Assembly (NCBI GenBank): GCA_011087645.1
Contig: JAALLF010000001.1
Coordinates: 143,687 to 207,686, forward strand
Direction: 5' to 3'
From: Alphaproteobacteria bacterium
Lineage (GTDB): Bacteria; Pseudomonadota; Alphaproteobacteria; UBA6615
DNA length: 64,000 bases
Part shown: positions 1-64,000 of the stretch, in pieces
How positions within the stretch are numbered: the first letter of the stretch is position 1
Layout of the letters: every line of letters starts with the position of its first letter
Notes under the pieces: model-generated
What the model was told of the DNA's origin: nothing
The model's database searches: none
Seen by the model: only the letters and a program-made list of their open reading frames with translations
Translations under genes and position numbers: made by a program

Positions 1-591
1 GCCCTCGACCGGGCCGTCGGGCGCGAGCTGCCGCCGCTCAAACTCGACAATGCGACCTTCAAGAGCGTGATCGAACGGCTACCCGAAACCGCCTGGTCAG
101 CGACCGGCCTCGACGCCGTCGAGTTCCGTATCGCCACCAACCCCGGCAGCGCGCCGGGTCCGCTGGGTAAAATCGCGTCGGGCGGCGAGCTCAGTCGGTT
201 CTTGCTTGCGCTCAAAGTCGTGCTCGCCGACGCCGGCGGCGCGACAACGCTGATTTTTGACGAAGTGGATGCCGGGGTCGGCGGCGCAACGGCAGCCGCG
301 GTGGGTGAGCGGCTGGCCGCTTTAGCCGACGCTTCGGACCGGCAGATATTGGTCGTCACCCACAGCCCCCAGGTCGCCGCCGTGGGCACGCACCATTGGC
401 GGGTCTCGAAAGATGGCGACGGCGCTTCGGTAGTCACCAGTGTCGTCCCGCTTGATGAACCGGCGCGCCGCGAAGAGGTTGCGCGCATGCTGGCGGGCAC
501 GGAAATCACCGACGAAGCGCGCGCCGCTGCCGAACGGCTGCTCGCCGGCGCCGAGGCGCAGATCGCCGCGTCACCGCGCGATGCGGCCTAG
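1..591 (+). CDS. recN: DNA repair protein RecN, C-terminal fragment (gene starts upstream of window)
   Basis: ORF open to window edge; translation GGELSRFLLALKVV...LIFDEVDAGVGG...VVTHSPQVAA matches RecN C-terminal SMC-like ATPase (signature and Walker B/D-loop); followed by ligA as is typical in alphaproteobacteria. Confidence 0.85.
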   Translation, partial: ALDRAVGRELPPLKLDNATFKSVIERLPETAWSATGLDAVEFRIATNPGSAPGPLGKIASGGELSRFLLALKVVLADAGGATTLIFDEVDAGVGGATAAAVGERLAALADASDRQILVVTHSPQVAAVGTHHWRVSKDGDGASVVTSVVPLDEPARREEVARMLAGTEITDEARAAAERLLAGAEAQIAASPRDAA

Positions 592-622
592 CGCCCCTCG
601 CCCCTCACCCCTCACCACCCTC

Positions 623-1522
623 ATGAAAACCAACGCCCGCGAGTTTACCATCGGCATCGCCTGCGCATTGTCGGTGGTCGTGTTGTGGTCGAGCTTTCAC
701 ATTATTTCGCGCGTCGGCGTGCAGACATCGCTCAGCCCGTTCGATCTGGTGGCCTTACGTCTTGGCGTCGGTGGCGTCCTCATGTTGCCGGTCCTGCTGC
801 GCTATGGCCTGGGGCACCTGCAACTGTGGCAGGCCATCGTTTTGGCGATGCTCGCCGGTCCCGGTTTCGCGCTATTCGCGTTTACTGGCTACCAATTCGC
901 TCCCGCCGCCCATGGCGCCGCGATTTTAGCCGGCGCCATTCCCCTCTTCGCCGCACCATTGGCCTGGATCGCGCTGGGCGAGCGCCTGAGAAGGTGGCAG
1001 ATCGTCGGGCTTATCGTCATTGTCACCGGCGTGGCGCTCCTTACCGGCGACAGCTTCACCGGCCTGACCGGTTTGATCTGGCGCGGCGATCTACTGTTCA
1101 TCTTCGGAGTCGCCGACTGGGCGGTGTTCACCGTGCTGGCCCGCGCCTGGCGGGTCGAGCCGGTACGGGGCACGGCCATGGTGGCGGTGATTTCGATGAT
1201 TACCTATGTGCCCCTACACTTCGCCTTCCTGCCGTCGCGTTTCGACACCGCGCCGCTGCTCGACATCGCCGGACAGGCGGTCTTTCAGGGCTTCTTCAGT
1301 ATGATCATCTCCCTGCTGCTGTTTACCCGCGCCGTCGCCGCATTAGGCGCGTCTTTGACCACCACAATCACCGCCGCGGTGCCCGCCACCGCCACGATCG
1401 CGGCCTTCATCTTGCTGGGTGAACCGCTTACCGGACTCGCGAGCGGCGGCGTCATATTGGTGACCATCGGTATGCTGGCCGCGGTTCTCGGCGGCCGCCC
1501 GGCGGCTGCAAAGACCCCATAA
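623..1522 (+). CDS. EamA/DMT-family drug/metabolite transporter (10 TM)
   Basis: In-frame ATG at 623 (MKTNAREF...) inside the longer track ORF 440..1522; highly hydrophobic duplicated-EamA architecture (ALRLGVGGVLMLPVLL ... IVIVTGVALL). Confidence 0.75.
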   Translation: MKTNAREFTIGIACALSVVVLWSSFHIISRVGVQTSLSPFDLVALRLGVGGVLMLPVLLRYGLGHLQLWQAIVLAMLAGPGFALFAFTGYQFAPAAHGAAILAGAIPLFAAPLAWIALGERLRRWQIVGLIVIVTGVALLTGDSFTGLTGLIWRGDLLFIFGVADWAVFTVLARAWRVEPVRGTAMVAVISMITYVPLHFAFLPSRFDTAPLLDIAGQAVFQGFFSMIISLLLFTRAVAALGASLTTTITAAVPATATIAAFILLGEPLTGLASGGVILVTIGMLAAVLGGRPAAAKTP

Positions 1523-1538
1523 GAAAGCTGCCTGATGA

Positions 1539-3635
<2,097 letters not shown>

Positions 3636-3676
3636 GGTCCCAAAAGTTTCGAATTTAGCGACGCCTTAAGCCCCTC

Positions 3677-3790
3677 TCCCCGCGGGAGAGGGGTTGGGGT
3701 GAGGGGAAATAATTCATCCAGCAACTACTTCGCCGCCTACTTCCCCTCACCCGGTTCGCTTACGCTCACCACCCTCTCCCGGTGGGAGAG
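3677..3790. repeat. Composite GC-rich palindromic extragenic repeat (two CCCTCTCCC-loop-GGGAGAGGG hairpins flanking a GGGGTGAGGGG/CCCCTCACCC inverted pair); probable bidirectional terminator between convergent ligA and pepP
   Basis: Hairpin 1 at 3677-3699 (CCCCTCTCCCCGCGGGAGAGGGG), hairpin 2 at 3770-3790 (CCCTCTCCCGGTGGGAGAGGG), inner inverted repeat 3701-3713 vs 3743-3756; a related CCCCTCACCCCTCACCACCCTC copy sits at 596-620. Confidence 0.6.
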
Positions 3791-3795
3791 GGTTC

Positions 3796-5607
3796 TTAAT
3801 TCAGCGGTTGTGTGACTTCGGCGAGCCAGTTGCGTGTGGTTTCGTCCACCAGCGGACCAATCCCGGTCATCACCCTTGCGTGGTAGGCGTCGAGCCAGGC
3901 ACGTTCATCTGCGCTGAGCAACGACACTTCGATACAGGCCGGGTCGATCGGCGCCAAGGTGAGGGTTTCGAAACCCAGCATCTCCCGCTCTCCCCCCGCT
4001 ATACCGCCGACCGGCACCACGGCAACCAGGTTTTCGATGCGGATGCCGTAAGCGCCTTCCTTGTAATAGCCGGGTTCGTTGGAAACGATCATGCCCGCCT
4101 GCAGCGCCTGCCCTGTACCGGCCTTGGAAATCCGTTGCGGGCCTTCATGGACGCCGAGATAGCTGCCCACTCCATGGCCGGTGCCGTGATCGTAATCGAG
4201 GCCCGATTGCCACAGATATTGCCGGGCCAAGGCATCGAGTTGCCCGCCAGTGGTGCCTTTTGGAAACCGCGCCAGTGCTATCGCGATATGGCCCTTGAGG
4301 ACGCGGGTAAACCGGTCGCGCATCTCCTCGCTGGGCGCGCCGATCGCCACGGTGCGGGTGACATCTGTAGTACCGTCGAGATATTGCGCGCCGGAATCGA
4401 CGAGGTAGAGTTCGTCGGGGCGCAGCGGTCGGTCGGTCTCGGGGCTCACCCGATAGTGCACGATGGCGCCGTTCGGGCCGGCGCCGGAGATGGTGTCGAA
4501 ACTGAGTTCGCGAAACAGATCGCCATCACTGCGGATTTCGGCCAGTTTTTCGACCGCGCCGATTTCGGTGATCTCCCCCTCGGCCGCCGTCGCCGCCAGC
4601 CAAGCCAAAAACCGGGTCAAGGCAGCGCCGTCGCGCCGGTGGGCAGCGCGCGTGCCGTCAAGTTCGACCGCGTTCTTGATCGCTTTCGGCAAGGTCACCG
4701 GGTCCGCCGCCCGGCGAATATCGGCGCCGGCCGCGGTCAGCCGATCGAACACCCACGACGCGGCGGTATCCGGGCAGGCTTGCACCCGCGCGCCGGCATC
4801 ACCCAACCGGTCGAGCGCCGGTCCGAATGCGTCCGGGTCGTGGCAAGCAACGCCGTTGCCGAGATGAGCGATCAGCGCTTGGGAGGTCTTTGCCGGGTCG
4901 ACGAACCAGTCGACGGTGGCGTCGGCGTTCAAAATGGCGAAGCTCAGCGGCAGCGGTGTGTGGGATACATCGTTGCCCCGCACGTTGAACAGCCAGGCAA
5001 TCGAGTCCGGCTGGGTCAGGACGGTTGCGGCGATGTCGCCTTCGGTGAGTTTCTGCGCCAACTCCGCTCGCTTTTCGGTGCTGGCGCGGCCGGCAAAGCG
5101 CAGCTCGTGAGGCACCACCGGGGTTTGGGGCGGCGCCGGTTGATCGGTCCACTCCGCATCGACCGGGTTCGGGTCGACGGCGACGAGTTCGGCCCCGGCC
5201 TTGTCGCAGGCTTGGCGCAACCGATCGACGCCGCGCACCCCGTGTAGCCAGGGGTCATAGCCGAGCCGCGCGCCCTCGCTCAGATTTTCCGCGACCCAAT
5301 CGGTCGCCGGCGCCTCAATAAGATGGTGGAAACTATATAGATCGGCCTTCACCTGATTGCGCACCTGCAGCGTGTAGCGACCATCGACGAAAATCGCGGC
5401 TCGATCAGCCAAGATCACGGCCATACCGGCCGACCCGCTGAACCCGGTCAGCCAGGCCAGACGCTCGGCGCGCGGCGGCAGGAATTCGTTTTGATGCTCG
5501 TCGGCGTGCGGCACGATAAAACCATCGAGACCCGCCGCCGCCAAATGGGCGCGCAAGGCAGCAAGCTTTTCTGCTGGAGTCATCGGGGAATTGTTCGCTT
5601 GGGCCAT
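3796..5607 (-). CDS. Xaa-Pro aminopeptidase (aminopeptidase P, M24B family)
   Basis: 603 aa; N-terminal creatinase/prolidase-like domains and C-terminal pita-bread metal-binding motifs (HGTGHGVGSYLGVHEGP, NEPGYY). Confidence 0.85.
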   Translation of the reverse strand: MAQANNSPMTPAEKLAALRAHLAAAGLDGFIVPHADEHQNEFLPPRAERLAWLTGFSGSAGMAVILADRAAIFVDGRYTLQVRNQVKADLYSFHHLIEAPATDWVAENLSEGARLGYDPWLHGVRGVDRLRQACDKAGAELVAVDPNPVDAEWTDQPAPPQTPVVPHELRFAGRASTEKRAELAQKLTEGDIAATVLTQPDSIAWLFNVRGNDVSHTPLPLSFAILNADATVDWFVDPAKTSQALIAHLGNGVACHDPDAFGPALDRLGDAGARVQACPDTAASWVFDRLTAAGADIRRAADPVTLPKAIKNAVELDGTRAAHRRDGAALTRFLAWLAATAAEGEITEIGAVEKLAEIRSDGDLFRELSFDTISGAGPNGAIVHYRVSPETDRPLRPDELYLVDSGAQYLDGTTDVTRTVAIGAPSEEMRDRFTRVLKGHIAIALARFPKGTTGGQLDALARQYLWQSGLDYDHGTGHGVGSYLGVHEGPQRISKAGTGQALQAGMIVSNEPGYYKEGAYGIRIENLVAVVPVGGIAGGEREMLGFETLTLAPIDPACIEVSLLSADERAWLDAYHARVMTGIGPLVDETTRNWLAEVTQPLN

Positions 5608-5661
5608 GATCGAAAAGCTAATCTCGGGTTATCGGGAACACAATGGGGGTGTCGCAGCCCA

Positions 5662-6561
5662 TCAAATAGGGCGTCTCATGACCAAGGTCGACCAACCGTC
5701 GAGGCGGTAACGCGCGGTGAGAACCAGGCCTTGCTGCCGGTGGGCCGCGATGACCGGGCGTTCCTGGGTGGTCAGCAACCCCGATAGGACGGCATATCCG
5801 CCAGGCAACAGATGGCGGGCGCAGTCGGGCGCCATGCGGGCGATCGGCCGCGCCAAAATATTTGCCAGGATCAGCGCATAGGGACCGGCGCGGCGGATCG
5901 CATGGGCGGCATATCCCCGGCTGCAAATCGGTCGATGCACCGAACCCAGCCGGTTGGTCTGAACGTTGTAGCGAGCCATATCCACAGCAATCGGATCAAT
6001 ATCCGAAGCCATAACCCGCCGGCGCAAGCGAAGCGCCGCGGCCATGCCCAATATGCCGGTGCCACAGCCCATGTCGAGCACCGGCCCGACCTGTAACAGA
6101 CGCGGTCTGCGCGCAAAATGGTCGAGCGCCAGCAGACAGCCCTGGGTCGTGGGATGTTGGCCGGTGCCAAACGCCGTCGCCGCGTCCACCACGATGGTCA
6201 CCGTGCCGATCGGCGCCGGGTCGTCATGATAGGAATCGCGGATCCAAACTCCGCCGACACGAAGCGGGGTAAAACTTTCCCGGTTGACCGCTGCCCAGTC
6301 GATCGAAGGCAGCCAAATCACGTCCAGTGCCGGCATCGCGATTCCAGCAGCCCGCGACGCCGCTTTAATGTCGGCGCTTAACGCCGCTTCATCGGGCGCA
6401 TCGGCGACGTAACCGCGGATCCGCATGGCGTCGCCCGACGGCGCGGGGAACATGCTGATGGCGCTGGTATAGCTTTCAAGAGCATCGGCAATCGCCTCGC
6501 CGGCAGCCGCCGGAACGATGACTTCCACTTTCCAGCTGGGTTGCGCGGCGGGCCCGGTCAC
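5662..6561 (-). CDS. prmA: Ribosomal protein L11 methyltransferase
   Basis: 299 aa; PrmA-type SAM motif VLDMGCGTGILG, FGTGQHPTT substrate motif; start overlaps uvrD stop (ATGA). Confidence 0.85.
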   Translation of the reverse strand: MTGPAAQPSWKVEVIVPAAAGEAIADALESYTSAISMFPAPSGDAMRIRGYVADAPDEAALSADIKAASRAAGIAMPALDVIWLPSIDWAAVNRESFTPLRVGGVWIRDSYHDDPAPIGTVTIVVDAATAFGTGQHPTTQGCLLALDHFARRPRLLQVGPVLDMGCGTGILGMAAALRLRRRVMASDIDPIAVDMARYNVQTNRLGSVHRPICSRGYAAHAIRRAGPYALILANILARPIARMAPDCARHLLPGGYAVLSGLLTTQERPVIAAHRQQGLVLTARYRLDGWSTLVMRRPI

Positions 6562-8858
6562 ACGGCGTCGGCGGCCACGACAAAACTGTCGAGAACCTTC
6601 TTCTCGCCGGCCTTGTCGAAGGCGATCGCCAATTTGTTGCGATCAATCGAGGTGACTCGGCCATAACCGAATTTCTGGTGAAAGACCCGCTCGCCAACGC
6701 CAAACCCGACCGGCTCAGCCTCGATCAGGGTCGCTTGGGATTCGATCAACGGATCGGACCGCCGGCCACGCCATCCACCGCCCTGTCCACCCCCGGATCC
6801 GAAACTCGACAGCCGACTAGGTGACGCGCCGCCGCCCTCATAGATGCCCGGCTCACTTTCGACCAAGACATGCTTCGACGGCAGTTCGTCGACGAACCGC
6901 GACGGTATCGCGCTTTGCCATTGACCGTGGATGCGCCGATTGGCGGCAAACGAGACGATCGCCGACCGCTTGGCCCGGGTCAGGCCCACATAGGCCAGCC
7001 GGCGTTCTTCTTCCAGTCCCGCCGCGCCGTTTTCATCCATATTACGCTGATGGGGGAACAGCCCTTCCTCCCAGCCGGGCAGGAACACGGTGTCGAACTC
7101 CAAGCCCTTGGCGCCGTGCAGGGTCATGATATTGACCATGTCGGCGCCGGCATTCTCGGTATTCTCCATGACCAGCGAGACATGTTCGAGGAAGCCGCCG
7201 AGATTCTCGAACTCTTCCATCGCCGTGACCAACTCTTTCAAATTCTCCAACCGCCCCGGTGCTTCCGGCGATTTATCGTTCATCAGCATTTCGGTGTAGC
7301 CGCTTTCATCGAGCACCATTTCGGCCAGTTCCGGATGGGGCAGCGCCGCCGGTCCCTCGCCCGAAAGCGCCCGCCAGCGCGAAAAATCCGCCATCACCCC
7401 GGTCAGCGAGCTGCGGGTGCGCGGCTTCAGCTCGTCGGTGGTGACAATCTCGGCCGCCGCCCGGTACAGGCTGGTGCCACCGGCGCGGGCCAGCGCGTGC
7501 AGGGTCTGCACCGTCGCGTCGCCGATGCCGCGCTTGGGCCGGTTGACGATGCGTTCGAAGGCCAGATCGTCGTCGGGTTGGCGCACAATACGCAAATAGG
7601 CCAGGGCATCGCGGATTTCCAGGCGCTCATAAAAGCGCGGGCCGCCGATCACCCGGTAGGGAATACCCAGCTTCAAGAACCGTTCTTCGAATTCACGAGT
7701 TTGAAAACCGGCGCGCACCAAAATCGCCATGTCCTGTAGTGCGATCGGCGTGCCGTCGCGCCCACGGCGCTGTAGATCCTCGATATGGTCGGAGATGAAG
7801 CGCGCTTCCTCCTCGCCGTCCCACAGCCCCCGCACGATGATGGGATCACCGCCCTTGCCTGCTGTCCATAGGGTTTTGCCGAGCCGTCCCTCATTGTTGG
7901 AAATCAGCGCCGAGGCGGCGGCCAGGATCGGCGCGGTCGAGCGATAGTTCTGCTCGAGGCGGACTACCTTGGCGCCGGGGAAATCTTCCTCGAAACGCAG
8001 GATGTTGCCAACCTCGGCGCCGCGCCAGGCGTAGATCGACTGGTCATCGTCGCCGACACAAGCGATGTTGCGATGGCCTTGGGCCAACAGGCGCAGCCAC
8101 AGATATTGCGCGACGTTGGTGTCCTGATATTCGTCGACCAGGATATAGCGAAAGCGCTGCTGATACTCATTGAGCACGTCTTCGTGCTGGTTGAATATGG
8201 TCAAACAGTGCAGCAGAAGATCGCCGAAATCTGCCGCGTTCAGCGTGCGCAGGCGATCCTGATATTCCTCATACAGGGTGACCAAGCGGCCGCCTGCCAT
8301 ATCGCCGGCCTCGGCCGCCGAGACCTTGTCGGGTGTCAGCCCGCGGTCCTTCCAGCGTTGGATCACGCCCATCATCACCCGCGCCGGCCACCGCTTGCTG
8401 TCGATGTCGCTGGCTTCGAGCAATTGCTTTAGCAAGCGCACCTGATCGTCGGTGTCGAGAATGGTGAAATTAGACTGCAGGCCGACCAGTTCACCGTGAC
8501 GGCGCAACATGCGCGCGCCCAGCGCGTGAAAGGTCCCTAGCCAGATAGCCTCGGCCGGTCCGCCGACCAGATCGGCCACCCGCTCGCGCATTTCGCGCGC
8601 CGCCTTATTGGTAAACGTGACCGCCAGCACCTCATAGGGGCGCACTTGGCGGAACCGCAGCAGATGGGCGAGACGGGTGGTGAGAACGCGCGTTTTGCCG
8701 GTTCCCGCGCCCGCCAAGACGAGGGTCGGCCCGTCCAACGCCTCGACCGCGTCGCGCTGCGCCTCGTTGAGTTGCGCGAGATAGGCCGCGCCGGCGGCAA
8801 CACTGTTGGCGGCAGGCGGTTGTGGCTCTTCGTCTTCGATGTGAAACGGATCGGTCAT
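6558..8858 (-). CDS. uvrD: ATP-dependent DNA helicase UvrD (DNA helicase II)
   Basis: 766 aa; SF1 helicase motifs I (AGAGTGKT), II (VDEYQDTN), VI etc.; C-terminal extension typical of UvrD. Confidence 0.9.
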   Translation of the reverse strand: MTDPFHIEDEEPQPPAANSVAAGAAYLAQLNEAQRDAVEALDGPTLVLAGAGTGKTRVLTTRLAHLLRFRQVRPYEVLAVTFTNKAAREMRERVADLVGGPAEAIWLGTFHALGARMLRRHGELVGLQSNFTILDTDDQVRLLKQLLEASDIDSKRWPARVMMGVIQRWKDRGLTPDKVSAAEAGDMAGGRLVTLYEEYQDRLRTLNAADFGDLLLHCLTIFNQHEDVLNEYQQRFRYILVDEYQDTNVAQYLWLRLLAQGHRNIACVGDDDQSIYAWRGAEVGNILRFEEDFPGAKVVRLEQNYRSTAPILAAASALISNNEGRLGKTLWTAGKGGDPIIVRGLWDGEEEARFISDHIEDLQRRGRDGTPIALQDMAILVRAGFQTREFEERFLKLGIPYRVIGGPRFYERLEIRDALAYLRIVRQPDDDLAFERIVNRPKRGIGDATVQTLHALARAGGTSLYRAAAEIVTTDELKPRTRSSLTGVMADFSRWRALSGEGPAALPHPELAEMVLDESGYTEMLMNDKSPEAPGRLENLKELVTAMEEFENLGGFLEHVSLVMENTENAGADMVNIMTLHGAKGLEFDTVFLPGWEEGLFPHQRNMDENGAAGLEEERRLAYVGLTRAKRSAIVSFAANRRIHGQWQSAIPSRFVDELPSKHVLVESEPGIYEGGGASPSRLSSFGSGGGQGGGWRGRRSDPLIESQATLIEAEPVGFGVGERVFHQKFGYGRVTSIDRNKLAIAFDKAGEKKVLDSFVVAADAV

Positions 8859-9013
8859 GGGCGAAGCCGATTATATCACGCACAAATCATGAGTCGCCGC
8901 TCCCCCTCAGGCACGCAAACGTTATTCAAACAATCGCGTGATCGCGTATCGGGTGCGCGACTCCAATGCTAGTCTTTATATAGGGGAAGCTGACCCCTGG
9001 CGAATATGGGGAC

Positions 9014-10069
9014 GTGACCATGCTTCATCGACCTGATTTTCCGCGTAAGTCACTGAAAAATTGCGCCTATTCTATCTCGATTCTAGCCGCGGCAATGTTA
9101 TTTGCCAGCGCCGTTGGCGGGGCGTTCGATCCGGCGCGGGCACAATCAAACGACGGCTCAAATAATTTACTCGACGCTGTTGTCGGCATCGACACCCATA
9201 TCCCGAGCAACGCGCGCACCGCCGGAACGCTGGGCACCGAACGCCAGGGTAGCGGCGCGGTGATCTCCGACGACGGCTTGGTGCTGACCATCGGATATTT
9301 GATCCTCGAGGCCAACAGCATCGATCTGACGACCAGCGATGGACGAACGATCCCCGCTAAATTCCTCGGTTACGACCATGCTTCGGGCTTTGGTTTGGTA
9401 CGCGCGCTGAGCCCCCTGGGGGTCACGCCGTTTGAACTTGGCAGTTCCGACGACGCCGCCGCCAGATCGCAGGCGCTAATCGCCAATCGGCTCGGCAAAG
9501 AATCGGTGCAAGGCGTATTCGTGGTCGATCGCCGACAGTTTGTCGGCAGTTGGGAATATTTGCTCGACGACGCCATTTACACATCACCGCCAAACCCCAA
9601 TTTCAGCGGCGCTTCGTTGCTCGGCGCCGACGGCAGGCTGCTAGGGATCGGGTCCCTGTTCGTTGGCAACGCGGCGGTTATCCAGCAACCGGTGCCAGGC
9701 AATATGTTCGTGCCGATCGACGAATTGCGGCCGATCCTCGACGATATGGTCGCCTCGGGCCGGCGCGCCGGCAACGCGCGTCCTTGGGTGGGCATCTTTT
9801 CATCGGAGTTTCGCGGACGCGTTTTCGTTGACCGGATCGCGCCCGACGGCCCCGCCGAAGCCGCCGGCATCGAGCCCGGCGACCTCATCGTTAATGTCCG
9901 GGGCACCCCGGTCGACGATATGGCGAGTTTCCTGCGCGCGGTCTGGAAAGACGGCAAAGCGGGCGACAAGATTGATATGACCGTTCTCACCAAGGGCGGA
10001 GAATTACGCGGTGTAAGCGTGAGTTCCGACGATCGGCAGAACTGGCTGCGGCTCGACCCGAGTTTCTAG
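9014..10069 (+). CDS. Secreted S1C (DegP/HtrA-like) trypsin-fold protein with C-terminal PDZ domain; catalytic His/Asp apparently substituted
   Basis: Signal peptide, trypsin-like region aligning to DegP (GSGAVIS ... NFSGASLLGADGRLLGI retains Ser motif) and PDZ (GIEPGDLIVNVRGTPV); the LTNNHVV block reads LTIGYLI. Confidence 0.65.
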   Translation: MTMLHRPDFPRKSLKNCAYSISILAAAMLFASAVGGAFDPARAQSNDGSNNLLDAVVGIDTHIPSNARTAGTLGTERQGSGAVISDDGLVLTIGYLILEANSIDLTTSDGRTIPAKFLGYDHASGFGLVRALSPLGVTPFELGSSDDAAARSQALIANRLGKESVQGVFVVDRRQFVGSWEYLLDDAIYTSPPNPNFSGASLLGADGRLLGIGSLFVGNAAVIQQPVPGNMFVPIDELRPILDDMVASGRRAGNARPWVGIFSSEFRGRVFVDRIAPDGPAEAAGIEPGDLIVNVRGTPVDDMASFLRAVWKDGKAGDKIDMTVLTKGGELRGVSVSSDDRQNWLRLDPSF

Positions 10070-10203
10070 CGCCATAATCGGTTCCGGTTAGGCGTGTCCT
10101 TCGGCGCGCACAGCCGATTGTTCCCTATAATCAGCGAGACACACCACCAGCACGCCGACCGCGAGCGTAAATAGGTGCAGATTACGTGGGGTGAAAAATC
10201 TTA

Positions 10204-11283
10204 TTAAGCGACGTTGCGCGCGTCGGCGTCTTCGGCGAGATCGTTCTCCGATTGAACGCAATTGCGGCCCGCATGCTTGGCCGCATACAGCGCGGCATCA
10301 GCCCGGGCGATGAGGTCCTCGTCGGAATCCTCAGCCCGCAACTGGGCAACGCCGATCGACAGGGTCACCGATCCCAGGGTTTGGCGCGACGCTTTCCGAA
10401 CGATTTTTTGGCCAGCCACGGTAACGCGTATCTGCTCAGCGACCGCTTCCGCATCTTGCAAGCTGGCCTCCGGCAAAATGACCGAAAATTCCTCACCGCC
10501 GTAACGCGCCGCTGTATCGCCGTCTTTGGTTTTGGCCGACATGCACCCTGCTACCAAGCGGATCACTTCGTCGCCCAGTTGATGGCCGTAGGTGTCGTTA
10601 AATGCCTTGAAATGATCAATGTCGAGCATCAACAAACAAAGCGGCGCCTTCTGTTCGGTCGCCGCAGACATCCCGTCAGCCAACTCTTCGCTAAAGGCGC
10701 GGCGATTGGCCAGTCCCGTCAGGGGATCGGTTAGCGCCTCGCTGCGGATATCGGCCATGCGGATTTTGAGCTCAGCAATTTCATTGTTCGACTTTTGGAG
10801 ACTCTCGTTGGCGTTGCGATTTTGTTCCACCATGAGGCGGGTCTGTTCGACCAGGTTGGCGACAACGCTTTGCATTTGCTCAGCCGTACCGGCCGATTGC
10901 AAGGCGCCATCGACACCCTCCAAGGTTTCACCGTAGCGTTCGGTTTCCGAACCCGTTTGCTTTAAAATCTCTGTGGTCGCCGCAATCGCTTTTTCCAAAT
11001 CGCCGCCCACCGCATCGATAGCCGCCTCGCGGGTACCCTCTTTATCGCCGAGGCTCAACCGCAGAACCGCGGCATATAAATCGGCGCACTGGGTGTCGTC
11101 GAACGGCTCCTTTTTCGCCAACATGCTATCGATGTGGCGACCAAAGGACGTGTCGAAACCGCTCAGATAGGCGTACCACACCGTAAAGTTCTGTGGATTG
11201 GCGGTAATCCCGAGCTCCGCCATACGCTCGACAGCGCCGGCGGCAAATTTCGCGGCTTCTTTTTGATTTTGGGGATATTCCAC
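10204..11283 (-). CDS. Diguanylate cyclase (GGDEF domain) with N-terminal sensory/coiled-coil region
   Basis: 359 aa; GGDEF catalytic motif RYGGEEF, I-site-like RxxD, DxLTGLANRRAF start of GGDEF domain. Confidence 0.85.
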   Translation of the reverse strand: MEYPQNQKEAAKFAAGAVERMAELGITANPQNFTVWYAYLSGFDTSFGRHIDSMLAKKEPFDDTQCADLYAAVLRLSLGDKEGTREAAIDAVGGDLEKAIAATTEILKQTGSETERYGETLEGVDGALQSAGTAEQMQSVVANLVEQTRLMVEQNRNANESLQKSNNEIAELKIRMADIRSEALTDPLTGLANRRAFSEELADGMSAATEQKAPLCLLMLDIDHFKAFNDTYGHQLGDEVIRLVAGCMSAKTKDGDTAARYGGEEFSVILPEASLQDAEAVAEQIRVTVAGQKIVRKASRQTLGSVTLSIGVAQLRAEDSDEDLIARADAALYAAKHAGRNCVQSENDLAEDADARNVA

Positions 11284-11453
11284 AACGGCCTCTAATCGGG
11301 TTTCTACCCCGTAGTCTTACCCAAGACCGGTTAACGAGCTGTTAGTGAACTAGGTCGATTAGGCACCTGAACGCACCAAATAGGCGGCTTTTACTAAAAT
11401 AGGGCGCATAATGACGGCGATTTAAGCTCGAAAGACCCGTCGAGGAGGCGAGT

Positions 11454-12605
11454 ATGGCAAAACCGGGCCACGCTGAGATTGCCGGCGCCGGCTTTGGCGG
11501 ATTGGTTGCGGCAATCGGCTTAGCGGACCGCGGCTGGAGCGTACGCGTGCACGAACGTCGCCATGCCCTGCACGCCGAAGGCTATGGCATCGCCATCCAA
11601 GACAATATGACCCTCATTTTCGCCGCGTTGGGCATCCTTGATGAAACTCTCGCCGGCGGCATGGAGATCGACCGCCGCGATTCTCTAAAAGGAAACGGCG
11701 AGGTCGTTTTGAGCCTTAAGAACGGTCTCGGCCGCTACCGGATCAGTCGCCGCCACATCGTCTCGTTACTCGCAAAACGCGCCGAGCGCTCCGGCGTCGA
11801 GATCGTTACCGGATCGACCGTTGTCGACGCGACACCGGACGGCGAGATCGTGCTCGAAGGTGGGGAAACGCATCGCGCCGATCTCATCATCGCCGCCGAC
11901 GGCATCAATTCCGTCATCCGCGAGTCCCTGCACTTGACGGCACGCCAGGTCTGGCAAAAGGAAGGCGGCGTGCGCATGGTCATCCCACGCTTGGCCGAGG
12001 ACATCGCGATCGACACGCGCGACGGCACGGCGATGATCGAGGCCTGGTCCGAGAAACGCCGCATCCTCTATTGTCCGAACTCGCAGACCGAGGTCTATAT
12101 CATTCTCACTTGTATGGAACGCGACACCGCCGGCCGAGCAACGCCGGTCGATGTCGCAGCGTGGCACCGCTCGTTTCCAACGATGGGTCCTTTGCTCGAG
12201 CGTCTATCGCGCGACACGGATTGGGATGAGTGCCGCTGGGTGCGCTTTCAGACCATTCGCCTGAAACGGTGGTCGGCAGGGCGCGTCGCTATTCTCGGCG
12301 ACGCGGCGCACGCGATGCCGCCCTATCTTGGGCAAGGCGCCGGCCATGCGATGATGAATGGACTAGGGCTAGCCGTCGCCATCGACGAGGCGCCGAACCT
12401 GGCCGGCGCTCTCGCCTTGTGGGAGCGCCGCGAACGTCCGTTGACTGAACACACCCAGCGTTGGACACGGGTTTACGGGTCGACGATATTTCTGCCCGAA
12501 TGGCTGAAATCCCTGGCGATCAATGCGGAGAAACACATTCCGTGGCTGGCCAACCAGTACGGCCGGGCAGCCCAACATATTCCGACCGGCTGCGACCCCG
12601 CCTAA
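11454..12605 (+). CDS. FAD-dependent monooxygenase (UbiH/salicylate-hydroxylase-like)
   Basis: 383 aa; N-terminal FAD dinucleotide fingerprint GAGFGGLVAAIGL, DG motif ADGINS, C-terminal GDAAHAMPPYLGQGAG. Confidence 0.8.
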   Translation: MAKPGHAEIAGAGFGGLVAAIGLADRGWSVRVHERRHALHAEGYGIAIQDNMTLIFAALGILDETLAGGMEIDRRDSLKGNGEVVLSLKNGLGRYRISRRHIVSLLAKRAERSGVEIVTGSTVVDATPDGEIVLEGGETHRADLIIAADGINSVIRESLHLTARQVWQKEGGVRMVIPRLAEDIAIDTRDGTAMIEAWSEKRRILYCPNSQTEVYIILTCMERDTAGRATPVDVAAWHRSFPTMGPLLERLSRDTDWDECRWVRFQTIRLKRWSAGRVAILGDAAHAMPPYLGQGAGHAMMNGLGLAVAIDEAPNLAGALALWERRERPLTEHTQRWTRVYGSTIFLPEWLKSLAINAEKHIPWLANQYGRAAQHIPTGCDPA

Positions 12606-12625
12606 ACATCGGCATCTATATCGCG

Positions 12626-15294
<2,669 letters not shown>

Positions 15295-15310
<16 letters not shown>

Positions 15311-16359
15311 AACGCTTCCAGCCCCGACAGGCGCATCGCCACGTCCACCTGGGGCGTCGAACGTGGTGACATACCATCGATCTTTGCCTTGATCGCGCGG
15401 ATATGGTCGGGCGTGGTGCCGCAGCAACCGCCGACAATATTGACCAGCCCGCTGGCCGCCCATTCGGACAAATAATCCGCGGTGCTGTCGGGCCCCTCGT
15501 CATACTGTCCGAATTCATTGGGCAGGCCGGCGTTGGGATATGCGCAAACTAATGTATCGGCCACTTGCGATATCTCCGCGATATAGGTGCGCATTTCGCG
15601 GGCGCCCATGGAACAGTTGAGGCCGACCGAAAAAGGTTTGGTATGGCGCACCGAATGCCAGAACGCTTCCGGCGTCTGTCCTGTCAGGGTGCGGCCCGAC
15701 AAGTCGGTGATGGTTCCGGAAATCATCACCGGAATGCGATAGCCGATTTCTTCGAATAATTCCTCGATACCGAACAGGCAGGCCTTGGCGTTGAGGGTAT
15801 CGAAGATGGTTTCGATCAGCAGCAGGTCGGCGTCGCCATCGACCAGTCCGCGCACCGCGTCTTTGTAGACTTTCCTGATCTCGTCGAAGCTAATAGCGCG
15901 AAAACCGGGGTCGTTGACGTCGGGCGAGATCGATGTGGTTTTATTAGTCGGGCCGATGGCGCCGGCGACCCAGCATTGGCGTCCGGGATAGGCCGCCATG
16001 GTGGCTTCGGCGGCCGCGCGGGCCAGGCGCGCGCCAGTGTGGTTGATCTCATAGACATAATTTTCGGCGCCGTAATCGGCCTGGGAGATCGACGAGGCGT
16101 TAAAGGTATTGCTGGCCACGATGTCGGCGCCGGCTTTGTAATAATTCTCATGGATCTCTTGGATAAATTCCGGCGCGGTGAGGTTCAAAATATCATGGTT
16201 GCCCTTCAGATCGTGGCCGTGATCGGCGAACCGCTCGCCGCGATAGGCCGCCTCGTCGAGATTCAGGGACTGCACCTCCGTCCCCATCGCGCCATCCAAT
16301 ACCAAGATGCGCTGCCCGGCGGCGGCGTGAAGAGCCGCAATACGCTCTTCGCGGGTCAT
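15295..16359 (-). CDS. metH: Methionine synthase MetH, N-terminal homocysteine-binding (S-methyltransferase) domain fragment
   Basis: 354 aa ending ...[13 protein letters not shown]; Hcy-domain Zn ligand motifs ([11 protein letters not shown]); joins the downstream ORF if one T is added to the T4 run (plus-strand AAAA 15309-15312). Confidence 0.9.
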
Positions 16360-17264
16360 CGCACCGCCTCCTGGCTGACAACGATCGGTGATTCAGCCGC
16401 CTCAACGCCGAGGTGCCGACATATCGCGACCGTCAATTCGGCGCGGTTTAATGTGTAGAAATGAAATTCGCGCACCCCGTGTGCCGCCAGTTCGAGGCAC
16501 TGGGTGCTGGCGAGCTGTTCGGCGACCCGCCGCACCGCGTCGGCATCGTCATCCAAACCGTCGAACGCCTGCGCCAGGGACGCCGGGATTGACGCCCCGC
16601 ATCCCGCCGCAAAGCGGCGGATGCCGTTGAAGTTGGTGACCGGCATGATGCCCGGGACCAGCGGCGCCTCGATGCCCGCCGCGGCCACGGCGTCGCGGAA
16701 GCGCAAAAACGCTGAATTGTCGAAGAAGAACTGGGTGATCGCACGGGTCGCACCGGCATCGATCTTGCGCTTCAGATTGTCCAAGTCGAACGCCACGTTC
16801 GGTGCGTCAGGATGAACTTCCGGATAGGCGGCAACCGATATCTCGAAATCGGCTACCCGGCGAAGCCCGGCGACGAGGTCGCTGGCATAAGCATAGCCGC
16901 CGGCGGCGGGTTGATACCCGGCGGCGCCTTCGGGCGGATCACCGCGCAGGGCCACAAGGTGGCGAATGCCGGCATCCCAATAGGCGCGCGCAACATCATC
17001 AACCTCCCCCCGTGTCGCCGCCACGCAGGTGAGATGCGCCGCCGGCGTCAGCGTCGTTTCACCCACGATCCGGGTCACCGTGGCGTGGGTCCGCTCGCGG
17101 GTGGTGCCACCGGCGCCGTAGGTTACGGACACGAAGGCGGGCTGCAGCGACGCCAGATGGCACACCGCATCCCACAAGGCGCGTTCAGCCTCTTCCGTCT
17201 TCGGCGGAAAGAACTCAAAACTCACCGAGACCTCATCCGTCCCCTGTTGGGAATTATTCGCCAT
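16356..17264 (-). CDS. metF: 5,10-methylenetetrahydrofolate reductase
   Basis: 302 aa; MetF TIM-barrel motifs (SFEFFPPKT, VTYGAGG, HFYTLN); stop overlaps metH start (ATGA). Confidence 0.9.
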   Translation of the reverse strand: MANNSQQGTDEVSVSFEFFPPKTEEAERALWDAVCHLASLQPAFVSVTYGAGGTTRERTHATVTRIVGETTLTPAAHLTCVAATRGEVDDVARAYWDAGIRHLVALRGDPPEGAAGYQPAAGGYAYASDLVAGLRRVADFEISVAAYPEVHPDAPNVAFDLDNLKRKIDAGATRAITQFFFDNSAFLRFRDAVAAAGIEAPLVPGIMPVTNFNGIRRFAAGCGASIPASLAQAFDGLDDDADAVRRVAEQLASTQCLELAAHGVREFHFYTLNRAELTVAICRHLGVEAAESPIVVSQEAVR

Positions 17265-17268
17265 CGTT

Positions 17269-18222
17269 CTATGCCGCGTTTTGGGCCGCGGGCGGCTGCG
17301 GCGAGCGGGTCTTCCAGATCGAGACTGTCAGCGGATCGCCGTCGAGATCACGCACCTCGATCACGTCGAGCCCGTGTTCGAGACACCATGCTTCGACCTC
17401 GTCGCGGGCAAAACCAAGCCGGCGGTGGGCGTGCTCGTCGCGCAGCTCTTCCATGGAATGGGGGGCGAAATCGACGATCATAAAATGGCCGCCCGGCGCC
17501 AACGCGCGCGCCGCTTCGGCAATAACATTGGCCGGCCGGTCGGAAAAGTGAAGGACCATATGAAGCACGATCAGGTCAAACGCCCCCTCCTCGACCGGCA
17601 ACTGGTACATGTCGGCCTGACGCAAGGTGCAATGGGCGTAACGCGGATCAGCCAGATTGGCGCGGGCGACCGACAGCATTTCGCGGGAAAGGTCGAGCCC
17701 CAACCCATGATCGACATGGCGATCGAGAAGCTGCAGAACCCGACCGGTGCCGGTACCAATATCGAGCAAGCTCTTCACCCGCTCTTGGGGCAACAGATCG
17801 ACCAGCGCCTGTTCGACCTCGACCTCGTCGACATGCAACGCGCGGATACGATCCCACCGCGCCGCGTTTTCGCCGAAATAGCTATTCGCCCTTTCGGCGC
17901 GTTCTTGCTTGATCATCTCGAGGCGCTGTACATCGCGCGCCATGGTGGCGTCGTCCTCGGGAATTTGCGCCAGCAACGCGCGCACCAAATCGGCGCCGAC
18001 TCCGCGCGGCGGCAGGTGGAAGAATGCCCAGGTACCTTCCTGGAACCGCTCCAGTAGACCGGCCTCACATAAAAGTTTCAGATGGCGCGACACCCGTGGC
18101 TGGCTTTGACCGAGGGTGCGCGTGAGCTCACCGGCGGTGAGTTCGCCGCGCCAACACAAGGCGAGGATACGTAACCGGGTCGGCTCCGCAACCGCGCGCA
18201 ATCCTGTAAGCAGTTGATCCAT
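17269..18222 (-). CDS. sahR: ArsR-family wHTH regulator fused to SAM-dependent methyltransferase-like domain (SahR-type regulator of the methionine/SAM cycle)
   Basis: 317 aa; N-terminal ArsR HTH (LRILALCWRGELTAGELTRTLGQSQPRVSRHLKLL) and C-terminal class I MTase fold (LDIGTGTGRV); lies immediately upstream of metF-metH, the known SahR arrangement. Confidence 0.8.
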   Translation of the reverse strand: MDQLLTGLRAVAEPTRLRILALCWRGELTAGELTRTLGQSQPRVSRHLKLLCEAGLLERFQEGTWAFFHLPPRGVGADLVRALLAQIPEDDATMARDVQRLEMIKQERAERANSYFGENAARWDRIRALHVDEVEVEQALVDLLPQERVKSLLDIGTGTGRVLQLLDRHVDHGLGLDLSREMLSVARANLADPRYAHCTLRQADMYQLPVEEGAFDLIVLHMVLHFSDRPANVIAEAARALAPGGHFMIVDFAPHSMEELRDEHAHRRLGFARDEVEAWCLEHGLDVIEVRDLDGDPLTVSIWKTRSPQPPAAQNAA

Positions 18223-18584
18223 CTTGGTTTATCGCTACCGTCTAGAACTAAGGTCTTAGAGTTTTAACACTTAAATATATAACAATATCTTTATATTACT
18301 TAGTGCAACGGAAAAATGAAACCCATTCCATTCTTACCAAATGGGTGATGCATTTTTGCAACATAAACGCCACCATGACGTTTTATCCCGCAAGGTTGCT
18401 GGCCTTACGAAATGACCTGTGGTAGCAGAAATACTAAGGTTTGGTGCGACATAGGCGTGATTCGCAGGGCGGATTAACACTCCGTCAATGTGACACGGGC
18501 AATGTGCGGCTCCGGCGCAACAGATTTGTGCCGACAGCTGGCGCCAATGCGCCAAAGAGTGACTGGTTGGATCAGGGGTTTTCG

Positions 18585-19382
18585 ATGCCGTTATTTAAGC
18601 GCGGATTTGGACGTATTCTCGGCATCGCATTGCTGGCGGGGGCATTAACGGCGTGCGCGGGTACACCCAACGACGATCCCAACGCGGCGGCCGAGGTCGA
18701 AATCAACGATCCTTTGGAAGTTCCCAACCGGTTTATCTTTGCCTTCAATGTCGGTCTGGATCAGCTTGTTCTTCAGCCGGCGGCGGTCACCTATCGCGAC
18801 TTGATGCCCGACGAACTCAAGGTGCCGATCGGCAATCTGATCACCAACTTGTTCATGCCGTTGAGCTTCCTGCACTCGATGCTACAAGGCGATTTCGAGC
18901 GGGCCGAACAAGCGGCGTCGCGTTTCGTCGCCAGCGCGCCGACATTATTTTTGAGCAATCCTTTCCCCGACCGCCAGCCGGTTTACGAAGATGCTGGACA
19001 AACGCTTGGCGTGTGGGGCGCTGGAACGGGACCCTACATCATGCTGCCCGTGCTGGGGCCGTCGAATGTTCGCGACACGGCTGGCACCATCGTCGATTTC
19101 TTCATCGATCCTCTGGGTATCGTGGCGGGTTCTGAAGCGACCATCGGGCGCGGCGTTGGCTCCGCCGTCCTGTCGCGTTCGCGCAACCTCGAGCAAGTGC
19201 GGGATCTGCAGCGTAACTCGGTCGATTACTATGCCGCGGTGCGCAGCCTCCATACCCAGCGTCGCGAAGCCGAAGTTAGGAATGGCGACCTTCAGCCAAC
19301 AAAGGCCGCGCCAACGATCGGCCTTGAGCTAGACTTTGAGCCAGCGCCAAAGCAGCAGCGTTCCGACGCAACGACACAGTAG
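18585..19382 (+). CDS. mlaA: MlaA/VacJ-family outer-membrane lipoprotein
   Basis: Internal start MPLFKRGFGRILGIALLAGALTAC (lipobox LTAC) within track ORF 18441..19382; VacJ family core (NRFIFAFN, GPYIMLPVLGPSNVRD). Confidence 0.8.
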   Translation: MPLFKRGFGRILGIALLAGALTACAGTPNDDPNAAAEVEINDPLEVPNRFIFAFNVGLDQLVLQPAAVTYRDLMPDELKVPIGNLITNLFMPLSFLHSMLQGDFERAEQAASRFVASAPTLFLSNPFPDRQPVYEDAGQTLGVWGAGTGPYIMLPVLGPSNVRDTAGTIVDFFIDPLGIVAGSEATIGRGVGSAVLSRSRNLEQVRDLQRNSVDYYAAVRSLHTQRREAEVRNGDLQPTKAAPTIGLELDFEPAPKQQRSDATTQ

Positions 19383-19387
19383 AAACC

Positions 19388-20014
19388 ATGCGCCTGCCAC
19401 GGTGGACATTCGCAATAGTCGGCCCCCTGGTTGCGCTTCTAGTTGCGGTAACGCCGGCCAACGCCGACCAGCATTTGGCGGCGTCATCTGAATTTATCCA
19501 ATCGCTGGCCGACCGTGCCATTACCACGCTGACCGCTGAGGGGCAGACCTCGGAAAAGCGACGGCAAGAGTTTCGCGGCCTATTTCGCGAAGGCTTTGCC
19601 ATCAACGGTATCGCGCGATTTGTTCTCGGCCGCTATTGGCGCGGCGCCACGGAAGCCGACCGTACCGAATATATGGTCCTGTTCGAGGACGTGATCGTCA
19701 ACACCTGGGCCGACCGCTTTTCAGAATATTCAGGCGAGAAATTCGAGGTACAACAAGCCATCGACGCCCCCAGCGCGCACCAAGCCGAACAGGTGGCCAT
19801 TGTCCGCAGTATGTTTTTCACCGACCCTCAAACACCGATCCGCATCGACTGGCGGGTGGCGAGCCGCGGCGACATCTACAAAATCACTGATGTCAGCGTT
19901 GAAGGCATCAGCATGGCCAACACCCAACGCGATGAATTCTCATCGGTGATCCGCAGCAACAGCGGTAAAATTAGCGCTCTGCTCGACATCCTGCGCAAGA
20001 AACGCGACGGCTAA
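19388..20014 (+). CDS. mlaC: MlaC/Ttg2D-family periplasmic phospholipid-binding protein
   Basis: 208 aa with signal peptide; toluene-tolerance Ttg2D family motifs (FRGLFREGFAINGIARFVLGRYWR). Confidence 0.8.
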   Translation: MRLPRWTFAIVGPLVALLVAVTPANADQHLAASSEFIQSLADRAITTLTAEGQTSEKRRQEFRGLFREGFAINGIARFVLGRYWRGATEADRTEYMVLFEDVIVNTWADRFSEYSGEKFEVQQAIDAPSAHQAEQVAIVRSMFFTDPQTPIRIDWRVASRGDIYKITDVSVEGISMANTQRDEFSSVIRSNSGKISALLDILRKKRDG

Positions 20015-20059
20015 CGCCGGCGGCTTGCCGCACCGCGCGGCCGTGACTCTCTGTTAGCT

Positions 20060-21739
20060 TCAGACCTGCAAGGGCTTGTACTTAATCCGGCTCGGCTGAT
20101 CCGCGTCGGCACCGCGCCGGCGCTTATAGTCGACGGCATAGGCTTCGTAATTGCCCTCGAACCAGACGGCCTCGCTATCGCCTTCGAACGCGAGAATGTG
20201 GGTCGCAATGCGGTCGAGGAACCAGCGGTCATGACTGACGACGATGGCGCAGCCGGCAAAATCGAGCAACGCCTCTTCCAGCGCGCGCAGCGTATCGACA
20301 TCCAGATCGTTGGTTGGCTCATCGAGCAGCAACACGTTGGCGCCCGATTTTAGCATCTTCGCCAAATGGACCCGGTTGCGCTCTCCGCCCGATAACTGCC
20401 CGACCTTTTTCTGCTGATCGGTGCCGCGAAAATTAAAGCCGGCCACATAGGCCCGGCTCTGCACCGTGCGTTTTCCCAGTTCGATGACATCCAGGCCGTC
20501 GGATATCTCTTCCCAGACATTCTTATCGTCGGCTAGAGAGTCGCGGCTTTGATCGACATAACCCAGCACAACGGTCTCGCCGACCGTCAGTTTGCCGGCG
20601 TCGGGCACTTCCTGGCCGGTCACCATATTGCAGAAGGTGGTCTTACCGGCGCCGTTGGGTCCGATGACGCCGACGATAGCGCCCGGCGGAACCTTAAGGT
20701 CCAACCCGTCGATCAACATGCGGTCGTCGAAACCCTTGCGCAGCCCTTCAGTCTCGATGACCAAATCGCCCAAACGGGTGCCGGCGGGAATGGTAATCTG
20801 CTGCTTGTCGGGCGCCCGCTCGGCGCTCTCGGCGACCAGCTTGTCGAAGGCGTCCACCCGCGCCTTGCTCTTGGCCTGGCGGCCCCGCGGACCTTGGCGA
20901 ATCCACTCAAGTTCCTGGCGTATAGTGCGCTGGCGCGCGCTTTCCTCTTTTTCCTCTTGAGAAAGTCGGGTCTCTTTCGCTTCCAACCAGGCCGAATAGT
21001 TCCCTTCGAAGGGGATACCCTTGCCCCGGTCGAGCTCGAGGATCCAGCCGGCCACATTGTCGAGGAAGTAGCGATCATGGGTGACCGCAACGACGGTGCC
21101 GGGATATTCCGCCAGAAAGCGCTCGAGCCAGGCGACCGATTCCGCGTCGAGATGGTTGGTCGGCTCGTCGAGCAACAGCATGTCCGGGTTCGAGAGCAGC
21201 AAACGGCACAGCGCCACCCGGCGGCGCTCACCGCCCGACAGATTGGTTACGTCGGTGTCACCCGGCGGGCAACGCAACGCATCCATCGCAATCTCGATAC
21301 GGCGATCGAGTTCCCACGCGTCAGCGGCTTCGATCTGATCCTGCAATTCGGCCTGCTCGGCGATCAGCGCGTCCATTTCTTCGGGCGATAGCTCTTCGCC
21401 GAAACGCAGGCTCACCTCGTTGAAGCGATCCAACAGCGCTTGGGTTTCGGCGACCCCTTCCATGACATTGCCCAGCACATCTTTCGACCCGTCGAGTTGC
21501 GGTTCTTGCGGCAAAAACCCGACATTGATGCCGTCAGCCGACCAGGCCTCGCCCTGAAATTCGGTATCCTCGCCGGCCATGATGCGCAGCAGGGTCGATT
21601 TGCCCGACCCGTTCAGCACCAGCACGCCGATTTTGGCGCCGGGATAGAAGCTCAGCCAGATATCCTCAACCACCGGGCGGCCGCCCGTATAGGCCTTGGT
21701 GAGGCCTTTCATGACATAAACATACTGAGGCGTGGCCAT
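20060..21739 (-). CDS. ettA: ABC-F ATPase, energy-dependent translational throttle EttA
   Basis: 559 aa; two ABC ATPase cassettes ([12 protein letters not shown] / [12 protein letters not shown], two LSGGE signatures) with the EttA-type N-terminus [17 protein letters not shown]. Confidence 0.9.
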
Positions 21740-21936
21740 CGTCAGGCTCCGTCGAATTACGATTTATTGTGGCGACAGCACATAGGCCGCGGGCGAACGA
21801 AATGCAATGCTCTCGAACCACTAGCAGTCAAAAACGGCCCTCATCTAAAATCACACCTTGCATCGAAGGGTCCGGCCCCGCATGACAGTGCCAAGTTGAC
21901 GCGCGCCCAACGGCGCACGAGGAAATAGATAAACCC

Positions 21937-22962
21937 ATGAAGAAAATCGGCTTCCTGTCATTTGGACACTGGTCTCCCGCGCAGGGTTCGCAAACCCGCT
22001 CAGGTTCCGACGCGCTGCTTCAGTCCATCTACCTCGCCGTGGCCGCCGAGGAACTGGGCGCGGACGGGGCTTATTTCCGGGTGCATCACTTTGCCCGGCA
22101 ACTTGCGTCGCCGTTCCCGCTGCTGGCGGCAGTCGGCGCAAAAACCAGCCGTATCGAAATTGGCACGGCGGTGATCGATATGCGCTACGAAAACCCGCTC
22201 TACATGGCCGAAGATGCCGGCGCGGCCGACCTCATCGCGGGCGGACGGCTGCAGCTCGGTATCAGCCGGGGTTCGCCTGAGCAGGTTGTCGATGGCTGGC
22301 GATATTTCGGCTATCGGCCCGAAGATGACGACACCGATGCCGCCAACATGGCGCGGCGGCATACGGAGGTCCTGCTCGACGTGCTACGAGGCGAGGGATT
22401 CGCGGAGCCGAACCCGCAACCGATGTTCCAGAACCCCCCCGGCATGCTGCGCGTCGAACCGCATTCCGAAGGCCTGCGCGAGCGCATCTGGTGGGGCGCG
22501 GCCACGAACGCGACCTCCGTCTGGGCGGCGAAGCTGGGGATGAACCTGCAGAGTTCGACGCTCAAAACCGACGAGACCGGCCAGCCGTTCCACGTTCAGC
22601 AGGCCGAACAGATCCGGGCGTACCGCGCAGCGTGGAAGGAGGCTGGTCACGCCCGCGAACCGCGCACGTCAGTAAGCCGCAGTATCTTTGCTCTGGTGGA
22701 TGACCGGGACCGCGCCTATTTCGGGCGGGAAAGTCAGAGCGAGGATCATATCGGCTTTATCGACCCCAATACCCGCTCGATCTTCGGCCGCAGCTATGCC
22801 GCGGAACCGGACGTTCTCGTCAAAGAATTAGCAAAGGACGAAGCGATCGCTGAGGCCGACACCCTGTTGCTGACGGTGCCAAATCAGCTTGGCGTCGATT
22901 ACAACGCGCATGTCATCGAAGCGATCCTAACTCATGTCGCTCCGGCTCTTGGCTGGCGGTGA
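21937..22962 (+). CDS. LLM-class (luciferase-like) flavin-dependent oxidoreductase
   Basis: 341 aa; bacterial luciferase-like TIM-barrel family features (N-terminal KIGFLSFGHW, RIEIGTAV). Confidence 0.7.
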   Translation: MKKIGFLSFGHWSPAQGSQTRSGSDALLQSIYLAVAAEELGADGAYFRVHHFARQLASPFPLLAAVGAKTSRIEIGTAVIDMRYENPLYMAEDAGAADLIAGGRLQLGISRGSPEQVVDGWRYFGYRPEDDDTDAANMARRHTEVLLDVLRGEGFAEPNPQPMFQNPPGMLRVEPHSEGLRERIWWGAATNATSVWAAKLGMNLQSSTLKTDETGQPFHVQQAEQIRAYRAAWKEAGHAREPRTSVSRSIFALVDDRDRAYFGRESQSEDHIGFIDPNTRSIFGRSYAAEPDVLVKELAKDEAIAEADTLLLTVPNQLGVDYNAHVIEAILTHVAPALGWR

Positions 22963-23035
22963 CGGACATTATCAAACTGAAATACGACTAGAGTATGCGT
23001 CCTGCAGTGCCGAAGCGGTAGCGCCGTCTGTGCCT

Positions 23036-23638
23036 CTACTGCCGGCCACCAAAGCGCCAGCGGTGGATTTCAACCTGCTCGTACAATCCGGCGTTCGTAT
23101 AAGGCTCGTCGGCCAAGAAGGCATCGACTGCCGCACGGTCTGGCAGCTCGATGATGAATTCGCTGCCGACCCAATCCTCGCCGTCATCCGACCAAAGCGG
23201 CCCGCGGGCGATGAATTTCTCCTGGTAGCCACGGTCGATGAAGTAGCGCCGATGGGCCTCCAACAAACCATCGCGAATGTCGCTCATGCCGGGCTTGCCA
23301 TGACCAATAATCAAAAAGCGCTGATTGGTGTCGGGGTCGCCCTCGAACTCCCACATGGTGCGCTTCATGGCATTGGTGCAGGGCCGCACGATGATTTCGG
23401 CATAGGCGCCTGCTTTGGCGAAGGGCTCGTCATGGCCAAAGACCTGCGCCGCCGCCGCGTCGGGTAAATCGACCATGTGCATGCTGCCGGTCATCGACGC
23501 GCCGTCGTCCGACAGGGTCGGGCCCCGGGCAATCATGGCATCGGCGTAGCGGTCCATGAATGCCCAGTGCTCTTCGACGATTGCCCGGCGGATCTCCGCG
23601 CCTTCCGGCGCGTCGCGGCAATAGAAGAAATACTCCAT
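23036..23638 (-). CDS. Tandem YciI-like (Dabb/stress-responsive) domain protein
   Basis: 200 aa with two ~95-aa repeats, each ending in a YciI-like motif (DEPFAKAGAY / DEPYTNAGLY). Confidence 0.65.
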   Translation of the reverse strand: MEYFFYCRDAPEGAEIRRAIVEEHWAFMDRYADAMIARGPTLSDDGASMTGSMHMVDLPDAAAAQVFGHDEPFAKAGAYAEIIVRPCTNAMKRTMWEFEGDPDTNQRFLIIGHGKPGMSDIRDGLLEAHRRYFIDRGYQEKFIARGPLWSDDGEDWVGSEFIIELPDRAAVDAFLADEPYTNAGLYEQVEIHRWRFGGRQ

Positions 23639-23650
23639 TGAGCGATCCGG

Positions 23651-24157
23651 CTAGCTATCCGCGCTAACCTTACCGCTCGCGCGGGCGGCTTTCTGCTGGT
23701 CCACACCGGACTTGCCGGCGTCGGTCTCGGCATCCCACTGGTTCTCGTGGGCGAGATGCTGGTTTTCGTCCCACTCGTGCTCGGTGCCCTCGCCCATGAA
23801 CACGCAAAATACTTCGCAGCCATCGGGATATTCGTAGGGCCCGTGGGATATATCGCCGCCGAAGACATAATCGCCGGCCCGCAAATCCTTGCCGGCGACG
23901 CACATACGGCCATCGAGCACACAGATCGAATGCCAGCTTTTGTGGCTGTGCTCGGGCTCCACATAGCCCGGCGGAAATTTCACCTTCATATCGACCCGTT
24001 TCATCACCGGGTCGTAATTCAGGATTTTTACCTTCACGCCCGGCGGCAGGGTCAGTATCTCGTTGGCGTCGTTGCCTTCTTTCCATTCGACTTCATGGTC
24101 GTGGAGGGCCACGAACACATGATTTCCGGTCTCCGCCGTCGTGGCTTGATCCGCCAT
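23651..24157 (-). CDS. Cupin-domain protein
   Basis: Internal start MADQATT within track ORF 23651..24397; single cupin barrel with His-rich motifs (EPEHSHKSWH ... GGDISHGPYEY). Confidence 0.6.
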   Translation of the reverse strand: MADQATTAETGNHVFVALHDHEVEWKEGNDANEILTLPPGVKVKILNYDPVMKRVDMKVKFPPGYVEPEHSHKSWHSICVLDGRMCVAGKDLRAGDYVFGGDISHGPYEYPDGCEVFCVFMGEGTEHEWDENQHLAHENQWDAETDAGKSGVDQQKAARASGKVSADS

Positions 24158-24179
24158 ATTAGGGTCTCCCTTGGACAGT

Positions 24180-25340
24180 TTATTCTTGTGGGTCGAGCAT
24201 AGCGCTCCGCCACTCATTTTGCACATCAACATCGTTTTCGTGCGGCATTTTCTCCGCCTGCCATCGCTTAAATACGTCGTGCGGCGCGAGCTGCGATAGC
24301 GCCCATACCGCAGCGCCCCGCACCACGGGCGCCTGGTCATCGAGCAACGACTCGACCACTGGCACAATCTTCGCGTCGCCGCTATTTCCCAATGCAATTA
24401 ATACGTTGCGAACGAACCGGTCTCGGCCCGAGCGCTTGATCGCGGTCTTCGAGAACAACCGGCGGAATTCCCCATCGTCGAGGCGCGCCAGTTCGGCCAG
24501 GCGCGGTGCGGTGAGCTCGTGGCGCGGTTTCAGCTCCGGGTCGCCGCCGGCTTGGGCAAATTTGTTCCAGGGACAGACCGCCAGGCAATCGTCGCAGCCA
24601 TAGATGCGGTTACCCATCAACGGCCGCAGTTCCCGGTCTATGGGCCCGGCATGTTCGATGGTCAGATAGGAAATGCAGCGCCGCGCATCGAGTTGATAAG
24701 GGGCGGGAAAGGCGTTGGTCGGACACACATCCATGCAACGGTGGCAAGACCCGCAGTGATCCTCCACCGGTGGGTCGGCGGCAAGATCGAGGGTGGTGTA
24801 GACCTCGCCGAGGAACATCCACGAACCGTGCGCGCGCGACACCAGATTGGTGTGCTTGCCCTGCCAGCCCAGCCCGGCCTGCTGGGCCAAAGGCTTTTCC
24901 ATCACCGGGGCGGTATCGACGAAAATCTTGATGCCGCAATCAAATTCCTCGCCGATCCAGCGCCCCAACACCCGCAATCGTTTTTTCAAGACCTCGTGAT
25001 AGTCGCGGCCCCTGGCATAGACCGAAATATTGCCAGTCGCCGCGCGCGACAGGTTGTCCAGAGGATCGTCTTCGGGCGCGTAGGAAATACCCAGTGCAAC
25101 GACGCTGCGCGCCTCGGGCCACAACACCCGCGGATCACCGCGCCGTTCGGCCTTGCCGACCAGCCAGCCCATATCGCCGTGATAGCCGCGGCGCAAATAT
25201 TCAGCCAGATTTTCCCGATTGGCGTCGGAAAGCGCGGCCGGCGCAAACCCGACCGCGCTGAACCCGACCGCTAAGGCGCGTTCGCGTATCTGACCACGAA
25301 TATCATCGCGCGCGATCGGCTCTGGTGCGGCGACGGTCAA
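24180..25340 (-). CDS. queG: Epoxyqueuosine reductase (tRNA queuosine biosynthesis)
   Basis: 386 aa; two 4Fe-4S ferredoxin Cys clusters (CGSCHRCMDVCP, CDDCLAVCP) and C-terminal HEAT-like tail typical of QueG. Confidence 0.85.
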   Translation of the reverse strand: MTVAAPEPIARDDIRGQIRERALAVGFSAVGFAPAALSDANRENLAEYLRRGYHGDMGWLVGKAERRGDPRVLWPEARSVVALGISYAPEDDPLDNLSRAATGNISVYARGRDYHEVLKKRLRVLGRWIGEEFDCGIKIFVDTAPVMEKPLAQQAGLGWQGKHTNLVSRAHGSWMFLGEVYTTLDLAADPPVEDHCGSCHRCMDVCPTNAFPAPYQLDARRCISYLTIEHAGPIDRELRPLMGNRIYGCDDCLAVCPWNKFAQAGGDPELKPRHELTAPRLAELARLDDGEFRRLFSKTAIKRSGRDRFVRNVLIALGNSGDAKIVPVVESLLDDQAPVVRGAAVWALSQLAPHDVFKRWQAEKMPHENDVDVQNEWRSAMLDPQE

Positions 25341-25343
25341 CCG

Positions 25344-25808
25344 TCACCCCCGCCCCCGGTAAGGGGCCACGCCCTGATCGGGTAACCACAGGCCAGCGGG
25401 CGGCTCACCGGTTTGATAGAATACATCGATCGGCATGCCGCCGCGGGGATACCAATAACCGCCGATACGCAGCCATTGCGGGCTCAACGTGTCGACCAGC
25501 CGTTTGGCGATCGCCACGGTACAGCCCTCGTGGAACGCGCCGTGATTGCGAAACGAGCCCAGATAAAGCTTGAGCGATTTGCTCTCGACGATCCACTCAT
25601 CAGGCGCATAGTCGATCACCAAATGGGCAAAATCGGGCTGGCCGGTGATCGGGCAGATCGAGGTGAATTCAGGCGCGGTGAAGCGCACCAGATAGGCCTC
25701 GCCCGGTTGCGGATTGGCGACCCGCTCCAGTACGGCCTCGTCGGGCGATTGCGGCAACGGCGCGTCGCCGCCCAGTTGGGTGAGGCCGGTGTAAGTTTCA
25801 TCGGTCAT
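25344..25808 (-). CDS. queF: NADPH-dependent 7-cyano-7-deazaguanine (preQ0) reductase, type I
   Basis: Start MTDETYTG; QueF motif [23 protein letters not shown] (catalytic Cys and QueF motif E(S/L)K(S/A)hK(L/Y)(Y/F/W)); start ATG overlaps queA stop. Confidence 0.85.
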
Positions 25809-26878
25809 AGCGCCCTCCCGTTGGCGCATTTCAAGAGCATGGCGTCCCCATAGGAATAGAAACGATAGCGTTGTGCAATGGCATGGTCGTAGGCGGCGCG
25901 AATGTCATCGGTGCCGGCGAACGCGCTGACCAGCATAAACAGGGTCGAACGCGGCAGGTGAAAGTTGGTGAGCAACAGATCGACCGCGCCGAACCGGTAG
26001 CCCGGGGTGATGAATATACTGGTGTCGCCGGTGAAGGGCTGAACTGTACCGCCTTCATCGATCGCGCTTTCGAGCAAGCGCAGCGAGGTGGTGCCAACCG
26101 CCAGCACGCGCCCGCCCCTGGTATGGGTGGCATTTACCGCATCGGCCGTCGCTGGTGATATTTCGCCTATTTCAGAATGTATCTGATGATCCGCAACGTT
26201 TTCGACCGTCACCAGCAGGAACGTGCCCGCCCCCACATGGAGCGTCAGCGGCGCGGTCGCTATGCCGGCATCGGCCAGGGCGGTCATCAATTCGGGCGTA
26301 AAATGCAGACCCGCGGTGGGCGCGGCCACCGCGCCGTCACGGGCGGCGAACAGGGTCTGATAATCGGCGTGGTCCTGCGCGTCGGGCAATTCTGGGCGCT
26401 TGATATAGGGCGGCAGGGGCGCGCGCCCATGGCGGCGCAGGGCGGCGTGAAAATCGGCCCCCGTCATCGCGAAGCGCAGCAATGTTTCGCCTTTGTCGCG
26501 CTTTTCGACCACATCGGCGCAAAAATCGTCGGCAAAGACAATCTGGTCGCCGGCCGCCAGACGACGCGCCGGTTTGGCGAAGGCCCGCCACAATCCGTCG
26601 CCATCGGACTTATGCAAGGTCACACTCACTTTTCGCTCCGGCGCGGCCTTGCTGCCGGTGACATCGCGCACTCGCACCCCCGACAGCAGGGCGGGAATGA
26701 CCTTTGTATCGTTGAACACCATCAAGTCGCCGGGATGCAGCAACCCGGCCAGATCACGTATCGTGCGGTCGATCAACCCTTCCTGGGCGTCGAGCAAGCG
26801 GGCGCTTTCGCGCGGCACGGCGGGGCGCTGGGCGATTAAGTCGCTGGGCAGTTCGAAATCAAAATCGGCGGTCTTCAT
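25805..26878 (-). CDS. queA: S-adenosylmethionine:tRNA ribosyltransferase-isomerase
   Basis: 357-aa C-terminal portion of track ORF 25805..27748 starting [19 protein letters not shown] (canonical QueA N-terminus); the upstream extension is antisense to yhhQ and non-homologous. Confidence 0.85.
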
Positions 26879-26965
26879 GGCAAGGCCAGCGGCAATTGGG
26901 TCAATTGACAGGCTCGCCAGCAAACGGCACAACGCACCTTCCACAACCGGAAATAGCCTAAAATA

Positions 26966-27664
26966 ATGTCCGCCACACCGCCGCCCGCGTCGAACCAGGT
27001 CTCCAGCCGCTTCATGCTCATCGCGGTTGCTTTTGTAACTTGTCTCATCGCCTCCAACATTACCGCGGTCAAATTGATCACGGTCGCCGACTTCATACTG
27101 CCCGGCGCCATCGTCATTTTCCCGATCACTTACATCATCGGCGACGTTCTGACCGAAGTGTACGGCTATGCCAAGGCCCGGCGCGTAATCTGGCTGGGAT
27201 TTTTGGCGAACCTGTTCGCGGTGGCCACCTTCGCCCTGGTCGGTGTTCTGCCGGCAGCCGGTTTTTGGGGCGGGCAAGAGGCCTATGACACCATCCTGGG
27301 CGCCACGCCGCGCATCCTGGCGGCGTCGCTGGTGGCCTATCTGTTCGGCGAGTTCGCCAACGCGTACGTTTTGGCGCGCCTCAAAGTGGCCACCGAAGGG
27401 CGGTTTTTGTGGGTGCGCACCATCGGCTCGACCATGGTCGGGCAAAGCCTCGATTCGGCGATCTTCGTCGTCATCGCCTTCAGCGGCATCTTGCCGACCG
27501 AGGGTTTGATCTTGGTGATCGTAACGCAAGCGGTGGCCAAAACCGCCTATGAGGCCCTGGCGACACCGCTCACCTATCTCGTGGTCGACTGGCTCAAACG
27601 CGCCGAGGGTATCGACACTTTCGACCGCGACGTCAGCTTCAACCCGTTCGCCACCACCGGATAA
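26966..27664 (+). CDS. yhhQ: Queuosine-precursor transporter, YhhQ/VUT (DUF165) family
   Basis: 232 aa, 6 TM; YhhQ-family pattern (ITAVKLITV..FILPGAIVIFPITYIIGDVLTEVYGY) divergent from the queAFG operon. Confidence 0.75.
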   Translation: MSATPPPASNQVSSRFMLIAVAFVTCLIASNITAVKLITVADFILPGAIVIFPITYIIGDVLTEVYGYAKARRVIWLGFLANLFAVATFALVGVLPAAGFWGGQEAYDTILGATPRILAASLVAYLFGEFANAYVLARLKVATEGRFLWVRTIGSTMVGQSLDSAIFVVIAFSGILPTEGLILVIVTQAVAKTAYEALATPLTYLVVDWLKRAEGIDTFDRDVSFNPFATTG

Positions 27665-27672
27665 CGGCGGCG

Positions 27673-28683
27673 ATGGGGACGCAACGCCGATCCCGCTTGG
27701 CAGCCTCGCTGGCCGCCCTCGCGCTGTGTGCGCTCGCCCCATCGGCACTGGCCGGCAACTACACCGCCCAGTTCGAGAACGACAGGATCGCCGATACCGA
27801 CCGGCACTACACTACGGGCATGCGCGTAAACTGGGTTTCGGATCGCGCCACCGATTCCCCGCTATGGGCGAAAAATCTGCTCGATAAAATCTACCCGCTG
27901 GCCGATCTGCGCGCCGGACGGGTCGGCCTCGCCCTCGGCCATAATATTTTCACCCCCGAGGACACCGCGACATCGTCCTTGTTGGTCGACGACAGGCCCT
28001 ATGCCGGCTGGCTCTATGGCGGTATCTCGGCCCATGCTGAGACCAGCCGCACCATCGCCGGCCGTACCGTCGATACGCTGGATACGGTCGAGCTCGATAT
28101 CGGCGTGGTCGGGCCGTGGGCGCTGGCCGAAGAAGTGCAAAATAATTTCCACGAGCTGATCAATGTCAGCCGGTCCAATGGCTGGCACCACCAACTCGAA
28201 AACGAACCGGCTTTGCTCTTCGTGGCCGAACGCCGCTGGCGGCCAGCGCCGCTTACCCTTGGTGCGACCGAGGCCGACATTATTCCCCATATGGGGCTCA
28301 GCCTGGGCAATGTGATGACCCTGGCCAACGCCGGAGCCACGCTGCGGTTCGGCCAAGATCTCGACGTGGATTTCGGCCCGCCCCATGTGCGGCCTACCCT
28401 GTCGGGGCTGGCCGCGGTCAGCGGCGGCACCGACTTTGCCTGGTACCTGTTCGCCGGCGCGGAAGGCCGCATCGTGGCGCGCAATATATTTCTGGACGGC
28501 AACACCTTCGCCAACAGCCACAGCGTCGACAAAATACCCCTGGTCGCCGACATCCAGACGGGCGCGGCGATTGTCGTCAACGACATAAGGCTAGCCTTCA
28601 CCCACGTGTTCCGCACCCGCGAATTCGAAGGCCAACGCCGCGCCGACCGTTACGGCGCGGTCAGCCTGTCGGCGCGCTTCTGA
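27673..28683 (+). CDS. Outer-membrane beta-barrel protein, lipid A deacylase LpxR-like (DUF2219) family
   Basis: 336 aa, signal peptide, alternating amphipathic beta-strand pattern, C-terminal aromatic residue (…SLSARF). Confidence 0.5.
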   Translation: MGTQRRSRLAASLAALALCALAPSALAGNYTAQFENDRIADTDRHYTTGMRVNWVSDRATDSPLWAKNLLDKIYPLADLRAGRVGLALGHNIFTPEDTATSSLLVDDRPYAGWLYGGISAHAETSRTIAGRTVDTLDTVELDIGVVGPWALAEEVQNNFHELINVSRSNGWHHQLENEPALLFVAERRWRPAPLTLGATEADIIPHMGLSLGNVMTLANAGATLRFGQDLDVDFGPPHVRPTLSGLAAVSGGTDFAWYLFAGAEGRIVARNIFLDGNTFANSHSVDKIPLVADIQTGAAIVVNDIRLAFTHVFRTREFEGQRRADRYGAVSLSARF

Positions 28684-28756
28684 TTGACGCAGCGGATCGG
28701 CGCCGAATCCGCTATAATCACGGCGCAAATCCATCTCACAAATCGACAGGTGACCC

Positions 28757-29233
28757 ATGCGCTTCGGTGACCGTAACCCCATTCCGCTGCCGACGACCCA
28801 GCTTTCGGACCGGGTCGACTGGAGCTTCGCCGACACCCCGGCAGAGATCGCCGCGGTCGCCGCCGCCGAGCCGATGGATCAACTGCGCGCCGCCAACGAT
28901 TACGTCACCGCAACGTGCGCCTATGTGGAAGACGTCATCGACCATTGGAAATCGCCGACCGAGTTTTTCACCGCCAAAGCCGGCGATTGCGAAGACCATT
29001 GCGTGGGAAAATATGCGCTATTACGCAATATCGGCTGGGGGGCGGCCGATCTCGGCGTGTTTGCCGGCCGCGACATCGACGGGGTCGGCCACGCGCTGCT
29101 CGGCGCGCGCATCGGTGACGATATTCAAATTCTCGACAACCGCACGCCGATTATCCGCCCGACAACCGAAGCGTCCTGGTTCACGCCGTTCTTCGGCGTC
29201 AACGAGGATACGTCCTGGTTCTATCTGGGCTGA
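28757..29233 (+). CDS. Bacterial transglutaminase-like cysteine peptidase (BTLCP, LapG-like family), short form
   Basis: 158 aa; conserved Cys-His core GDCEDHCVGKYALL ... GHALL characteristic of COG3672 BTLCP proteins. Confidence 0.6.
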   Translation: MRFGDRNPIPLPTTQLSDRVDWSFADTPAEIAAVAAAEPMDQLRAANDYVTATCAYVEDVIDHWKSPTEFFTAKAGDCEDHCVGKYALLRNIGWGAADLGVFAGRDIDGVGHALLGARIGDDIQILDNRTPIIRPTTEASWFTPFFGVNEDTSWFYLG

Positions 29234-29242
29234 TTGAGCGCC

Positions 29243-30001
29243 CTACTCCGCCGCTTCCGCCGACAGCCTGCCCGCCTCGCGCCAGACATCGATGACCTCT
29301 TCGGCCTGCACCACCTGGCCGAACCAGCGGTCGATATTGACCAAGGTGGCGTTATGCATCTCTTCGGTGACGGTGCCGGTGCAGTCGTCGGCGAAGACGA
29401 TGTAATAGTCGTGGAAGAAACCGTCGCGCGCGGTCGATTCGACGCAGCCATTGGTGATCGCGCCGGTCATGATCAGCGAGCGGATGCCGTTCGAGCGTAA
29501 GACCATGTCGAGATTGGTGCCGATGAACCCGCCATAACGGTGTTTATGGATGATCGGCTCGCCCGGCCGCGGTTCGATGCCTTCGTAGAAATCACCACCC
29601 CAGCCATCTTCCATACACACCGGATATTCGATGAACCGTCCCTTCCATTGGCGCAGCGACTGTTCGAGCCAGACATCGGACATCAGGTTCATGTCGGCGT
29701 TGTAGATGGTCTGGATATAGACGATCAGACAACGCGCCTGGCGCGCCTTGTCGATCAGATTGACCAACCGCGGCACCATGGTCTGGATGCGCGTCAGATC
29801 GAAGCCCTCGGTATCGAGCATGCCGCCTTCGGCGCAGAAATCGTTCTGCACATCGACCACGATCACCGCGGTATGGGCCGGATCGGTCTTGGCTTCCAGG
29901 GTGGTCAGCGCGCGCGCCAGGGTCTTGTCGATATTGGCGCGCATGACCGGGGTGATCTTGTCCGGGTTGCGGTTCGATAGGGTGGCGTTGTCGTCGGCCA
30001 T
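29243..30001 (-). CDS. Isochorismatase-family cysteine hydrolase
   Basis: 252 aa; isochorismatase fold motifs (TAVIVVDVQNDF, catalytic Cys in MTGAITNGCVESTARD). Confidence 0.8.
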   Translation of the reverse strand: MADDNATLSNRNPDKITPVMRANIDKTLARALTTLEAKTDPAHTAVIVVDVQNDFCAEGGMLDTEGFDLTRIQTMVPRLVNLIDKARQARCLIVYIQTIYNADMNLMSDVWLEQSLRQWKGRFIEYPVCMEDGWGGDFYEGIEPRPGEPIIHKHRYGGFIGTNLDMVLRSNGIRSLIMTGAITNGCVESTARDGFFHDYYIVFADDCTGTVTEEMHNATLVNIDRWFGQVVQAEEVIDVWREAGRLSAEAAE

Positions 30002-30080
30002 AGTGTCCTCCCGTTGGGCCGCATTGGTTCGGACTCACGCTGTTGCGGCCGCGTTGCGGGCCTGAGCATAGAGCAGTTGC

Positions 30081-31214
30081 CTAGAGGACGGGAAGCGCCA
30101 CGTTGAGCGCCCGTTCGAAAAGCCAGACCGACGCCACGACCACCACCAGCGCCGACCCCACCTGGAGGCCGCCTCGTGGATAGAAGCGCCAATCGCGCGC
30201 TAGATAGGCCAGCGGCAGAAAGGCTGCGACGATGGCCAGTTGACCGACTTCGACGCCGACATTGAAGCTCAGAAGCGCTAGCACCAATGCGCCGGGGGGT
30301 AAGCCCAAATCGACCAGCACGCTGGCGAAACCCAGGCCGTGCACCAAGCCGAAGGCGAAGGCAACGAGCCAGAGCCGCCGGGTGACCACTGGATAGATGT
30401 TGTTGAGGGCGGCGATAACCACAGAGGCGGCGATTACCGATTCGACCAGGCGCGTCGGCAGATCGATGGCGCCCAGCGCCGCCAGGGTCAAGGTGATCGA
30501 GTGGGCGAGCGTGAACGCCGTGACGATCTTGAGGACTTGTCCGAAGGCCGCGCGGAAGTCGCCGACCGGCTCCCAGGTCCTGGCGCGGCGCAAGAACACT
30601 GCCGGCAGCAACAGCGTGAGCAGGAACAGCACATGGTCGAAACCGATCCAGATATGCCACACGCCATTGACGGCGAATTCGAGCCCCTGGCGCAATAGAT
30701 CCACCTGACCCAGTTCAAGGGACTGGGTTGCGGCGGCGGGCGCGAAGATAACGGTCTGGGTCTGGCCGCCCGCGGTGAGTTGCAAGAGGCCGCGATGCTG
30801 GGGGTCGAGGTCGAAGAACAGGCTATAGTCGACCTCGATAGATTGCGCCGGCGCCGCACAAGAGGCGGCAAAGCGCAGCACCGCGTAGACGCCGTCACTG
30901 TGGGTGTCGACCAATTGTTCGCCGGGCGTCAGCGCGCAGTCCGCCGCGCCCGCGCTAACTCGCAGACGCGCCAAGGCGTAGGCCGAAATCGCTGTGTGGC
31001 GCGCCTGTAATTCGGTCCACGAGATGGCGCCGTCACCGTTGCCGTCCAACCCGATGGCGAATTCCAGATCGCGTAGCGCGATGTCCCACTGCCCCTCGAT
31101 GCGCTCACCGCTGACCTCCAGGCTGAGATAGGAGTCACTGGGCTTGTGAGCCGACGCCGAGACCGGCATGAGGGCCAGGATCACCAACAGACAAAGGGTT
31201 AGCCACCGAACCAT
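30081..31214 (-). CDS. HupE/UreJ-family (Ni/Co-type) membrane transporter with ~190-aa N-terminal periplasmic extension
   Basis: 377 aa; signal peptide plus soluble domain, then 6 TM with HupE signatures (GVWHIWIGFDHVLF and GLVHGLGFA); start overlaps TPR gene stop (TGATG). Confidence 0.65.
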   Translation of the reverse strand: MVRWLTLCLLVILALMPVSASAHKPSDSYLSLEVSGERIEGQWDIALRDLEFAIGLDGNGDGAISWTELQARHTAISAYALARLRVSAGAADCALTPGEQLVDTHSDGVYAVLRFAASCAAPAQSIEVDYSLFFDLDPQHRGLLQLTAGGQTQTVIFAPAAATQSLELGQVDLLRQGLEFAVNGVWHIWIGFDHVLFLLTLLLPAVFLRRARTWEPVGDFRAAFGQVLKIVTAFTLAHSITLTLAALGAIDLPTRLVESVIAASVVIAALNNIYPVVTRRLWLVAFAFGLVHGLGFASVLVDLGLPPGALVLALLSFNVGVEVGQLAIVAAFLPLAYLARDWRFYPRGGLQVGSALVVVVASVWLFERALNVALPVL

Positions 31215-32479
31215 CAGCTTGCCTCCCCTTCAAGGCGCGCGGTCAGCCGGTCGATCTGCCGATCCCGCAGGCCGGTTTTGCGCAACCAATCGAGCGCCGG
31301 CTGGGCCCGGTCCGGCACCCCGGCGGCCAGGGCCGCCGCCAACACGAGGCGCACATCAGCTGGTTCGCGCTGCGCCTGCCAATTGGCCTCCGCCAGCGCG
31401 AGGGCCGCGGCAGGCCGCTCGAGAATCTCCAGGGTAAAGCGCGCCTCTTCGCGACGGTGGATCACGCTACCCCGCGCCCGGCTGGCCGCGAAGCGCGCTT
31501 CCAGCAGCGCTCGATGATCCTGCGCGGCGGGATCTCCAAGGCGCGCCTCGGCCAGCGTCAAACGCAACAACAGCCCGTCGATCCGCGTGTCGTCGGCAAG
31601 AAAGTCACGGGCCTCCTGGGCGCGGCCGCTATCGAGCAGCAAATCGGCATAGGCGCCGCGCAAATAGGCGTCGCGCCGGCCGAGATCCAGCCCGTCGCGG
31701 AAATGGCGTTCCGCAGCGATGACATCGCCGCGGCGCTGGGCAATCTCGCCCAAATTAGTGAAGGCCCAGAGGCGTAGGCCACGGTCGGCGTCGGTCCAAT
31801 TGGCCAGTCCGCGTTTGAGCAACCCATAACCGGTGTCGGACCGGCCGGTCAGGCTTTCGATGCGGGCCACGCAGGTGACCACAATGAGGGGGTGCACCCC
31901 GCGCGGCAACGCGCGGCAACTGCGGCGCGCGTCGGCGTAGCGCCCCTGCACCTGCAGCACGAACGCCTGGGTCAACAGAGCTTGCGCGTGTTTGGGCTTG
32001 GCGGCGAGAGTTTGAGCAAGGTCGTCCAGCGCGCCGTCGAAATCATGGCGATTTTGCTTCAAGACCGCGCGAAGAACGCGGACCTCGACCGGCGGTGCGG
32101 CCAGGTTGACCCAAGGCTTCAAGGCGGCCTCGGCATAACCGTAATAGCGCGGATCGGCCTCGGCGCGGCCCAAGCCGATATAGCGCTTGGCCAGGGTGCG
32201 GGCTAATTCGAGGTCGTTGGGAGTTTCGTTAAGTTTGGCGCGCAGATGGCGCAACTCGCGCGTCGCCGCGTCGCCGGCTTTTGGCAAACGTTCCAATATC
32301 TGATCGCCCGACGTGGGGCGAAAAGGTTCGGCGGCCGCCGCCGTCGGGTTGAGAACCGCGGCAGCGACAAGGGCGGAGATGAAAATACGGCGCACCGGTT
32401 TGATAATCGGTCGCCGCAGCGTGAAAGCACCGCGCCGAAACGGCGTTGGCGGAAAAGTATCATTTTTACAGTTTGTCAT
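31214..32479 (-). CDS. Secreted tetratricopeptide-repeat (TPR)-like protein, function unknown
   Basis: 421 aa, N-terminal signal-like hydrophobic segment, Ala/Leu/Arg-rich helical repeats typical of TPR/Sel1-like solenoids. Confidence 0.55.
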   Translation of the reverse strand: MTNCKNDTFPPTPFRRGAFTLRRPIIKPVRRIFISALVAAAVLNPTAAAAEPFRPTSGDQILERLPKAGDAATRELRHLRAKLNETPNDLELARTLAKRYIGLGRAEADPRYYGYAEAALKPWVNLAAPPVEVRVLRAVLKQNRHDFDGALDDLAQTLAAKPKHAQALLTQAFVLQVQGRYADARRSCRALPRGVHPLIVVTCVARIESLTGRSDTGYGLLKRGLANWTDADRGLRLWAFTNLGEIAQRRGDVIAAERHFRDGLDLGRRDAYLRGAYADLLLDSGRAQEARDFLADDTRIDGLLLRLTLAEARLGDPAAQDHRALLEARFAASRARGSVIHRREEARFTLEILERPAAALALAEANWQAQREPADVRLVLAAALAAGVPDRAQPALDWLRKTGLRDRQIDRLTARLEGEAS

Positions 32480-32569
32480 CGCGCTTCCCCAAAATTGACA
32501 TCGGCTCGGTGGGCAAAGGGGGGCGAGCTCGCTGGAACCCGCCCCGCATACTGTGGTTCAAGAACTGGC

Positions 32570-34045
32570 TTACTTTTTCTTGCCGTTGCCGTTGGCGTTC
32601 CCGTTGCCATTGCCCGCATCGGGACCAGTGCCGGCCTCTTCACCGTGATGACCGTGGTTGCGGCCGTTCAGCGGTGTGGCGGCGTAGGGGAAGACATCGT
32701 TGAAGGTGATGTCGTTCTCGGTCACGCCGTCGAGATCCATGGTGGCGAAACCGAGGGCGTTCAGCGCGATATCGTCGACATCGTCACCGAAGCGCCGGCC
32801 ATTTGGCCAACCACCGGGGACCGCGCCGCCGAAATCGAGCGCGCTGCCCAAATTAGTGGTGGGCAACAGGTCGCCACCGAACACGCTCAAGCGGTTAAAG
32901 CCAGCTTCACCGGCAAGCCGGGCCGGGCCGGTCGACAGGTCGACCTTGATCACATCTGGGATGTAGATGTCCCGGACCAACAGAACCGTCGGATCGAGCT
33001 GGCTGGGAAGCGGTGTCAGGCCCAGTAACGCGGCGATTTCCGGGTTCTCGGCATAGGTGGCGAACAACGCGGCATCCTGCGTCGCATCGGTGGCGTTGTA
33101 ATTGTCTTTATCGACAATCGCGACCAATGCCTCGTTGAATAACGGGTTGCCCTGGCGGCCGACTTGAACCCACTCGGAAACACCGTTGACCGTCTGTTGA
33201 CGGCTGGTCGTGGCATGCACACCGGCAAATCCGGCATTGTTGAGTTCGCTCAGCGGAATGTTCAAAACGATAGTGTGAACATTGAAACCGCCTTGGCTAT
33301 CGAACGGTTTGGTTGGGGTACCGGTGTCACCACCGAACGTGAAATCCAGATCGAAGATTGACTGAATATCAGCATAGAACCCGTCATCGCGCTGTCCGGC
33401 AAAGACCCGGTAACCGCTGGCGTTCTCGGCGATCCCAGCACTGGTGTAGATGTCGAGATCGGCTTCGTCATCGACGCCAGGCTTGGCCGTACGGTCGCCA
33501 TCATTGTCCTGGTTGTAGAACGGCGTCACCAGACCCTGGTTGTTCGGCGGCACCATGGTGTCGCCATTGTCGAACAGCACGGTCGATCCGCCGGCATCGA
33601 CGCGGGTGACTTGGTAGGTCTGCTGTAAGTTTTGGTTGGGACCGAAAGTCGCGCCGACTTCGCCGAGATAGGCTTGAAGGATCGTTTGATCGTTCTGGTA
33701 GGTCGTGTCGAACTCGAACTGGTAGCTGATGGTTTTGGTACCCGTGCCGATATCGTTGTCGAGCGAGACGTGGATCTCGTAGAGAACCCGGTCGTCGAAA
33801 CGATAATTGTTCGGCCCGATGCCCGGCTCCTCAAAGGGGGAAACGGCGAGCGCCGTGGTCAGGTACTGGGTGCTGCCGTCTTGGCTCTGACTGCGGAACG
33901 CATAGACATCGGTGGTGTTCGCCGGGTCATCGAAAGTGATGAGCGGCGCATCCATATGGCTCGACGCCAATGACGGCGCGACCGGGAGCATTCCGGCAAG
34001 AACGGCGCCGACCGCGACGGTCGAAACAAGTTTTCGGTAGTTCAT
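32570..34045 (-). CDS. Secreted DUF4331-family protein with C-terminal His/Asn-Gly-rich tail
   Basis: Start MNYRKLV (GGAGA SD 8 nt upstream) within track ORF 32570..34165; signal peptide followed by SSHMDAP motif resembling the DUF4331 N-terminal signature; tail NGRNHGHHGEEAGTGPDAGNGNGNANGNGKKK. Confidence 0.6.
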   Translation of the reverse strand: MNYRKLVSTVAVGAVLAGMLPVAPSLASSHMDAPLITFDDPANTTDVYAFRSQSQDGSTQYLTTALAVSPFEEPGIGPNNYRFDDRVLYEIHVSLDNDIGTGTKTISYQFEFDTTYQNDQTILQAYLGEVGATFGPNQNLQQTYQVTRVDAGGSTVLFDNGDTMVPPNNQGLVTPFYNQDNDGDRTAKPGVDDEADLDIYTSAGIAENASGYRVFAGQRDDGFYADIQSIFDLDFTFGGDTGTPTKPFDSQGGFNVHTIVLNIPLSELNNAGFAGVHATTSRQQTVNGVSEWVQVGRQGNPLFNEALVAIVDKDNYNATDATQDAALFATYAENPEIAALLGLTPLPSQLDPTVLLVRDIYIPDVIKVDLSTGPARLAGEAGFNRLSVFGGDLLPTTNLGSALDFGGAVPGGWPNGRRFGDDVDDIALNALGFATMDLDGVTENDITFNDVFPYAATPLNGRNHGHHGEEAGTGPDAGNGNGNANGNGKKK

Positions 34046-34358
34046 AACATGGTCTCCATTCATAGGCTTGAGGGTAGGAAGGTTCGTTTGGCTTGATCGA
34101 ATTGCGGTGATCCAGCTCGCGGCATGGGCCGAAAAATGGATCGTGAAATTCGACTTCCCTGGCAATTACGTTGCCGATGAATGGATGGATGCAGGCTCAG
34201 ATAACGTTACTGTGAGGATCGGCTGATCTACGACAGATCGAGTGATAATCGCCTCGAAAACGTGAAAAGTCTCCAGTCGCGCCGTAGCGCAATGGGGTGT
34301 CTGAAAATGGGAAATTTCGGGAGACGCCCGGGAAACGGGCAAAAATTGGGCGAAAAAC

Positions 34359-34904
34359 TTAGCGCAGTTCGCCGCGAATATAGGCCACGCCGCCTTGCGC
34401 GCTATAGATCACCGGATGACGGGTGTCGGCTTCCATGACGTGAAAATCGCCCGGCTTAAGGTGGATATCGCCGATGTCGAACGATCCCTCGAGCACGATA
34501 CATTCTTCCGTCGCGCGGTGCTTGTGCGACGGCAATTGCGCCCCCGGCGCGACCCGCAGCAGATAGGATTCGCTGCGCGCCATTTCATCGAAATAGAGGG
34601 TTTTTTTCTCAATGCCCTCCGCCAGCTGTTCCCACGCCCCCTCGCCAGCGTGAATGGTAACCGAGCTGGGCCGCTCGGTCGCCAAGGCATCCAGGGCGCC
34701 ATCTATATTGGCCCACAGACCGGCCGACGGCTCGACCGCCGCCGCGCCCTGCCCCAATCCGTTCAGGCGACGTTCCCAATCCGCGACCCGCGCTCGCAAT
34801 TTCGGATCGCGCGCCAAGGCTTCAGCAAACCGCCGACGCGCGTCGCCATCGAGAGTACCCAACACGTACTCAGCGGCCAGGCCGTCATCGTGTTCGTGCG
34901 TCAT
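34359..34904 (-). CDS. Anti-sigma factor, RskA-like N-terminal domain + ChrR-type cupin (paralog 2)
   Basis: 181 aa; N-terminus MTHEHDDGLAAEYVLGTLDGD (class II anti-sigma domain, no Zn Cys) and C-terminal cupin; ~65% identical to 35070..35627. Confidence 0.7.
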   Translation of the reverse strand: MTHEHDDGLAAEYVLGTLDGDARRRFAEALARDPKLRARVADWERRLNGLGQGAAAVEPSAGLWANIDGALDALATERPSSVTIHAGEGAWEQLAEGIEKKTLYFDEMARSESYLLRVAPGAQLPSHKHRATEECIVLEGSFDIGDIHLKPGDFHVMEADTRHPVIYSAQGGVAYIRGELR

Positions 34905-35042
34905 CGGACTCGAAAATCCCTAACTCGCTGCTATTTGATCAGCCCCGGGCATGACATAGTTCTCAAACAGGCCCCTGGCAAATCGGCCTATTCTCGCGAA
35001 AATCGTTCCAACAATACGCCAGAACAATTAACTTTGTCGTTG

Positions 35043-35068
35043 CGACTAAGGGCTGACCGAACAGCCCG
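35043..35068 (-). terminator. Stem-loop immediately downstream of anti-sigma paralog 1 (possible weak terminator/attenuator)
   Basis: GGCTGACCG-N7-CGGTCAGCC hairpin 2 nt after stop; no strong T-tract. Confidence 0.3.
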
Positions 35069-35069
35069 G

Positions 35070-35627
35070 TCAGCCAGTCGCTTCGCGCAACTCACCACGA
35101 ACATAAATGACTGCGCCATGCTCGCTGAAGGCATCCGGATGGGTCGTGCCGGCGTCGATGGCGTGAAAATCGCCTGCCGCCAGATGAATGTCGCCGATAT
35201 CGAAGGTGCCTTCCATGACCAGGCATTCCTCGGCGGAGCTGTGATCGTGGGACGGCAATAAGGTGCCCGGCGCGATCCGCAGCAAATAAGACTCGCTGCG
35301 CGCCGCGGTGTCGAAATAGAGCAGTTTCTTTTCGACGCCCTCGGCAAGTGTTTCCCACTCGCCCTCATCGCCGCGTAAGGTTACGGAGTTGGGCAGGCTT
35401 GCCGCCGCCCCATCCAAGGCCGCATTAATCTTGTCCCATAGCCCGGCCGACGGCTCGACTTCGCTCGACCCTGGCTCCAACCCTTGTAACCGATGCTGCC
35501 ATTCTTCGACCAGGGCCTGCAGTTCGGGATCGCGCGCCAGGGCCTCGGCAAACCGCCGGCGTCCGTCGCCCTCAAGGGTGCCGAGAACATATTCCGCTGC
35601 CAAGCCGTCATTGTGTTCATGGGTCAT
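35070..35627 (-). CDS. Anti-sigma factor, RskA-like N-terminal domain + ChrR-type cupin (paralog 1), cognate to upstream ECF sigma
   Basis: Start MTHEHNDGL; start ATG overlaps the sigma gene stop (ATGA at 35624-35627); same architecture as paralog 2. Confidence 0.75.
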   Translation of the reverse strand: MTHEHNDGLAAEYVLGTLEGDGRRRFAEALARDPELQALVEEWQHRLQGLEPGSSEVEPSAGLWDKINAALDGAAASLPNSVTLRGDEGEWETLAEGVEKKLLYFDTAARSESYLLRIAPGTLLPSHDHSSAEECLVMEGTFDIGDIHLAAGDFHAIDAGTTHPDAFSEHGAVIYVRGELREATG

Positions 35628-36190
35628 TGGTCGAGGCATTCCTTGAGCTGGAGCAGGCCACGACGGACCCAACTTTTGACCGTGCCCAACGGCGTGTCGA
35701 GCGAACTGGCCAACTCCTGGTGGGTATGGCCGTAGTAATACGCCAAAACAATAGCTTTCTGCTGCTTGGATTGCAGTTTTTCCAGGCAGCCACGAAGACC
35801 GTCATCTATCCGGTCGAACGGCGCCTCTGTTGCAATATCAGCCCCCAAGCCGCCTTCGATGAGATCATCCAGGCTCGCCTGCGAACGCGGCTCGCGGTTC
35901 TGGCTGCGCAACTGGTCGATCGCCCGATGTCGCACGATCGTCCCCATCCACGACAACGGCCGGCCACGGTCGGGGTGATATTGGCTGGCCTTCTTCCAGA
36001 TGGTTATGTAGGCCTCTTGGAGTACTTCTTCCGCTGGCTCGCGCTGACGCAGAATGCGCATCGAGATCGCCAGTAGCCGTGACGCGGACAGATTGTATAG
36101 CCGCGCAAACGCGTCCCGATCGCCTCGCCCAGCGGCTAGCAACAGTTCCTCGAGCGGATCGAGTTCAGCTATGTGGGTGGCACTCGTCAC
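35624..36190 (-). CDS. ECF-family RNA polymerase sigma factor (sigma-70 regions 2 and 4)
   Basis: Region 2 (LYNLSASRLLAISMRILRQREPAEEVLQEAYITIWKKA) and region 4 HTH (AIVLAYYYGHTHQELASSLDTPLGTVKSWVRRGL); probable GTG start at 36190 (GGGGG upstream); track ORF extends to 36316. Confidence 0.85.
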   Translation of the reverse strand: MTSATHIAELDPLEELLLAAGRGDRDAFARLYNLSASRLLAISMRILRQREPAEEVLQEAYITIWKKASQYHPDRGRPLSWMGTIVRHRAIDQLRSQNREPRSQASLDDLIEGGLGADIATEAPFDRIDDGLRGCLEKLQSKQQKAIVLAYYYGHTHQELASSLDTPLGTVKSWVRRGLLQLKECLDQ

Positions 36191-36347
36191 GCCAATACCC
36201 CCGGATACAGGCTCACGGGGGCGACTATACAACACAAATAGCTTGGAAGCCCATGGCAACTCACGATTGCATACAGGACTACCTGATGGCGTTGTCGGCC
36301 AACGGGGTCGGGTCACGATGATGACCTTGCCATGAAATATTCCTTTC

Positions 36348-36767
36348 TCAGTCGCGCTGGTCTCCCGATTGTCGCTTCAAATAGGCGATGATATCGGCCC
36401 GGTCCGTCGCCTTTGGAACTCGGATATTCATCCGTTGGCCAGGGATAAAGCCTTGCGGGTTTTCCAACCAGCGATCGATTGTGTCGTCGGTCCAAATCAC
36501 CTCGGACTTCTGCAAAGCCGGTGAATAATCAAAGCCTTCCACCCCGCCGGCGCGACGGCCGTGGAGGCCTTGGTGTTTGGGGCCGACGCGATTAGCATCA
36601 AGAGAATGACAGACGCTGCAGCGGCTTTCGTAAAGTAGTTCGCCGCGCCCCGAATCCGGCAACGCCGCGGTTGTATCCGTGGACGCCCCAAAGGCGTTAC
36701 TTGATAGAAACCAGGAGAGCCCGAGGATGCTGGCGATGGCCATGGCGTGTTTCAATATGGTTTTCAC
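36348..36767 (-). CDS. Monoheme class I cytochrome c
   Basis: Probable GTG start (GAGGTG SD) with signal peptide MAIASILGLSWFLSSNAFG; heme motif CSVCH and distal Met region; track ORF 36348..36932. Confidence 0.75.
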   Translation of the reverse strand: MKTILKHAMAIASILGLSWFLSSNAFGASTDTTAALPDSGRGELLYESRCSVCHSLDANRVGPKHQGLHGRRAGGVEGFDYSPALQKSEVIWTDDTIDRWLENPQGFIPGQRMNIRVPKATDRADIIAYLKRQSGDQRD

Positions 36768-36865
36768 GTCGCACCTCTGAAAAGGGATCCCGAGGCCTTG
36801 AGGGGGGAACTCACGGCCCCGGGATAGTTTGGAGTTCGGGGAGGGGAACAGGTTAAATAACTGCG

Positions 36866-37477
36866 CTAGACGCCGAAGGTCAGCGCCGCTTTGGGAACTG
36901 GCTGGCCAAGGGCGTTGGCCAGAACAGTCCAATGCATGGTCTCGTCGGCGGCTAAACGGCCGGCAATCTGCGCCAGATCCGCATCGCCAAAGGCCGGAAT
37001 GACGCCGATATAGGCATTGGCGGCGCCGCGTTCGAGGCGGGCGGCAAGCTTCAGAACATCGGTCTGATTCTTCAGCGTATTGGCCTTCAGATCGCTGGCA
37101 TAGTCAGCCAGCTTCTTGGCAGCAACCGCTGTACCGCCGAGTTTCTTGACTGTATCGGCCAGCGCATCGCGATGCGCCTTGTGGTGACCTTGGAACAGCA
37201 CCGCCACGTCGAGCACCGGTTTCTGTAAAAGCCCGCTTTCGGCGCCAAGCCGGTAGGCGTTGATGGCCTCATGCTCGAGACCGAGGGCCACATTGAGAAT
37301 TGCGGTGTCCTGCGCCGGATCGGACTTGCGCCCACCGCTATGACTGGCGGCCAGGCTATCGCTGCCCGCGATCAGCGCGATCGCGGTCGCTGACAGAGTG
37401 ACCTTACCGGCGCTGCCAAGAAACCGTCGGCGCGACTCACCCTGATACGCTCGCTGGCTGGGATTTAAGTGGGTCAT
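36866..37477 (-). CDS. Tat-exported ferritin-like (DUF4439-type) protein
   Basis: Start MTHLNPSQ (GGAGA SD); twin-arginine motif SRRRFLGSAG; four-helix ferritin-like E/H-rich region (LGLEHEAINAY ... ADETMHWTVL). Confidence 0.65.
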   Translation of the reverse strand: MTHLNPSQRAYQGESRRRFLGSAGKVTLSATAIALIAGSDSLAASHSGGRKSDPAQDTAILNVALGLEHEAINAYRLGAESGLLQKPVLDVAVLFQGHHKAHRDALADTVKKLGGTAVAAKKLADYASDLKANTLKNQTDVLKLAARLERGAANAYIGVIPAFGDADLAQIAGRLAADETMHWTVLANALGQPVPKAALTFGV

Positions 37478-37705
37478 TTTAACGTCTCCATTTGCATCTG
37501 TTGATCGGGCATGGTCGCCCGAAAGCGGCCTTACATGGGCTATTACGCTGGCCGAGCGGGAATAGATGCAGGGCGCACAAAAAAATTGGGAAGTACCGTG
37601 CGTCGCCGAAAATCGATTGTGATGCCACACAAAAGGCGGATTCTCATGTAAGGTGCGATACAAATAGGCGACAAATCACCCACATGTCCGCCGAGGAAAC
37701 GACCC

Positions 37706-38476
37706 ATGACACGCAACCGATTGGCCTTGTGCCTTGCCGCCTTTGTCGCGGCGGTCTCGCTACCTGTCAGCGCCCAGGCGCAACTCGACCTGCTCAAACG
37801 CGGCAAAGACGCGCTGCAATCGATCCCCGGCACCGGGGGAAGCGGCGGATCGACATCACCCGCCGCAGCCCTTACGGACACCGAAATCGGCAGCGGTTTG
37901 CGCGAAGCGCTGACCGTGGGGGTGCGTACAGTAGTGTCCCAGGTGGGCGCGACCGACGGCTACAACGCCGATCCGCGTATCCATATACCCCTGCCAAAGA
38001 GCCTGGAGACGGTGCAAAAAACCCTGTCACGCATCGGCATGTCAGACTTGGTCGACGATCTAGAACTGCGCCTCAACCGCGCCGCTGAGAAGGCCGCGCC
38101 GGAAGCGCGCGAAGTGTTTGGCCAGGCCATTCGGGACATGACCTTCGACGACGTGCAGATGATCTATAAAGGTCCCGACGACGCCGCGACACGTTTTCTC
38201 GAGCGCACCATGAGCAGTCCGCTGGTCCAGCGCATGCGTCCGATTGTCGACGATAGCCTGTCGGACGTCGGCGCGGTGCGGGCCTATGACAATGCCATCG
38301 GCCAGTACAAGGCAATCCCCTTCGTGCCCGATGCCAAGGCCGACCTTACCGAGCATGTTCTCGAACGCGCCCTGAAGGGGCTGTTCCTCTATCTCGCCGA
38401 AGAAGAGGCCGCGATCCGCCAGAACCCGGTCAAACGCACGACAACACTGCTGCAAAAGGTGTTCGGCGCCAGTTAA
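37706..38476 (+). CDS. Periplasmic DUF4197-family protein
   Basis: 256 aa, signal peptide, TEIGSGLREAL-type motif typical of DUF4197. Confidence 0.5.
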   Translation: MTRNRLALCLAAFVAAVSLPVSAQAQLDLLKRGKDALQSIPGTGGSGGSTSPAAALTDTEIGSGLREALTVGVRTVVSQVGATDGYNADPRIHIPLPKSLETVQKTLSRIGMSDLVDDLELRLNRAAEKAAPEAREVFGQAIRDMTFDDVQMIYKGPDDAATRFLERTMSSPLVQRMRPIVDDSLSDVGAVRAYDNAIGQYKAIPFVPDAKADLTEHVLERALKGLFLYLAEEEAAIRQNPVKRTTTLLQKVFGAS

Positions 38477-38514
38477 ACTAACGACACTGGCGGCAAATCA
38501 GCTACCCTTAGCCC

Positions 38515-40131
38515 GTGACAAAGACAATGGGCCCGTTCGATTACGTCATCGTCGGCGCCGGCACGGCCGGGTGCGTGCTGGCGAACCGGCTATCCGCCGA
38601 TCCAGACGTGAGTGTTTGTCTGCTCGAGGCCGGCGGTAATGATAATTACATCTGGGTCCACATCCCGGTCGGCTACCTGTATTGCATGGGCAATCCGCGC
38701 ACCGATTGGGGCTTTACCACCCAAGCGGAAGCCGGTCTCAACGGCCGCGCGTTGAACTATCCACGCGGGCGAATTCTCGGCGGCTGCTCGTCGATCAACG
38801 GCATGATCTATATGCGCGGTCAGGCGCGCGACTATGACGGTTGGCGTCAACGCGGCAATGCCGGCTGGGGTTGGGACGATGTGGTGCCGTACTTTTTGCG
38901 CTCCGAAGACCAGGCAGCGCTGCCGATCGACGATTTGCACGCCGACGGCGGCGAATGGCGAGTCGAGCGCCAGCGCCTGTCGTGGGACGTGCTCGACGCA
39001 TTCCGCGAGGCAGCGGCCGAGGCCGGCATCCCCAAGACCGATGACTTCAACCGCGGTAACAACGAAGGCTGCGGCTATTTTCACGTCAACCAGCGCACCG
39101 GGGTCCGCGTCAGCGCCGCCAAGGCGTTCCTGAAACCGGCGATGAAGCGGCCCAACCTAACTGTCCTTACACATGCCCAGGCCAAGCGCTTGACCCTGGC
39201 CGAGGGCCGGGTCAGCGGTGTCGATATTTGGCACAAGGGCGCGAACACCCATGTCGCCGCCGACGGCGAGGTGGTATTAGCGACCGGCTCGGTCGGCACG
39301 CCACAACTGCTCGAATTATCAGGGATCGGCGGCGGAGCTTTGTTACAGAGCCATGGCATCGAGGTTGCCCACGACCTCCCCGGCGTCGGCGAAAACCTGC
39401 AGGACCATCTGCAAATCCGCTGCGCCTACAAGGTACACGGGGTAAAAACCCTGAACGAAAAGGCCAATAGTCTGGTTGGCAAGGCCAGCATCGCGCTGGA
39501 GTATGCGCTGTTGCGCCGCGGCCCCATGTCGATGGCGCCGAGCCAGTTAGGCGCCTTCGTTAAATCCGATCCGGCGCTGGAGACGCCCGACCTGCAGTAT
39601 CATGTGCAACCGCTCAGCCTGGACAAGTTCGGCGAACCGCTGCACGACTTTCCGGCGCTGACCGCCAGCGTGTGTAATTTGCGCCCTGAATCGCGCGGTA
39701 GCATCCATATATCCAGCCCCGATGCGCGCCAGCAGCCGGCGATCAAGCCGAATTACCTATCCGCCGCGGCGGATCAGCGGGTAGCGGCGCAGGCGATCCG
39801 GGTGACCCGCAACATCGTCGCCCAGCCGGCCTTCGCTCAGTACCGCCCCGAGGAGTTCAAGCCGGGCCCCGATTATGGCGACGATGATGAGGGGTTGGCG
39901 CGCGCCGCTGGCGATGTGGGCACCACCATCTTCCACCCGGTCGGCACGGCCCGCATGGGCGACGACGCGGGGGCCGTGGTCGACAGCCGGTTGCGGGTGC
40001 ATGGCGTCGCCGGCCTGCGAGTGGTCGACGCCTCGGTGATGCCGACGATTACCTCGGGCAATACCAATTCGCCGGTGATCATGATCGCCGAGAAGGCTTC
40101 CGATATGATGCGCGATGACCGGCGCGGCTAA
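38515..40131 (+). CDS. GMC-family FAD oxidoreductase (choline/alcohol dehydrogenase-like)
   Basis: 538 aa; FAD fingerprint [23 protein letters not shown] signatures ([14 protein letters not shown], active-site His in HPVGTARMG). Confidence 0.9.
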
Positions 40132-40156
40132 TCCAGCAAGGAGCGATACCAACGCG

Positions 40157-40405
40157 ATGGCAAATTTCTATCAACCCGATTTGGGAACTAACCCCGACGA
40201 TCCGTTCGCCCGCGACGCCGACGGCAAGCTGGTGCGCCGCGCTTTCTGGCTCGACATGGGCGACCGCTCGGTGGTGCTGGCGATGACCCAGGGGATCGGC
40301 GCCAATCTGACCAACGATCAAAAACGCGCCCATTTGGACGATATCGGCCGCGCCCATGTGGTCGACGATGTTTGCGTGCAGGAAATCATTCCACCGGACG
40401 CCTAG
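40157..40405 (+). CDS. Small hypothetical protein (82 aa) overlapping the GMC gene end
   Basis: ATG at 40157 preceded by AAGGAG; no recognizable family; positioned between GMC oxidoreductase and lactonase genes. Confidence 0.35.
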   Translation: MANFYQPDLGTNPDDPFARDADGKLVRRAFWLDMGDRSVVLAMTQGIGANLTNDQKRAHLDDIGRAHVVDDVCVQEIIPPDA

Positions 40406-40416
40406 GGAGAACTATC

Positions 40417-41355
40417 ATGGCGCCAGAAGCGAGTTATCAAATCGCCGAAGACGCGTTTGCCGGTTTTGTCGATACAGACACACTGCCCGAACAACTGTGC
40501 ACCGGTTGCATCTGGACCGAGGGGCCGGTGTGGTTTGACGAGACCGAGACCCTGCTGTTCAGTGACATCCCTAATAATCGGATGATGCAATGGAACCGCG
40601 TCGCGGGCGCCAGCGAATTCCTCAACCCCGCAGAGTTCACCAATGGCCATATCCGCGACCATGACGGCCATCTGGTTTCCTGTGAGCATGGGGGACGACG
40701 GGTCATTCGGCGCCTCGCCGATGGCACGGTCGAGGTGATCGCCGACAAGTACGACGGCAAGAGGCTAAATTCGCCCAACGACTTGGTAATGACGTCGGAC
40801 GGCGCAATCTGGTTCACCGATCCGCCCTACGGCATTGCCAGCAGTGTCGAAGGTTATGAGGCCAAGAGCGAGTTGGGCGTCAACTATGTGTTCCGGGTCG
40901 ATCCCGACACATCTGAACTAACAATCGTTGCCGACGATTTCGACAAACCCAACGGCCTGGCCTTTTCGGCCGACGAGAAAATTCTCTATATCGCCGATAG
41001 CGGCGCCATCAATGGCGCCTCAGATCCCGGCTTTAACGCCGGTGCGCCCCACCATATCCGCGCCTTCGATGTGGTCGATGGGCGCACCCTCGCCAACAGC
41101 CGCCTGTTCGTCGACATCAAGCCCGGTGTACCCGACGGATTGCGCGTCGACACGGAAGGCTTCGTGTGGACCAGCGCCGCCGACGGGGTGCACTGCTACG
41201 CGCCGGACAGCACGCTCTATGGCAAAATCCTGCTGCCCGAAGTGGTCGCCAACCTGACCTTCGGCGGCCCCGGCGGCACGACGATATTCATCGCCGCGTC
41301 GACCTCGATCTACACCGTCGCCACCACAAGACACGACGCCAAATCAACACGCTAA
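40417..41355 (+). CDS. SMP-30/gluconolactonase/LRE-family lactonase
   Basis: Start MAPEASYQ (GGGAGA SD); six-bladed propeller family motifs (EGPVW, NDLVMTSDGAIWFTDP, PNGLAFSADEKILYIADS). Confidence 0.85.
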   Translation: MAPEASYQIAEDAFAGFVDTDTLPEQLCTGCIWTEGPVWFDETETLLFSDIPNNRMMQWNRVAGASEFLNPAEFTNGHIRDHDGHLVSCEHGGRRVIRRLADGTVEVIADKYDGKRLNSPNDLVMTSDGAIWFTDPPYGIASSVEGYEAKSELGVNYVFRVDPDTSELTIVADDFDKPNGLAFSADEKILYIADSGAINGASDPGFNAGAPHHIRAFDVVDGRTLANSRLFVDIKPGVPDGLRVDTEGFVWTSAADGVHCYAPDSTLYGKILLPEVVANLTFGGPGGTTIFIAASTSIYTVATTRHDAKSTR

Positions 41356-41370
41356 AAAGCACAGAAAGAA

Positions 41371-41447
41371 TGGTAGGCCCGGCAGGACTCGAACCTGCGA
41401 CATAACCGTTATGAGCGGTTCGTTCTAACCAACTGAACTACGGGCCC
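41371..41447 (-). tRNA. tRNA-Met (anticodon CAT, elongator-type; tRNA-Ile2/lysidine cannot be excluded)
   Basis: Reverse complement folds as a 77-nt cloverleaf: 7-bp acceptor stem GGGCCCG/CGGGCCT, D-loop AGTTGGTTA, anticodon loop CTCATAA, T-arm GCAGGTTCGAGTCCTGC, encoded CCA; anticodon stem lacks the GGG/CCC of initiator tRNA. Confidence 0.85.
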
Positions 41448-41600
41448 CCATTGACCGGGACGCAGCGTCTACCAAGAGCTCCGGCGCGCCGCACCCCATA
41501 TATCACACAAGCGCGTCCGGTCCAGATCGGCCGGCCATCCAATCAAACGAAAGAAGCCGGCAACGCGCCGGCCTCCATCGCAATTCTCAAACGCACGCCG

Positions 41601-42722
41601 TTAGGGGCGGCAGACATAGTAACAATTCTGAATATCGTGCTCGAGTTCGTTGACCTCGACCGAGCCGAAGCCGGCCTCGGAGAATATTTCGACCGCCAAC
41701 TGCCGACCCCACATGGCGCCCAGCCCCTCGCCGCCTTCCTGGGCCAACGATACGGTCATGCAATGCATGCACGAGATAGTGTAGAGAAGCGGTCCGATCG
41801 GGTGATCGCAGTTTTCGTGTACATGGCTCGAGTCGTTGATATCCTGGGCTAAATAAACCCCGCCGGTATCGAGCGTGCGGCGAATACCGCGCACCATGGC
41901 GCGCGGATTGCCCTGATCGTGGACCGCATCGAAGGTGGTGACGAAATCGAAGGCGGATTCGTCGGCGTCCCGGTCGAAAGTGCCCAGATCACGCACCTGG
42001 AAGGTCAGATTGGTCAGCCCTCGCTCTTCCGCATTGGCCGTCGCCCAGGCAATCGCCTCGGCCGACAAATCGTAACCGGCAAATGTGCTGTTGGGGAACC
42101 ATTCGGCCATCTGGGTCAGCGCCCGGCCGCGGCCACAGCCGAGATCGAGAACCCGGATACCGGTCTCCAACCGCTCGATGAGATCGGGCACCAGCGGCAA
42201 AATATGCTCTCGCAACGCCGGCAAAACCGACTGGCCGCTATCTTCGGCCATCACCTCATGGAAGCGGTTAAAACGCGCGTAGGGCACGCCGCCGCCATTC
42301 TTGAAACAGTCGACGATATCGTCTTCGACCGAACCGAGCTCGGGGATGTACTGGGCAAACACCGCCAGATTATTCGGACCCGCGGCACGGATTAGGCAGG
42401 CCGCGTGCTCAGCCGGCAAATGGTACGTGTTGGTGGCGCCGTCGCAGTCGACGATCCCACTGGCCACCATCGCACCCAGCCACTCGCGCACATAACGTTC
42501 GTTCAGCCCGGCCCGCGCCGCAATATCGGCGCTGGTACCTGCCACGCCATCGGCCATAGCATCGAACAAGCCCGTGCGATGGCCGACCGACGTCATCAGG
42601 CAAATCGCGCCGCCGTTCAGCACGTCGACCAACCGTTCCTCAAAAGCCGCCGCCTTGGCCGCTGAATAACCGTCCTCAGGGGACGGCGATAGAATTTCTG
42701 CTGCAGACATAGTCTTCTCCAT
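41601..42722 (-). CDS. Class I SAM-dependent O-methyltransferase-like protein with N-terminal wHTH/dimerisation domain
   Basis: 373 aa; SAM motif VLDLGCGRGRAL, acidic motif II, N-terminal ~100-aa helical domain as in small-molecule O-MTases. Confidence 0.7.
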   Translation of the reverse strand: MEKTMSAAEILSPSPEDGYSAAKAAAFEERLVDVLNGGAICLMTSVGHRTGLFDAMADGVAGTSADIAARAGLNERYVREWLGAMVASGIVDCDGATNTYHLPAEHAACLIRAAGPNNLAVFAQYIPELGSVEDDIVDCFKNGGGVPYARFNRFHEVMAEDSGQSVLPALREHILPLVPDLIERLETGIRVLDLGCGRGRALTQMAEWFPNSTFAGYDLSAEAIAWATANAEERGLTNLTFQVRDLGTFDRDADESAFDFVTTFDAVHDQGNPRAMVRGIRRTLDTGGVYLAQDINDSSHVHENCDHPIGPLLYTISCMHCMTVSLAQEGGEGLGAMWGRQLAVEIFSEAGFGSVEVNELEHDIQNCYYVCRP

Positions 42723-42739
42723 TTCGCTGCAAAATTTAT

Positions 42740-42768
42740 AACATACCGACCGGTTGGTTTAGTAATGA
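42740..42768. promoter_or_regulatory. Operator-like 29-bp repeat copy 1 (AACATACCGACCGGTTGGTTTAGTAATGA) upstream of the methyltransferase gene
   Basis: Near-identical to copy 2 at 42880-42907; internal dyad ACCGACC/GGTTGGT. Confidence 0.5.
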
Positions 42769-42876
42769 ATTAGGATTTTTGAGTCAACGAATAATTTTCT
42801 CGAACTTTCGTCGAATAGGCCAAATTTTCCCAGAAATACACCGGTAACTTCGCGATTGGCCGAATTGACTTTATTA

Positions 42877-42907
42877 TTTAACATACCAACTGGATGGTAT
42901 ATAATGA
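42877..42907 (+). promoter_or_regulatory. Putative tetR promoter (-35 TTTAAC 42877-42882, 17-nt spacer, -10 TATAAT 42900-42905) overlapped by operator-like repeat copy 2 (AACATACCAACTGGATGGTATATAATGA)
   Basis: Perfect TATAAT 33 nt upstream of tetR ATG; dyad ATACCA-N6-TGGTAT within the repeat. Confidence 0.5.
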
Positions 42908-42937
42908 TGTTCTAAATTATACAGAAATACGATAATC

Positions 42938-43564
42938 ATGGCGCGCGACGGCACAGCAACACGCAATAAGATCCTCGATACAGCTGAAGCGATGATCTTG
43001 GATCAGGGATTTTCGGCAACGTCCATCGACCGTCTGGTCGAGCGGGCGGGCACCACCAAGGGATCTTTCTTCCATCATTTCGACAGTAAGGCGGTGCTGG
43101 CCTACACCCTGGTCGAGCGCTATGCGCGCAGCGATCTAGATCTGTTCGCGGCAAATCGGGCCCGCGCCGAACAACTCAGCCGCGATCCATTACAGCGTGT
43201 GTTGCTCGTGATCGGCCTCTATAAGGAAATGATGGAAGGGCTGACCGAACCGTATCCGGGCTGCCTATTCGCCTCTTACCTCTACGAAGCCAATCTGTTC
43301 GACGATCACACGCTGTCGGTCATCGACGACACTTATCGTGAATGGCGAACCATTCTGGGGGGCATGCTCGAGCAAGCCGCCGAGGTTTACCCGCCACGCG
43401 CCGACATCGATTGCGCCCATCTCGCCGATATGTTCACCGGGAGCCTCGAAGGCGCCTTCATCATGTCGAAGACCCTGAAGGAGCCACAACTGGTGGCCAA
43501 CCAACTGGGTCTTTACCGCGATTTCATCGAGCTACTGTTCCAGCCCAGCCCAGCCGCCAACTAG
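42938..43564 (+). CDS. TetR/AcrR-family transcriptional regulator
   Basis: 208 aa; N-terminal TetR HTH (TRNKILDTAEAMILDQGFSATSIDRLVERAGTTKGSFFHHF). Confidence 0.85.
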   Translation: MARDGTATRNKILDTAEAMILDQGFSATSIDRLVERAGTTKGSFFHHFDSKAVLAYTLVERYARSDLDLFAANRARAEQLSRDPLQRVLLVIGLYKEMMEGLTEPYPGCLFASYLYEANLFDDHTLSVIDDTYREWRTILGGMLEQAAEVYPPRADIDCAHLADMFTGSLEGAFIMSKTLKEPQLVANQLGLYRDFIELLFQPSPAAN

Positions 43565-44046
43565 GCGTCTCGTTGGCGTGCCTGAACGGCGTTTTCCAGC
43601 GCCTGCAGAAATTGCGAACGGTCCTGTTTGGTAAACGACGCGTTGTAATTACCGCCCTGATCGGTTTCGCGCAGATGGCTCTTGAGCTCGCGCATCGCCA
43701 GGGCGTTGCCGATATTCTCTTGGGTGAATGCCTGTCCGGTCGCCCCCAGCGCCTGCGCGCCGGCCTCGAGACAGCGCGCCGCTAAGGGAATGTCCGACGT
43801 CACCGCGATGTCACCGACACCGATATGTTCGGCGATCCAGTCATCGGCGGCGTCAGGGGTTTCGGGAACGACCACACGGTGGATCAGCGGATTGTCGCCG
43901 CCGTGGCGCAGCCAGCTATTGCCGACCAGATGTACGGTCAGGCCATGGCGCGTAGCGACCCGCAACACCTCGTCCTTGACCGGACAGGCGTCGCCATCGA
44001 CGTAAATCTCTACAGGGGGGATTTCCAAATCGGCGTCTTGCGGCAC
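43561..44046 (-). CDS. YaiI/YqgV (UPF0178, DUF188) family protein
   Basis: 161 aa; alignable to E. coli YaiI (IYVDGDACP ... DIAVTSDIPLAA). Confidence 0.7.
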   Translation of the reverse strand: MPQDADLEIPPVEIYVDGDACPVKDEVLRVATRHGLTVHLVGNSWLRHGGDNPLIHRVVVPETPDAADDWIAEHIGVGDIAVTSDIPLAARCLEAGAQALGATGQAFTQENIGNALAMRELKSHLRETDQGGNYNASFTKQDRSQFLQALENAVQARQRDA

Positions 44047-44050
44047 GCGG

Positions 44051-44392
44051 CTAATGGTCCGAGGCTTTGGCGAACCGGTCGCTCAAGCCCGTATCGTAGT
44101 TCAGACCGTCAGGCGTGAGGGTCACGCCCATCGGATCGGTGCGGGTCAGGCCCTTGCGCGCCAGAACGACCCAAACGGCAGGGTTGGCGAACCCGCTGGC
44201 GTCGCGCGAGGCGACCACATACTCACCGACATGCACATGATCGCCATGGGGACGCGGCAGGTTTGTCAGGGTCACCTCGCCACTGACATCGTCGCGCCGG
44301 CTCGACCCCGGGTCATTGGCCAACACCTGCGCCAACGCCAGGGTGCGCGACTGCAGCTTGTTGAGCCTCAAAGGGTTGATCTTCGGCGGCAC
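44051..44392 (-). CDS. Hypothetical protein (113 aa)
   Basis: Single ORF with ATG start, no recognizable motifs; separated from YaiI gene by 4 nt. Confidence 0.35.
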   Translation of the reverse strand: MPPKINPLRLNKLQSRTLALAQVLANDPGSSRRDDVSGEVTLTNLPRPHGDHVHVGEYVVASRDASGFANPAVWVVLARKGLTRTDPMGVTLTPDGLNYDTGLSDRFAKASDH

Positions 44393-44501
44393 CGGTCTCT
44401 CCTGGTCTCTCGGATGTGAGCGTTATGTTGCATGCTCGAACCGCAGGGACCAAACGAAAAGGGCCGGCGCGAGGCCGACCTAAATTTCTGCGGTGCCCGC
44501 T

Positions 44502-44569
44502 CATCCTTCGACAAGCTCAGGATGAGGTTTCGTGAATAAATTTCCTCATCCTGAGCTTGTCGAAGGATG
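44502..44569. repeat. Perfect 26-bp inverted repeat with 16-nt loop just downstream of rpoD
   Basis: CATCCTTCGACAAGCTCAGGATGAGG (44502-44527) / loop TTTCGTGAATAAATTT / CCTCATCCTGAGCTTGTCGAAGGATG (44544-44569). Confidence 0.7.
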
Positions 44570-44589
44570 GGGCTGCCGCTGCGCCGAAC

Positions 44590-46662
<2,073 letters not shown>

Positions 46663-46710
46663 CCCTTATGCGCAGACACACCGGTGCCACCGGTGCTGTC
46701 CACCAAGCCG

Positions 46711-48516
46711 TTACAGCCCGCCTGTTCCCGTTTGTTCTCGGACGATTTCCAGCAGTCGCTCGCTATTCTCAGAAGTCATTTCGTCCGCAAGTTCCTGTTT
46801 CGCCGCCGCACGATCCACTTCCAGCCGATGGCCCCGGTGCCACGCAATAATGTCGGTTAGCGCTCGAGCCGCATCCTCCGCCGTGGCGTCGGGCGCGGCA
46901 AACAGCGCTTGCCGATAAATATTCGCGTTCAGTACGGCTGCCAATGGCTTTTGATATCCGCACTGATGGAGATGGCGTTGCAAGGCCGTGCTGTCAAGGT
47001 CCGGTTTATCGACTGCGACGTTTAAAATCTCCCGCAATATCCTGTCAAGTTCCGTATTTGTCAGGGAAATATCGGAAAGTTCCTCAACGGCACCATGAAC
47101 TAACTCGTTATGGTTAATTATTATTGAAAGTAATACACGTTCCTGGCGTTCACGCAGCGCGCCAAGATCGCCGCGCAGGCCCAAGTCCGCGGGCGGCAGA
47201 CGCCGATCAGGCGCATTTCCAGAGCGAAAACCGCTTCTTGGCCCCTGATCGCGCCTAAATAATGTGCGCAAATGCTCACGAACCCGCTGCTGATAGTGAT
47301 ATTGCACACCGCGATCGGCGATTTTGGCGACATGTTCGTTGAGGCGGCGTTCTAGCGCCGCGCGCTGCTCCGGCGTGGCGAATTTACCTGCCCCGGTTTC
47401 CAACGCCCAGACCACGTCGACCAGGGGGCGCGCCTTGGTCAATAGATCCTCGAACCCGGTTCGCCCGCGCGCGCTGACCAGACTGTCCGGGTCCTCACCA
47501 GCCGGCAGGGTGACAAAGCGCAGGGATTTGCCCGGCTGCAGTAACGGCAGGGCCCGCTCAGCCGCCCGCAAGGCGGCGCGCTGGCCGGCATTGTCGCCAT
47601 CGAAACATAAGATCGGTTCATCGACCATGCGCCACAGGGCGAGCATCTGCTCTTCGGTGAGCGCGGTGCCCAGGGGCGCCACCGCGTGGGGCACGCCGGC
47701 CTGAGCTAGCGCGATGACATCGGTATAGCCCTCGACGACGATAATGGTGCCGGTGGTCCGCGCCGCTTCGCGCGCCTGGGCCCAGTTATAAAGAACCCGG
47801 CCTTTGTGGAATAACGAGGTCTCCGGCGAGTTGAGATATTTCGGCTGGCCGTCACCCAGAATGCGGCCGCCAAAGGCGATGACCTTGCCGCGGCGATCGG
47901 TGATCGGAAAGATCACCCGGTTGAAGAAGTAGTCGCGCGGTTCGCCGCCGCCCTCGGGCTGCTTGACCAGCCCGCCCTCGATCAACTGCTCACGGGTGAC
48001 GTTACGCGCTTCCAGGGCTTGGCCCAGGCGGCCCCGGCCATCAGGGGCATAACCCAATCGAAACTGAGCGATGGTGGCATCGGAAAAACCGCGCCCGCGC
48101 AGATAATCCAGCGCCTGGGCCCCGCCGGGCTGGGCCAGTTGGTTTTCGTACCAGCCGCAGCTCTGCTCCATGACCTGCTGCAGGGTCTCGCGGCCCTTCG
48201 CCATCTCGCGTTCTTGGGGCGTTTCGCGGGGCACCGCCAAGCCGGCCAGCCCGGCGAGCTTCTCCACCGCCTCGGGAAAGCTCAACCCCTCGGTCTCCAT
48301 GGCGAAACTGATGATGTCGCCGTGCGCGCCGCAACCGAAGCAATGATAGAAGCCCTTATCGTCATTGGCGGTGAAGGACGGCGTTTTCTCATTGTGGAAG
48401 GGGCACAAGCCGGTCGATTCCCGGCCACGGCGGGTCAGCTTGACCTTGGGCGCAATCACCTCCGACACCGCGATGCGGGCGCGCAACTCATCAAGAAATT
48501 GGGGCGGAAAGGCCAT
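46711..48516 (-). CDS. dnaG: DNA primase
   Basis: 601 aa; Zn-ribbon CPFHNEKTPSF...CFGCGAHGD, TOPRIM domain (VVEGYTDVIAL), C-terminal DnaB-interaction region; forms dnaG-rpoD operon. Confidence 0.95.
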   Translation of the reverse strand: MAFPPQFLDELRARIAVSEVIAPKVKLTRRGRESTGLCPFHNEKTPSFTANDDKGFYHCFGCGAHGDIISFAMETEGLSFPEAVEKLAGLAGLAVPRETPQEREMAKGRETLQQVMEQSCGWYENQLAQPGGAQALDYLRGRGFSDATIAQFRLGYAPDGRGRLGQALEARNVTREQLIEGGLVKQPEGGGEPRDYFFNRVIFPITDRRGKVIAFGGRILGDGQPKYLNSPETSLFHKGRVLYNWAQAREAARTTGTIIVVEGYTDVIALAQAGVPHAVAPLGTALTEEQMLALWRMVDEPILCFDGDNAGQRAALRAAERALPLLQPGKSLRFVTLPAGEDPDSLVSARGRTGFEDLLTKARPLVDVVWALETGAGKFATPEQRAALERRLNEHVAKIADRGVQYHYQQRVREHLRTLFRRDQGPRSGFRSGNAPDRRLPPADLGLRGDLGALRERQERVLLSIIINHNELVHGAVEELSDISLTNTELDRILREILNVAVDKPDLDSTALQRHLHQCGYQKPLAAVLNANIYRQALFAAPDATAEDAARALTDIIAWHRGHRLEVDRAAAKQELADEMTSENSERLLEIVREQTGTGGL

Positions 48517-48665
48517 CGGTGGCTTTTTGCAGTTGGCTGTTAGCAGTTAGCCACATGACCGAGAGTCGAACCAGTCGTGTGGGGTCGCGATACTAGACCG
48601 CGCGGCCCCTCCGCGAGCAGTAGAAAGTCAGTCTAATTACGGGGATAACTCTCGCCGGACGCGAA

Positions 48666-49127
48666 TCAGCCAGCGCCGAGCTTTTCCTTGACCAGGGCGC
48701 TCGCCTTGCCAAAGTCCATCTGGCCCGCATAGCGCTCGCGCAAGGCGCCCATCACATTGCCCATATCCTTCAGCCCGCCGGCGCCCACATCGGCGATCAC
48801 CTGATCGACCGCGGCGCCGATCTCGCCATCGCCGAGCTGCTGCGGCAGGAACCGCTCGATGATGGCGATCTCCTCGCCTTCCTGCTCGGCCAATTCCAGA
48901 CGACCGCCCTTTTCATACATCTCGATGGAATCGCGGCGCTGCTTCACCATGGTTTGCAGCATCTGCAATATCTCGTCGTCGCCAACGCCATCGGTATTGC
49001 CCTTGCCACGGGCGGCAATGTCGCGATCTTTTAAGGCCGCCATGATCAGGCGCACGGTGGAAACGGCGCGCTTGTCTTGGTCCTTAAGCGCGGTTCTCAA
49101 AGCCTCGGGAATGGCGTTTCGCAGCAT
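48666..49127 (-). CDS. GatB/YqeY-domain protein
   Basis: 153 aa; YqeY family pattern (LKDAMKA-like ALKDRDIA..., C-terminal KDMGNVMGALRERYAGQMDFGKAS). Confidence 0.8.
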   Translation of the reverse strand: MLRNAIPEALRTALKDQDKRAVSTVRLIMAALKDRDIAARGKGNTDGVGDDEILQMLQTMVKQRRDSIEMYEKGGRLELAEQEGEEIAIIERFLPQQLGDGEIGAAVDQVIADVGAGGLKDMGNVMGALRERYAGQMDFGKASALVKEKLGAG

Positions 49128-49388
49128 GTCGATATTCTATTTGGGGGGAAGGCGCAGACGGTAGCGGATTTAGAATGGGATAGCAAATTGGGATTGCCTA
49201 CGTAACTTATTGTTTTCAAACAATATTTCTATTTTCACCAATGCTTGACGACTCCTATCGACTAGCTTAAACAACGCGCAATTTGCGCGCCGGTGAACGG
49301 TGCGCAGGGCTCGAAACTGGGTCTCAGCCATATAATTCATCCCTGGCGGCGCCAACACCGCCGCCTCGCGAACAAGGATCCCATTCGA

Positions 49389-50561
49389 ATGGCCGCTGAC
49401 GCGCGCAACGACCGGAGCCAGCCCGAATGGGCGACCGGCGCGTTGGTTCTGGCCGACGGCACGGTGTTTTGGGCGCGTGGCGTCGGCGCGGTGGGCGCCG
49501 CGGTCGGCGAGGTGTGCTTCAACACCTCGATCACCGGGTATCAGGAAATTCTCACCGACCCGTCCTATGCCGGCCAAATAATCACCTTCACCTTCCCCCA
49601 TATCGGCAATGTCGGCACCAACCCCGAAGACGTCGAGACCAATGTTCCCGCCGCCCGCGGCTGCATTTTGCGCGCCGACATTTCCAACCCGGCGAACTGG
49701 CGCTCGACGCAGCATTTGGATGCCTGGCTGCAATCACGAAATTTGGTCGCCATCGCCGGCGTCGACACCCGCAGCCTGACCCGCGCCATTCGCGACGGCG
49801 GCGCGCCCAACGGCGCCATCGTCAACCAGCCCAATGACCCGATTAATCCCGCCGCCCTGAAAGCCGCCGCCAATAATTGGCCCGGCCTGGAAGGCATGGA
49901 TTTAGCCGCGGAAGTCTCGTGCACCCAGACCTATGAGTGGACCGAGACCCGGTGGCGGCTGGGCGAAGGCTATGGCGAAGCGCAAGCACCGCAACGTCAC
50001 GTGGTCGCCGTCGATTTCGGCGCCAAGCATAATATCCTGCGCTGCCTGGCTGATTTGGGCTGCCGCGTCACTGTTGTGCCGGCCTCAGCCAGCGCGGCAG
50101 ATATACTGCGCCACCGCCCCGATGGGGTGTTTCTATCGAATGGCCCCGGCGACCCTGCGGCGACCGGCGAATATGCGGTGCCGATGATCCGCGAGGTGAT
50201 CGATACCGACGTGCCGGTCTTCGGTATTTGCCTGGGCCATCAAATGCTCGCCCTGGCGCTCGGCGCCAAGACCGAGAAAATGCATCACGGCCATCGCGGC
50301 GCCAATCACCCGGTCAAGGATTTGCAAACCGGCAAAGTCGAGATCACCAGCCAGAACCATGGCTTCGTGGTGGTCGACGAGTCCTTACCGGCGAACGTCG
50401 TCGCGACCCACCGCTCGCTGTTCGACAACAGTCTGGAAGGTCTGCGGGCCACCGACCGGCCAATATTCTCGGTGCAATATCACCCGGAAGCCTCACCCGG
50501 CCCGCAAGACGCTCACTATCTGTTCCAGCGTTTCATCGAAATGATGGAAGAGGCGAGATAG
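49389..50561 (+). CDS. carA: Carbamoyl-phosphate synthase small (glutaminase) subunit
   Basis: Start MAADARN within track ORF 49293..50561; CPSase small-chain N-domain (GEVCFNTSITGYQEILTDPSYAGQI) and class I GATase triad (GICLGHQ ... H ... E). Confidence 0.93.
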   Translation: MAADARNDRSQPEWATGALVLADGTVFWARGVGAVGAAVGEVCFNTSITGYQEILTDPSYAGQIITFTFPHIGNVGTNPEDVETNVPAARGCILRADISNPANWRSTQHLDAWLQSRNLVAIAGVDTRSLTRAIRDGGAPNGAIVNQPNDPINPAALKAAANNWPGLEGMDLAAEVSCTQTYEWTETRWRLGEGYGEAQAPQRHVVAVDFGAKHNILRCLADLGCRVTVVPASASAADILRHRPDGVFLSNGPGDPAATGEYAVPMIREVIDTDVPVFGICLGHQMLALALGAKTEKMHHGHRGANHPVKDLQTGKVEITSQNHGFVVVDESLPANVVATHRSLFDNSLEGLRATDRPIFSVQYHPEASPGPQDAHYLFQRFIEMMEEAR

Positions 50562-50564
50562 ATC

Positions 50565-53500
50565 ATGCCCGCACGCACCGACCTTAAATCAATCATGATT
50601 GTTGGCGCCGGGCCGATTGTTATCGGCCAGGCCTGCGAGTTCGATTATTCGGGCACCCAGGCGGTCAAGGCGCTGCGCGAAGAGGGCTACCGGGTGGTGC
50701 TGGTAAATTCAAACCCGGCGACCATCATGACCGACCCGTCGATGGCCGACGCCACCTATGTGGAGCCGATCACCCCGGACATTGTCGCGCAAATATTGGA
50801 AATGGAGCGCCCCGACGCCATCCTGCCGACCATGGGCGGCCAGACCGCGCTGAACACCTGCCTGACCCTGGCGCGCAACGGCACCTTGGAGCGGCTCGGC
50901 GTCGAGATGATCGGCGCCAAAGCCGATGTCATCGACAAGGCCGAGGACCGGCTGCAATTTCGCGAAGCGATGTCCGAGATCGGCCTGGAATCGCCGCAGA
51001 GCACCTTGGTGCGCGACCGCCAATCGGCCGATGCGGCGCTCGACGATGTCGGCTTGCCCGCCATCATCCGGCCCAGCTTTACATTGGCCGGCACCGGCGG
51101 CGGTGTTGCCTATAACCGCGAGGAATATTTCGAAATCGTCGAAAGCGGCCTCGCCGCCTCGCCGGTCACCGAGGTGCTGGTTGAAGAGTCCGTCCTCGGG
51201 TGGAAAGAGTATGAGATGGAGGTGGTGCGCGACAGCGCCGACAATTGCATCATCGTCTGCTCGATCGAGAATATCGACCCGATGGGCGTGCATACCGGCG
51301 ATTCGATTACCGTAGCGCCGGCGCTGACCCTGACCGACAAAGAATATCAGATCATGCGCGACGCCTCGATCGCGTGTTTGCGCGAAATCGGCGTCGATAC
51401 CGGCGGCTCGAACGTGCAGTTCGCGGTCAATCCGGATAATGGGCGCATGGTGGTCATCGAGATGAACCCGCGGGTCAGCCGCTCGTCGGCGCTGGCCTCG
51501 AAGGCGACCGGCTTTCCGATTGCTAAGATTGCGGCAAAACTGGCCATCGGCTACACGCTGGACGAGCTGGACAACGACATTACCGGCGTCACCCCGGCCA
51601 GCTTCGAGCCGACCATCGATTATGTGGTGACCAAAATTCCGCGCTTCACCTTCGAGAAGTTTCCCGGCACCGACCCGCTATTGACCACCTCGATGAAATC
51701 GGTCGGCGAGGCGATGGCGATTGGCCGCACCTTCGCCGAAAGCCTGCAAAAGGCCCTGCGTTCCATGGAGACTGGCCTCACCGGCCTCAACGAAATTGAA
51801 ATTCCGGGCGCCCATATCGCCGATTCGGGCCGCGATTACGAACCCGATGCGGTGCGCGCGGCGCTGGGCCGGCCGACCCCGGACCGGCTGCTGATCACCG
51901 CGCAAGCCCTGCGGCTCGGCGTCGCCCTTGAAGAAGTGCAACGGGTGACCCGCTACGACCCCTGGTTCCTGGAACAGCTCGCCGGCATCGTCGAGGCGGA
52001 AGCCAATGTGCGCCGCGACGGCCTGCCCGACGATTATGACCGCTTGCTGGGACTGAAGCAGATGGGCTTTTCCGACACCCGCCTGGCCGAGCTGAGCGGC
52101 CAATCAGAAGCCGAGGTAACCGCCTTGCGGCATTCGCTGGCGCTGGCGCCGGTCTATAAGCGCATCGACACCTGCGCCGCCGAATTTCCCAGCCAGACAC
52201 CTTATATGTACTCCGCTTACGAGGGTTGCGCCGCCCAGCCGGGCGAAAACGAAGCGCGGCCCAGCGAACGCGAGAAGGTCATCATCCTGGGCGGTGGGCC
52301 CAACCGCATCGGCCAGGGCATCGAATTCGACTATTGCTGCGTCCACGCCGTATTCGCGCTGATCGAGGCGGGCTACGAGACCATCATGGTCAATTGCAAT
52401 CCCGAGACCGTTTCGACCGACTACGATACCTCCGACCGGCTCTATTTCGAACCGTTGACCGCCGAGGACGTGATCGAGATTTGCCGGGTCGAACAACAGG
52501 CCGGCACCTTGAAGGGGGTGATCGTGCAGTTCGGCGGGCAGACGCCGCTGAAACTGGCCAACGCGCTGGAGGCCGCCGATATCCCCATCCTGGGCACCTC
52601 GCCCGACGCCATCGACCTGGCCGAGGACCGCAAACGGTTCCAGGAAATGCTGCAAAAGCTAAAACTGCGCCAGCCGGAAAACGGCCTCGCCACCAGCGCT
52701 GAGGAAGCGCTGGCCGTAGCGGAACAGCTATCCTTCCCCCTGCTCATCCGCCCGTCCTATGTGCTGGGCGGCCGGGCCATGGAAATCGTCCACGATATGG
52801 ATGGCGTAGTGCGCTACATCACCGAAGCGGTGAAGGTCTCTGGCGATAGCCCAGTGTTGCTCGACAGCTTCCTGCAAGACGCAATCGAGGTCGATGTCGA
52901 CGCGCTGGGCGATACCAAGGGCGATATTTACGTCGCCGGCATCATGGAGCATATCGAAGAGGCCGGCATCCATAGCGGCGACAGCGCCTGCTCGTTGCCG
53001 CCCTTTTCATTGCCCGACGAGGTTCTCGACGAAATTCGCCGGCAAGCGGCGGTGTTGGCGCGGACCCTAAATGTGGTCGGACTGATGAATGTGCAATTCG
53101 CCGTCAAGGATGACGAGGTCTACATCATCGAGGTCAATCCGCGAGCTAGCCGCACTGTGCCGTTCGTCGCCAAGGCAACCGGCATTCCGATCGCCAAGGT
53201 TGCTGCCCGGCTGATGGCCGGCGAGTCGCTGGCCAGCTTCGGGCTTGGTGAAAGCGCGGCGGCGACCGCCCCGGAACTCAGCCATGTCGCCATCAAGGAA
53301 GCGGTGTTCCCCTTCGCCCGGTTCCCCGGGGTCGACACGATTTTGGGCCCGGAGATGAAATCGACCGGCGAAGTGATGGGCCTCGACAGCGATTTCGGTC
53401 ATGCGTTCGCCAAATCACAGCTTGGCGGCGGCACCAAGGTTCCCACATCGGGCCGGGTATTCATATCGGTGCGCGAGCGCGATAAGGCGTCGATGATCGA

Positions 53501-53852
53501 CCTGGCGCGCCGCCTCTCGGAGCTCGGCTTCGAGATCGTCGCGACGCGGGGCACGGCGCGCGCGTTGGAAGATCAAGAGGTTCCGGTCCGCACGATCAAC
53601 AAGGTGCTTGAAGGCCGGCCTCATATTGTTGACGCCATGGCCAACAACGAAATCGATCTGGTGTTCAACACCACCGAGGGCGCGCAATCAATCGCCGACA
53701 GCTACAGCCTGCGGCGTACCGCACTCACCCAGTCCATACCCTACTACACAACCGTCGCTGGCGCGCGGGCGGCACTAATGGCGATTGAGGCAATGAGCGC
53801 CGGTGGTCTTGAAGTCGCGCCCCTGCAGTCTTATTTTAACACGTCGTTTTAA
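50565..53852 (+). CDS. carB: Carbamoyl-phosphate synthase large subunit
   Basis: 1095 aa; duplicated ATP-grasp halves, oligomerisation and MGS-like C-terminal domain; 3 nt after carA stop. Confidence 0.97.
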
Positions 53853-53965
53853 CGAAGTTGTGGCATGGTTTTGCCCTAACGGCCTTAATCGCAGACATAC
53901 TCATGTGTGCGAACGTGTGTCTTTTGGGTGATTTATAGTTTAACTTTCAAATACTTAGTCGAATC

Positions 53966-54439
53966 ATGGATAAAACACCAATGACCGCTGAGGGTCACGC
54001 AACCCTCCAGGACGAATTGCGCAATTTAAAGACCGTGGAGCGCCCGGCCGTCATCAAAGCCATCGCTGCGGCCCGCGAACACGGTGATTTGTCCGAAAAC
54101 GCCGAATATCACGCGGCGCGTGAACGGCAGAGCTTTATCGAGGGCCGGATCGGCGAACTCGAGGACGCGACAAAACGCGCCGAGATCATCGACACCTCGA
54201 AGCTGAAGGGCAAAACCGTGCGGTTTGGCGCCAAGGTGAAGCTCGCCGACGAAGAGAGCGGCGACGAAATCACCTATCAGTTGGTCGGTGAGTTCGAAGC
54301 GGATTTGAAGAAGAAGAAAATCTCGATCGCCTCGCCCCTCGGTAAAGCTCTGATCGGTCGCGAAGCCGAGGACAGCGTCGAAGTGCAGACGCCCAACGGC
54401 GTGCGCTATTACGAGATCGTCTCCGTCCGCTTCAAATAG
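53966..54439 (+). CDS. greA: Transcription elongation factor GreA
   Basis: 157 aa; GreA N-terminal coiled coil with acidic tip ([16 protein letters not shown]) and C-terminal FKBP-like domain. Confidence 0.93.
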
Positions 54440-54593
54440 CGCTGCATTTAAGTCCCCTTACTACCCCGAGACAGCTCACCCTTCGAGACGCGCTTCTCAA
54501 GATAAGGCTATCCGAGAATTGTTGGCTCAAATCACTCCTTTGCGCCAAAGCGATCGCCTGTGAAAATAGCCGGCGTCCACCACAGATCAGGAG

Positions 54594-55001
54594 ATGGCCA
54601 CCATGTCCGGGCCGATTTTTCATAGCTTCAGTGCAGCACCAACCCCGGTGGCGCCGTTTAGCCATGCTGTCGAATGCGACGGCTGGGTCCAGCTCACCGG
54701 ACAGATGCCCACGGACCCCGATGATGATGCAAGCCCCCTACCGGAAGGTGCCGCGGCGCAAACCCGGCGGGTTATGGACAACCTGATCATCGTCCTCGGT
54801 GAACTGGGATTGTCGTTGGATAATGTAATTTCGGCGCGGGTCTACATTACCGAATTCGAACGCGACTACGATATTATGAACGAGACCTACAAATCCTATT
54901 TCCCCACCGATCGCCTGCCGGCACGCACATGCGTCGGCGTTACCGGACTAGCCCGCAACGCGTTGGTGGAAATCGACATGGTGGCGAAACGCCCTGCCTG
55001 A
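54594..55001 (+). CDS. RidA (YjgF/TdcF) family reactive-intermediate deaminase
   Basis: 135 aa; RidA signature near C-terminus (PARTCVGVTGLARNALVEIDMVA). Confidence 0.8.
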   Translation: MATMSGPIFHSFSAAPTPVAPFSHAVECDGWVQLTGQMPTDPDDDASPLPEGAAAQTRRVMDNLIIVLGELGLSLDNVISARVYITEFERDYDIMNETYKSYFPTDRLPARTCVGVTGLARNALVEIDMVAKRPA

Positions 55002-55077
55002 TTTGTCGAAAATCCATCACACCGGCTCTGATAGTTGATTTAGGGTGGGGCCGGCGACTGTCAGCTTTCAGCAAAAT

Positions 55078-55593
55078 TTAGGATTCCGGATCGTCCACCG
55101 GCACACCGGATTCGTGCTTGGATGTGCGGATTACCTGGAACGTCTGCACGGTCGTGACATGCTCGACGCTGGTTAGCCGGGTGGTGAGTTCATTTTCGTG
55201 GGAGGTGTTTCGCGCGACCATGCGCAGCAAAAAGTCACCACCGCCACGGATCATGTCGCAGCGCCGCACTTCCGGCCAGGCGCCCACTTGCGCTTCGAAG
55301 CCGGCGAGCACTTCACCGGCCTGGCTGTCGAGGCCGACCAGCGCGTGGAACGACACTTCATAGCCGAGCAACTCGCCATCCAGTTCGGCATGGAAACCCT
55401 TGATGTAACCGGCGGCCTCCAACGCCCGCACCCGCCGCAAGCAGGGCGGCGCGGAGATGCCTGAAAGCCGGGCGAGTTCCACATTGGTCATACGGCCATC
55501 GTCGCGCAGATGGCGCAGAATACGGCGATCAATGGCGTCCAGCTTGACCCGGCGGTTGGCGTCGGTATCGGTGGGATCGGAAGTTGTCGTCAT
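55078..55593 (-). CDS. Lrp/AsnC-family transcriptional regulator
   Basis: Start MTTTSDP within track ORF 55078..55710; AsnC HTH (LDAIDRRILRHLRDDGRMTNVELARLSGISAPPCLRRVRALE) + RAM domain. Confidence 0.85.
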   Translation of the reverse strand: MTTTSDPTDTDANRRVKLDAIDRRILRHLRDDGRMTNVELARLSGISAPPCLRRVRALEAAGYIKGFHAELDGELLGYEVSFHALVGLDSQAGEVLAGFEAQVGAWPEVRRCDMIRGGGDFLLRMVARNTSHENELTTRLTSVEHVTTVQTFQVIRTSKHESGVPVDDPES

Positions 55594-55748
55594 GAACACC
55601 ATGTCTCCAAAATTCGCCGCGCGATTATTAGGAATCATCGCGGCCGGTCGCCTATATTGGCTGTACACGGGCTGGCAGGCCGATGCTAGCAAATTGAAAT
55701 AATATTTCAATCGGCGCTAGGCCCGATTTCTAACTGTTCGAGTTCTTC

Positions 55749-56753
55749 GTGACCGACGCCGCCACCGAAAACCCCTCCGGCACCGCGCCTGTAACCTGGA
55801 TCGTGACCGACGGCCGGCTGGGTATGATCAATCAATGCCGCGGTCTGGCCGCCGCGCTGGGGGTGCAAGCAGCGGAGAAGGTAATCGCGCTTGCACGGCC
55901 ATGGAAGTGGGTGCCGCCGGCGATAACCCCGGCGCGGCTCAGTGTGCTGGCCGCGTCGGGCGACCCATTGGCGCCGCCGTGGCCAGATCTGCTGATCGCC
56001 ACGGGGCGAAAATCGGTGGCGCCGGCCTTGGCGGTCCGGCGCGCCAGCGGTGGACAGACCTTTTGCGTGCAGATCCAAAACCCCGATATCGCCTTGGAAA
56101 AATTCGATCTGGTCATCGCCCCCGGCCACGACCGGCTGGTCGGCGCCAATGTCTTCAGCACCCTGGGCTCGTTGCACGGCGTGACCAGCACCGTCCTCGA
56201 TGACGCCAGGACCCGTTTCGCCAACGACCTCGCTGCACCGCCGCGACCACTGATCGCCGTGTTGTTGGGCGGCAACAATGCGGTCTATCACCTCGACGCT
56301 GCGCACGCCGCGCGGCTGGCCGACGATCTTGCGACGCTCGCGAACGCGCAAGGCTGCGGCCTCGCCATCACCGCCTCGCCACGCACCCCGCCGGAAGCGG
56401 TCGATGTCATCAAACAAGGTCTGGCGACCGAATTGACCAACGGGTCGGCGCTATTCTGGGATGGCGCCGACGCCAACCCTTATCTGGGCTATTTGGCCCA
56501 CGCCGACGCCATCCTGGTGACTGGTGATTCGGTGAACATGGTCAGCGAAGCCGCGGCGACTGGCAAACCGGTCCATATCATCGAATTAGCCGGCGGGTCG
56601 GATAAGTTCAGCCGCTTTCATACCGTCATGGCCCAAGCCGGCATCACCCGGCCCTTCGCCGGTAAGGTCGAACAGTGGTCCTATAAGGTCCCCAGTGATA
56701 CCGCGCAGGCGGCCGCGGAAATCCGCCGCCGCATGAGCCAAGCGGGCGCGTGA
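55749..56753 (+). CDS. ELM1/GtrOC1-family putative glycosyltransferase (mitochondrial-fission ELM1-like)
   Basis: 334 aa; ELM1-family layout (WIVTDGRLGMINQCRGLAAAL ... LIAVLLGGNN ... ILVTGDSVNMVSEA). Confidence 0.55.
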   Translation: MTDAATENPSGTAPVTWIVTDGRLGMINQCRGLAAALGVQAAEKVIALARPWKWVPPAITPARLSVLAASGDPLAPPWPDLLIATGRKSVAPALAVRRASGGQTFCVQIQNPDIALEKFDLVIAPGHDRLVGANVFSTLGSLHGVTSTVLDDARTRFANDLAAPPRPLIAVLLGGNNAVYHLDAAHAARLADDLATLANAQGCGLAITASPRTPPEAVDVIKQGLATELTNGSALFWDGADANPYLGYLAHADAILVTGDSVNMVSEAAATGKPVHIIELAGGSDKFSRFHTVMAQAGITRPFAGKVEQWSYKVPSDTAQAAAEIRRRMSQAGA

Positions 56754-56801
56754 GGCATTATGCCCTTTGCAATCACTCGATCTGCGGTCTAAGAGACCGG
56801 C

Positions 56802-57419
56802 ATGGCCGCGCTTGATTTAGCCTCGATTGACTCCGCTTCGGCGAGCCACGACCCGTTCGATTACGTCATCGTACCCGGCGTTATTTCCAGCGATGTCTTA
56901 CCGGCGATTCACCAAGACTTTCCCAAAATCGACAAGCCGGGCAGTTACCCGGTGTCGCAGCTCGACTATGGACCGCGCTTCGACGCACTGCTCGATGAAT
57001 TGCGGTCTGCCCCATTCGCCGAACGGGTCGGCGCCAAATTAGGCATCGAGCTGACCGGCCGGCCAACGATGATCACCGTGCGCGGCCAGTGCCGCGCCAC
57101 CGATGGTAAGATACATACCGATTCTGCTGGCAAGCTGGTCACCGTCCTGCTGTACCTCAACCCGTCCTGGGAGGCGCCGGGCGGCCAGTTGCGCCTGCTG
57201 CACAACGACCATGACCTGGAAAATTATGCCGCCGAGGTGCCCCCGCAAGAGGGCACTATGGTCGCCTTCACCTGCCGCCCCGACGCTTGGCACGGTCACC
57301 ACAGTTTCGAGGGCCAGCGCCGTACGATCCAGCTAAACTGGGTGCGCAGCCGGGGTTATAAAATGCGCGAACAGGTACGCCATGGCCTATCGGCCAGTTT
57401 GAAGAAAATAACCGGCTAA
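56802..57419 (+). CDS. 2OG-Fe(II) oxygenase superfamily protein (prolyl-hydroxylase-like)
   Basis: 205 aa; facial triad HTD ... H (IHTDSAGK, WHGHHSF) and Arg for 2OG binding (RRTIQLNW). Confidence 0.65.
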   Translation: MAALDLASIDSASASHDPFDYVIVPGVISSDVLPAIHQDFPKIDKPGSYPVSQLDYGPRFDALLDELRSAPFAERVGAKLGIELTGRPTMITVRGQCRATDGKIHTDSAGKLVTVLLYLNPSWEAPGGQLRLLHNDHDLENYAAEVPPQEGTMVAFTCRPDAWHGHHSFEGQRRTIQLNWVRSRGYKMREQVRHGLSASLKKITG

Positions 57420-57502
57420 GCTGGACGACGGAGGTTACGGCCATCGCGCTCAATATCGACACATTTTCCAATATCTCGGGCGGCTTTCCGTTCTTCAAGG
57501 CC

Positions 57503-59431
57503 GTGGGTCATCCCGCCGCCGCGCCGAAAGTGCGCGACCTGCTCACACGTTTAGCCGGGCGCGGTTCGGTGGCGGTCTACGATCCCACGGGCTTTGCGAC
57601 AGCGTTCGCCGAGATCTATCCGCTGGCCGACCTCGATATTGCCCACGTCTATGTGCAGGACCTGGCGGCGCTGGGCCAACAGATCCTCGGCCGCGCGACC
57701 CAGCCGGTGACCGATCTGGCCGCCGCCGAAGTCCCGTCGCTGCTGGTAGTCGCCTTCGACGCCGACAAAATCGTGCGCGACATCGCCCACCTGGTGCCGC
57801 CAGGCACCGAAATTGCGACCCTCGACGAGGTTCGCCTCGACGAGAACCGGCTGACCAACCCGCGGCGCTACCTCGACCCGCTCAATTTCGCCACAAACTT
57901 CGCCTGGTTCCGCGATGCGCCGGATAGCCGCGGCGGGCATCTGCACACAAGGGTGGCGACGGCCAATTATTGGCACCGCTATGGCGCCCACGACGTCACT
58001 CTATGGCTCACCTTGCTCGACGAGACCGGGGCGCCGGTCGCCGAATGGGAGCAGGCGCTGCCCGACTCTCCGGCCGGGGTTACCATCGACAGCGTCGCGA
58101 TCCGCCAGCGCTTCGGCCTCGGCGATTTCACCGGCCAGTTGCTGATCCACGCCGTTGGCGTCGCCGGCCACGACATCGTCAAATATGCCCTCGACACGTT
58201 CGGCGACGATGCGAGGGACCTTTCCTGCACCCACGACGCCAACGCTTGGCCGGCGGATTTTTATGCCGGCCTGCCGGCGCCCCAAGCCGATGAACGGGTG
58301 GTGCTGTGGATCCAGAACAGCCATCCCTGCCCGATCCCCGCCGACACCGTCGGGCTCAATGTTATGGGCGACGATAAAGGCGCGGTCTTTCTCAACGCCG
58401 AAATTCCGCCCTTCGCGACCCATGCGCTGAATGTCGCGCAACTGCTGCCCGAGACCCAATGGCCGCAACAACTCGAAGTGCGCGCCGGCAAGCATTTCGT
58501 GCGGCCGCGCTACGAGATCGAGAGGACGACGGATGACGGCGGCAGCCAACGGCGCATGGCCCACGCCAATGTGGAGCGCACCGATCTGGAGCCGGACCCG
58601 CAGATCGCCGAAATCGGCAACCTCATGGGCAAGGGCTTCCTGCTACCCGCGCCGGTGCTGCCGCCCGAGCGTTACCGCTCGATCCTACTACCGACGCCGA
58701 TGGCGACGACCCAACAGACCCTGCCGGTTGCGGCCCTGGTTTACGACGCGCAAGGCCGCGAGGTTGCTCGCCACGATTTCGGTGAACTGGTCCGCACCGA
58801 CAGCGTGGCCATCGACGCGGAGCAAATCGGCGGCGGCGCGCTCAACGGCGACGCCGGACATATGGAGCTAGTCTACGACTTCCCCGCCGCAACGCGCGGC
58901 GTCGATGGCTGGCTGCACGCGCTGTTCCGCTATGAAGACCGGGTGACCGGCCACGCCGCGGAATCGAGCTTCGGCGCCCATATTTTCAATACCGTGCTGA
59001 CCTGGAAGGGCGAGCCGCAGTCCTATACCGGCAACCCGCCGGGCCTGTCGACGCGCCTGTTCCTGCGCACCGCGCCCAGCATGGCGGTCCCCGGCGCGGC
59101 GACCAAGGGCGACGGCGACGACACATTCTGCCATTTGATCTACCCGGCCTCGACGCCGTGGCACGGCGCCTCGCAGACCAACCTCACCCTGCACGCCGGC
59201 GACGGTAGCGAAGTGGCGACCCGCACCGTCAATATCGCGTGTGGCGGCTCGCTCTATTGGCGCTTGTCCGACATGTTCGACAAAGCCGAGCGCCAACGCG
59301 CCGCCGAACCGGGCCCGGTGGGCGGCGGCTATGTGCTGATCCGCGATACCACCTGCCGCCTATTCGGCTATCATGGCCTGATCGCCGCCGACGGCGCGGC
59401 GTTCAGCTTGGACCATATGTTCGGATTTTAG
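57503..59431 (+). CDS. Large hypothetical protein (642 aa), no recognizable family
   Basis: Single uninterrupted ORF with codon usage like neighbours; no signal peptide, no known motifs detected by eye. Confidence 0.45.
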   Translation: MGHPAAAPKVRDLLTRLAGRGSVAVYDPTGFATAFAEIYPLADLDIAHVYVQDLAALGQQILGRATQPVTDLAAAEVPSLLVVAFDADKIVRDIAHLVPPGTEIATLDEVRLDENRLTNPRRYLDPLNFATNFAWFRDAPDSRGGHLHTRVATANYWHRYGAHDVTLWLTLLDETGAPVAEWEQALPDSPAGVTIDSVAIRQRFGLGDFTGQLLIHAVGVAGHDIVKYALDTFGDDARDLSCTHDANAWPADFYAGLPAPQADERVVLWIQNSHPCPIPADTVGLNVMGDDKGAVFLNAEIPPFATHALNVAQLLPETQWPQQLEVRAGKHFVRPRYEIERTTDDGGSQRRMAHANVERTDLEPDPQIAEIGNLMGKGFLLPAPVLPPERYRSILLPTPMATTQQTLPVAALVYDAQGREVARHDFGELVRTDSVAIDAEQIGGGALNGDAGHMELVYDFPAATRGVDGWLHALFRYEDRVTGHAAESSFGAHIFNTVLTWKGEPQSYTGNPPGLSTRLFLRTAPSMAVPGAATKGDGDDTFCHLIYPASTPWHGASQTNLTLHAGDGSEVATRTVNIACGGSLYWRLSDMFDKAERQRAAEPGPVGGGYVLIRDTTCRLFGYHGLIAADGAAFSLDHMFGF

Positions 59432-59449
59432 GGTAGAGGGAGAGAGGTC

Positions 59450-60181
59450 ATGGGCGAAAAAGAATCGACGATCGCCACCGCCGACGGCGAGATGTACGCG
59501 TTTTCCGCCTGGCCCGACGATGACGGGCCGCACCCGGTTGTGGTGATGTATATGGACGCGCCGGGCATCCGCGAGGAGCTGCGTAACTTCGCCCGCCGCA
59601 TCGCCGCCCAGGGTTATTACGCGCTGCTGCCTGATCTGTACTACCGGCTGGGCGACATCCGCTTTAACCTAAAAAATCGCAACGAGAAGATGGGCGAGAT
59701 GATCTTCGCCGCCTGGCATAGTCTGAGCAATGCCGGGGTGGCCAGCGACACCGCGGCGATGCTCGATTTTCTAGGGTCTGAAACCGCCGCGTCCGACGGT
59801 CCCATGGGCTGCGTCGGCTATTGCATGAGCGGCGCCTACATAGTCACCGTGGCCGGCACCTACCCCGATCGCTTTGCCGCCAACGCCTCGCTCTACGGGG
59901 TGTGGATCGTCACCGAGCACGACGATTCGCCCCATCTGCTGGCCGGCAAAATTCAGGGCGAGATGTATCTCGCCTTCGCCGAGCACGACCATTGGGTGCC
60001 CGACAATGTCATTCCAGATCTCACCGCCGCCTTCGACGCCAACGGCATTACTCATGAGATCGAGACCTATCCCGGCACCGAGCACGGCTACGCCTTCCCC
60101 GAGCGCGACATGTATAACGAGGCCGCCGCCGAGGCGACCTGGGAGAAGATGTTCGCGCTCTATGCCCGCACGCTGGGGTAG
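59450..60181 (+). CDS. Dienelactone hydrolase family protein
   Basis: 243 aa; alpha/beta-hydrolase DLH motifs (nucleophile elbow GYCMSG, His in GTEHGYA). Confidence 0.8.
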   Translation: MGEKESTIATADGEMYAFSAWPDDDGPHPVVVMYMDAPGIREELRNFARRIAAQGYYALLPDLYYRLGDIRFNLKNRNEKMGEMIFAAWHSLSNAGVASDTAAMLDFLGSETAASDGPMGCVGYCMSGAYIVTVAGTYPDRFAANASLYGVWIVTEHDDSPHLLAGKIQGEMYLAFAEHDHWVPDNVIPDLTAAFDANGITHEIETYPGTEHGYAFPERDMYNEAAAEATWEKMFALYARTLG

Positions 60182-60277
60182 AGGCTCGCCTCCCTCTTAA
60201 ACGGCCTTTAAACGCTGACGTTTACAACGTACCTTTAATTACGCTATAAATGTTCTTGTTTTGTTCTGGATTGAAAT

Positions 60278-61048
60278 ATGGCCGACAAATCATCTATCGA
60301 ATGGACAAACGCGACGTGGAACCCGGTTACGGGCTGCACAAAGATTAGCGCGGGCTGCGATAATTGTTACGCAGAGCGCTTTGCTGAGAGATTTCGCGGG
60401 GTACCGGATCATCCGTTCGAAACCGGGTTCGACCTTACACTTCGACCGGATCGGCTTAAGCAGCCGCTGAGCTGGAAGCAACATCGGATGATCTTTGTGA
60501 ATTCGATGAGCGACCTGTTCCATAAGGGCGTGAGCAACGATTTTATCGATCAAGTATTCGATACGATGGAAGAGGCGCACCATCACACGTTTCAGATTTT
60601 GACCAAGCGCAGTTCAAGAATGCGCAATTACGTCGACGCACGGTACGGCGACGACACCGCGCCGCGACATATCTGGCTGGGGACGTCGGTTGAGGACGGA
60701 ACCAAGAAATCGCGAATTCGGCACATTCAAAGAATGGCTGCGACGGTTCGGTTTCTCTCCATCGAACCTCTGATCGGTCCGGTCGGAGAGCTTGATCTCG
60801 ACGGCATCCATTGGGTCATTGTTGGCGGCGAAAGCGGTCCACGCGCACGTCCTATTGATCCTGAATGGGTCCGCGATATTCGCGATCAATGCCAGGAAAC
60901 CAATGTGGCCTTCTTCTTCAAGCAGTGGGGCGGATTTCGGCCGAAGTCGGGAGGACGGATGCTGGATGGCCAGGAATGGAGCGAGTTTCCGACACTGATT
61001 GATTCGCCTTCATCTCAGTCTGTTTTCATAACGAACCCAGGTGAATGA
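60278..61048 (+). CDS. Phage Gp37/Gp68 (DUF5131) family three-Cys-motif protein
   Basis: 256 aa; N-terminal IEWTNATWNPVTGCTKISAGCDNCYAE (C-x6-C-x2-C), HHH triplet, C-terminal WVIVGGESGP...FFFKQWGG typical of this family; lower GC than flanks. Confidence 0.7.
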   Translation: MADKSSIEWTNATWNPVTGCTKISAGCDNCYAERFAERFRGVPDHPFETGFDLTLRPDRLKQPLSWKQHRMIFVNSMSDLFHKGVSNDFIDQVFDTMEEAHHHTFQILTKRSSRMRNYVDARYGDDTAPRHIWLGTSVEDGTKKSRIRHIQRMAATVRFLSIEPLIGPVGELDLDGIHWVIVGGESGPRARPIDPEWVRDIRDQCQETNVAFFFKQWGGFRPKSGGRMLDGQEWSEFPTLIDSPSSQSVFITNPGE

Positions 61049-61965
61049 CGAGTTATAAGCAAGACGGAACTGTCGGGCCATGGGCCCACGAAAAGCTGGA
61101 TTGCTTGGGCAAATACTTGGCCGCGTATACGACTGTCCTCCGCAAAAGATCTTGGTGTGAAGGTTATTTCTACATTGATGCATTTGCCGGTGCCGGAAAG
61201 GCCCCATTAAGAAAAGAACAGGCTGGCACACCTGCCGAGCGGCAGGTTCAACAAGCTATATTCGAAGACTTGGTGCAAAGTGCCGACGATAACGACAAGT
61301 CAACTTATGTCGAAGGGTCGCCATACGTGGCGCTCGACATTCCACACCCATTCACTCGCTACTATTTCATAGATTTGAATTCCGAACTTACTTCGAAATT
61401 GAACTCAATAGCCGATGAATATGGAGACACACGCGACATTCGCATACTTCCAGCTGACGCCAATCATGCGATCACCGAAAATATTCTAGGAGATACCAGC
61501 ATAAACTGGCGCAAAAACCGCGCGGTAATATTTCTCGACCCATTCGGCATGCAAGTGAAGTGGGACACCATAGCAAAAATCGCGACCACTAACGCGATTG
61601 AGATCATCGTCAATCTTCCCGTGGGAATGGCTATTCAGCGATTGTTGGCTCGTTCGGGCGAGATAAGCGAGGCTCGTCGTAATACTCTTAATGAATATTT
61701 CGGAACGGACGAATGGGAAAATATCGTCTATGAACAATCTACCGACTTATTTGGCGACCGCGTCGACAAGGTGGAAAACTCAGGACATAGGCTCGCGCGT
61801 TGGTACCAAGGTCGCCTGAAGGAGGCATTCGGATACGCCTCACCGGCGAGACTAATTAGAAACTCTCAACGCGGTCATCTGTATTACTTGTTATGGGCTG
61901 GTCCAAATAAGACAGGTGCTAAGATCGCCACACACGTATTGAGCCAAGGCGAAGCGATCGATTAG
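61045..61965 (+). CDS. Three-Cys-motif partner protein (TcmP-like), methyltransferase-fold-like
   Basis: 306 aa; start overlaps upstream stop (ATGA); motifs FYIDAFAGAGK (Gly-rich motif I-like) and VIFLDPFG (motif IV (D/N)PP(F/Y)-like). Confidence 0.6.
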   Translation: MTSYKQDGTVGPWAHEKLDCLGKYLAAYTTVLRKRSWCEGYFYIDAFAGAGKAPLRKEQAGTPAERQVQQAIFEDLVQSADDNDKSTYVEGSPYVALDIPHPFTRYYFIDLNSELTSKLNSIADEYGDTRDIRILPADANHAITENILGDTSINWRKNRAVIFLDPFGMQVKWDTIAKIATTNAIEIIVNLPVGMAIQRLLARSGEISEARRNTLNEYFGTDEWENIVYEQSTDLFGDRVDKVENSGHRLARWYQGRLKEAFGYASPARLIRNSQRGHLYYLLWAGPNKTGAKIATHVLSQGEAID

Positions 61966-62032
61966 AACCCTTGCGTCTCGCCCGGTCGGCTGAAACAATT
62001 CTAAAAATAATAGTTCAGGGGGAGTTACCATC

Positions 62033-63142
62033 ATGGATACCCGCGCCGCGGTCGCGCATGAAGCCGGCCAACCGCTTGCCATCGAAACCGTACAGCTCGA
62101 CGGGCCGAAAGCCGGCGAAGTGCTGGTCGAGATCAAGGCCACCGGCATCTGTCATACCGACGAATTCACGCTCTCGGGCGCCGATCCGGAGGGGCTGTTC
62201 CCGTCCGTCCTCGGCCATGAGGGCGCCGGCGTGGTGGTCGATGTGGGGCCCGGGGTCAACAGCCTCAAGCCCGGCGACCATGTCATTCCGCTCTACACGC
62301 CGGAATGCCGCACTTGCGACTATTGTTTAAGCGGCAAGACCAATCTCTGCCAGTCGATCCGCGAGACCCAGGGCCAGGGCGTCATGCCCGACGGCTCATC
62401 GCGTTTCTCGCTCGGCGGCGATCCGCTGTTCCACTATATGGGCACCTCGACCTTCTCCAACTTCACCGTCTTGCCCGAGATCGCGGCGGCAAAAATTCGC
62501 GAGGACGCGCCGTTCGAGAAGGTCTGCTACATCGGCTGCGGCGTCACCACCGGCCTCGGCGCGGTGATCAACACGGCCAAGGTCCAGCCCGGCGAGAATG
62601 TGGTGGTGTTCGGGCTCGGCGGCATCGGCCTCAACGTCATTCAGGGCGCACGGCTAGTCGGCGCCGATATGATCGTCGGCGTTGATTTAAACCCGGAGCG
62701 CCGCGCCATCGCCGAAAAATTCGGCATGACCCATTTCGTCAATCCAAAAGAGGTCGACGGCGACCTGGTGGCCTACTTGGTCGATTTGACCAAGGGCGGC
62801 GCCGACCATTCGTTCGAGTGCATCGGCAACGTGGAAGTGATGCGCCAAGCATTGGAATGCTGTCACAAGGGATGGGGCAAATCGACCATCATCGGCGTTG
62901 CCCCGGCGGGTGCCGAGATCGCCACCCGGCCGTTCCAATTGGTCACCGGACGGGTCTGGCAAGGCACCGCGTTCGGCGGCGCAAAAGGCCGCACCGACGT
63001 ACCGAAAATCGTCGATTGGTATATGGACGGCAAGATCAATATCGACGATCTGATCACCCATGTGATGCCGTTGGACGAGATCAACAACGCCTTCGACTTG
63101 ATGCACAAGGGCGAATCGATCCGCAGCGTGGTGACGTTCTAA
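62033..63142 (+). CDS. frmA: S-(hydroxymethyl)glutathione dehydrogenase / class III alcohol dehydrogenase
   Basis: 369 aa; Zn-ADH motifs ([18 protein letters not shown], structural Zn CxxCxxC...C: [15 protein letters not shown]) and NAD fold GLGGIGLNV; near-colinear with FrmA/AdhC. Confidence 0.92.
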
Positions 63143-63289
63143 ATCATTCAAACACTTGTGACGGATAGCGCCAGTCTTGCCTCGCGGCAATGGCCCGACT
63201 ATCTAAAGACGAACGAAAACATTTCGGTCCCCTAGCCGTCTCGGCCGGGTAGACCGTGATTACCCGCAAATCCCCAGGAACCCCGTGAT

Positions 63290-64000
63290 ATGTCCGAAAC
63301 CCACCATTCGAAAGTTCTCATCGTCGGCTCCGGCGCCGCCGGTTGCACCGCCGCGGTCTACGCTGCGCGCGCCAATTTGAAGCCGACCATGATCCACGGC
63401 ATGCAGCCTGGCGGTCAGCTCACCATCACCACCGATGTGGAAAATTATCCCGGCTTCGCCGATGCGATCCAGGGACCCTGGCTAATGGAGCAGATGGAAG
63501 CCCAGGCGGAAAATGTCGGCACCGAGATCGTCAACGATGTGGTGGTGAATATCGACTTCAGCACCCGCCCCTTCAAATGTGAATGCGATTCCGGCGACGT
63601 CTATACTGGCGACACTCTGATCATCACCACCGGCGCGTCGGCGCGCTGGCTAGGCTTGGAGTCCGAACAGAAGTTCAGCGGCTTCGGGGTATCGGCCTGC
63701 GCCACCTGCGACGGATTTTTCTACCGGGACAAACCGGTGATGGTGGTCGGCGGCGGCAACACGGCGGTCGAGGAAGCGCTGTTCCTGACCAATTTCGCCA
63801 CCAAGGTGACGGTGGTGCACCGGCGCGACGAATTTCGCGCGGAAAAAATCATGCAAGACCGCCTATTCCGCAACGAGAAGATCGAAGTGGTCTGGGACTC
63901 GGTGTTGGAAGAAGCGGTGGGTACCGATAACCCGCCGGGGGTCACCGGCGCGCGTATCCGCAACGTCAAAACCGACGAGATCACGGAAGTCCCGGTCGAC
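63290..64000 (+). CDS. trxB: Thioredoxin-disulfide reductase, N-terminal part (runs off window end)
   Basis: ATG at 63290, open to window end (not in ORF track because no stop); translation MSETHHSKVLIVGSGAAGCTAAVYAARANL ... redox-active CATCDGFFY ... VVGGGNTAVEEALFL. Confidence 0.85.
   Translation, partial: MSETHHSKVLIVGSGAAGCTAAVYAARANLKPTMIHGMQPGGQLTITTDVENYPGFADAIQGPWLMEQMEAQAENVGTEIVNDVVVNIDFSTRPFKCECDSGDVYTGDTLIITTGASARWLGLESEQKFSGFGVSACATCDGFFYRDKPVMVVGGGNTAVEEALFLTNFATKVTVVHRRDEFRAEKIMQDRLFRNEKIEVVWDSVLEEAVGTDNPPGVTGARIRNVKTDEITEVPVD

What the first reader, a model, noticed from the sequence alone, without database searches (positions are those of the whole stretch)
29243..37477. ECF sigma-led same-strand cluster with secreted DUF4331, TPR and extended HupE/UreJ proteins
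Ten minus-strand genes run head-to-tail. They are cytochrome c, a Tat-exported ferritin-like protein, an ECF sigma, two anti-sigma paralogs, a DUF4331 protein, a TPR protein, a HupE/UreJ fusion and a cysteine hydrolase. Sigma and anti-sigma 1 are translationally coupled (ATGA), as are the TPR and HupE genes (TGATG). Envelope-exposed proteins of unknown function (DUF4331, TPR), a Ni/Co-type permease homolog and two periplasmic redox or metal proteins all lie downstream of a dedicated sigma/anti-sigma pair. This looks like an uncharacterised, signal-induced metal-acquisition or envelope-stress module.
Basis: inference. Interest (0 to 1): 0.7.

Follow-up and report, generated by a model that had tools for sequence, protein, structure and literature searches.

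The report
Sigma-factor-controlled metal uptake gene cluster
This is a widely conserved bacterial gene module in which a dedicated sigma factor, held by a soluble metal-site-bearing anti-sigma factor, appears to switch on a copper/nickel-type "anglerase" permease and two uncharacterised envelope proteins. That gives the recently described anglerases their first regulatory and genomic context, although the metal involved is still unknown.

Summary
The cluster is real, with corrections. There are nine minus-strand genes, not ten. The Tat ferritin-like gene precedes the cytochrome c gene, and both lie upstream of the sigma gene.

The core is conserved across phyla. In 56 DUF4331 loci with full flanks, a TPR gene is adjacent in 48 and the extended HupE/UreJ-2 gene follows in 33. 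A SigK-like ECF sigma gene is nearby in 27 and a cupin anti-sigma gene in 22.

One ECF-type promoter, CTGCATC(C/T)-N17-CGTAAT, occurs exactly twice in the 64-kb window: upstream of the ferritin-led sigma operon and upstream of DUF4331. Related motifs sit upstream of sigma, DUF4331 or TPR, and ferritin genes in other genomes. Co-regulation is therefore well supported in silico.

The anti-sigma factors join an RskA-type sigma-binding domain to a ChrR-type cupin with four invariant metal ligands. They have no zinc finger and no membrane span.

DUF4331 has no solved relative. It carries an invariant mature N-terminus Ser-Ser-His and a His-rich tail.

The isochorismatase gene is not part of the conserved module.

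Best reading: an ECF-controlled transition-metal (Cu/Ni-type) acquisition module. This is a new variant of a known kind.

The parts
37543..37570 (-). ECF-type promoter 1, TGCATCT-N16-CGTAAT. It lies about 66 nt upstream of the ferritin-like ATG and presumably drives ferritin, cytochrome c, sigma and anti-sigma 1 (autoregulation).
   Evidence: One of only two exact matches to TGCATC-N17-CGTAA in the 64-kb window, both strands. The same motif is upstream of the ferritin gene in L005 and in the Marinicaulis-type loci.
36866..37477 (-). Tat-exported ferritin-like (Ferritin_2/DUF4439) di-metal four-helix protein.
   Evidence: Pfam PF13668 E 1.5e-25. SRRRFLG twin-arginine motif read from the translation. 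No solved relative. Forms a sigma-cupin-ferritin-cytochrome c operon in L090 and L042/L045.
36348..36767 (-). Periplasmic monohaem c-type cytochrome (CSVCH), always paired with the ferritin-like gene.
   Evidence: Pfam PF00034. The gene call of 139 aa on the source contig sets the start at 36767. Co-occurs with the ferritin gene in 7 of 56 loci, and in L089 and L090.
35624..36190 (-). SigK-like ECF sigma factor, 188 aa, with sigma-2 and sigma-4 domains only. It has two Cys aligned with SigK C133 and C183.
   Evidence: Pfam r2 and r4_2. Best NCBIfam match is the SigK subfamily at 154.8 bits, below the 226-bit cut-off. Best PDB match is M. tuberculosis SigK 4NQW, E 5e-24, with both Cys aligned.
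35070..35627 (-). Soluble anti-sigma factor 1: an RskA-type sigma-binding N-domain plus a ChrR-type cupin. It is translationally coupled to sigma through an ATGA overlap.
   Evidence: Cupin_7 E 2.5e-16. ChrR structures 3O14 and 2Q1Z match the cupin domain. The N-terminus matches RskA proteins. H127, H129, E133 and H163 are invariant in 32 homologues. The overlap was read from the sequence.
35001..35080 (-). Two strong RNA hairpins immediately after the anti-sigma 1 stop codon. This is the probable end of the first operon.
   Evidence: Fold energy -35.2 kcal/mol, z = -3.96; none of 200 shuffles folded as well.
34359..34904 (-). Soluble anti-sigma factor 2, a paralog of anti-sigma 1 with 66% identity and the same two domains. 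No ECF motif precedes it.
   Evidence: Two copies also occur in the close relative L005. Other lineages have one copy.
34166..34193 (-). ECF-type promoter 2, TGCATCC-N16-CGTAAT, about 120 nt upstream of the DUF4331 ATG.
   Evidence: The second of the two exact matches in the window. Conserved as a phylogenetic footprint in L005 and L006 while the sequence upstream of it diverges. The same motif lies upstream of DUF4331 in L007, L009, L011, L013, L015, L029 and others.
34076..34160 (-). Conserved structured 5' leader of the DUF4331 mRNA. A stem GUCGAAU / AUUCGAU starts close to the predicted +1.
   Evidence: The stem is kept through AU<->GC changes in L013 and L009, but only seven sequences were compared and the window fold has z = -1.18. 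No Rfam family matches.
32570..34045 (-). Secreted DUF4331 protein of 491 aa. It has a Sec signal peptide, a mature N-terminus Ser-Ser-His-Met-Asp-Ala-Pro and a His-rich C-terminal tail (NGRNHGHH).
32520..32545 (-). An 11-bp G+C-rich hairpin just after the DUF4331 stop codon. It may be an attenuator or stabiliser between DUF4331 and TPR.
   Evidence: Centroid structure. The region as a whole is not more stable than shuffles (z = +0.82), so this is weak evidence.
31214..32479 (-). Exported TPR protein of 421 aa, translationally coupled to the permease gene through a TGATG overlap.
   Evidence: TPR Pfam hits. 43% identical to the TPR partner of HupE/UreJ-2 in a Gallionellaceae locus that has no DUF4331. 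A TPR gene is adjacent to DUF4331 in 48 of 56 loci.
30081..31214 (-). Anglerase-type permease. It has a signal peptide, an Ang-1-like beta-sandwich domain starting at His23 (nt about 30690-31148) and a HupE_UreJ_2 membrane domain (nt about 30081-30689).
29243..30001 (-). Isochorismatase-family hydrolase. It is adjacent on the same strand, 79 nt downstream, and may be co-transcribed here. It is not part of the conserved module.
   Evidence: PF00857 E 8.9e-39. RutB and BiuH equivalog scores are far below their cut-offs. Found near DUF4331 only in L005 and, weakly and on the opposite strand, in L007.

Best explanation
This is an ECF sigma-controlled transition-metal acquisition module.

**Regulation.** A SigK-like ECF sigma factor is held in the cytoplasm by one or two soluble anti-sigma factors. 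Each anti-sigma factor joins an RskA-type sigma-binding domain to a ChrR-type cupin that keeps a His-His-Glu-His metal site. When the signal arrives, sigma is released. The signal is unknown. The likeliest candidates are loss or exchange of the cupin metal (cytoplasmic metal status), or oxidation.

**Transcription.** Free sigma transcribes from two promoters of the form TGCATC(C/T)-N16-CGTAAT.
- P1 drives ferritin-like, cytochrome c, sigma and anti-sigma 1. This gives positive autoregulation plus two periplasmic redox or metal proteins.
- P2 drives DUF4331, TPR and Ang-1-HupE/UreJ-2.

**Proposed transport path.** DUF4331 is exported. In some genomes it may be passed outward by a co-regulated type II secretion system. 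It binds a metal through its N-terminal Ser-Ser-His (ATCUN-type) site and/or its His-rich tail. The TPR protein scaffolds the hand-over. [quoted passage not shown]

**What is shown and what is inferred.**
- Shown here: gene identities, conserved synteny, the shared promoter motif, the fold of the Ang-1-like domain, and the invariant residues.
- Inferred: direction of transport, identity of the metal (Cu or Ni favoured; Co or Zn possible), the roles of DUF4331, TPR and ferritin/cytochrome c, and the nature of the signal.
For: **Synteny.** In 56 DUF4331 loci with at least 5 kb on both flanks, TPR is adjacent in 48, HupE_UreJ_2 lies within 2 kb in 33, an ECF sigma within 3.5 kb in 27, and a cupin anti-sigma in 22. 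The gene order differs between lineages (DUF4331-TPR-HupE versus TPR-DUF4331-HupE). That argues for selection on the association, not inheritance of a fixed block.

**Promoter in the window.** There are exactly two matches in the window, at the two expected places.

**Promoter across the loci.** The motif was scored with at most one mismatch, within 350 nt upstream of a gene.
- Sigma: 25 of 60.
- DUF4331: 21 of 81.
- Upstream-type TPR: 12 of 24.
- Ferritin: 5 of 12.
- Operon-internal genes: 0-1 each.
- Random windows: 4.7%.

Gammaproteobacterial loci use the variant TGAATCC-N16-CGTA upstream of both sigma and the TPR-DUF4331 operon.

**Metal link.**
- His1 after the signal peptide is invariant.
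- Published data for RbAng-1a give Kd 74 nM for Cu2+ and 220 nM for Ni2+ (PMC12537917).
- The HupE-type H-x3-G-x-D-H motif and further His motifs in the membrane domain were read from the sequence.
- The DUF4331 mature N-terminus Ser-Ser-His and the HxHH tail are conserved.

**Neighbouring genes in other genomes.**
- DUF4198, a nickel-binding protein with Kd 18 nM, is adjacent in 6 of 56 loci and in L087 and L089.
- cobN/cobW/cobU/cobO lie next to the module in L003.
- hypABFCDE lie next to sigma-cupin-ferritin-cytochrome c in L090.

**Anti-sigma.** The four ChrR-type metal ligands are invariant in 32 sequences.
Against: - There is no expression, binding or transport data for any gene of this module. 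The promoter is a motif, not a mapped 5' end.
- The window's Ang-1-like domain is only 18% identical to RbAng-1a. It is about equally similar in fold to two zinc-binding proteins, so metal specificity cannot be transferred.
- Only about half of the DUF4331 loci have a sigma gene nearby, and about 40% lack HupE_UreJ_2 within 2 kb. TPR-HupE/UreJ-2 also exists without DUF4331 or sigma.
- ATCUN sites bind Cu(II) and Ni(II) very tightly and are poor donors, which sits awkwardly with a relay role.
- ChrR and SigK, the closest studied relatives of the regulators, respond to oxidative or redox cues, not to metal supply.
- The ferritin-like/cytochrome c pair has no obvious role in uptake.
Confidence: 0.55

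Rival explanations
1. This is an oxidative or photo-oxidative stress regulon. The cupin anti-sigma and the Cys pair of the SigK-like sigma sense a reactive oxygen species or a redox change, as ChrR and SigK do. The Tat ferritin-like di-metal protein and its cytochrome c would act as a periplasmic peroxide or oxidant detoxifier. DUF4331, TPR and the permease would be auxiliary, for example to re-metallate damaged enzymes.
For: - The closest solved relatives of the regulators are RpoE-ChrR and SigK.
- Both SigK redox cysteines are aligned. PMC7826278 and PMC7509140 describe them as a redox layer.
- Ferritin-like and cytochrome c genes are the genes most tightly attached to sigma and cupin: same operon here and in L090, L042 and L045.
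- The weak NCBIfam match of the anti-sigma is to the cadmium/peroxide/UV-responsive ChrR.
Against: - The anti-sigma lacks the zinc-finger (HxxxCxxC) domain of ChrR-type factors.
- The most widespread promoter target is the DUF4331-TPR-permease operon, whose only characterised component is a metal-capturing permease.
- No classical oxidative-stress genes (catalase, peroxiredoxin, methionine sulfoxide reductase) recur in the loci.
Confidence: 0.2
2. This is a defence against metal excess, not an uptake system. Sigma is released when a toxic metal loads the cupin. DUF4331, with its ATCUN and His-rich sites, and the ferritin-like protein sequester or oxidise the metal in the periplasm. This would be comparable in logic to CnrH-CnrYX or CorE.
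For: - Tight-binding N-terminal X-X-His and His-rich tails suit sequestration.
- Known metal-responsive ECF systems such as CnrH and CorE respond to excess (my own knowledge, not tested here).
- A periplasmic di-metal oxidase with a cytochrome c partner could change a metal's redox state (inference).
Against: - No efflux pump (RND, CDF or P-type ATPase) recurs in the module.
- The conserved membrane component belongs to a family of importers or diffusion facilitators, and it is fused to a metal-capturing domain.
- The neighbouring genes in other genomes are consumers of Ni or Co (hyp and cob genes).
Confidence: 0.12
3. The genes are neighbours without common control. DUF4331 would be an extracellular protein, for example an adhesin or enzyme secreted by a type II system, unrelated to the permease and the sigma factor.
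For: - Type II secretion genes lie within 10 kb in 12 of 80 loci, and in L088 and L089.
- The DUF4331 fold gives only Ig-like or carbohydrate-binding-type matches at low Z.
- Half of the loci have no sigma gene nearby.
Against: - The promoter motif is shared at sigma, DUF4331 or TPR, and ferritin genes in several phyla, far above background.
- TPR is adjacent in 86% of loci and the permease in 59%.
- The gspE genes themselves carry the same motif in four loci, which suggests co-regulation, not independence.
Confidence: 0.05

Closest known systems
Anglerase: Ang-1 domain fused to a HupE/UreJ-2 permease (RbAng-1a, PDB 9GCE; Franco Cairo et al., Nat Commun 2025, PMC12537917)
   Different: Identity to RbAng-1a is only 18%, and sequence search finds no hit. 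The window protein carries a canonical EF-hand-like loop, DGNGDGAISWTE. The paper does not describe the TPR partner, DUF4331, or any sigma/anti-sigma control. DUF4331 appears only with a count of 2 in its neighbourhood table.
SigK-RskA of Mycobacterium tuberculosis (ECF18/ECF19 clade; PDB 4NQW)
   Same: SigK is the sigma factor's best solved relative. Both regulatory cysteines are aligned. The anti-sigma N-domain is RskA-like. The -35 element ends in ATCC.
   Different: The anti-sigma has no membrane span and no RskA_C domain. A ChrR-type cupin takes their place. In PMC7509140, 98% of two-cysteine SigK proteins pair with RskA, so this pairing is the exception. The regulon is also different: DUF4331, TPR and permease in place of mpt70/mpt83. 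The SigK subfamily score is below its cut-off.
RpoE-ChrR of Rhodobacter sphaeroides and Caulobacter (ECF11; PDB 2Q1Z, 2Z2S)
   Same: Both have a soluble two-domain anti-sigma with a C-terminal cupin. All four of the cupin's metal ligands (His, His, Glu, His) are conserved. The sigma and anti-sigma genes are co-transcribed.
   Different: The N-terminal zinc-binding HxxxCxxC domain is absent. The TIGR02451 score is 42.5 against a cut-off of 124.5. The sigma is closer to SigK than to RpoE. The target genes are unrelated.
Metal-responsive ECF systems: CnrH-CnrYX (Ni/Co) and CorE (Cu) (recalled from the literature, not tested here)
   Same: An ECF sigma factor couples a transition-metal cue to the expression of envelope metal-handling genes.
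   Different: CnrX senses metal in the periplasm through a membrane complex, and CorE senses metal itself. Both control resistance. Here the candidate sensor is a cytoplasmic cupin anti-sigma, and the output looks like uptake.
ZrgA (Vibrio cholerae) and PA4063 (Pseudomonas aeruginosa), periplasmic zinc-binding proteins
   Different: They are free-standing proteins, not fused to a permease. They bind zinc through His-rich loops, not through an N-terminal histidine.

Membership tests
ECF (group IV) sigma factor | Only sigma-2 and sigma-4 domains, with a length of about 180-200 aa. | tested here: met
   Pfam Sigma70_r2 (32-99) and r4_2 (132-182) in a 188-aa protein. TIGR02937 scores 76.1 bits against a cut-off of 42.9.
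ECF (group IV) sigma factor | Co-transcribed cognate anti-sigma factor and an autoregulated ECF-type promoter. | tested here: met
   ATGA overlap with the anti-sigma gene. The motif TGCATCT-N16-CGTAAT lies upstream of the operon, and similar motifs lie upstream of sigma genes in 25 of 60 loci. This is a motif only; no 5' end has been mapped.
SigK subfamily (ECF18/19) | Score above the curated SigK model cut-off. | tested here: not met
   PRK09646 scores 154.8 bits against a cut-off of 226.
SigK subfamily (ECF18/19) | Two conserved cysteines equivalent to C133 and C183. | tested here: met
   Both are aligned in the phmmer alignment to 4NQW.
SigK subfamily (ECF18/19) | Membrane anti-sigma RskA with an RskA_C domain. 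| tested here: not met
   Both anti-sigma proteins show only Cupin_7 and Cupin_2. The translations show no evident hydrophobic membrane-spanning segment; no predictor was run. RskA_C partners do occur in acidobacterial loci of the same module.
ChrR-family anti-sigma factor (TIGR02451) | N-terminal zinc-binding anti-sigma domain (H-x3-C-x2-C). | tested here: not met
   There is no Cys in the first 130 residues of either paralog. The family alignment shows no such motif.
ChrR-family anti-sigma factor (TIGR02451) | C-terminal cupin with His-His-Glu-His metal ligands. | tested here: met
   Aligned to 2Q1Z and 3O14. H127, H129, E133 and H163 are invariant in 32 sequences.
ChrR-family anti-sigma factor (TIGR02451) | Score above the curated cut-off. 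| tested here: not met
   42.5 and 43.9 bits against a cut-off of 124.5.
Anglerase (Ang-1-HupE/UreJ-2) | Signal peptide followed directly by an invariant histidine as the first mature residue. | tested here: met
   The sequence ...SASA|HKPSDSY is present. A22, H23, K24, S26, D27, S28 and Y29 are invariant in 47 homologues. The cleavage site is inferred from the AxA rule, not measured.
Anglerase (Ang-1-HupE/UreJ-2) | Ang-1 beta-sandwich fold. | tested here: met
Anglerase (Ang-1-HupE/UreJ-2) | C-terminal PF13795 membrane domain. | tested here: met
   E 7.2e-49, residues 182-341.
Anglerase (Ang-1-HupE/UreJ-2) | Binding of Cu2+ or Ni2+ at His1. | not testable with these tools
   This needs purified protein. 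Published values exist only for RbAng-1a, which is 18% identical.
DUF4331 (PF14224) | Full-length match to the family profile. | tested here: met
   234.9 bits, profile positions 1-421 of 421.
ATCUN (amino-terminal Cu/Ni) motif, for DUF4331 | Free N-terminus with His at position 3 and no Pro at position 2. | tested here: inconclusive
   Ser-Ser-His follows a conserved AxA site, and the Pfam profile starts at that Ser. The true cleavage site and metal binding have not been measured. Cleavage one or two residues later would give a different site.
Ferritin-like superfamily (Ferritin_2) | Profile match, with Glu/His di-metal ligands on four helices. | tested here: met
   PF13668 at 90.3 bits over the full profile. 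EHE, HH..H, E and ExxH segments were read from the translation. Metal content is unknown.
RutB / biuret hydrolase (isochorismatase family) | Score above the equivalog cut-offs. | tested here: not met
   137 against 378 (RutB), and 103.8 against 370 (BiuH). Only the general PF00857 domain is met.

The most novel reading that the evidence does not exclude
DUF4331 is a new class of secreted protein that scavenges or chaperones metal ions. It captures Cu(II) or Ni(II) on its invariant N-terminal Ser-Ser-His site. In some bacteria it is exported by a co-regulated type II secretion system. With the help of the TPR protein it hands the ion to the anglerase permease. The cupin anti-sigma factor is a direct cytoplasmic sensor of sufficiency for the same metal. 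That would make this the first ECF pathway in which a soluble anti-sigma factor reads the metal quota and switches on uptake.
Probability: 0.2. Interest if true: 0.8.

Novelty: new variant of a known kind. Interest (0 to 1): 0.55.

Why it matters
Anglerase permeases were described only in 2025, from isolated domains. Nothing is known about when they are made, which partners they work with, or which metal they carry in cells.

This analysis ties one large anglerase clade to three things:
- a TPR partner that is nearly always present;
- DUF4331, a very large family with no mention in the searchable literature. The homologue search scored 4,957 significant hits among its 8,000 pre-selected candidates;
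- a dedicated SigK-like sigma factor, whose anti-sigma factor has swapped the RskA membrane sensor for a metal-site cupin.

The analysis yields a concrete promoter motif, defined operons and specific residues. Those residues are His23 of the permease, Ser-Ser-His of DUF4331, and His127, His129, Glu133 and His163 of the anti-sigma factor. All of these can be tested directly.

If the cupin senses metal, this would be a new way of coupling an ECF sigma factor to metal supply. The module is common in soil, marine and freshwater Proteobacteria, Acidobacteriota and Verrucomicrobiota. It may therefore matter for trace-metal acquisition in the environment.

Tried and rejected
- **Literature.** Searches for DUF4331, PF14224, PF13795, HupE_UreJ_2 and IPR025566 returned nothing. 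A search for Ferritin_2 and DUF4439 gave only eukaryotic desiccation-protein and ferritin papers. The ECF reclassification paper holds no searchable supplement, and its text does not mention this context.

- **Structure.**
  - The conserved loops of DUF4331 are the low-confidence parts of the model.
  - The ferritin-like and TPR proteins have no solved relatives.
  - The afdb50 fold library was unavailable.

- **RNA.** There is no Rfam match in 29000-38000, even at E up to 1. A cobalamin, NiCo or other known riboswitch is therefore excluded.

- **Consensus scan.** The simple scan for sigma-70 promoters and terminators gave no more sites than shuffles.

- **Isochorismatase.** Rejected as a module member because it is not conserved.

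- **Third Cupin_7 gene (23651-24157).** Rejected as a third anti-sigma factor. It has no sigma-binding domain and is only 29% identical within the cupin.

- **Type II secretion.** Genes were looked for in the window and not found among the 25 Pfam families listed of 94.

- **Clustering.** A first single-linkage clustering of stop-to-stop ORFs merged unrelated families and was discarded. It was redone with greedy non-overlapping ORFs.

- **Promoter at other genes.** No ECF motif was found directly upstream of the sigma GTG (36190) or of anti-sigma 2 (34904). The Gallionellaceae TPR-permease pair, which lacks sigma and DUF4331, shows no convincing motif either.

Full report
**1. Observation**

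The region 29243-37477 holds nine head-to-tail genes on the minus strand, not ten. In order of transcription they are:

| Gene | Coordinates |
|---|---|
| Tat-signal ferritin-like protein (Ferritin_2/DUF4439) | 36866-37477 |
| Monohaem cytochrome c | 36348-36767 |
| ECF sigma factor | 35624-36190 |
| Cupin_7 protein 1 | 35070-35627 |
| Cupin_7 protein 2 | 34359-34904 |
| DUF4331 protein | 32570-34045 |
| TPR protein | 31214-32479 |
| HupE_UreJ_2 protein with a long N-terminal extension | 30081-31214 |
| Isochorismatase-family hydrolase | 29243-30001 |

The public gene calls on the source contig, an alphaproteobacterial metagenome-assembled scaffold, give the same nine genes. The ATGA and TGATG overlaps are present as described. 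Those two genes lie upstream of sigma, not downstream.

**2. Conservation**

DUF4331 is a very large family: the homologue search scored 4,957 significant hits among its 8,000 pre-selected candidates. A scan of one genome per species returned 294 loci, of which 80 were fetched with 10-kb flanks. Searching their ORFs with the window proteins and a few extra queries gave the following counts for the 56 loci that have at least 5 kb on both sides.

| Neighbour of DUF4331 | Loci (of 56) |
|---|---|
| TPR gene adjacent | 48 |
| HupE_UreJ_2 within 2 kb | 33 |
| ECF sigma within 3.5 kb | 27 |
| Cupin anti-sigma | 22 |
| RskA_C anti-sigma | 4 |
| Ferritin-like plus cytochrome c | 7 |
| DUF4198 adjacent | 6 |
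| Type II secretin (GspD) within 10 kb | 9 |
| Isochorismatase | 1 |

The order of the core genes differs by lineage. Most Alphaproteobacteria have DUF4331-TPR-permease, as here. Gammaproteobacteria, Acidobacteriota, Verrucomicrobiota and Gemmatimonadota have a second, distantly related TPR gene upstream, giving TPR-DUF4331-permease.

In Gallionellaceae the window-type TPR protein (43% identical) is translationally coupled to the permease, with no DUF4331 or sigma nearby. TPR-permease is therefore the tightest pair.

In Marinicaulis/Parvularculaceae-type loci, the cassette sigma-cupin-ferritin-cytochrome c lies next to DUF4331-TPR. In another metagenomic locus it stands alone beside the hydrogenase nickel-insertion genes hypABFCDE.

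The isochorismatase gene is lineage-specific and is not part of the module.

**3. Promoter**

Reading the intergenic regions showed the same sequence upstream of DUF4331 and upstream of the ferritin-like gene:
- CCTGCATCCATCCATTCATCGGCAACGTAAT upstream of DUF4331;
- CCTGCATCTATTCCCGCTCGGCCAGCGTAAT upstream of the ferritin-like gene.

TGCATC-N17-CGTAA has exactly two matches in the 64-kb window, on both strands, and they are these two. In 1.49 Mb of related loci a strict form has 16 matches. Nearly all of them lie directly upstream of DUF4331, ferritin or sigma genes.

Allowing one mismatch, the motif occurs within 350 nt upstream as follows.

| Upstream of | Loci with motif |
|---|---|
| Sigma genes | 25 of 60 |
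| DUF4331 genes | 21 of 81 |
| Upstream-type TPR genes | 12 of 24 |
| Ferritin genes | 5 of 12 |
| Operon-internal genes (cytochrome c, anti-sigma, TPR-A, permease) | 0-1 each |
| Random windows | 4.7% |

Gammaproteobacterial loci use TGAATCC-N16-CGTA upstream of both the sigma gene and the TPR-DUF4331 operon. Some Paracoccaceae-type loci use CGTT as the -10 element. The alignment with two close relatives shows a footprint that begins exactly at the -35 element.

This is the pattern expected of an autoregulated ECF sigma factor and its direct targets.

**4. Operon structure in the window (inferred)**

- P1 (37570-37543) drives ferritin-like, cytochrome c, sigma and anti-sigma 1.
- Two strong hairpins follow the anti-sigma 1 stop codon (z = -3.96).
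- Anti-sigma 2 has no ECF motif. It may have its own weak housekeeping-type promoter, which I read by eye and did not test.
- P2 (34193-34166) drives DUF4331, followed by a G+C-rich hairpin, then the coupled TPR and permease genes, and perhaps the isochorismatase gene.
- Two anti-sigma copies occur only in this lineage (window, L005 and one further genome).

**5. Regulators**

The sigma factor's best solved relative is M. tuberculosis SigK (E 5e-24), ahead of R. sphaeroides RpoE. Both SigK cysteines, C133 and C183, are aligned. The curated SigK model is not reached (154.8 bits against 226).

The anti-sigma factors are about 185 aa long, and their translations show no evident membrane-spanning segment. 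Residues 1-60 resemble the sigma-binding domain of RskA proteins. Residues 80-180 are a ChrR-type cupin.

The ChrR zinc-finger motif is absent. The four cupin metal ligands (His127, His129, Glu133, His163) are invariant in 32 homologues from several classes.

According to PMC7509140, 98% of two-cysteine SigK proteins pair with RskA. This pairing with a soluble cupin anti-sigma factor is therefore an unusual variant. In acidobacterial loci of the same module a normal sigma-RskA_C pair precedes TPR-DUF4331-permease.

**6. The extended HupE protein**

The extension is conserved at about 60% identity across classes. The sequence AxA|HKPSDSY at the signal-peptide boundary is invariant in 47 sequences.

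An AF2 model of residues 1-185 (pLDDT 90.7) matches three solved structures:

The paper behind 9GCE (PMC12537917) names such fusions anglerases. It shows that His1 forms a mono-histidine brace, and it measures Kd 74 nM for Cu2+ and 220 nM for Ni2+. It proposes that the domain swings between an open state that captures ions and a closed state over the permease mouth.

The paper's text does not mention DUF4331, TPR proteins or sigma factors. DUF4331 appears once, with a count of 2, in a neighbourhood table. The same paper shows that DUF4198 is a nickel-binding protein with Kd 18 nM. DUF4198 is the gene that replaces or accompanies the permease next to DUF4331 in several loci here.

The window protein is only 18% identical to RbAng-1a, so its metal preference cannot be assumed.

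**7. DUF4331**

The protein has a Sec signal peptide. The Pfam profile begins exactly at the first residue after the predicted cleavage site. Ser28, Ser29, Met31, Asp32, Ala33 and Pro34 are invariant, and His30 is at least 90% conserved.

A free Ser-Ser-His N-terminus would be an amino-terminal Cu(II)/Ni(II)-binding (ATCUN) motif. These are the same two metals that Ang-1 binds. This is inference from established coordination chemistry, not a measurement.

The C-terminus carries NGRNHGHH followed by a Gly/Asn-rich tail.

Type II secretion genes lie nearby in 12 of 80 loci, and in L088 and L089. In four loci gspE is preceded by the same promoter motif. DUF4331 may therefore be secreted beyond the outer membrane in some bacteria. 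No secretion genes were seen among the Pfam families listed for the window.

**8. Mechanism proposed**

The module is best read as an ECF-controlled metal acquisition system (confidence 0.55).

- **Sensing.** The sensor is a cytoplasmic cupin anti-sigma factor.
- **Regulation.** Sigma release activates its own operon, which includes a Tat-exported di-metal protein and its cytochrome c partner, and the DUF4331-TPR-anglerase operon.
- **Transport.** DUF4331 and the Ang-1 domain capture the ion, TPR scaffolds, and HupE/UreJ-2 imports.

| Metal | Evidence |
|---|---|
| Cu, Ni | Ang-1 data and the ATCUN-type motif |
| Ni | DUF4198 and hyp neighbours |
| Co | One cobalamin-gene neighbourhood |
| Zn | Fold relatives ZrgA and PA4063 |

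The role of the ferritin-like/cytochrome c pair is the weakest point. It may adjust the redox state of the metal or deal with oxidants.

The main rival (0.2) is an oxidative-stress regulon, by analogy with ChrR and SigK. A metal-excess defence (0.12) lacks any efflux component. Independence of the genes (0.05) is contradicted by the promoter data.

**9. Novelty**

Each regulatory principle is known: ECF sigma with anti-sigma, a cupin anti-sigma, metal-responsive ECF systems, and the anglerase permease. The following could not be found in the searchable literature:
- the combination of a SigK-type sigma with an RskA-ASD/ChrR-cupin hybrid anti-sigma;
- the conserved DUF4331-TPR-anglerase operon;
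- the shared promoter.

I rate it a new variant of a known kind. It is moderately interesting because it makes the biology of anglerases and of DUF4331 directly testable.

**10. Limits**

- Everything about function is inference from sequence, models and neighbourhoods.
- ORFs in related loci were called crudely, stop to stop, so the counts are approximate and probably underestimate co-occurrence.
- The loci are the 80 best DUF4331 matches, so more distant family members were not sampled.
- The promoter motif was seeded from the window itself.

Noticed in passing
window 34076-34160 (minus strand); also L005:4364-4495, L006:9551-9682, L013:9876-10005, L009:9796-9930: The DUF4331 mRNA leader begins with a conserved sequence, GTAAGTCGRAT, at about +1. 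This forms the 5' arm of a long hairpin. The stem is kept through AU<->GC changes in other families. No Rfam family matches. It could be a stabilising 5' stem-loop or a regulatory element.
   Followed up: partly
L010 about 15776, L012 about 17930, L019 about 18290, L021 about 18500 (upstream of gspE); L089:1-5859; L088:12852-14038: Type II secretion genes (GspD/E/F/G and the prepilin peptidase) sit beside the DUF4331 module in several unrelated lineages. In four loci gspE is preceded by the same ECF promoter motif. This hints that DUF4331, or another regulon member, is a type II secretion substrate.
   Followed up: partly
window 35001-35080 (minus strand): Two very stable hairpins (z = -3.96) lie between the two anti-sigma paralogs. 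They suggest that anti-sigma 2 is expressed separately from the autoregulated operon, which could set an induction threshold.
   Followed up: partly
window 31011-31046 (minus strand; residues 57-68 of the permease): A canonical EF-hand-like loop, DGNGDGAISWTE, sits inside the Ang-1-like domain. G55, D57, I64, W66 and E68 are conserved in 47 homologues. It is not described for RbAng-1a in the paper text I read. It may be a Ca2+ site or a second metal site.
   Followed up: no
window 23651-24157 (minus strand): This is a third Cupin_7 gene of 168 aa, next to queG and a YCII gene. It has no sigma-binding domain and no sigma gene beside it, and it is 29% identical to the anti-sigma cupins. It is a stand-alone ChrR-type cupin of unknown role.
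   Followed up: partly
window about 24180-27660 (both strands): A compact queuosine cluster lies just downstream of the module: a Vut_1 (YhhQ-type precursor transporter) gene, queA, queF and queG. It looks ordinary.
   Followed up: no
window 37706-38476 (plus strand): A DUF4197 gene is transcribed divergently from the ferritin-led operon and shares its 228-nt intergenic region with ECF promoter 1. I did not test whether it is co-regulated or conserved next to the module.
   Followed up: no
L024, L027, L035, L042, L045, L055, L066-L068 (Marinicaulis/Parvularculaceae-type loci): These loci carry two or three ECF sigma genes around DUF4331-TPR: sigma-sigma-anti-sigma downstream, plus sigma-cupin-ferritin-cytochrome c on the other strand. 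No HupE/UreJ-2 gene is nearby. A second promoter type, GCATCT-N16-CCGTAT, precedes one of the extra sigma genes.
   Followed up: partly
window 27673-29233 (plus strand): LpxR (lipid A 3'-O-deacylase) and a BTLCP-type transglutaminase-like cysteine protease gene converge on the end of the cluster. No link to the module was seen.
   Followed up: no

Follow-up and report, generated by a model that had tools for sequence, protein, structure and literature searches.

Why would a single ECF sigma factor be followed by two paralogous anti-sigma genes? In the usual description of ECF sigma/anti-sigma pairs, each sigma has one sensor. Here, in a 64-kb stretch of alphaproteobacterial DNA (the window), one sigma gene is accompanied by genes for two candidate soluble sensor-inhibitors, AS1 and AS2, that have long been kept and that differ almost only near the sensor metal site. 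With a probability of roughly 0.55, judged from sequence and by analogy with known systems, we propose that AS1 and AS2 both inhibit the adjacent SigK-like sigma, and that their diverged sensor inputs together with separate expression would create a threshold or a two-signal gate. The core of the locus is as follows:

35624-36190, minus strand: ECF sigma gene of SigK type, 188 aa from a GTG at 36190
35070-35627, minus strand: AS1, anti-sigma candidate, 185 aa, soluble, with a predicted RskA-type zinc-free anti-sigma domain (ASD) and a ChrR-type cupin
34905-35069, minus strand: AS1-AS2 spacer, 165 bp
34359-34904, minus strand: AS2, anti-sigma candidate paralog, 181 aa

All genes lie on the same strand in the order sigma, AS1, spacer, AS2. 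The ATG of AS1 (35627-35625) overlaps the TGA of the sigma gene (35626-35624) in an ATGA, by which AS1 is translationally coupled to the sigma gene, as the preliminary description of this DNA had proposed. When compared by BLASTP, AS1 and AS2 are identical at 120 of 181 positions (66%) without gaps (E 5e-91), in agreement with the tandem of ~180-aa paralogs of ~65% identity described earlier. They have the N-terminus MTHEH(N/D)DGLAAEYVLGTL in common, and both the shared MTHEH(D/N) start and the 165-bp spacer ahead of the second paralog had been recognized correctly. The tandem itself therefore stands as described, but its outer boundary does not: the position given for it, 35672, is the TTG start of the longest open reading frame, whereas the start codon of AS1 is the ATG at 35627, where MTHEH begins.

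The sigma factor carries Pfam region 2 and region 4 domains (only sigma-2 and sigma-4), and its relatives are 187-193 aa long. Its best NCBIfam match is PRK09646 SigK (3.6e-45, below the cutoff) and its best PDB match is SigK (4NQW_A, 5e-24), with R. sphaeroides SigE at 1.6e-16. A pair of cysteines aligns with that of SigK (CLEKL with CLKAL, KECLD with RNCLD); the significance of the SigK cysteines has been discussed previously (PMC7509140, PMC7826278). Being closest to SigK, with this cysteine pair and an RskA-like anti-sigma at +1, the sigma has the traits of the SigK clade (ECF18/ECF19/ECF214), as far as its sequence indicates. No second sigma of SigK-like type was found within the 64-kb window.

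To which class do the sigma-binding domains belong? Class II anti-sigma domains (CnrY/NepR) are short, roughly two-helix sigma binders unrelated to the four-helix ASD, and both paralogs had at first been labelled class II. This label has to be given up: the AlphaFold model (pLDDT 87.8) has four helices, at residues 3-15, 20-32, 34-50 and 63-72, followed by the cupin beta-barrel; the best Foldseek match is the class I protein ChrR, aligned at full length (2Q1Z, chains B and D; 178-181 columns, E 7e-12); and the N-terminus is 49% identical over 63 aa to the N-terminus of an RskA_C-containing anti-sigma (BLASTP, E 2e-9). Among NCBIfam anti-sigma models, NF052375 (1e-12 and 9e-12) and PRK13920 align with residues 9-83, though below their full-length cutoffs, and a search with the pattern AAEYVLGTL brought up over 560 metagenomic relatives of the ASD. 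In Pfam, the N-terminal domain stays below the thresholds of RskA_N and zf-HC2, and a PDB sequence search with this domain gave no match, the RskA in the PDB included. The reported absence of the ChrR zinc motif HxxxCxxC was confirmed: residues 1-80 are free of Cys in AS1 and in AS2 (0 in each), the sole Cys being C135. A hydrophobic segment is also absent, with maximum 19-residue Kyte-Doolittle values of 0.67 and 0.64 for the two paralogs. From sequence and predicted structure, then, the ASD of both paralogs is a zinc-free class I domain, probably of RskA type, and not of the CnrY/NepR-type class II. Over helices 1-3 AS1 and AS2 are 78% identical.

The C-terminal half of each protein is a cupin. 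Pfam Cupin_7 (PF12973, ChrR cupin-like) scores 59.8 and 51.5 bits in the two paralogs (cutoff 27) and PF10099 (RskA_C) matches neither. The ChrR-type architecture ascribed to both, an N-terminal anti-sigma domain followed by a C-terminal cupin, is upheld. Residues H127, H129, E133 and H163 align with the ChrR cupin ligands H141, H143, E147 and H177 (ligand identities from PMC6852236) and are invariant in 32 of 32 aligned family members, both paralogs included. Each paralog retains every family-invariant residue (22/22 in AS1, 22/22 in AS2). The differences between them are unevenly placed: 14 of the 15 fixed paralog-specific sites fall in the cupin and one in the ASD (Fisher p = 0.0023). Those in the cupin cluster around the metal ligands, where AS1 is acidic (HDHSS ... 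DAGTTHPD) and AS2 basic (HKHR(A/S) ... EADTRHPV). AS2 thus combines the domain architecture of AS1 and all family invariants with a diverged cupin pocket region, and a distribution of 14 out of 15 fixed differences in the cupin is compatible with two-signal gating. A weak match at 23651-24397, considered as a third copy in the window, turned out to be a stand-alone cupin lacking an ASD.

Purifying selection acts on both copies: comparison of orthologs gave a dN/dS of 0.11-0.14 for AS1 and of 0.07-0.12 for AS2, and by domain AS2 gave 0.06-0.08 for the cupin and 0.06-0.18 for the ASD. Recent gene conversion as the source of the identical N-termini is excluded because dS between the paralogs is 1.3-1.4, and a single site has a genome-specific shared state. 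The AS1-AS2 pair is kept in order in the window, in L001/L017 and in L003-5, and is present in three species-level lineages of uncultured Alphaproteobacteria. Most relatives have a single anti-sigma copy, in line with the earlier remark that a duplicated anti-sigma is uncommon. That remark needs qualifying, however, since extra copies arose at least two more times in the family (L006-8, L016) and the alphaproteobacterial pair RsiA1/RsiA2 offers a precedent (PMC8103513). The orphan anti-sigma of L006-8 adjoins a decayed sigma remnant bearing an in-frame stop; tblastn was used to look for a comparable sigma 3' remnant ahead of AS2, like that of L006, and found none in the window. In L016, one cluster holds two sigma and three anti-sigma genes, and the anti-sigmas there that have different sigma partners are only ~43% identical to each other. 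In L009 an orphan cupin anti-sigma lies beside another sigma/RskA module. The idea that the family is rare was rejected: a word-indexed search gave 44 clusters, and an exhaustive profile search gave 280 at E <= 1e-30, mostly full-length proteins of ~180 aa, so the architecture is not rare. We suggest that the anti-sigma gene alone was duplicated in tandem in the ancestor of a small uncultured alphaproteobacterial clade, and that afterwards the cupins changed beside the metal ligands while the sigma-binding domains remained equivalent.

Which genes might such a system control? The neighbouring operons contain two copies of a shared motif:

37544-37570, minus strand: putative sigma-dependent promoter P1, TGCATCT-N16-CGTAAT, upstream of the ferritin-like gene
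36866-37477, minus strand: Ferritin_2/DUF4439 protein (PF13668 at 3e-25, PF14530) with a twin-arginine-like RRRFLGSAG
36348-36767, minus strand: small c-type cytochrome (PF00034), start uncertain, relatives 131-136 aa
34167-34193, minus strand: putative sigma-dependent promoter P2, TGCATCC-N16-CGTAAT, upstream of DUF4331
32570-34045, minus strand: DUF4331 protein with signal peptide (Pfam)
31214-32479, minus strand: TPR protein (Pfam)
30081-31214, minus strand: HupE_UreJ_2 membrane protein (Pfam)
30081-34045, minus strand: putative target operon DUF4331-TPR-HupE, with P2 upstream

The pattern TGCATC[C/T]-N16-CGTA has 2 matches in the 64 kb against 0.55 expected. It is found upstream of the ferritin-like or the sigma gene in 9 lineages and upstream of DUF4331 in 9 lineages. 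The genes for DUF4331, TPR and HupE are adjacent in the same order in L003-8 and L012, and those for the ferritin-like protein and cytochrome c are adjacent in L009, L011, L014 and L020. The ferritin-like protein likely starts at the ATG at 37477 and not at the TTG at 37663, because P1 lies inside the longest open reading frame and relatives are 195-205 aa long. P1 would drive an autoregulated operon of ferritin-like protein, cytochrome c, sigma and AS1. The candidate regulon is small, comprising a periplasmic ferritin-like protein, a cytochrome c, DUF4331, a TPR protein and a HupE/UreJ-like protein; a literature search found no mention of DUF4331.

Three elements around AS2 were considered with regard to its expression:

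35042-35081, minus strand: stem-loop enclosing the AS1 stop codon, terminator-like, no U tract
35015-35049, minus strand: conserved 35-nt block TTAGTCGCAACGACAAAGTTAATTGTTCTGGCGTA, no other part of the AS1-AS2 spacer being conserved
34363-34376, minus strand: weak terminator-like hairpin with a T run, overlapping the AS2 stop codon, from the consensus scan only

The stem-loop folds at -28.5 kcal/mol (z = -4.9), and none of 200 shuffles folds as well. A hairpin had been placed at 35043-35068 in the preliminary description; it is real and strong, but this interval covers only the 3' part of a structure that encloses the AS1 stop. That the second paralog is set apart behind a stem-loop is supported. 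L001 and L003 have weaker stem-loops (z about -2.5) at the corresponding position. Similar inverted repeats were seen in the single-copy lineages L012 and L013, read by eye and not folded. The stem-loop was not called by a canonical terminator scan, and by the consensus scan the region as a whole has fewer terminator-like sites than shuffled sequence. The missing U tract and the negative terminator scan mean that read-through is possible, in which case AS2 would be co-transcribed with sigma and AS1.

The 35-nt block is conserved by alignment in the window, L001, L003 and L004, is absent 3' of the single anti-sigma gene in L012 and L013, and was seen only in two-copy lineages. It may serve AS2 as a promoter or operator. 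The TGCATC-N16-CGTA motif does not match it, and a recognisable -35/-10 pair is missing; instead of a promoter, the block could be an operator or an RNA element. A sigma-70 scan of the spacer gave no match, and neither did Rfam over 29500-38600 at E <= 1. Readings of the block as a sigma-54, EcfG-type (GGAAC...CGTT) or CtrA-box site, made by eye, were discarded as not conserved between lineages. We also discarded a sigma-dependent promoter for AS2, which would have made it a negative feedback unit: the TGCATC[C/T]-N16-CGTA pattern never occurs in the spacer between the two anti-sigma genes in any two-copy locus.

In the mechanism that we favour, the ASD of each paralog would hold the sigma, by analogy with ChrR-sigmaE and RskA-SigK, and the His-His-Glu-His metal site of the cupin would act as the sensor. 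Because the cupins have diverged next to the metal ligands, AS1 and AS2 probably answer different or differently tuned cytoplasmic cues, e.g. metal or oxidative chemistry. AS1 would be made 1:1 with sigma, as part of the operon headed by the sigma's own promoter. AS2, as a separate unit behind the terminator-like stem-loop and without a sigma-dependent promoter, may be transcribed independently and so provide a sigma-independent inhibitor pool. The sigma would be freed, and both target operons would fire, only once both inhibitor pools are inactivated or exceeded, giving a threshold or AND-like gate. If true, this would be a simple natural route to a promoter that answers two cytoplasmic cues or has an activation threshold.

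A broader version of this proposal is more tentative, and we regard it as possible rather than probable: extra copies in the SigK/cupin family may have been selected as signal integrators, a stoichiometric AS1 and an independent AS2 with a charge-reversed pocket forming a two-input AND gate or threshold. This state would have been reached by two routes, in this window by duplicating only the anti-sigma gene and in L006 by duplicating the whole module, one sigma of which then decayed. Cupin anti-sigmas would, if so, represent natural modular combinatorial sensing for one ECF sigma.

The second copy might instead matter through dosage, a reading that we consider rather unlikely. Here both proteins would act on the same sigma in response to the same cue, and AS2, expressed by read-through, would raise the anti-sigma:sigma ratio, giving a tighter off state and damped autoregulation. 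Such a role would suit ASDs that are equivalent but for one fixed difference, genes closely spaced on the same strand, a stem-loop without a U tract that was not called as a terminator, and a spacer in which no recognisable promoter was found. It does not readily explain the 14 fixed changes around the cupin metal ligands followed by strong purifying selection (AS2 cupin dN/dS 0.06-0.08), a pattern that sub- or neo-functionalisation fits better than pure dosage, nor the restriction of the conserved 35-nt block to two-copy lineages.

We think it improbable that AS2 works away from the adjacent sigma, either on another SigK-like sigma elsewhere or through pairing of its cupin with AS1 as an anti-anti-sigma or decoy. 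Cupins often dimerise, which counts for the pairing, but the anti-anti-sigma-like competition raised in the preliminary description found no positive support. As for another partner, the window covers only 64 kb of the genome, and there are related precedents in the L016 cluster, with its two sigma and three anti-sigma genes, and in the L009 orphan beside another sigma/RskA module. Within the window, however, there is no second SigK-like sigma; AS2 keeps all ASD invariants; and the ASDs of AS1 and AS2 have one fixed difference, as against ~43% identity among the differently paired L016 anti-sigmas. Finally, it is very hard to credit that AS2 has no anti-sigma function and is a small metal-binding or enzymatic cupin, a mere regulon neighbour: NCBI names it merely 'cupin domain-containing protein', cupins are frequently enzymes and Foldseek matches include KdgF and dioxygenases, but an enzyme has no need to retain an anti-sigma domain, and in AS2 the N-terminal helices are conserved to the same extent as in AS1 (all invariants, 78% identity; ASD dN/dS 0.06-0.18).

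Among characterized systems, the locus resembles Rhodobacter sphaeroides sigmaE-ChrR (ECF11; 2Q1Z/2Z2S) in its predicted soluble anti-sigma with a four-helix ASD, C-terminal cupin and His-His-Glu-His site, in the anti-sigma gene immediately 3' of its ECF sigma, and in autoregulation of the sigma operon, here putative and based on the motif. Unlike ChrR, AS1 and AS2 have an ASD without the His/Cys zinc site (ChrR H6, H31, C35, C38), which ChrR requires to inhibit sigmaE (with ligand identities, PMC6852236). They also score far below the ChrR models (43.9 and 42.5 bits for TIGR02451, whose cutoff is 124.5; 35 and 34 for NF051881, whose cutoff is 300), and their partner sigma is SigK-like and not RpoE/ECF11. 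The promoter motif and regulon differ as well, and there are two paralogs in place of one gene. Proteins of the ChrR family let go of their sigma in response to singlet oxygen or peroxide, through turnover of the anti-sigma. Mycobacterium tuberculosis SigK-RskA (ECF18/19 clade; 4NQW) provides the closest solved sigma (5e-24), with both regulatory cysteines aligned, and RskA appears to share the zinc-free type of ASD sequence: the ASD here has the AAEYVLGTL motif and is 49% identical to the N-terminal part of an RskA_C protein, though Pfam RskA_N is unmatched. RskA sits in the membrane and has an extracytoplasmic RskA_C, whereas AS1 and AS2 have no membrane segment and carry a predicted cytoplasmic cupin instead.

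Several paralogous anti-sigmas per ECF sigma system are known from the alphaproteobacterial general stress response, as in S. meliloti RsiA1/RsiA2 (PMC8103513). Like these and the NepR paralogs of M. extorquens, the present pair would bring at least two paralogous anti-sigmas to bear on a single ECF sigma system. The NepR-type paralogs differ in being short class II proteins that work by PhyR partner switching, with no sensor domain of their own and no tandem behind a sigma gene. The concept of paralogous anti-sigmas thus has precedent, and the impact of this case is incremental and not field-changing. The locus is a variant of a well-known regulatory module, interesting but not revolutionary, in which a so far uncharacterised combination, a SigK-type sigma with a predicted RskA-type ASD fused to a ChrR-type cupin, comes together with a clear candidate promoter motif.

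All genes of the locus, from the ferritin-like gene through the HupE_UreJ_2 gene, lie on the minus strand. Two tandem paralogous candidate anti-sigma genes, AS1 and AS2, stand 3' of a single ECF sigma gene, in the following transcription order (genes other than AS1 and AS2 named from Pfam):

36866-37477, minus: ferritin-like gene (Ferritin_2/DUF4439), first
about 36348-36767, minus: small cytochrome c, second
35624-36190, minus: ECF sigma factor, third
35070-35627, minus: AS1, 185 aa, fourth
between AS1 and AS2, minus: AS1-AS2 spacer, exactly 165 bp
34359-34904, minus: AS2, 181 aa, after the spacer
32570-34045, minus: DUF4331 gene, 3' of AS2
31214-32479, minus: TPR protein, 3' of the DUF4331 gene
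30081-31214, minus: HupE_UreJ_2 membrane protein, last

AS1 and AS2 align without gaps over 181 residues at 66% identity, and AS1 begins at an ATG at 35627 (MTHEH) that forms an ATGA overlap with the stop codon of the sigma gene. Together with the spacer, whose claimed 165 bp is exact, and a real stem-loop, this confirms the tandem pair behind one sigma proposed in the preliminary description, with slightly corrected coordinates: of its span 34359-35672 the AS2 end stands, whereas 35672 belongs to the longest ORF. For three genes the longest-ORF starts lie too far upstream (36866-37663, 35624-36316 and 32570-34165); judged from relatives, the starts are 37477 (ferritin-like), 36190 (sigma) and 34045 (DUF4331). 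The NCBI counterparts of AS1 and AS2 are consecutive proteins of an Alphaproteobacteria MAG, named 'hypothetical protein' and 'cupin domain-containing protein'.

AS1 and AS2 each match PF12973, the ChrR cupin-like domain (59.8 and 51.5 bits; cutoff 27), and their residues 9-83 match the NCBIfam anti-sigma models NF052375 (1e-12 and 9e-12) and PRK13920, full-length models that stay below cutoff. The AlphaFold model of AS1 (mean pLDDT 87.8) places helices at 3-15, 20-32, 34-50 and 63-72, followed by a low-confidence linker and a beta-barrel. The top Foldseek match in the PDB was the anti-sigma ChrR complexed with sigmaE (2Q1Z; 178-181 columns, E 7e-12), with a modest TM score of 0.47 because the two domains are oriented differently. 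The metal ligands of the ChrR cupin, H141, H143, E147 and H177 (PMC6852236), align with H127, H129, E133 and H163 of the paralogs, which are invariant among 32 family members including both. Residues 1-80 of AS1 and AS2 contain zero cysteines, so the zinc site found in the anti-sigma domain (ASD) of ChrR is absent, and neither protein has a hydrophobic segment, so both are soluble. Over 63 residues the N-terminus matches that of an RskA_C-containing anti-sigma at 49% identity, and a search with the motif AAEYVLGTL returned >560 metagenomic relatives, most sharing the N-terminal 70-80 residues only; by sequence, the N-terminal domain is probably of the RskA type. Given the four-helix model, the full-length ChrR match and this RskA-like N-terminus, the earlier label 'class II' is wrong, and the proteins instead join a zinc-free class I ASD to a ChrR-type cupin.

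The sigma starts at a GTG at 36190, giving 188 aa (relatives have 187-193 aa). Its closest matches are SigK (PRK09646, 3.6e-45; PDB 4NQW_A, 5e-24), and both cysteines of the redox-sensitive SigK pair (PMC7509140, PMC7826278) are aligned. In this module, then, a sigma of the SigK clade goes with an RskA-like partner in which a cytoplasmic cupin takes the place of the membrane and periplasmic part. Directly 5' of the GTG, 36191-36277 (minus) is conserved in L001 and L003 (L numbers denote the related loci compared here); it contains a TATAGT/TATAAT -10-like element and a CCCCCG...CGGGGG stem-loop (about 36197-36223) that shows compensatory differences between lineages and ends a few bases 5' of the sigma start. 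This segment may combine a basal promoter with a structure that masks the sigma ribosome-binding site.

A pattern search for TGCATC[C/T]-N16-CGTA(A/G)T found two copies of this candidate promoter motif in the 64-kb window, where 0.55 are expected:

37544-37570: promoter motif upstream of the ferritin-like gene
34167-34193: promoter motif upstream of the DUF4331 gene

The first falls within the longest ferritin-like ORF. For each site the motif recurs at the corresponding place in nine lineages, and L003-5 are without the ferritin-like and cytochrome genes, yet still carry it upstream of the sigma gene. We read these sites as putative promoters recognised by the sigma itself, which would imply an autoregulated operon (ferritin-like, cytochrome c, sigma, AS1) and a target operon (DUF4331, TPR, HupE). 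About 8 nt 3' of the CGTAAT -10 box, a GTAAGTCG(A/G) element is conserved among the DUF4331 promoters (about 34150-34166 and equivalents in L001, L003, L006, L012, L013, L014 and L016); at that place the ferritin-like promoter has GTAAGG. The element could be a transcription start region or an operator. The apparent regulon (30081-34045, 36348-37477) consists of functionally uncharacterised proteins, namely a Tat-signal ferritin-like DUF4439 protein, a cytochrome c, a secreted DUF4331 protein, a TPR protein and a HupE/UreJ_2 membrane protein, and its make-up may point to metal or oxidative chemistry in the periplasm. The papers searched do not mention DUF4331.

By analogy with ChrR-sigmaE (PMC6852236) and RskA-SigK, each ASD would sequester the sigma, whose release would be governed by the cupin. 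AS1, translationally coupled, would be made 1:1 with the sigma from the autoregulated operon, while AS2 would form an inhibitor pool whose size does not follow sigma activity, and the regulon would fire only once both pools were inactivated or titrated. We consider such a threshold or two-signal gate on one sigma slightly more likely than not (probability about 0.55).

The AS1-AS2 spacer bears on how AS2 is expressed. Its length differs by lineage (165, 159 and 118 bp), and only two features are common: a stem-loop spanning the AS1 stop codon and a 35-nt block (35015-35049) confined to two-copy lineages. The stem-loop (-28.5 kcal/mol, z = -4.9) is the hairpin previously noted at the spacer start, with its span corrected to 35042-35081. 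It is weaker at the same place in L001 and L003 (z about -2.5), and single-copy L012 and L013 have similar inverted repeats when read by eye. In no locus does the promoter motif occur between two anti-sigma genes. Since the stem-loop lacks a U tract and was not called in a terminator scan, a convincing -35/-10 pair is missing from the block, and no Rfam family matches the spacer region, independent transcription of AS2 is plausible at most. Plain dosage redundancy, with read-through into AS2, is weighed here as the foremost rival, though we consider it unlikely.

The pattern of divergence speaks to what each copy does. Synonymous divergence between AS1 and AS2 is 1.3-1.4, which rules out recent gene conversion as the source of their likeness. 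In the three two-copy lineages, the AS1 and AS2 clades have fixed different residues at 15 positions. Of these, 14 fall in the cupin and one in the ASD (Fisher p = 0.0023), the latter being residue 51, in the linker that follows helix 3. Fixed cupin differences border the metal ligands and reverse local charge (AS1 to AS2: D to K at 128, S to R at 130, T to R at 162, D to V at 165), and positions 156-158 add more. The paralogs share 78% identity in helices 1-3, and AS2 keeps all invariant ASD residues. This is the pattern expected if both paralogs bind the same sigma and their cupins have diverged in what they bind or sense. That AS2 acts on another sigma, or on AS1 via cupin pairing, seems to us more doubtful still than redundancy. 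Ortholog dN/dS is 0.11-0.14 for AS1 and 0.07-0.12 for AS2, and an AS2 that no longer has anti-sigma function is very improbable.

A word-indexed search gave only 44 clusters, and an exhaustive profile search 280 (50% identity; E <= 1e-30), mostly full-length proteins of about 180 aa; the architecture of an RskA-like ASD plus a ChrR-type cupin is thus not rare, though without characterised members. The order sigma, AS1, AS2, DUF4331 recurs in L001/L017 (97% identical to each other) and L003-5. Orthologs in these two-copy loci pair cleanly with the window proteins (AS1 77-82%, AS2 81-82% identity; 61-69% across paralogs). One copy is present in L011, L012, L013, L014, L018, L019 and L020; L015, whose contig ends at the AS gene, was left out of the count. 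In L006-8, three independent assemblies, an orphan 184-aa anti-sigma sits directly behind a decayed sigma remnant, and the genes for sigma, anti-sigma and DUF4331 that come next form an intact unit. The remnant (L006 6831-7001; also L007, L008) is a region-4 match with an in-frame stop (...ETVKSWGR*GLPRLRERCEQ); here the anti-sigma has outlived its own sigma. L016 has sigma, AS, sigma, AS, AS, DUF4331. From these three arrangements, extra anti-sigma copies have been kept at least three times, via two different routes.

Within L016 (676-3674; sigA, ASa, sigB, ASb, ASc, DUF4331) the two sigmas are 49% identical, ASa and ASc 73%, and ASb shares 81% identity with the sigma-coupled copy of L006. 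In L009 (5089-9547) an orphan 193-aa cupin anti-sigma adjoins DUF4331 and converges on a cluster that encodes an RskA_C-type membrane anti-sigma together with an ECF sigma and a region-4-only sigma-like protein; after this cluster come the ferritin-like and cytochrome c genes, which again have the promoter motif. The L005 sigma gene (6438-7004; one metagenome assembly) is split by gene calling into ORFs of 134 aa and 48 aa, with both anti-sigma genes intact; this is either a population frameshift/pseudogene or an assembly error. A stand-alone cupin protein at 23651-24397 (minus), weakly similar (25%) to the AS1/AS2 cupin halves, has no ASD and no sigma gene noticed among adjacent ORFs, which were not domain-scanned; it appears unrelated to the AS locus.

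Compared with known systems, AS1 and AS2 share with ChrR-sigmaE the soluble two-domain architecture and the cupin site, but the ChrR ASD is zinc-dependent and its sigma belongs to a different group. With RskA-SigK they share the sigma type and probably the kind of ASD, whereas RskA is membrane-bound and has an RskA_C domain. Several anti-sigmas per ECF system are not new in principle, since the alphaproteobacterial general stress response has paralogous NepR anti-sigmas (PMC8103513). The tandem diverged pair is real and tidy, and only moderately surprising: a SigK-type sigma is accompanied here by a conserved tandem pair of probable hybrid RskA-ASD/ChrR-cupin anti-sigmas, which differ chiefly in the cupin, their putative sensor.

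What the first reader, a model, noticed from the sequence alone, without database searches (positions are those of the whole stretch)
60182..62032. Low-GC two-gene islet: Gp37/Gp68 (DUF5131) protein translationally coupled to a TcmP-like partner
The 1.85-kb segment between a dienelactone hydrolase gene and frmA is visibly more AT-rich than its ~65% GC flanks. It carries exactly two genes whose start and stop overlap (ATGA at 61045-61048), flanked by AT-rich spacers, with no integrase or IS in view. Neither family has a characterised function. A compact, horizontally acquired, strictly co-transcribed pair is the typical signature of an accessory module such as a defence or nucleic-acid-modification system, but the sequence alone does not show which. 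This is the best candidate in the window for an undescribed system.
Basis: partly seen in the sequence, partly recalled or inferred. Interest (0 to 1): 0.8.

Follow-up and report, generated by a model that had tools for sequence, protein, structure and literature searches.

The report
SOS-controlled mobile radical-SAM/methyltransferase-like gene pair
A 1.8-kb, low-GC, two-gene cassette (a radical-SAM-type iron-sulfur protein plus an RlmJ-like methyltransferase-fold partner) was inserted between two housekeeping genes; it is already catalogued as an untested defence candidate, but it carries a host-matched LexA (DNA-damage) operator, which points to a damage-induced enzyme acting on nucleic acids.

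Summary
Two overlapping genes (DUF5131, 60278-61048; TcmP, 61045-61965) form the lowest-GC segment of the window (50.4% vs 61.1±2.6%). Close relatives have DLH directly followed by frmA, so the pair is an insertion.

The pair is obligate. It was adjacent in 75 of 77 assessable loci from more than 10 phyla and fused into one protein in 21. No third gene is conserved.

It is not undescribed: PADLOC lists it as candidate PDC-M41 and NCBIfam names the partner TcmP. I found no experimental test.

New here:
- TcmP has an RlmJ-type SAM-methyltransferase fold with motif IV changed from DPPY to DPFG.
- DUF5131 is a CX6CX2C radical-SAM relative.
- The cassette carries a LexA operator matched to its host. 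GTTC-N7-GTTC (≤1 mismatch) occurs in 26 of 27 alphaproteobacterial loci, against 5 of 335 control genes. Two Gammaproteobacteria have CTGT-N8-ACAG, and Anaeromyxobacter has a Myxococcus-type box.

Best reading: an SOS-induced, mobile, two-subunit enzyme acting on nucleic-acid bases, more likely in damage processing than in classical defence. Phage defence remains a serious rival. The function is inferred, not shown.

The parts
60182..60277 (+). Cassette leader, the left end of the insertion. It starts right after the DLH stop codon and carries the promoter-like elements and the operator.
   Evidence: It does not align with the empty-site spacers of relatives. It is homologous to the leaders of L104 and L124.
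60221..60250 (+). Promoter-like site: TTTACA (60221-60226), 18 nt, TATAAA (60245-60250).
   Evidence: Read from the sequence. Both hexamers are identical in L124 and near-identical in L104. The consensus scan did not report it because the last base of the -10 is A. This is inferred, not shown.
60252..60266 (+). Alphaproteobacterial LexA (SOS) box GTTCTTGTTTTGTTC, directly downstream of the -10 and 12 nt upstream of the start codon.
   Evidence: Exact GTTC-N7-GTTC. The same element with at most 1 mismatch occurs at the same position in 26 of 27 alphaproteobacterial loci, against 5 of 335 control genes. The motif is defined in PMC4951493 and PMC9578287. Within this window alone the motif count is at chance level.
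60278..61048 (+). DUF5131 (Gp37/Gp68; PADLOC PDC-M41B) gene: a radical-SAM-superfamily-type Fe-S protein of 256 aa.
60335..60367 (+). Codons for the three-Cys motif C20-X6-C27-X2-C30, the presumed [4Fe-4S] ligands.
   Evidence: The three cysteines are invariant in 36 homologs.
61045..61048 (+). ATGA start/stop overlap, indicating translational coupling.
   Evidence: The same 4-bp overlap is seen in at least 13 other loci.
61045..61965 (+). TcmP (three-Cys-motif partner; PADLOC PDC-M41A) gene: an RlmJ-like class-I SAM-methyltransferase-fold protein of 306 aa.
61177..61197 (+). TcmP motif I, D45-A-F-A-G-A-G51 (SAM-binding loop).
   Evidence: D45, A48, G49 and G51 are invariant in 76 homologs. 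The motif aligns to RlmJ 'DTHAGAG'.
61537..61548 (+). TcmP motif IV, D165-P-F-G168, the variant of the amino-methyltransferase DPPY motif.
   Evidence: D165, P166 and G168 are invariant and F167 is conserved in at least 90%. The motif aligns to RlmJ 'IDPPY'.
61966..62032 (+). Retained ancestral DLH-frmA spacer. It is not part of the insert.
   Evidence: It aligns with the whole spacer of the empty sites L084, L085, L086 and L096.

Best explanation
The segment is a small mobile cassette that inserted immediately after the stop codon of the dienelactone hydrolase gene. It brought its own promoter and a LexA operator.

Proposed mechanism:
1. Without DNA damage, LexA sits on GTTC-N7-GTTC (60252-60266) over the transcription start and keeps the operon off.
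2. After DNA damage, RecA-stimulated LexA cleavage derepresses the operon.
3. The two proteins are made in equal amounts through the ATGA overlap and form one enzyme. In many genomes they are a single fused polypeptide.
4. TcmP has the RlmJ-type SAM-methyltransferase fold. It binds SAM and docks on nucleic acid with a base flipped into its altered (DPFG) pocket.
5. DUF5131 holds a [4Fe-4S] cluster on C20/C27/C30. It cleaves SAM to a 5'-deoxyadenosyl radical and does radical chemistry on that base. The outcome is direct reversal or processing of a DNA lesion, or a damage-triggered base modification, in the manner of spore photoproduct lyase and the SOS-regulated SplB-like (PA0069/Rv2578c) radical SAM enzymes.

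Shown: the insertion, the obligate pairing and fusion, the folds and motifs, and the conserved host-matched LexA boxes.

Inferred: LexA binding and induction, complex formation, Fe-S and SAM chemistry, the substrate, and the physiological role.
For: Insertion:
- About 28 of 36 relatives have DLH followed directly by frmA.
- The junctions were mapped.
- GC and GC3 are outliers.

Obligate pair and complex:
- 80 loci gave 47 DUF5131>TcmP, 21 fused, 5 in reversed order, 2 divergent and 5 missing. Three of the missing cases are cut by a contig end.
- No third gene is conserved.
- The pair is also present in temperate Gordonia phages.

SOS control:
- Exact GTTC-N7-GTTC lies at -23 to -35 in 15 loci, against a background of 0.0096 per 230 nt.
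- 26 of 27 alphaproteobacterial loci have at most 1 mismatch, against 5 of 335 other genes and 1.4% of random 45-mers.
- The tetranucleotides are invariant while the spacers and the rest of the leader diverge.
- Gammaproteobacterial loci L046 and L049 carry CTGTATATTTGGACAG and CTGTATATTCGAACAG at the same position, against a background of 0.0013.
- Anaeromyxobacter L036 matches 16 of 17 positions of the M. xanthus box (PMC9705874).
- Chloroflexi loci carry AAAC-N4-GTTC next to TATAAT.
- The motif definitions come from PMC4951493 and PMC9578287.

Nucleic-acid and DNA-damage link:
- TcmP resembles RlmJ.
- Where DUF5131 is absent (L076), TcmP pairs with a canonical CxxxCxxC radical SAM protein nearest to the PA0069 and Rv2578c families. 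Both of those are LexA-regulated (PMC3381160; bioRxiv 10.1101/2022.03.14.484287; PMC4951493; PMC3323433).
Against: - There is no experimental datum for this family.
- The window's own box is not significant on its own: 2 motifs in 64 kb against 2.2 expected. Its weight is entirely comparative, and the loci share ancestry, so they are not independent.
- Only two exact gamma-type boxes were found. The fused Gammaproteobacteria and Latescibacterota loci show no recognised LexA box, and the LexA motifs of Planctomycetes and Latescibacterota are not documented in the papers I could read.
- RlmJ, the closest structural relative of TcmP, acts on rRNA, not DNA.
- SOS control is also common for mobile elements, toxins and some defence functions, so it does not by itself imply repair.
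- PADLOC lists the pair as a defence candidate, and some loci do sit beside Abi, Hna or RM genes.
Confidence: 0.45

Rival explanations
1. It is an anti-phage or anti-plasmid defence system (PADLOC candidate PDC-M41). The radical-SAM/MTase-like enzyme modifies or damages invader nucleic acid, or makes a toxic nucleotide as viperins do. LexA control serves as an infection or prophage-induction alarm.
For: - Both proteins match PDC-M41A/B.
- The sister cassette PDC-M30 occupies the same chromosomal site in another lineage, a cassette swap typical of defence hotspots.
- The pair lies beside two Abi genes on a conjugative Leisingera plasmid.
- TcmP lies next to the validated Hna gene on pSymA.
- Type I RM, PglX-like, ShosA, PsyrA and AriA genes are neighbours in some loci.
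- In temperate Gordonia phages the pair sits between the integrase and the immunity repressor.
- Viperin is among the top fold matches.
- COG4422 is enriched together with defence COGs in sponge symbionts (PMC5649159).
Against: - No published test of PDC-M41 or PDC-M30 was found.
- Most immediate neighbours are housekeeping genes. In this window the context is purely housekeeping.
- DUF5131 is unusually conserved across phyla (73% mean column identity). That is not what arms-race proteins usually show.
- There is no nuclease, sensor or effector domain.
- A LexA operator re-fitted to each host clade is the signature of SOS-regulon genes such as splB and imuA-imuB-dnaE2 (PMC3323433, PMC4951493).
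Confidence: 0.3
2. It is an RNA-modifying enzyme (rRNA or tRNA). It would be analogous to RlmJ plus the radical-SAM methylases RlmN/Cfr, or to the Trm5/TYW1 steps of wybutosine synthesis, and would change translation under stress or give resistance to a ribosome-targeting compound.
For: - The best structural and only sequence-level relative of TcmP is the 23S rRNA m6A methyltransferase RlmJ.
- RlmN appears among the DUF5131 fold matches.
- Mobile radical-SAM rRNA methylases such as Cfr are a known precedent (general knowledge).
Against: - LexA control has no obvious logic for an rRNA or tRNA modification.
- The nearest radical-SAM groups, and TcmP's alternative partner, are DNA-repair-linked (PMC9477430).
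- Motif IV is altered from DPPY to DPFG, so RlmJ-type N6-adenine methylation is not assured.
- The sporadic, mobile distribution argues against a housekeeping RNA modification.
Confidence: 0.12
3. It is a selfish addiction (toxin-antitoxin or RM-like) module. One partner damages nucleic acid and the other protects, which would explain a two-gene cassette that persists without mobility genes.
For: - It is a compact two-gene mobile cassette with translational coupling.
- Several SOS-regulated TA modules are known (cited in PMC9578287).
- TA genes lie beside the pair in L076.
Against: - Stable in-frame fusions of the two partners occur in 21 of 80 loci.
- Decayed copies lose both genes rather than only one (L052, L065, L077).
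- Both proteins have enzyme-like conservation.
- TcmP can pair with an alternative radical SAM partner.
Confidence: 0.05

Closest known systems
PADLOC candidate systems PDC-M41 and PDC-M30
   Same: Both window proteins match the two PDC-M41 components (A: E 1e-71; B: E 9e-106) and are adjacent and co-oriented. PDC-M30 uses the same DUF5131 type with a longer TcmP paralog. It sits at the same DLH|frmA site in L104.
   Different: These are computational candidates. I found no report of phage protection or mechanism. I found no mention of LexA operators for these families in the searchable literature.
[quoted passage not shown]
   Same: TcmP scores 182 bits (cutoff 53). It sits next to a three-Cys-motif protein, as the family name implies. 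DUF5131 is significantly similar to TIGR04471 (E 8.5e-24). In L076, TcmP pairs with a canonical radical SAM protein.
   Different: DUF5131 scores far below the TIGR04471 cutoff (84 vs 355 bits). It has CX6CX2C rather than CX3CX2C. These family names describe co-occurrence only, not a function.
SOS-regulated SplB-like radical SAM 'DNA repair photolyase' genes (COG1533; PA0069 and Rv2578c families)
   Same: These are radical-SAM-type enzymes under LexA control, with operators matched to each clade's LexA motif (PMC3323433, PMC4951493, PMC3381160). TcmP's alternative partner in L076 is nearest to these families. According to PMC9477430, DUF5131 shares RadicalSAM.org megacluster 5 with spore photoproduct lyase.
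   Different: The window protein does not hit these models. SplB-like genes are single genes without a TcmP partner, as far as I saw. Their own substrate is also not established in the papers I read.
Spore photoproduct lyase (SPL)
   Different: There is no sequence-level match. SPL has the canonical CX3CX2C motif, has no methyltransferase-like partner, and is linked to spore germination rather than to SOS control.
RlmJ (23S rRNA m6A2030 methyltransferase) / YhiR family
   Different: Sequence identity is only 14-16%, with E about 0.3. Motif IV is DPFG instead of DPPY. TcmP has an obligate Fe-S partner, is mobile and is LexA-controlled. RlmJ is a stand-alone housekeeping rRNA enzyme.
imuA-imuB-dnaE2 mutagenesis cassette
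   Same: It is a horizontally dispersed multi-gene cassette that is LexA-regulated in many phyla, with operators fitted to the host (as cited in PMC4951493).
   Different: The proteins and chemistry are unrelated (translesion synthesis). It is an analogy for dispersal and regulation only.

Membership tests
Pfam PF07505 / DUF5131 (phage Gp37/Gp68) | Full-length match to the family HMM above the gathering score | tested here: met
   336.4 bits against a cutoff of 28.9, covering residues 4-238 of 256 and profile positions 1-243 of 243.
Pfam PF07505 / DUF5131 (phage Gp37/Gp68) | N-terminal three-cysteine motif (CX6CX2C) | tested here: met
   C20, C27 and C30 are invariant in 36 homologs.
NCBIfam TIGR04474 TcmP | HMM score above the curated cutoff | tested here: met
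   182.1 bits against a cutoff of 53.
NCBIfam TIGR04474 TcmP | Encoded next to a three-Cys-motif (radical-SAM-type) protein | tested here: met
   In the window there is a 4-bp overlap with DUF5131. The two genes were adjacent in 75 of 77 assessable loci. L076 pairs TcmP with a canonical radical SAM protein instead.
PADLOC PDC-M41 | Both component HMMs (A and B) matched by adjacent genes | tested here: met
   PDC-M41A E 1.4e-71 and PDC-M41B E 9.3e-106.
PADLOC PDC-M41 | Confers protection against phage or plasmid | not testable with these tools
   No experimental report was found in 8 million papers and preprints.
Radical SAM superfamily | Canonical CX3CX2C cluster motif and a PF04055 match | tested here: not met
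   The motif is CX6CX2C, and there is no PF04055 hit at E<=0.01.
Radical SAM superfamily | Homology to bona fide radical SAM families, or superfamily assignment by curators | tested here: met
   TIGR04471 E 8.5e-24 over residues 15-216. DUF5131 is listed as a radical SAM subgroup in SFLD/RadicalSAM.org (PMC9477430).
Radical SAM superfamily | Partial TIM-barrel radical SAM fold | tested here: inconclusive
Radical SAM superfamily | [4Fe-4S] cluster and reductive SAM cleavage | not testable with these tools
   This needs anaerobic purification, EPR or UV-vis spectroscopy, and a 5'-deoxyadenosine assay.
RlmJ family N6-adenine methyltransferases | Class-I MTase fold of the RlmJ type with the SAM-binding motif I | tested here: met
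RlmJ family N6-adenine methyltransferases | Catalytic DPPY motif IV | tested here: not met
   TcmP has an invariant D-P-(F)-G at the aligned position. I therefore do not file it as an RlmJ family member, only as a structural relative.
LexA (SOS) regulon | LexA-binding motif of the host clade in the promoter region | tested here: met
   GTTCTTGTTTTGTTC at 60252-60266, between the -10 and the start codon. The motif is defined in PMC4951493 and PMC9578287.
LexA (SOS) regulon | The site is conserved in orthologs and switches with the clade-specific LexA motif | tested here: met
   26 of 27 alphaproteobacterial loci have at most 1 mismatch, against 5 of 335 controls. CTGT-N8-ACAG is present in 2 Gammaproteobacteria. 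L036 matches 16 of 17 positions of the M. xanthus box (PMC9705874). Other phyla are unresolved.
LexA (SOS) regulon | LexA binding in vitro or in vivo, and RecA/LexA-dependent induction | not testable with these tools
   This needs EMSA or ChIP and expression measurements after DNA damage.
Restriction-modification or toxin-antitoxin modules | A nuclease or toxin component paired with a protective component | tested here: not met
   No nuclease or toxin domain was found in Pfam, NCBIfam or PADLOC. The partners occur as stable fusions.

The most novel reading that the evidence does not exclude
DUF5131-TcmP is a previously unrecognised, horizontally mobile member of the bacterial SOS response. It would be a two-subunit (or fused) radical-SAM enzyme guided by an RlmJ-like base-flipping partner. 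It would repair or chemically rewrite a DNA base after damage without needing oxygen or light. This would assign a function to a large DUF present in many phyla and in at least 180 phage genomes, and would re-file PADLOC candidates PDC-M41 and PDC-M30 as damage-response modules.
Probability: 0.3. Interest if true: 0.85.

Novelty: new member of a known kind. Interest (0 to 1): 0.62.

Why it matters
DUF5131 is a large, very highly conserved family. It has no known function, and TcmP spans about 1,450 clusters at 50% identity.

This work gives the family a concrete and cheaply testable handle. The genes form an obligate, sometimes fused, pair. The partner has an RlmJ-type base-flipping methyltransferase fold. 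The operon carries a LexA operator re-fitted to each host clade.

If LexA control is confirmed, two consequences follow:
- The SOS regulon gains a new mobile module alongside imuA-imuB-dnaE2 and splB.
- Defence-prediction pipelines that report PDC-M41 or PDC-M30 would need to treat those calls with care.

If the pair turns out to be a defence system after all, it would be an example of immunity wired directly to LexA.

Tried and rejected
- **Insertion signatures.** I searched for terminal direct or inverted repeats and target-site duplications at the junctions. Nothing beyond chance-level 9-mers turned up, so the insertion mechanism stays unknown.
- **Third conserved gene.** All-vs-all clustering of neighbours in 80 loci found none. 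The largest cluster, apparently a generic SDR, is in 8 loci.
- **Defence-island enrichment.** A Pfam and PADLOC scan of the 150 nearest neighbours in 42 non-redundant loci showed a heterogeneous mix, with only a minority of defence or mobilome genes. I had no proper genome-wide baseline.
- **Solved structures for DUF5131.** A sequence search of the PDB gave no hit.
- **Profile-profile comparison.** DUF5131 against the canonical radical SAM partner of L076 was not significant (Prob 1.7%). Only the Cys motif aligned, so I do not count this as evidence.
- **PHROGs for TcmP.** No family matched. NCBIfam nevertheless shows that Gordonia phage 'methyltransferase' and hypothetical genes are TcmP.
- **Window-only significance of GTTC-N7-GTTC.** It is not significant: 2 found against 2.2 expected. 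The other copy, at 34761, lies inside an ORF and is probably chance.
- **Phage-style regulators.** Homologs of the metalloprotease and DUF3263 genes of the Gordonia phages were not found in the bacterial loci.
- **Literature.** I searched for PDC-M41, PDC-M30, DUF5131, TcmP, Gp37Gp68, COG4422 and IPR011101 and found no functional study. The Caulobacter SOS regulon paper (PMC2238201) is not held.
- **Other operators.** I considered whether the GT(A/T)CA plus CTATAC(T) element in Planctomycetes, Latescibacterota and Acidobacteria leaders is a LexA operator. I left this open because I could not verify the LexA motifs of those phyla.
Full report
**1.

The segment between the dienelactone hydrolase gene (59450-60181) and the frmA-like alcohol dehydrogenase gene (62033-63142) contains exactly two long ORFs on the + strand. 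They are 60278-61048 (256 aa) and 61045-61965 (306 aa), and they overlap by ATGA at 61045-61048.

The first is a full-length PF07505/DUF5131 protein (336 bits). The second is TIGR04474 TcmP (182 bits, cutoff 53).

The segment 60182-61968 has 50.4% GC, against 61.1±2.6% for all windows of equal size. It is the global minimum of the 64 kb. GC3 is 0.60 and 0.51, against 0.734±0.067 for the other ORFs.

There is no integrase, transposase or terminal repeat.

**2. It is an insertion, and the site is a recurrent one**

I fetched 36 metagenomic loci that encode close relatives of the flanking hydrolase. In about 28 of them the hydrolase is followed directly by frmA, with a 70-110 bp spacer. This includes the closest one (L084: DLH 90% and frmA 93% identical).

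Alignment of the junctions shows that the entire ancestral spacer survives to the right of the insert (window 61966-62032). The foreign DNA begins immediately after the hydrolase stop codon. The insert is therefore about 1.79 kb: a 96-bp leader plus the two genes.

A sister genome (L124) has the same cassette with the same junctions:

| Feature | Identity, window vs L124 |
|---|---|
| DLH (flank) | 90% |
| frmA (flank) | 93.5% |
| DUF5131 | 87.5% |
| TcmP | 83% |

The cassette GC in L124 is still 0.53 and 0.48. This was one insertion that has since been inherited vertically. It is not a very recent import.

The same spacer holds other cargo in other lineages. L104 carries a DUF5131 gene (80% identical) with a longer, different TcmP paralog, and its right junction is different. 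L107 carries an unrelated TIM-barrel gene.

**3. The pair is obligate and sometimes a single protein**

A scan of one genome per species with a TcmP profile returned 80 loci. They come from Alpha- and Gammaproteobacteria, Planctomycetota, Latescibacterota, Acidobacteriota, Nitrospirota, Chloroflexota, Myxococcota and others.

| Arrangement | Loci |
|---|---|
| DUF5131 then TcmP, same strand | 47 (at least 13 with the same 4-bp overlap) |
| Fused into one ORF of about 556-566 aa, 14-32-residue linker | 21 |
| TcmP then DUF5131, same strand | 5 |
| Divergent | 2 |
| One partner not found | 5 (3 of them cut by a contig end) |

No third gene is conserved. In L076, which lacks DUF5131, TcmP is followed by a canonical CxxxCxxC radical SAM protein.

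The pair also occurs on conjugative plasmids and in temperate Gordonia phages. In those phages the annotated 'methyltransferase' or hypothetical neighbour of DUF5131 is TcmP (109 and 175 bits).

DUF5131 is far more conserved (73% mean column identity) than TcmP (53%). The same DUF5131 type also serves two TcmP paralog classes, PDC-M41A and PDC-M30A. That suggests a constant catalytic subunit and a variable partner.

TcmP relatives span about 1,450 clusters at 50% identity with E≤1e-10.

**4. What the proteins are**

The only PDB sequences touched by the TcmP profile are RlmJ chains. The hits are weak (E about 0.3), but the alignment pairs motif I (DAFAGAG with DTHAGAG) and motif IV (LDPFG with IDPPY).

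D45, A48, G49, G51, D165, P166 and G168 are invariant in 76 homologs. TcmP is therefore an RlmJ-type SAM-binding fold with an altered catalytic motif. I treat it as a structural relative, not a family member.

*DUF5131.* It has an invariant CX6CX2C motif. It is significantly similar to the radical SAM family TIGR04471 (E 8.5e-24, below that family's cutoff). SFLD and RadicalSAM.org list it as a radical SAM subgroup, in megacluster 5 together with spore photoproduct lyase (PMC9477430).

**5. It is already catalogued, but untested**

PADLOC-DB v2 contains both proteins as the two components of candidate system PDC-M41 (A: E 1e-71; B: E 9e-106). The DUF5131 protein also matches PDC-M30B.

Full-text searches found no functional study. 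The terms were PDC-M41, PDC-M30, DUF5131, TcmP, Gp37Gp68, COG4422 and IPR011101. Papers that validate PDC candidates tested other systems.

**6. The new finding: a host-matched LexA operator**

The cassette leader in the window has this layout:
- a promoter-like TTTACA-N18-TATAAA at 60221-60250;
- directly after it, GTTCTTGTTTTGTTC at 60252-60266;
- the start codon 12 nt further downstream.

In the window alone the motif count is at chance level: 2 found, 2.2 expected. The comparative evidence, however, is strong.

*Alphaproteobacteria.*
- An exact box lies 23-35 nt upstream of the DUF5131 start, in the same orientation, in 15 loci. The background is 0.0096 per 230 nt.
- In 27 alphaproteobacterial loci the best match at -50 to -5 has 0 mismatches in 14, one in 12 and two in 1.
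- Among 335 other genes of the same loci, 0 have an exact box and 5 have one mismatch. Among random 45-mers, 1.4% have at most 1 mismatch.
- The two tetranucleotides are invariant while the 7-nt spacer and the rest of the leader diverge.

*Other clades.* The operator type changes with the host.
- The separate-gene Gammaproteobacteria L046 and L049 carry CTGTATATTTGGACAG and CTGTATATTCGAACAG at -34 and -32. This is the CTGT-N8-ACAG type, with a background of 0.0013.
- L016 and L074 have a left half-site.
- Anaeromyxobacter L036 has CTATACTCGCGTTCAGC, which matches 16 of 17 positions of the M. xanthus SOS box CTRHAMRYBYGTTCAGS. The LexA-regulated recN box differs at two positions (PMC9705874).
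- Two Chloroflexi loci have AAAC-N4-GTTC beside a TATAAT.
- Planctomycetes, Latescibacterota and Acidobacteria leaders share a GT(A/T)CA plus CTATAC(T) element that I could not assign.

The SOS literature uses exactly this argument, sites present in clades with divergent LexA motifs, to accept splB-type radical SAM genes as SOS genes (PMC3323433, PMC4951493).

**7. Link to DNA damage**

TcmP's alternative partner in L076 is nearest to the PA0069 and Rv2578c radical SAM families, although below their cutoffs.
- Rv2578c has a LexA ChIP-seq peak in M. tuberculosis (PMC3381160).
- PA0069 is one of the 15 SOS genes of P. aeruginosa (bioRxiv 10.1101/2022.03.14.484287).

TcmP therefore associates with two kinds of radical-SAM-type proteins. 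One is a relative of known LexA-regulated 'DNA repair photolyase-like' enzymes. The other, DUF5131, carries its own LexA boxes.

**8. Interpretation**

The best-supported reading is an SOS-induced, horizontally mobile, two-subunit enzyme. An RlmJ-like SAM-binding, base-flipping subunit would present a nucleic-acid base to a radical-SAM-type subunit, for lesion reversal or processing or for a damage-triggered modification.

- Shown: the insertion, the pairing and fusion, the folds and motifs, and the conserved host-matched operators.
- Inferred: LexA binding, complex formation, Fe-S and SAM chemistry, the substrate and the role.

The main rival is anti-phage defence (PDC-M41) with LexA as the alarm. 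In its favour are the cassette swapping at a hotspot and defence neighbours in some loci:
- Abi genes on the Leisingera plasmid;
- Hna on pSymA;
- RM, PglX-like, ShosA, PsyrA and AriA genes;
- the position in the lysogeny module of the Gordonia phages.

Against it are the mostly housekeeping neighbourhoods, the extreme conservation of DUF5131, the lack of any sensor or effector domain, and the absence of any test.

An RNA-modification role (RlmJ, RlmN/Cfr or TYW analogies) and an addiction module are less likely.

**9. Verdict**

The 'undescribed system' claim is too strong, because the locus is a typical member of a catalogued but uncharacterised pair.

Its value lies in what the comparison revealed. 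The fusions show that the two proteins work as one. The fold of the partner points to a base-directed activity. A clade-matched LexA operator places the module in the DNA-damage response and makes its function directly testable.

Noticed in passing
window 60182/61966 junctions; L104:6727-8833; L107:664-1704; L124:6908-8756: The DLH|frmA spacer is a recurrent insertion point. The window and L124 carry a PDC-M41-type cassette. L104 carries a PDC-M30-type cassette with a different right junction. L107 carries an unrelated PF01261 (AP_endonuc_2 / xylose-isomerase-like TIM barrel) gene. Why this spacer is targeted is unknown.
   Followed up: partly
L069:8385-10324; L052, L065, L077: Decayed copies of the pair. 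TcmP in L069 is split by an insert of about 1.1 kb. L052, L065 and L077 have frameshifted or fragmented DUF5131 and/or TcmP. L077 (Solirubrobacterales) still carries an alpha-type GTTC-N7-GTTC box, which suggests a recent transfer from an alphaproteobacterium.
   Followed up: no
L031:16323-17105; L013:11047-12375: L031 has a second, separate DUF5131 gene 5.4 kb downstream of the fused gene. L013 has a weak TcmP-like ORF (E 3.5e-6) immediately after the fused gene.
   Followed up: no
L121 (Gordonia phage BaxterFox NC_031226.1, record 32200-32928, + strand): The record does not annotate the DUF5131 ORF (53% identical to the window protein). It annotates small opposite-strand ORFs 40 and 41 over it, which is a likely misannotation. 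Gene 42 ('hypothetical') is a TcmP (175 bits).
   Followed up: partly
L120:1848-6284; L121:1918-7157: In the temperate Gordonia phages Fairfaxidum and BaxterFox, the DUF5131/TcmP pair lies between the integrase and the immunity repressor. A metalloprotease gene and a DUF3263 gene precede it. No homologs of those two genes were found next to the 80 bacterial copies.
   Followed up: partly
window 57503-59431 (+), with 56802-57419: This is a 642-aa protein with no Pfam match. It is conserved next to a 2OG-Fe(II) oxygenase and the dienelactone hydrolase in all relatives examined (57-84% identity), so it forms an uncharacterised conserved gene cluster.
   Followed up: no
L005, L008, L021, L037, L038, L044, L058 (Planctomycetes); L014, L022, L027, L028, L055, L063 (Latescibacterota); L015, L075 (Acidobacteria): 20-60 nt upstream of the first gene of the pair: These leaders share the elements GT(A/T)CA-N3-GTACA or ATAC-N4-GTTCAG, followed by CTATAC(T). 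They could be the LexA operators of these phyla or just a conserved promoter. This is unresolved.
   Followed up: partly
window 34761-34775: This is the only other exact GTTC-N7-GTTC in the window. It lies inside an ORF (34359-34904, - strand), and the count is consistent with chance.
   Followed up: yes
L122 (S. meliloti pSymA): TcmP 9001-9861 (+), DUF5131 11207-11962 (-): On pSymA the two genes are convergent and about 1.3 kb apart, not adjacent. No LexA box is obvious upstream of DUF5131. TcmP (SMa2243) is listed next to the validated defence gene hna (SMa2245) among the genes upregulated in a nolR+ strain (PMC12445080).
   Followed up: partly

What the first reader, a model, noticed from the sequence alone, without database searches (positions are those of the whole stretch)
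61045..61965. TcmP-like partner carries degenerate methyltransferase motifs I and IV
The translation has a Gly-rich FYIDAFAGAGK block at about residues 41-51 and VIFLDPFG about 115 residues later. This order and spacing resemble motif I (FxGxG) and motif IV ((D/N)PP(Y/F), here DPF with one Pro missing) of gamma-class amino-methyltransferases such as RsmD (DPPF). This suggests a Rossmann-fold methyltransferase-like protein, possibly with altered or lost catalysis, acting on nucleic acid together with its Cys-motif partner.
Basis: inference. Interest (0 to 1): 0.6.

Follow-up and report, generated by a model that had tools for sequence, protein, structure and literature searches.

The report
RlmJ-like methyltransferase-fold partner of radical-SAM enzyme
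The gene encodes TcmP, which folds like a SAM-dependent methyltransferase, is a distant relative of the rRNA adenine methylase RlmJ, and almost always sits beside (sometimes fused to) a radical-SAM enzyme; this gives an uncharacterised, widespread candidate anti-phage gene pair a testable mechanism.

Summary
ORF 61045-61965 (+) encodes a 306-aa TcmP (TIGR04474). It carries DAFAGAG (residues 45-51) and LDPFG (164-168). These are the two best-conserved blocks in 118 homologues down to about 30% identity: D45, F47 and D165 are invariant, and residue 167 is aromatic in 115 of 118.

The AlphaFold2 model (pLDDT 83) has a class I Rossmann methyltransferase topology. Foldseek returns almost only SAM-dependent methyltransferases. 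A family profile finds only the rRNA m6A methylase RlmJ among solved structures (E 5e-5; hhalign 95.8%). The RlmJ residues that hold SAM and the catalytic Asp all have conserved counterparts. The motifs are therefore a conserved variant, DP[FY]G in place of DPPY, not degenerate ones.

The upstream gene is a radical-SAM-superfamily DUF5131 protein with a Cx6CxxC motif, and its stop overlaps the TcmP start (ATGA). In 76 of 77 evaluable genome loci, TcmP sits beside a radical-SAM protein. The partner is DUF5131 in 69 (8 of them fused into one ORF), PA0069/Rv2578c-like in 4, and spore-photoproduct-lyase-like in 3.

The pair lies in a low-GC islet and matches PADLOC's untested candidate defence system PDC-M41. 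Its chemistry and substrate are inferred, not shown. My best guess is a SAM-binding, base-flipping subunit that works with the radical-SAM enzyme on DNA.

The parts
61045..61965 (+). tcmP: 306-aa three-Cys-motif partner protein, with a class I SAM-methyltransferase fold and remote homology to RlmJ
   Evidence: ORF. TIGR04474 E 1.8e-53, 182 bits against a cutoff of 53. PADLOC PDC-M41A E 1.4e-71. AF2 model pLDDT 83, pTM 0.84. Foldseek hits are SAM methyltransferases. RlmJ profile match.
61177..61197 (+). Motif I, D45-A-F-A-G-A-G51, at the end of strand beta-1 (SAM-binding loop)
   Evidence: D45 and F47 are invariant; G49 115/118, G51 106/118. It aligns to RlmJ D40-T-H42-A-G-A-G46. RlmJ H42 stacks on the SAM adenine (PMC3814359).
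61093..61095 (+). K17 in the N-terminal helix, a candidate equivalent of the RlmJ motif X Lys18
   Evidence: K in 116/118 and W13 in 117/118. Equivalence to RlmJ K18 is inferred from position only; hhalign does not align this part.
61198..61308 (+). Variable insert (residues 52-88) between motif I and the conserved GSP, at the position of the RlmJ helical subdomain
   Evidence: Least conserved segment: top-residue frequency 0.33 in alignment A1 and 0.18 in A2. The model shows helices 63-78 and 82-97, with low pLDDT over 48-59. The RlmJ helical subdomain spans residues 47-98.
61366..61374 (+). Motif II: F108-I-D110, the acidic residue at the end of strand beta-2 (SAM ribose contact)
   Evidence: Position 110 is acidic in 118/118 (E 89, D 29). 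It aligns to RlmJ E118, which hydrogen-bonds the ribose.
61456..61464 (+). Motif III: D138-A-N140, after strand beta-3 (SAM adenine contact)
   Evidence: D 90 and E 16 of 118; N140 in 107/118. It aligns to RlmJ D143-G-F145.
61531..61548 (+). Motif IV variant: F163-L-D165-P-F167-G168, at the end of strand beta-4 (catalytic loop)
   Evidence: D165 118/118, P166 117, residue 167 aromatic in 115, G168 106. Across the wider set the motif reads DPFG or DPYG. It aligns to RlmJ I163-D164-P-P-Y167, with one Pro missing.
60278..61048 (+). Partner gene: 256-aa DUF5131 (phage Gp37/Gp68 family), a member of the radical-SAM superfamily
   Evidence: PF07505 E 1.2e-100. rSAM_mob_pairA E 8.5e-24, below the family cutoff. 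PDC-M41B E 9e-106. RadicalSAM.org lists DUF5131 in Megacluster-5-2 and spore photoproduct lyase in Megacluster-5-3 (PMC9477430). AF2 model pLDDT 77; Foldseek gives no significant hit, and the best TM-score (0.42) is to spore photoproduct lyase 4fhg.
60335..60367 (+). Three-Cys motif C20-x6-C27-x2-C30 of the partner
   Evidence: C20, C27 and C30 are invariant. The CxxxxxxCxxC pattern occurs in 68 of the DUF5131 ORFs in the related loci.
60824..60838 (+). G183-G-E-S-G187 of the partner, resembling the GGE SAM-binding motif of radical-SAM enzymes
   Evidence: G183, G184, E185, S186 and G187 are invariant or nearly so. Assignment to the GGE motif rests on my own knowledge of radical-SAM enzymes, not on a test here.
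61045..61048 (+). ATGA overlap between the partner's stop codon and the tcmP start codon (likely translational coupling)
   Evidence: Read directly from the sequence.
60200..62000 (.). Low-GC two-gene islet between ordinary metabolic genes
   Evidence: GC is 48-57% inside against 60-69% in the flanks. The flanks are a dienelactone hydrolase (59450-60181) and a zinc alcohol dehydrogenase (62033-63142). No flanking repeats were found.

Best explanation
TcmP is a class I (Rossmann-fold) SAM-binding protein of the amino-methyltransferase lineage and a remote homologue of the 23S rRNA m6A2030 methylase RlmJ. It keeps the RlmJ positions that hold SAM: motif I D45/F47/G49/G51, motif II E/D110 and motif III D138. 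It also keeps the catalytic Asp (D165), followed by an aromatic residue, in a family-specific motif IV, D-P-[F/Y]-G.

It is the dedicated partner of a radical-SAM enzyme belonging to, or related to, the spore-photoproduct-lyase group. Here that partner is DUF5131, probably translationally coupled through an ATGA overlap; in other genomes the two are fused into one polypeptide.

Proposed mechanism (inferred). The two proteins form a complex on nucleic acid, most likely DNA. TcmP binds SAM, and its variable insert contributes to target choice. It flips a base bearing an exocyclic amine (adenine, by analogy with RlmJ) into the D165/F167 pocket and methylates it, or holds it there. The radical-SAM subunit then performs radical chemistry on the same or a neighbouring nucleotide.

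The pair behaves as a mobile accessory module (PADLOC candidate defence system PDC-M41).

Shown here: the fold, the homology to RlmJ, motif conservation, and adjacency or fusion with radical-SAM partners. Inferred: SAM binding, base flipping, methyl transfer, DNA as substrate, and a defence role.
For: Fold:
- AF2 model with pLDDT 83. Strands fall at 40-47, 105-109, 132-135, 158-165 and 185-192, each followed by a helix.
- Foldseek against the PDB gives 17 hits at E<=1e-3, all SAM-dependent methyltransferase-fold enzymes. The BFVD viral library gives the same picture.

Homology:
- The profile of 118 sequences hits only RlmJ chains significantly in the PDB (E 5e-5). The next hits are an RsmD-like methylase and the Legionella RlmJ homologue.
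- hhalign against RlmJ gives 94.5-95.8%, E 8e-8 to 7e-9, over about 150 columns.

Residue mapping onto the RlmJ crystal structures (PMC3814359):
- F47 to H42, E/D110 to E118, L111 to L119, D138 to D143, D165 to D164.
- All are conserved in TcmP.
- Motif I and motif IV are the best-conserved blocks of the family.

Precedent: E. coli RsmJ, annotated as the 16S rRNA m2G1516 methyltransferase, has the single-Pro motif YLDPMFPH.

Partnership, across 80 loci from many phyla:
- 69 have DUF5131 next door, in both gene orders. Eight of these are single-ORF fusions, and a fused protein is confirmed by Pfam.
- 4 have a PA0069/Rv2578c-like radical-SAM gene and 3 have a spore-photoproduct-lyase-family gene instead.
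- 3 sit at contig ends, and 1 is a truncated TcmP with no partner.

Leaning towards DNA:
- Spore photoproduct lyase is a DNA enzyme.
- The long TcmP paralogue (PDC-M30A) carries a winged-helix domain.
- About 10-12 loci lie beside type I restriction-modification genes.
- The PDC candidate systems were defined by being embedded inside known defence systems.
- The window copy sits in a low-GC islet.
Against: - No biochemical data exist for any TcmP or DUF5131 protein.
- The second Pro of (D/N)PP(Y/F) is missing. RlmJ H6 and W195 have no conserved counterpart, and Y4 is matched only in one subfamily.
- The window protein has no Pfam hit at all. Homologues' hits to PF04378 are all below threshold.
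- Foldseek TM-scores are low (0.3-0.4), and RlmJ itself is not among the top 50 structural hits.
- hhalign does not cover the N-terminal helix or the C-terminal 100 residues.
- RlmJ acts on RNA and did not methylate single-stranded DNA, so DNA as substrate is only an inference.
- The DUF5131 model has no significant structural match.
- The defence role is untested, and the gene is rare in phages (5 of 50,697 records; 9 loci in IMG/VR).
Confidence: 0.6

Rival explanations
1. TcmP is a non-catalytic methyltransferase-fold subunit (a pseudoenzyme or adaptor). It recognises the target and presents a flipped base to the radical-SAM enzyme, which does all the chemistry. TcmP transfers no methyl group. 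This would resemble METTL14 supporting METTL3.
For: - Motif IV lacks one Pro, and RlmJ H6 and W195 are not conserved.
- TcmP is always paired with, or fused to, an enzyme that itself uses SAM.
- TcmP diverges faster than its partner: 48-58% against 71-88% identity in the top hits.
- It has a hypervariable insert, as a specificity subunit would.
Against: - D165, the acidic residue 110, D138, F47 and the glycine loop are invariant or nearly so across 118 sequences. From my own knowledge, SAM-site residues usually decay in dead methyltransferase paralogues.
- E. coli RsmJ, annotated as an m2G methyltransferase, has a single-Pro motif IV.
Confidence: 0.22
2. TcmP is a small-molecule or nucleotide methyltransferase. 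The pair would make a modified nucleotide or metabolite (viperin-like antiviral chemistry) rather than act on polymeric nucleic acid.
For: The top Foldseek hits are small-molecule SAM enzymes: AzeJ, EgtD, CmoA and spermidine synthase. Viperin-type radical-SAM enzymes make antiviral nucleotides (own knowledge). The SPL-like partner has a weak viperin hit, E 0.005.
Against: - Every sequence-profile match is to nucleic-acid amino-methyltransferases: RlmJ and RsmD.
- The partners belong to the group that contains the DNA enzyme spore photoproduct lyase.
- A paralogue carries a winged-helix domain.
- The Foldseek ranking at TM 0.3-0.4 only establishes the general fold.
Confidence: 0.08
3. TcmP is a housekeeping rRNA or tRNA methyltransferase like RlmJ, and its position next to DUF5131 has no functional meaning.
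For: The closest solved relative is an rRNA m6A methylase.
Against: - The window copy lies in a low-GC islet between unrelated metabolic genes.
- The family is found on plasmids, beside restriction-modification genes and in prophage lysogeny modules.
- Adjacency to a radical-SAM gene holds in 76 of 77 evaluable loci, in several gene orders and as fusions.
Confidence: 0.05
4. The two motifs are chance look-alikes in a protein with an unrelated fold.
For: Short motifs such as FxGxG and DPF occur by chance in single sequences, and Pfam finds no domain.
Against: The motifs are invariant across the family. The profile match to RlmJ is significant and aligns both motifs. The predicted fold is a class I methyltransferase.
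Confidence: 0.02

Closest known systems
RlmJ (YhiR; PF04378), the 23S rRNA m6A2030 methyltransferase of E. coli
   Same: - Class I methyltransferase fold, with a helical insert directly after motif I.
- Motif I, D-x-[H/F]-A-G-x-G, and a conserved G-S-P after the insert.
- An acidic residue at motif II, an Asp at motif III, and a catalytic Asp at motif IV after a hydrophobic strand.
- A conserved Lys in the first helix.
- It is the only significant PDB sequence match.
   Different: - Motif IV is DP[F/Y]G, not DPPY.
- RlmJ H6 and W195 are not conserved, and Y4 is matched only in the MTSY subfamily.
- No hit reaches the Pfam threshold.
- RlmJ works alone on rRNA helix 72. TcmP is always paired with, or fused to, a radical-SAM protein and is carried on mobile or accessory DNA.
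RsmD (PF03602, DPPF) and RsmJ (YLDPMFPH), 16S rRNA m2G methyltransferases
   Same: Small amino-methyltransferases with the same order of motifs. PF03602 is weakly hit by 9 of 118 TcmP homologues. E. coli RsmJ, annotated as the m2G1516 methyltransferase, shows a motif IV with only one Pro.
   Different: hhalign of TcmP against RsmJ is not significant (probability 0.5%). Neither has a radical-SAM partner or the helical insert.
DNA m6A methyltransferases M.TaqI and T4 Dam ((N/D)PPY)
   Same: The Asp/Asn plus aromatic catalytic loop after strand beta-4, which receives a flipped adenine. The RlmJ active site was described as being closest to these enzymes.
   Different: No detectable sequence match here, TcmP has no separate target-recognition domain, and the PP dipeptide is absent.
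Spore photoproduct lyase and related radical-SAM proteins (DUF5131, PA0069/Rv2578c/MJ0683-like)
   Same: All three kinds of TcmP neighbour belong to or resemble this group. Spore photoproduct lyase acts on a flipped-out DNA lesion (own knowledge).
   Different: Spore photoproduct lyase works without a methyltransferase-fold partner. DUF5131 has Cx6CxxC rather than CxxxCxxC, and no solved structure matches it.
PADLOC candidate systems PDC-M41 and PDC-M30
   Same: Both window proteins match the PDC-M41 A and B models (E 1e-71 and 9e-106), and the genes are adjacent.
   Different: These are untested 'guilt-by-embedding' predictions with no mechanism attached. TcmP paired with the PA0069-like or SPL-like radical-SAM partners is not covered, because those partners have no PADLOC hit.

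Membership tests
TcmP (NCBIfam TIGR04474, three-Cys-motif partner protein) | Score above the curated cutoff of the family model | tested here: met
   182.1 bits against a cutoff of 53, E 1.8e-53, covering residues 12-300.
TcmP (NCBIfam TIGR04474, three-Cys-motif partner protein) | Encoded next to a three-Cys-motif (radical-SAM-like) protein | tested here: met
   DUF5131 with C20-x6-C27-x2-C30 lies directly upstream, with an ATGA overlap. The same pairing holds in 76 of 77 evaluable loci.
Class I (Rossmann-fold) SAM-dependent methyltransferases | Alternating beta/alpha core, with structural neighbours that are SAM methyltransferases | tested here: met
   AF2 model with pLDDT 83. Foldseek against PDB and BFVD returns almost only SAM methyltransferases, probability up to 1.0, E down to 3e-5. 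TM-scores are only 0.3-0.4.
Class I (Rossmann-fold) SAM-dependent methyltransferases | Glycine-rich motif I after beta-1 and an acidic residue at the end of beta-2 | tested here: met
   DAFAGxG: D45 and F47 in 118/118, G49 in 115, G51 in 106. Position 110 is acidic in 118/118.
Class I (Rossmann-fold) SAM-dependent methyltransferases | Binds SAM | not testable with these tools
   This needs ITC, thermal shift or a co-crystal structure.
RlmJ family (PF04378) | Score above the Pfam gathering threshold | tested here: not met
   The window protein has no Pfam hit. 14 of 118 homologues give sub-threshold hits, best E 2e-4. The relation appears only at profile level.
RlmJ family (PF04378) | Motif IV D-P-P-[Y/F] | tested here: not met
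   TcmP has D-P-[F/Y]-G, with one Pro missing. This is conserved across the family.
RlmJ family (PF04378) | N-terminal motif X residues Y4, H6 and K18, which are needed for activity | tested here: inconclusive
   K17 is present in 116/118. An MxxY start occurs in 93 of about 213 homologues, including this one (MTSY). There is no His at position 6. hhalign does not align this region.
RlmJ family (PF04378) | Helical subdomain inserted after motif I | tested here: inconclusive
   The model has helices 63-78 and 82-97 between beta-1 and the GSP motif, at the same place as RlmJ residues 47-98. The pLDDT there is 42-65 and the sequence is not conserved.
Gamma-type amino-methyltransferases ((D/N/S)PP(Y/F/W)) | Order motif I, II, III, IV with the catalytic loop after beta-4 | tested here: met
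   Motif I at residues 45-51, II at 108-110, III at 138-140 and IV at 163-168, on successive strands of the model.
Gamma-type amino-methyltransferases ((D/N/S)PP(Y/F/W)) | The Pro-Pro dipeptide in motif IV | tested here: not met
   TcmP has a single Pro (P166, 117/118) followed directly by the aromatic residue. E. coli RsmJ shows the similar single-Pro form DPMF.
PADLOC PDC-M41 (candidate anti-phage system) | Adjacent genes matching the A and B models | tested here: met
   PDC-M41A E 1.4e-71 and PDC-M41B E 9.3e-106, on overlapping genes.
PADLOC PDC-M41 (candidate anti-phage system) | Protects against phage | not testable with these tools
   The PDC systems are predictions from embedding within known defence systems, and no test of M41 or M30 was found.

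The most novel reading that the evidence does not exclude
TcmP and its radical-SAM partner form a previously undescribed two-enzyme machine for nucleic-acid chemistry. An RlmJ-like subunit binds SAM and flips a base out of DNA. It hands that base, or its N-methylated form, to a radical-SAM enzyme related to spore photoproduct lyase. The product is a new DNA modification or a targeted lesion, used in conflicts between bacteria and phages. The same TcmP module would have been recruited by three different radical-SAM families.
Probability: 0.25. Interest if true: 0.8.

Novelty: new variant of a known kind. Interest (0 to 1): 0.55.

Why it matters
TcmP and its DUF5131 partner are widespread. The representative library holds 2,747 clusters at E<=1e-3. 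More than 520 stretches in the one-genome-per-species collection encode a relative, in many phyla. Yet neither protein has a known function. Pfam assigns TcmP no domain, and I found no paper describing its fold.

Three results turn an anonymous 'partner protein' into a specific hypothesis that can be tested by mutagenesis:
- TcmP is a remote RlmJ relative with an intact SAM site.
- It has a conserved single-Pro catalytic loop.
- It is tied, by adjacency and by fusion, to three families of radical-SAM enzymes related to spore photoproduct lyase.

The result also suggests what the untested candidate defence systems PDC-M41 and PDC-M30 might do: act on bases in DNA.

Tried and rejected
- The homologue search for RlmJ returned only close relatives (83% identity or more). 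It raised the hhalign probability only slightly, from 94.5% to 95.8%.
- hhalign of TcmP against E. coli RsmJ was not significant. RsmJ is therefore used only as a precedent for a single-Pro motif IV.
- A DUF5131 profile found nothing among PDB sequences. The DUF5131 AF2 model had no significant Foldseek hit; spore photoproduct lyase had the best TM-score, 0.42. This is consistent with a partial TIM-barrel radical-SAM fold but does not prove it.
- The wide alignment A2 was too divergent for the genome scan, so A1 was used instead.
- No flanking repeats mark the islet. Promoter and terminator scans were at background level.
- Literature searches for TcmP, DUF5131, PDC-M41, RlmJ-like and related terms found only incidental mentions and no functional study.
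- The shared N-terminal M-x-S-Y of TcmP and RlmJ is suggestive. It holds only in one subfamily and is not supported by hhalign, so it carries no weight here.
The distances K17-D165 and F167-pocket could not be measured.
Full report
**1. The observation**

ORF 61045-61965 on the + strand is real and encodes 306 residues. FYIDAFAGAGK occupies residues 42-52 and VIFLDPFG residues 161-168. F47 and D165 are 118 residues apart.

**2. What the gene is called**

[quoted passage not shown] It has no Pfam domain.
- The upstream ORF, 60278-61048 (+), is a DUF5131 / phage Gp37-Gp68 protein (PF07505, E 1e-100). Its stop codon overlaps the tcmP start codon as ATGA.
- PADLOC matches the two proteins to PDC-M41A and PDC-M41B (E 1e-71 and 9e-106).
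- The PDC systems are untested candidates. They were proposed because they are found embedded inside known defence systems.

**3. Are the motifs conserved?**

I collected 436 homologues from the 90%-clustered collection. The 50%-clustered library holds 2,747 clusters at E<=1e-3.

In an alignment of 118 sequences at 29-72% identity to the query, the counts are:

| Element | Residue | Conservation (of 118) |
|---|---|---|
| Motif I | D45 | 118 |
| Motif I | F47 | 118 |
| Motif I | G49 | 115 |
| Motif I | G51 | 106 |
| Motif IV | D165 | 118 |
| Motif IV | P166 | 117 |
| Motif IV | residue 167 | F 59, Y 54, W 2 |
| Motif IV | G168 | 106 |

- Across all full-length hits the motif reads DPFG or DPYG.
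- The strand-plus-motif blocks 40-51 and 158-173 are the two best-conserved segments of the family. The segment between motif I and a conserved G-S-P (residues 52-88) is the most variable.
Position 110, at the end of the second strand, is acidic in 118/118. Position 138, after the third strand, is D in 90 and E in 16, followed by N140 in 107.

**4. Fold**

- AlphaFold2 on a 41-sequence alignment gave mean pLDDT 83 and pTM 0.84.
- The model has strands at 40-47, 105-109, 132-135, 158-165 and 185-192, alternating with helices. A C-terminal antiparallel extension follows. Two helices (63-78, 82-97) are inserted after motif I.
- Foldseek against the PDB gave 17 hits at E<=1e-3, all SAM-dependent methyltransferase-fold enzymes: AzeJ, EgtD, YecO (a CmoA homologue), VioH, the echinomycin thioacetal-forming methyltransferase (4nec) and a structural-genomics methyltransferase (1y8c). 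Probabilities reach 1.0.
- The BFVD viral library gave the same picture.
- TM-scores are low (0.3-0.4). This establishes the fold class, not a specific relative.

**5. Closest relative**

- A profile of the 118 sequences, searched against all PDB sequences, hit only RlmJ chains significantly (E 5e-5). The remaining weak hits were an RsmD-like methylase and the Legionella RlmJ homologue.
- hhalign against E. coli RlmJ gave 94.5% (E 8e-8). Against a small RlmJ alignment it gave 95.8% (E 7e-9) over 151 columns.
- Scanned one by one, 14 of 118 TcmP homologues give sub-threshold Pfam hits to RlmJ (PF04378), and 9 to the RsmD family (PF03602).

The alignment pairs TcmP residues with RlmJ residues as follows:

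| RlmJ residue | Role in RlmJ | TcmP residue |
|---|---|---|
| H42 | stacks on the SAM adenine | F47 |
| E118 | binds the ribose | E/D110 |
| L119 | packs against the adenine | L111 |
| D143 | binds the adenine | D138 |
| D164 | catalytic; D164A is dead | D165 |

- RlmJ also has a helical subdomain (residues 47-98) inserted exactly where TcmP has its variable insert.

Differences from RlmJ:

- One Pro of DPPY is missing.
- H6 and W195 have no conserved counterpart.
- The N-terminal Tyr is shared only by the subfamily that starts MTSY, which includes this protein.
- K17 (116/118) may correspond to the essential K18, but hhalign does not cover that helix.

TcmP is therefore a remote homologue of RlmJ, not a member of its family. 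E. coli RsmJ, annotated as the 16S rRNA m2G1516 methyltransferase, reads YLDPMFPH at motif IV. A single Pro is thus not in itself a sign of inactivity.

**6. The partner**

- DUF5131 has invariant C20-x6-C27-x2-C30 and an invariant GGESG.
- It weakly matches 'radical SAM mobile pair protein A' (E 8.5e-24, below the family cutoff).
- RadicalSAM.org lists DUF5131 in Megacluster-5-2, with spore photoproduct lyase in Megacluster-5-3 (PMC9477430).
- Its AF2 model (pLDDT 77) has no significant PDB neighbour. Among the TIM-barrel-like hits, spore photoproduct lyase has the highest TM-score, 0.42.

**7. Genomic association**

I examined 80 loci from the one-genome-per-species collection, covering many phyla:

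| Neighbour of TcmP | Loci | Notes |
|---|---|---|
| DUF5131 | 69 | Upstream in close relatives, downstream in distant ones. 8 are fused into one ORF of about 560 aa, DUF5131 first. A fused protein is confirmed by Pfam. |
| PA0069/Rv2578c-like radical-SAM gene (CxxxCxxC) | 4 | |
| Spore-photoproduct-lyase-family gene (PF20903, E 1e-31 to 1e-34) | 3 | |
| Contig end, neighbour not visible | 3 | - |
| None; TcmP truncated | 1 | - |

- So 76 of 77 evaluable loci pair TcmP with a radical-SAM-superfamily protein, drawn from three families related to spore photoproduct lyase.
- No third gene is generally conserved. One group of 10-12 alphaproteobacterial loci lies beside type I restriction-modification genes.
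- In the window, the pair is a low-GC islet (48-57% against 60-69%) between a dienelactone hydrolase and a zinc alcohol dehydrogenase.
- TcmP is rare in phage genomes: 5 of 50,697 records and 9 loci in IMG/VR.
- In Gordonia phage BaxterFox it sits next to the immunity repressor, with a convergent DUF5131.
- On S. meliloti pSymA it follows the Hna defence helicase gene. A longer paralogue there (PDC-M30A) carries a winged-helix domain.

**8. Interpretation**

- *Shown:* TcmP is a class I methyltransferase-fold protein distantly related to RlmJ. Every SAM-contacting position and the catalytic Asp are conserved. It has a family-specific DP[F/Y]G loop. It is a dedicated partner of radical-SAM enzymes, sometimes fused to them.
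- *Inferred:* it binds SAM and receives a flipped base carrying an exocyclic amine. It either methylates that base or holds it for the radical-SAM subunit. The substrate is DNA, and the module serves in phage-host conflict.
- The main rival is a non-catalytic adaptor role. The faster divergence of TcmP relative to its partner favours that rival. The strict retention of the SAM-site and catalytic residues counts against it.
- Small-molecule chemistry and a housekeeping RNA role are less likely.

**9. Novelty**

- The family and the gene pair are already catalogued (TIGR04474; PDC-M41), but without a fold assignment or a mechanism. I found no paper on either.
- I rate it a new variant of a known kind: an amino-methyltransferase-lineage protein with a single-Pro catalytic loop and an obligate radical-SAM partner. 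The interest is moderate.

Noticed in passing
L082:4927-5940 (-), Gordonia phage BaxterFox NC_031226: A strong DUF5131 ORF (phmmer E 9e-87), convergent with the TcmP-like gp42, is not annotated. The record instead annotates gp39-41 on the opposite strand over the same DNA. TcmP-like gp42 lies directly downstream of the immunity repressor gp43.
   Followed up: partly
L070:4875-6839 (-), Lyngbya sp. PCC 8106: The radical-SAM gene next to TcmP is 654 aa. An intein with a LAGLIDADG homing endonuclease is inserted directly after the CLHGCTFC cluster motif. It matches the intein-containing Rv2578c-family model (E 4e-38).
   Followed up: partly
L084 (S. meliloti 1021 pSymA): 3346-5883 (+), 5962-6888 (+), 6906-8153 (-), 8189-9007 (-): The Hna defence helicase gene is followed by tcmP. 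Convergent to them lie a DUF5131 gene and a 415-aa TcmP paralogue (PDC-M30A) that carries a C-terminal GMT-like winged-helix domain (PF22560, E 4e-7). There are therefore two TcmP-type genes and one DUF5131 at this locus.
   Followed up: partly
L048, L057, L058, L030: In several genomes TcmP is split into two ORFs. In L048 the halves are about 1.1 kb apart. In L030 TcmP is truncated at the N-terminus and has no radical-SAM neighbour. These may be decaying copies.
   Followed up: no
window 57503-59431 (+): A 642-aa ORF upstream of the dienelactone hydrolase has no Pfam match. It follows a 2OG-Fe(II) oxygenase gene at 56802-57419.
   Followed up: no
window 60278-61048 compared with 61045-61965: The DUF5131 partner is far better conserved among its top database hits (71-88% identity) than TcmP is among its own (48-58%). 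This is the pattern expected of a conserved catalytic subunit paired with a diverging specificity subunit.
   Followed up: partly
window 61045-61056 (residues 1-4, MTSY): This TcmP subfamily starts M-T-S-Y. RlmJ starts M-L-S-Y, and its Y4 is essential for catalysis. 93 of about 213 homologues share the MxxY start; the rest have shorter tails without Tyr. hhalign does not support the equivalence.
   Followed up: partly
L031-L043 group (for example L037:9621-11186, L031:5419-7803, L043:8491-9645): About 10-12 Rhodobacterales and Hyphomicrobiales loci carry the DUF5131-TcmP pair (with a constant 27-nt gap) next to ORFs whose size and N-terminal sequence look like type I restriction-modification hsdM, hsdR and hsdS. 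These were not scanned against any family library. The arrangement fits the 'embedded in defence systems' origin of PDC-M41.
   Followed up: partly
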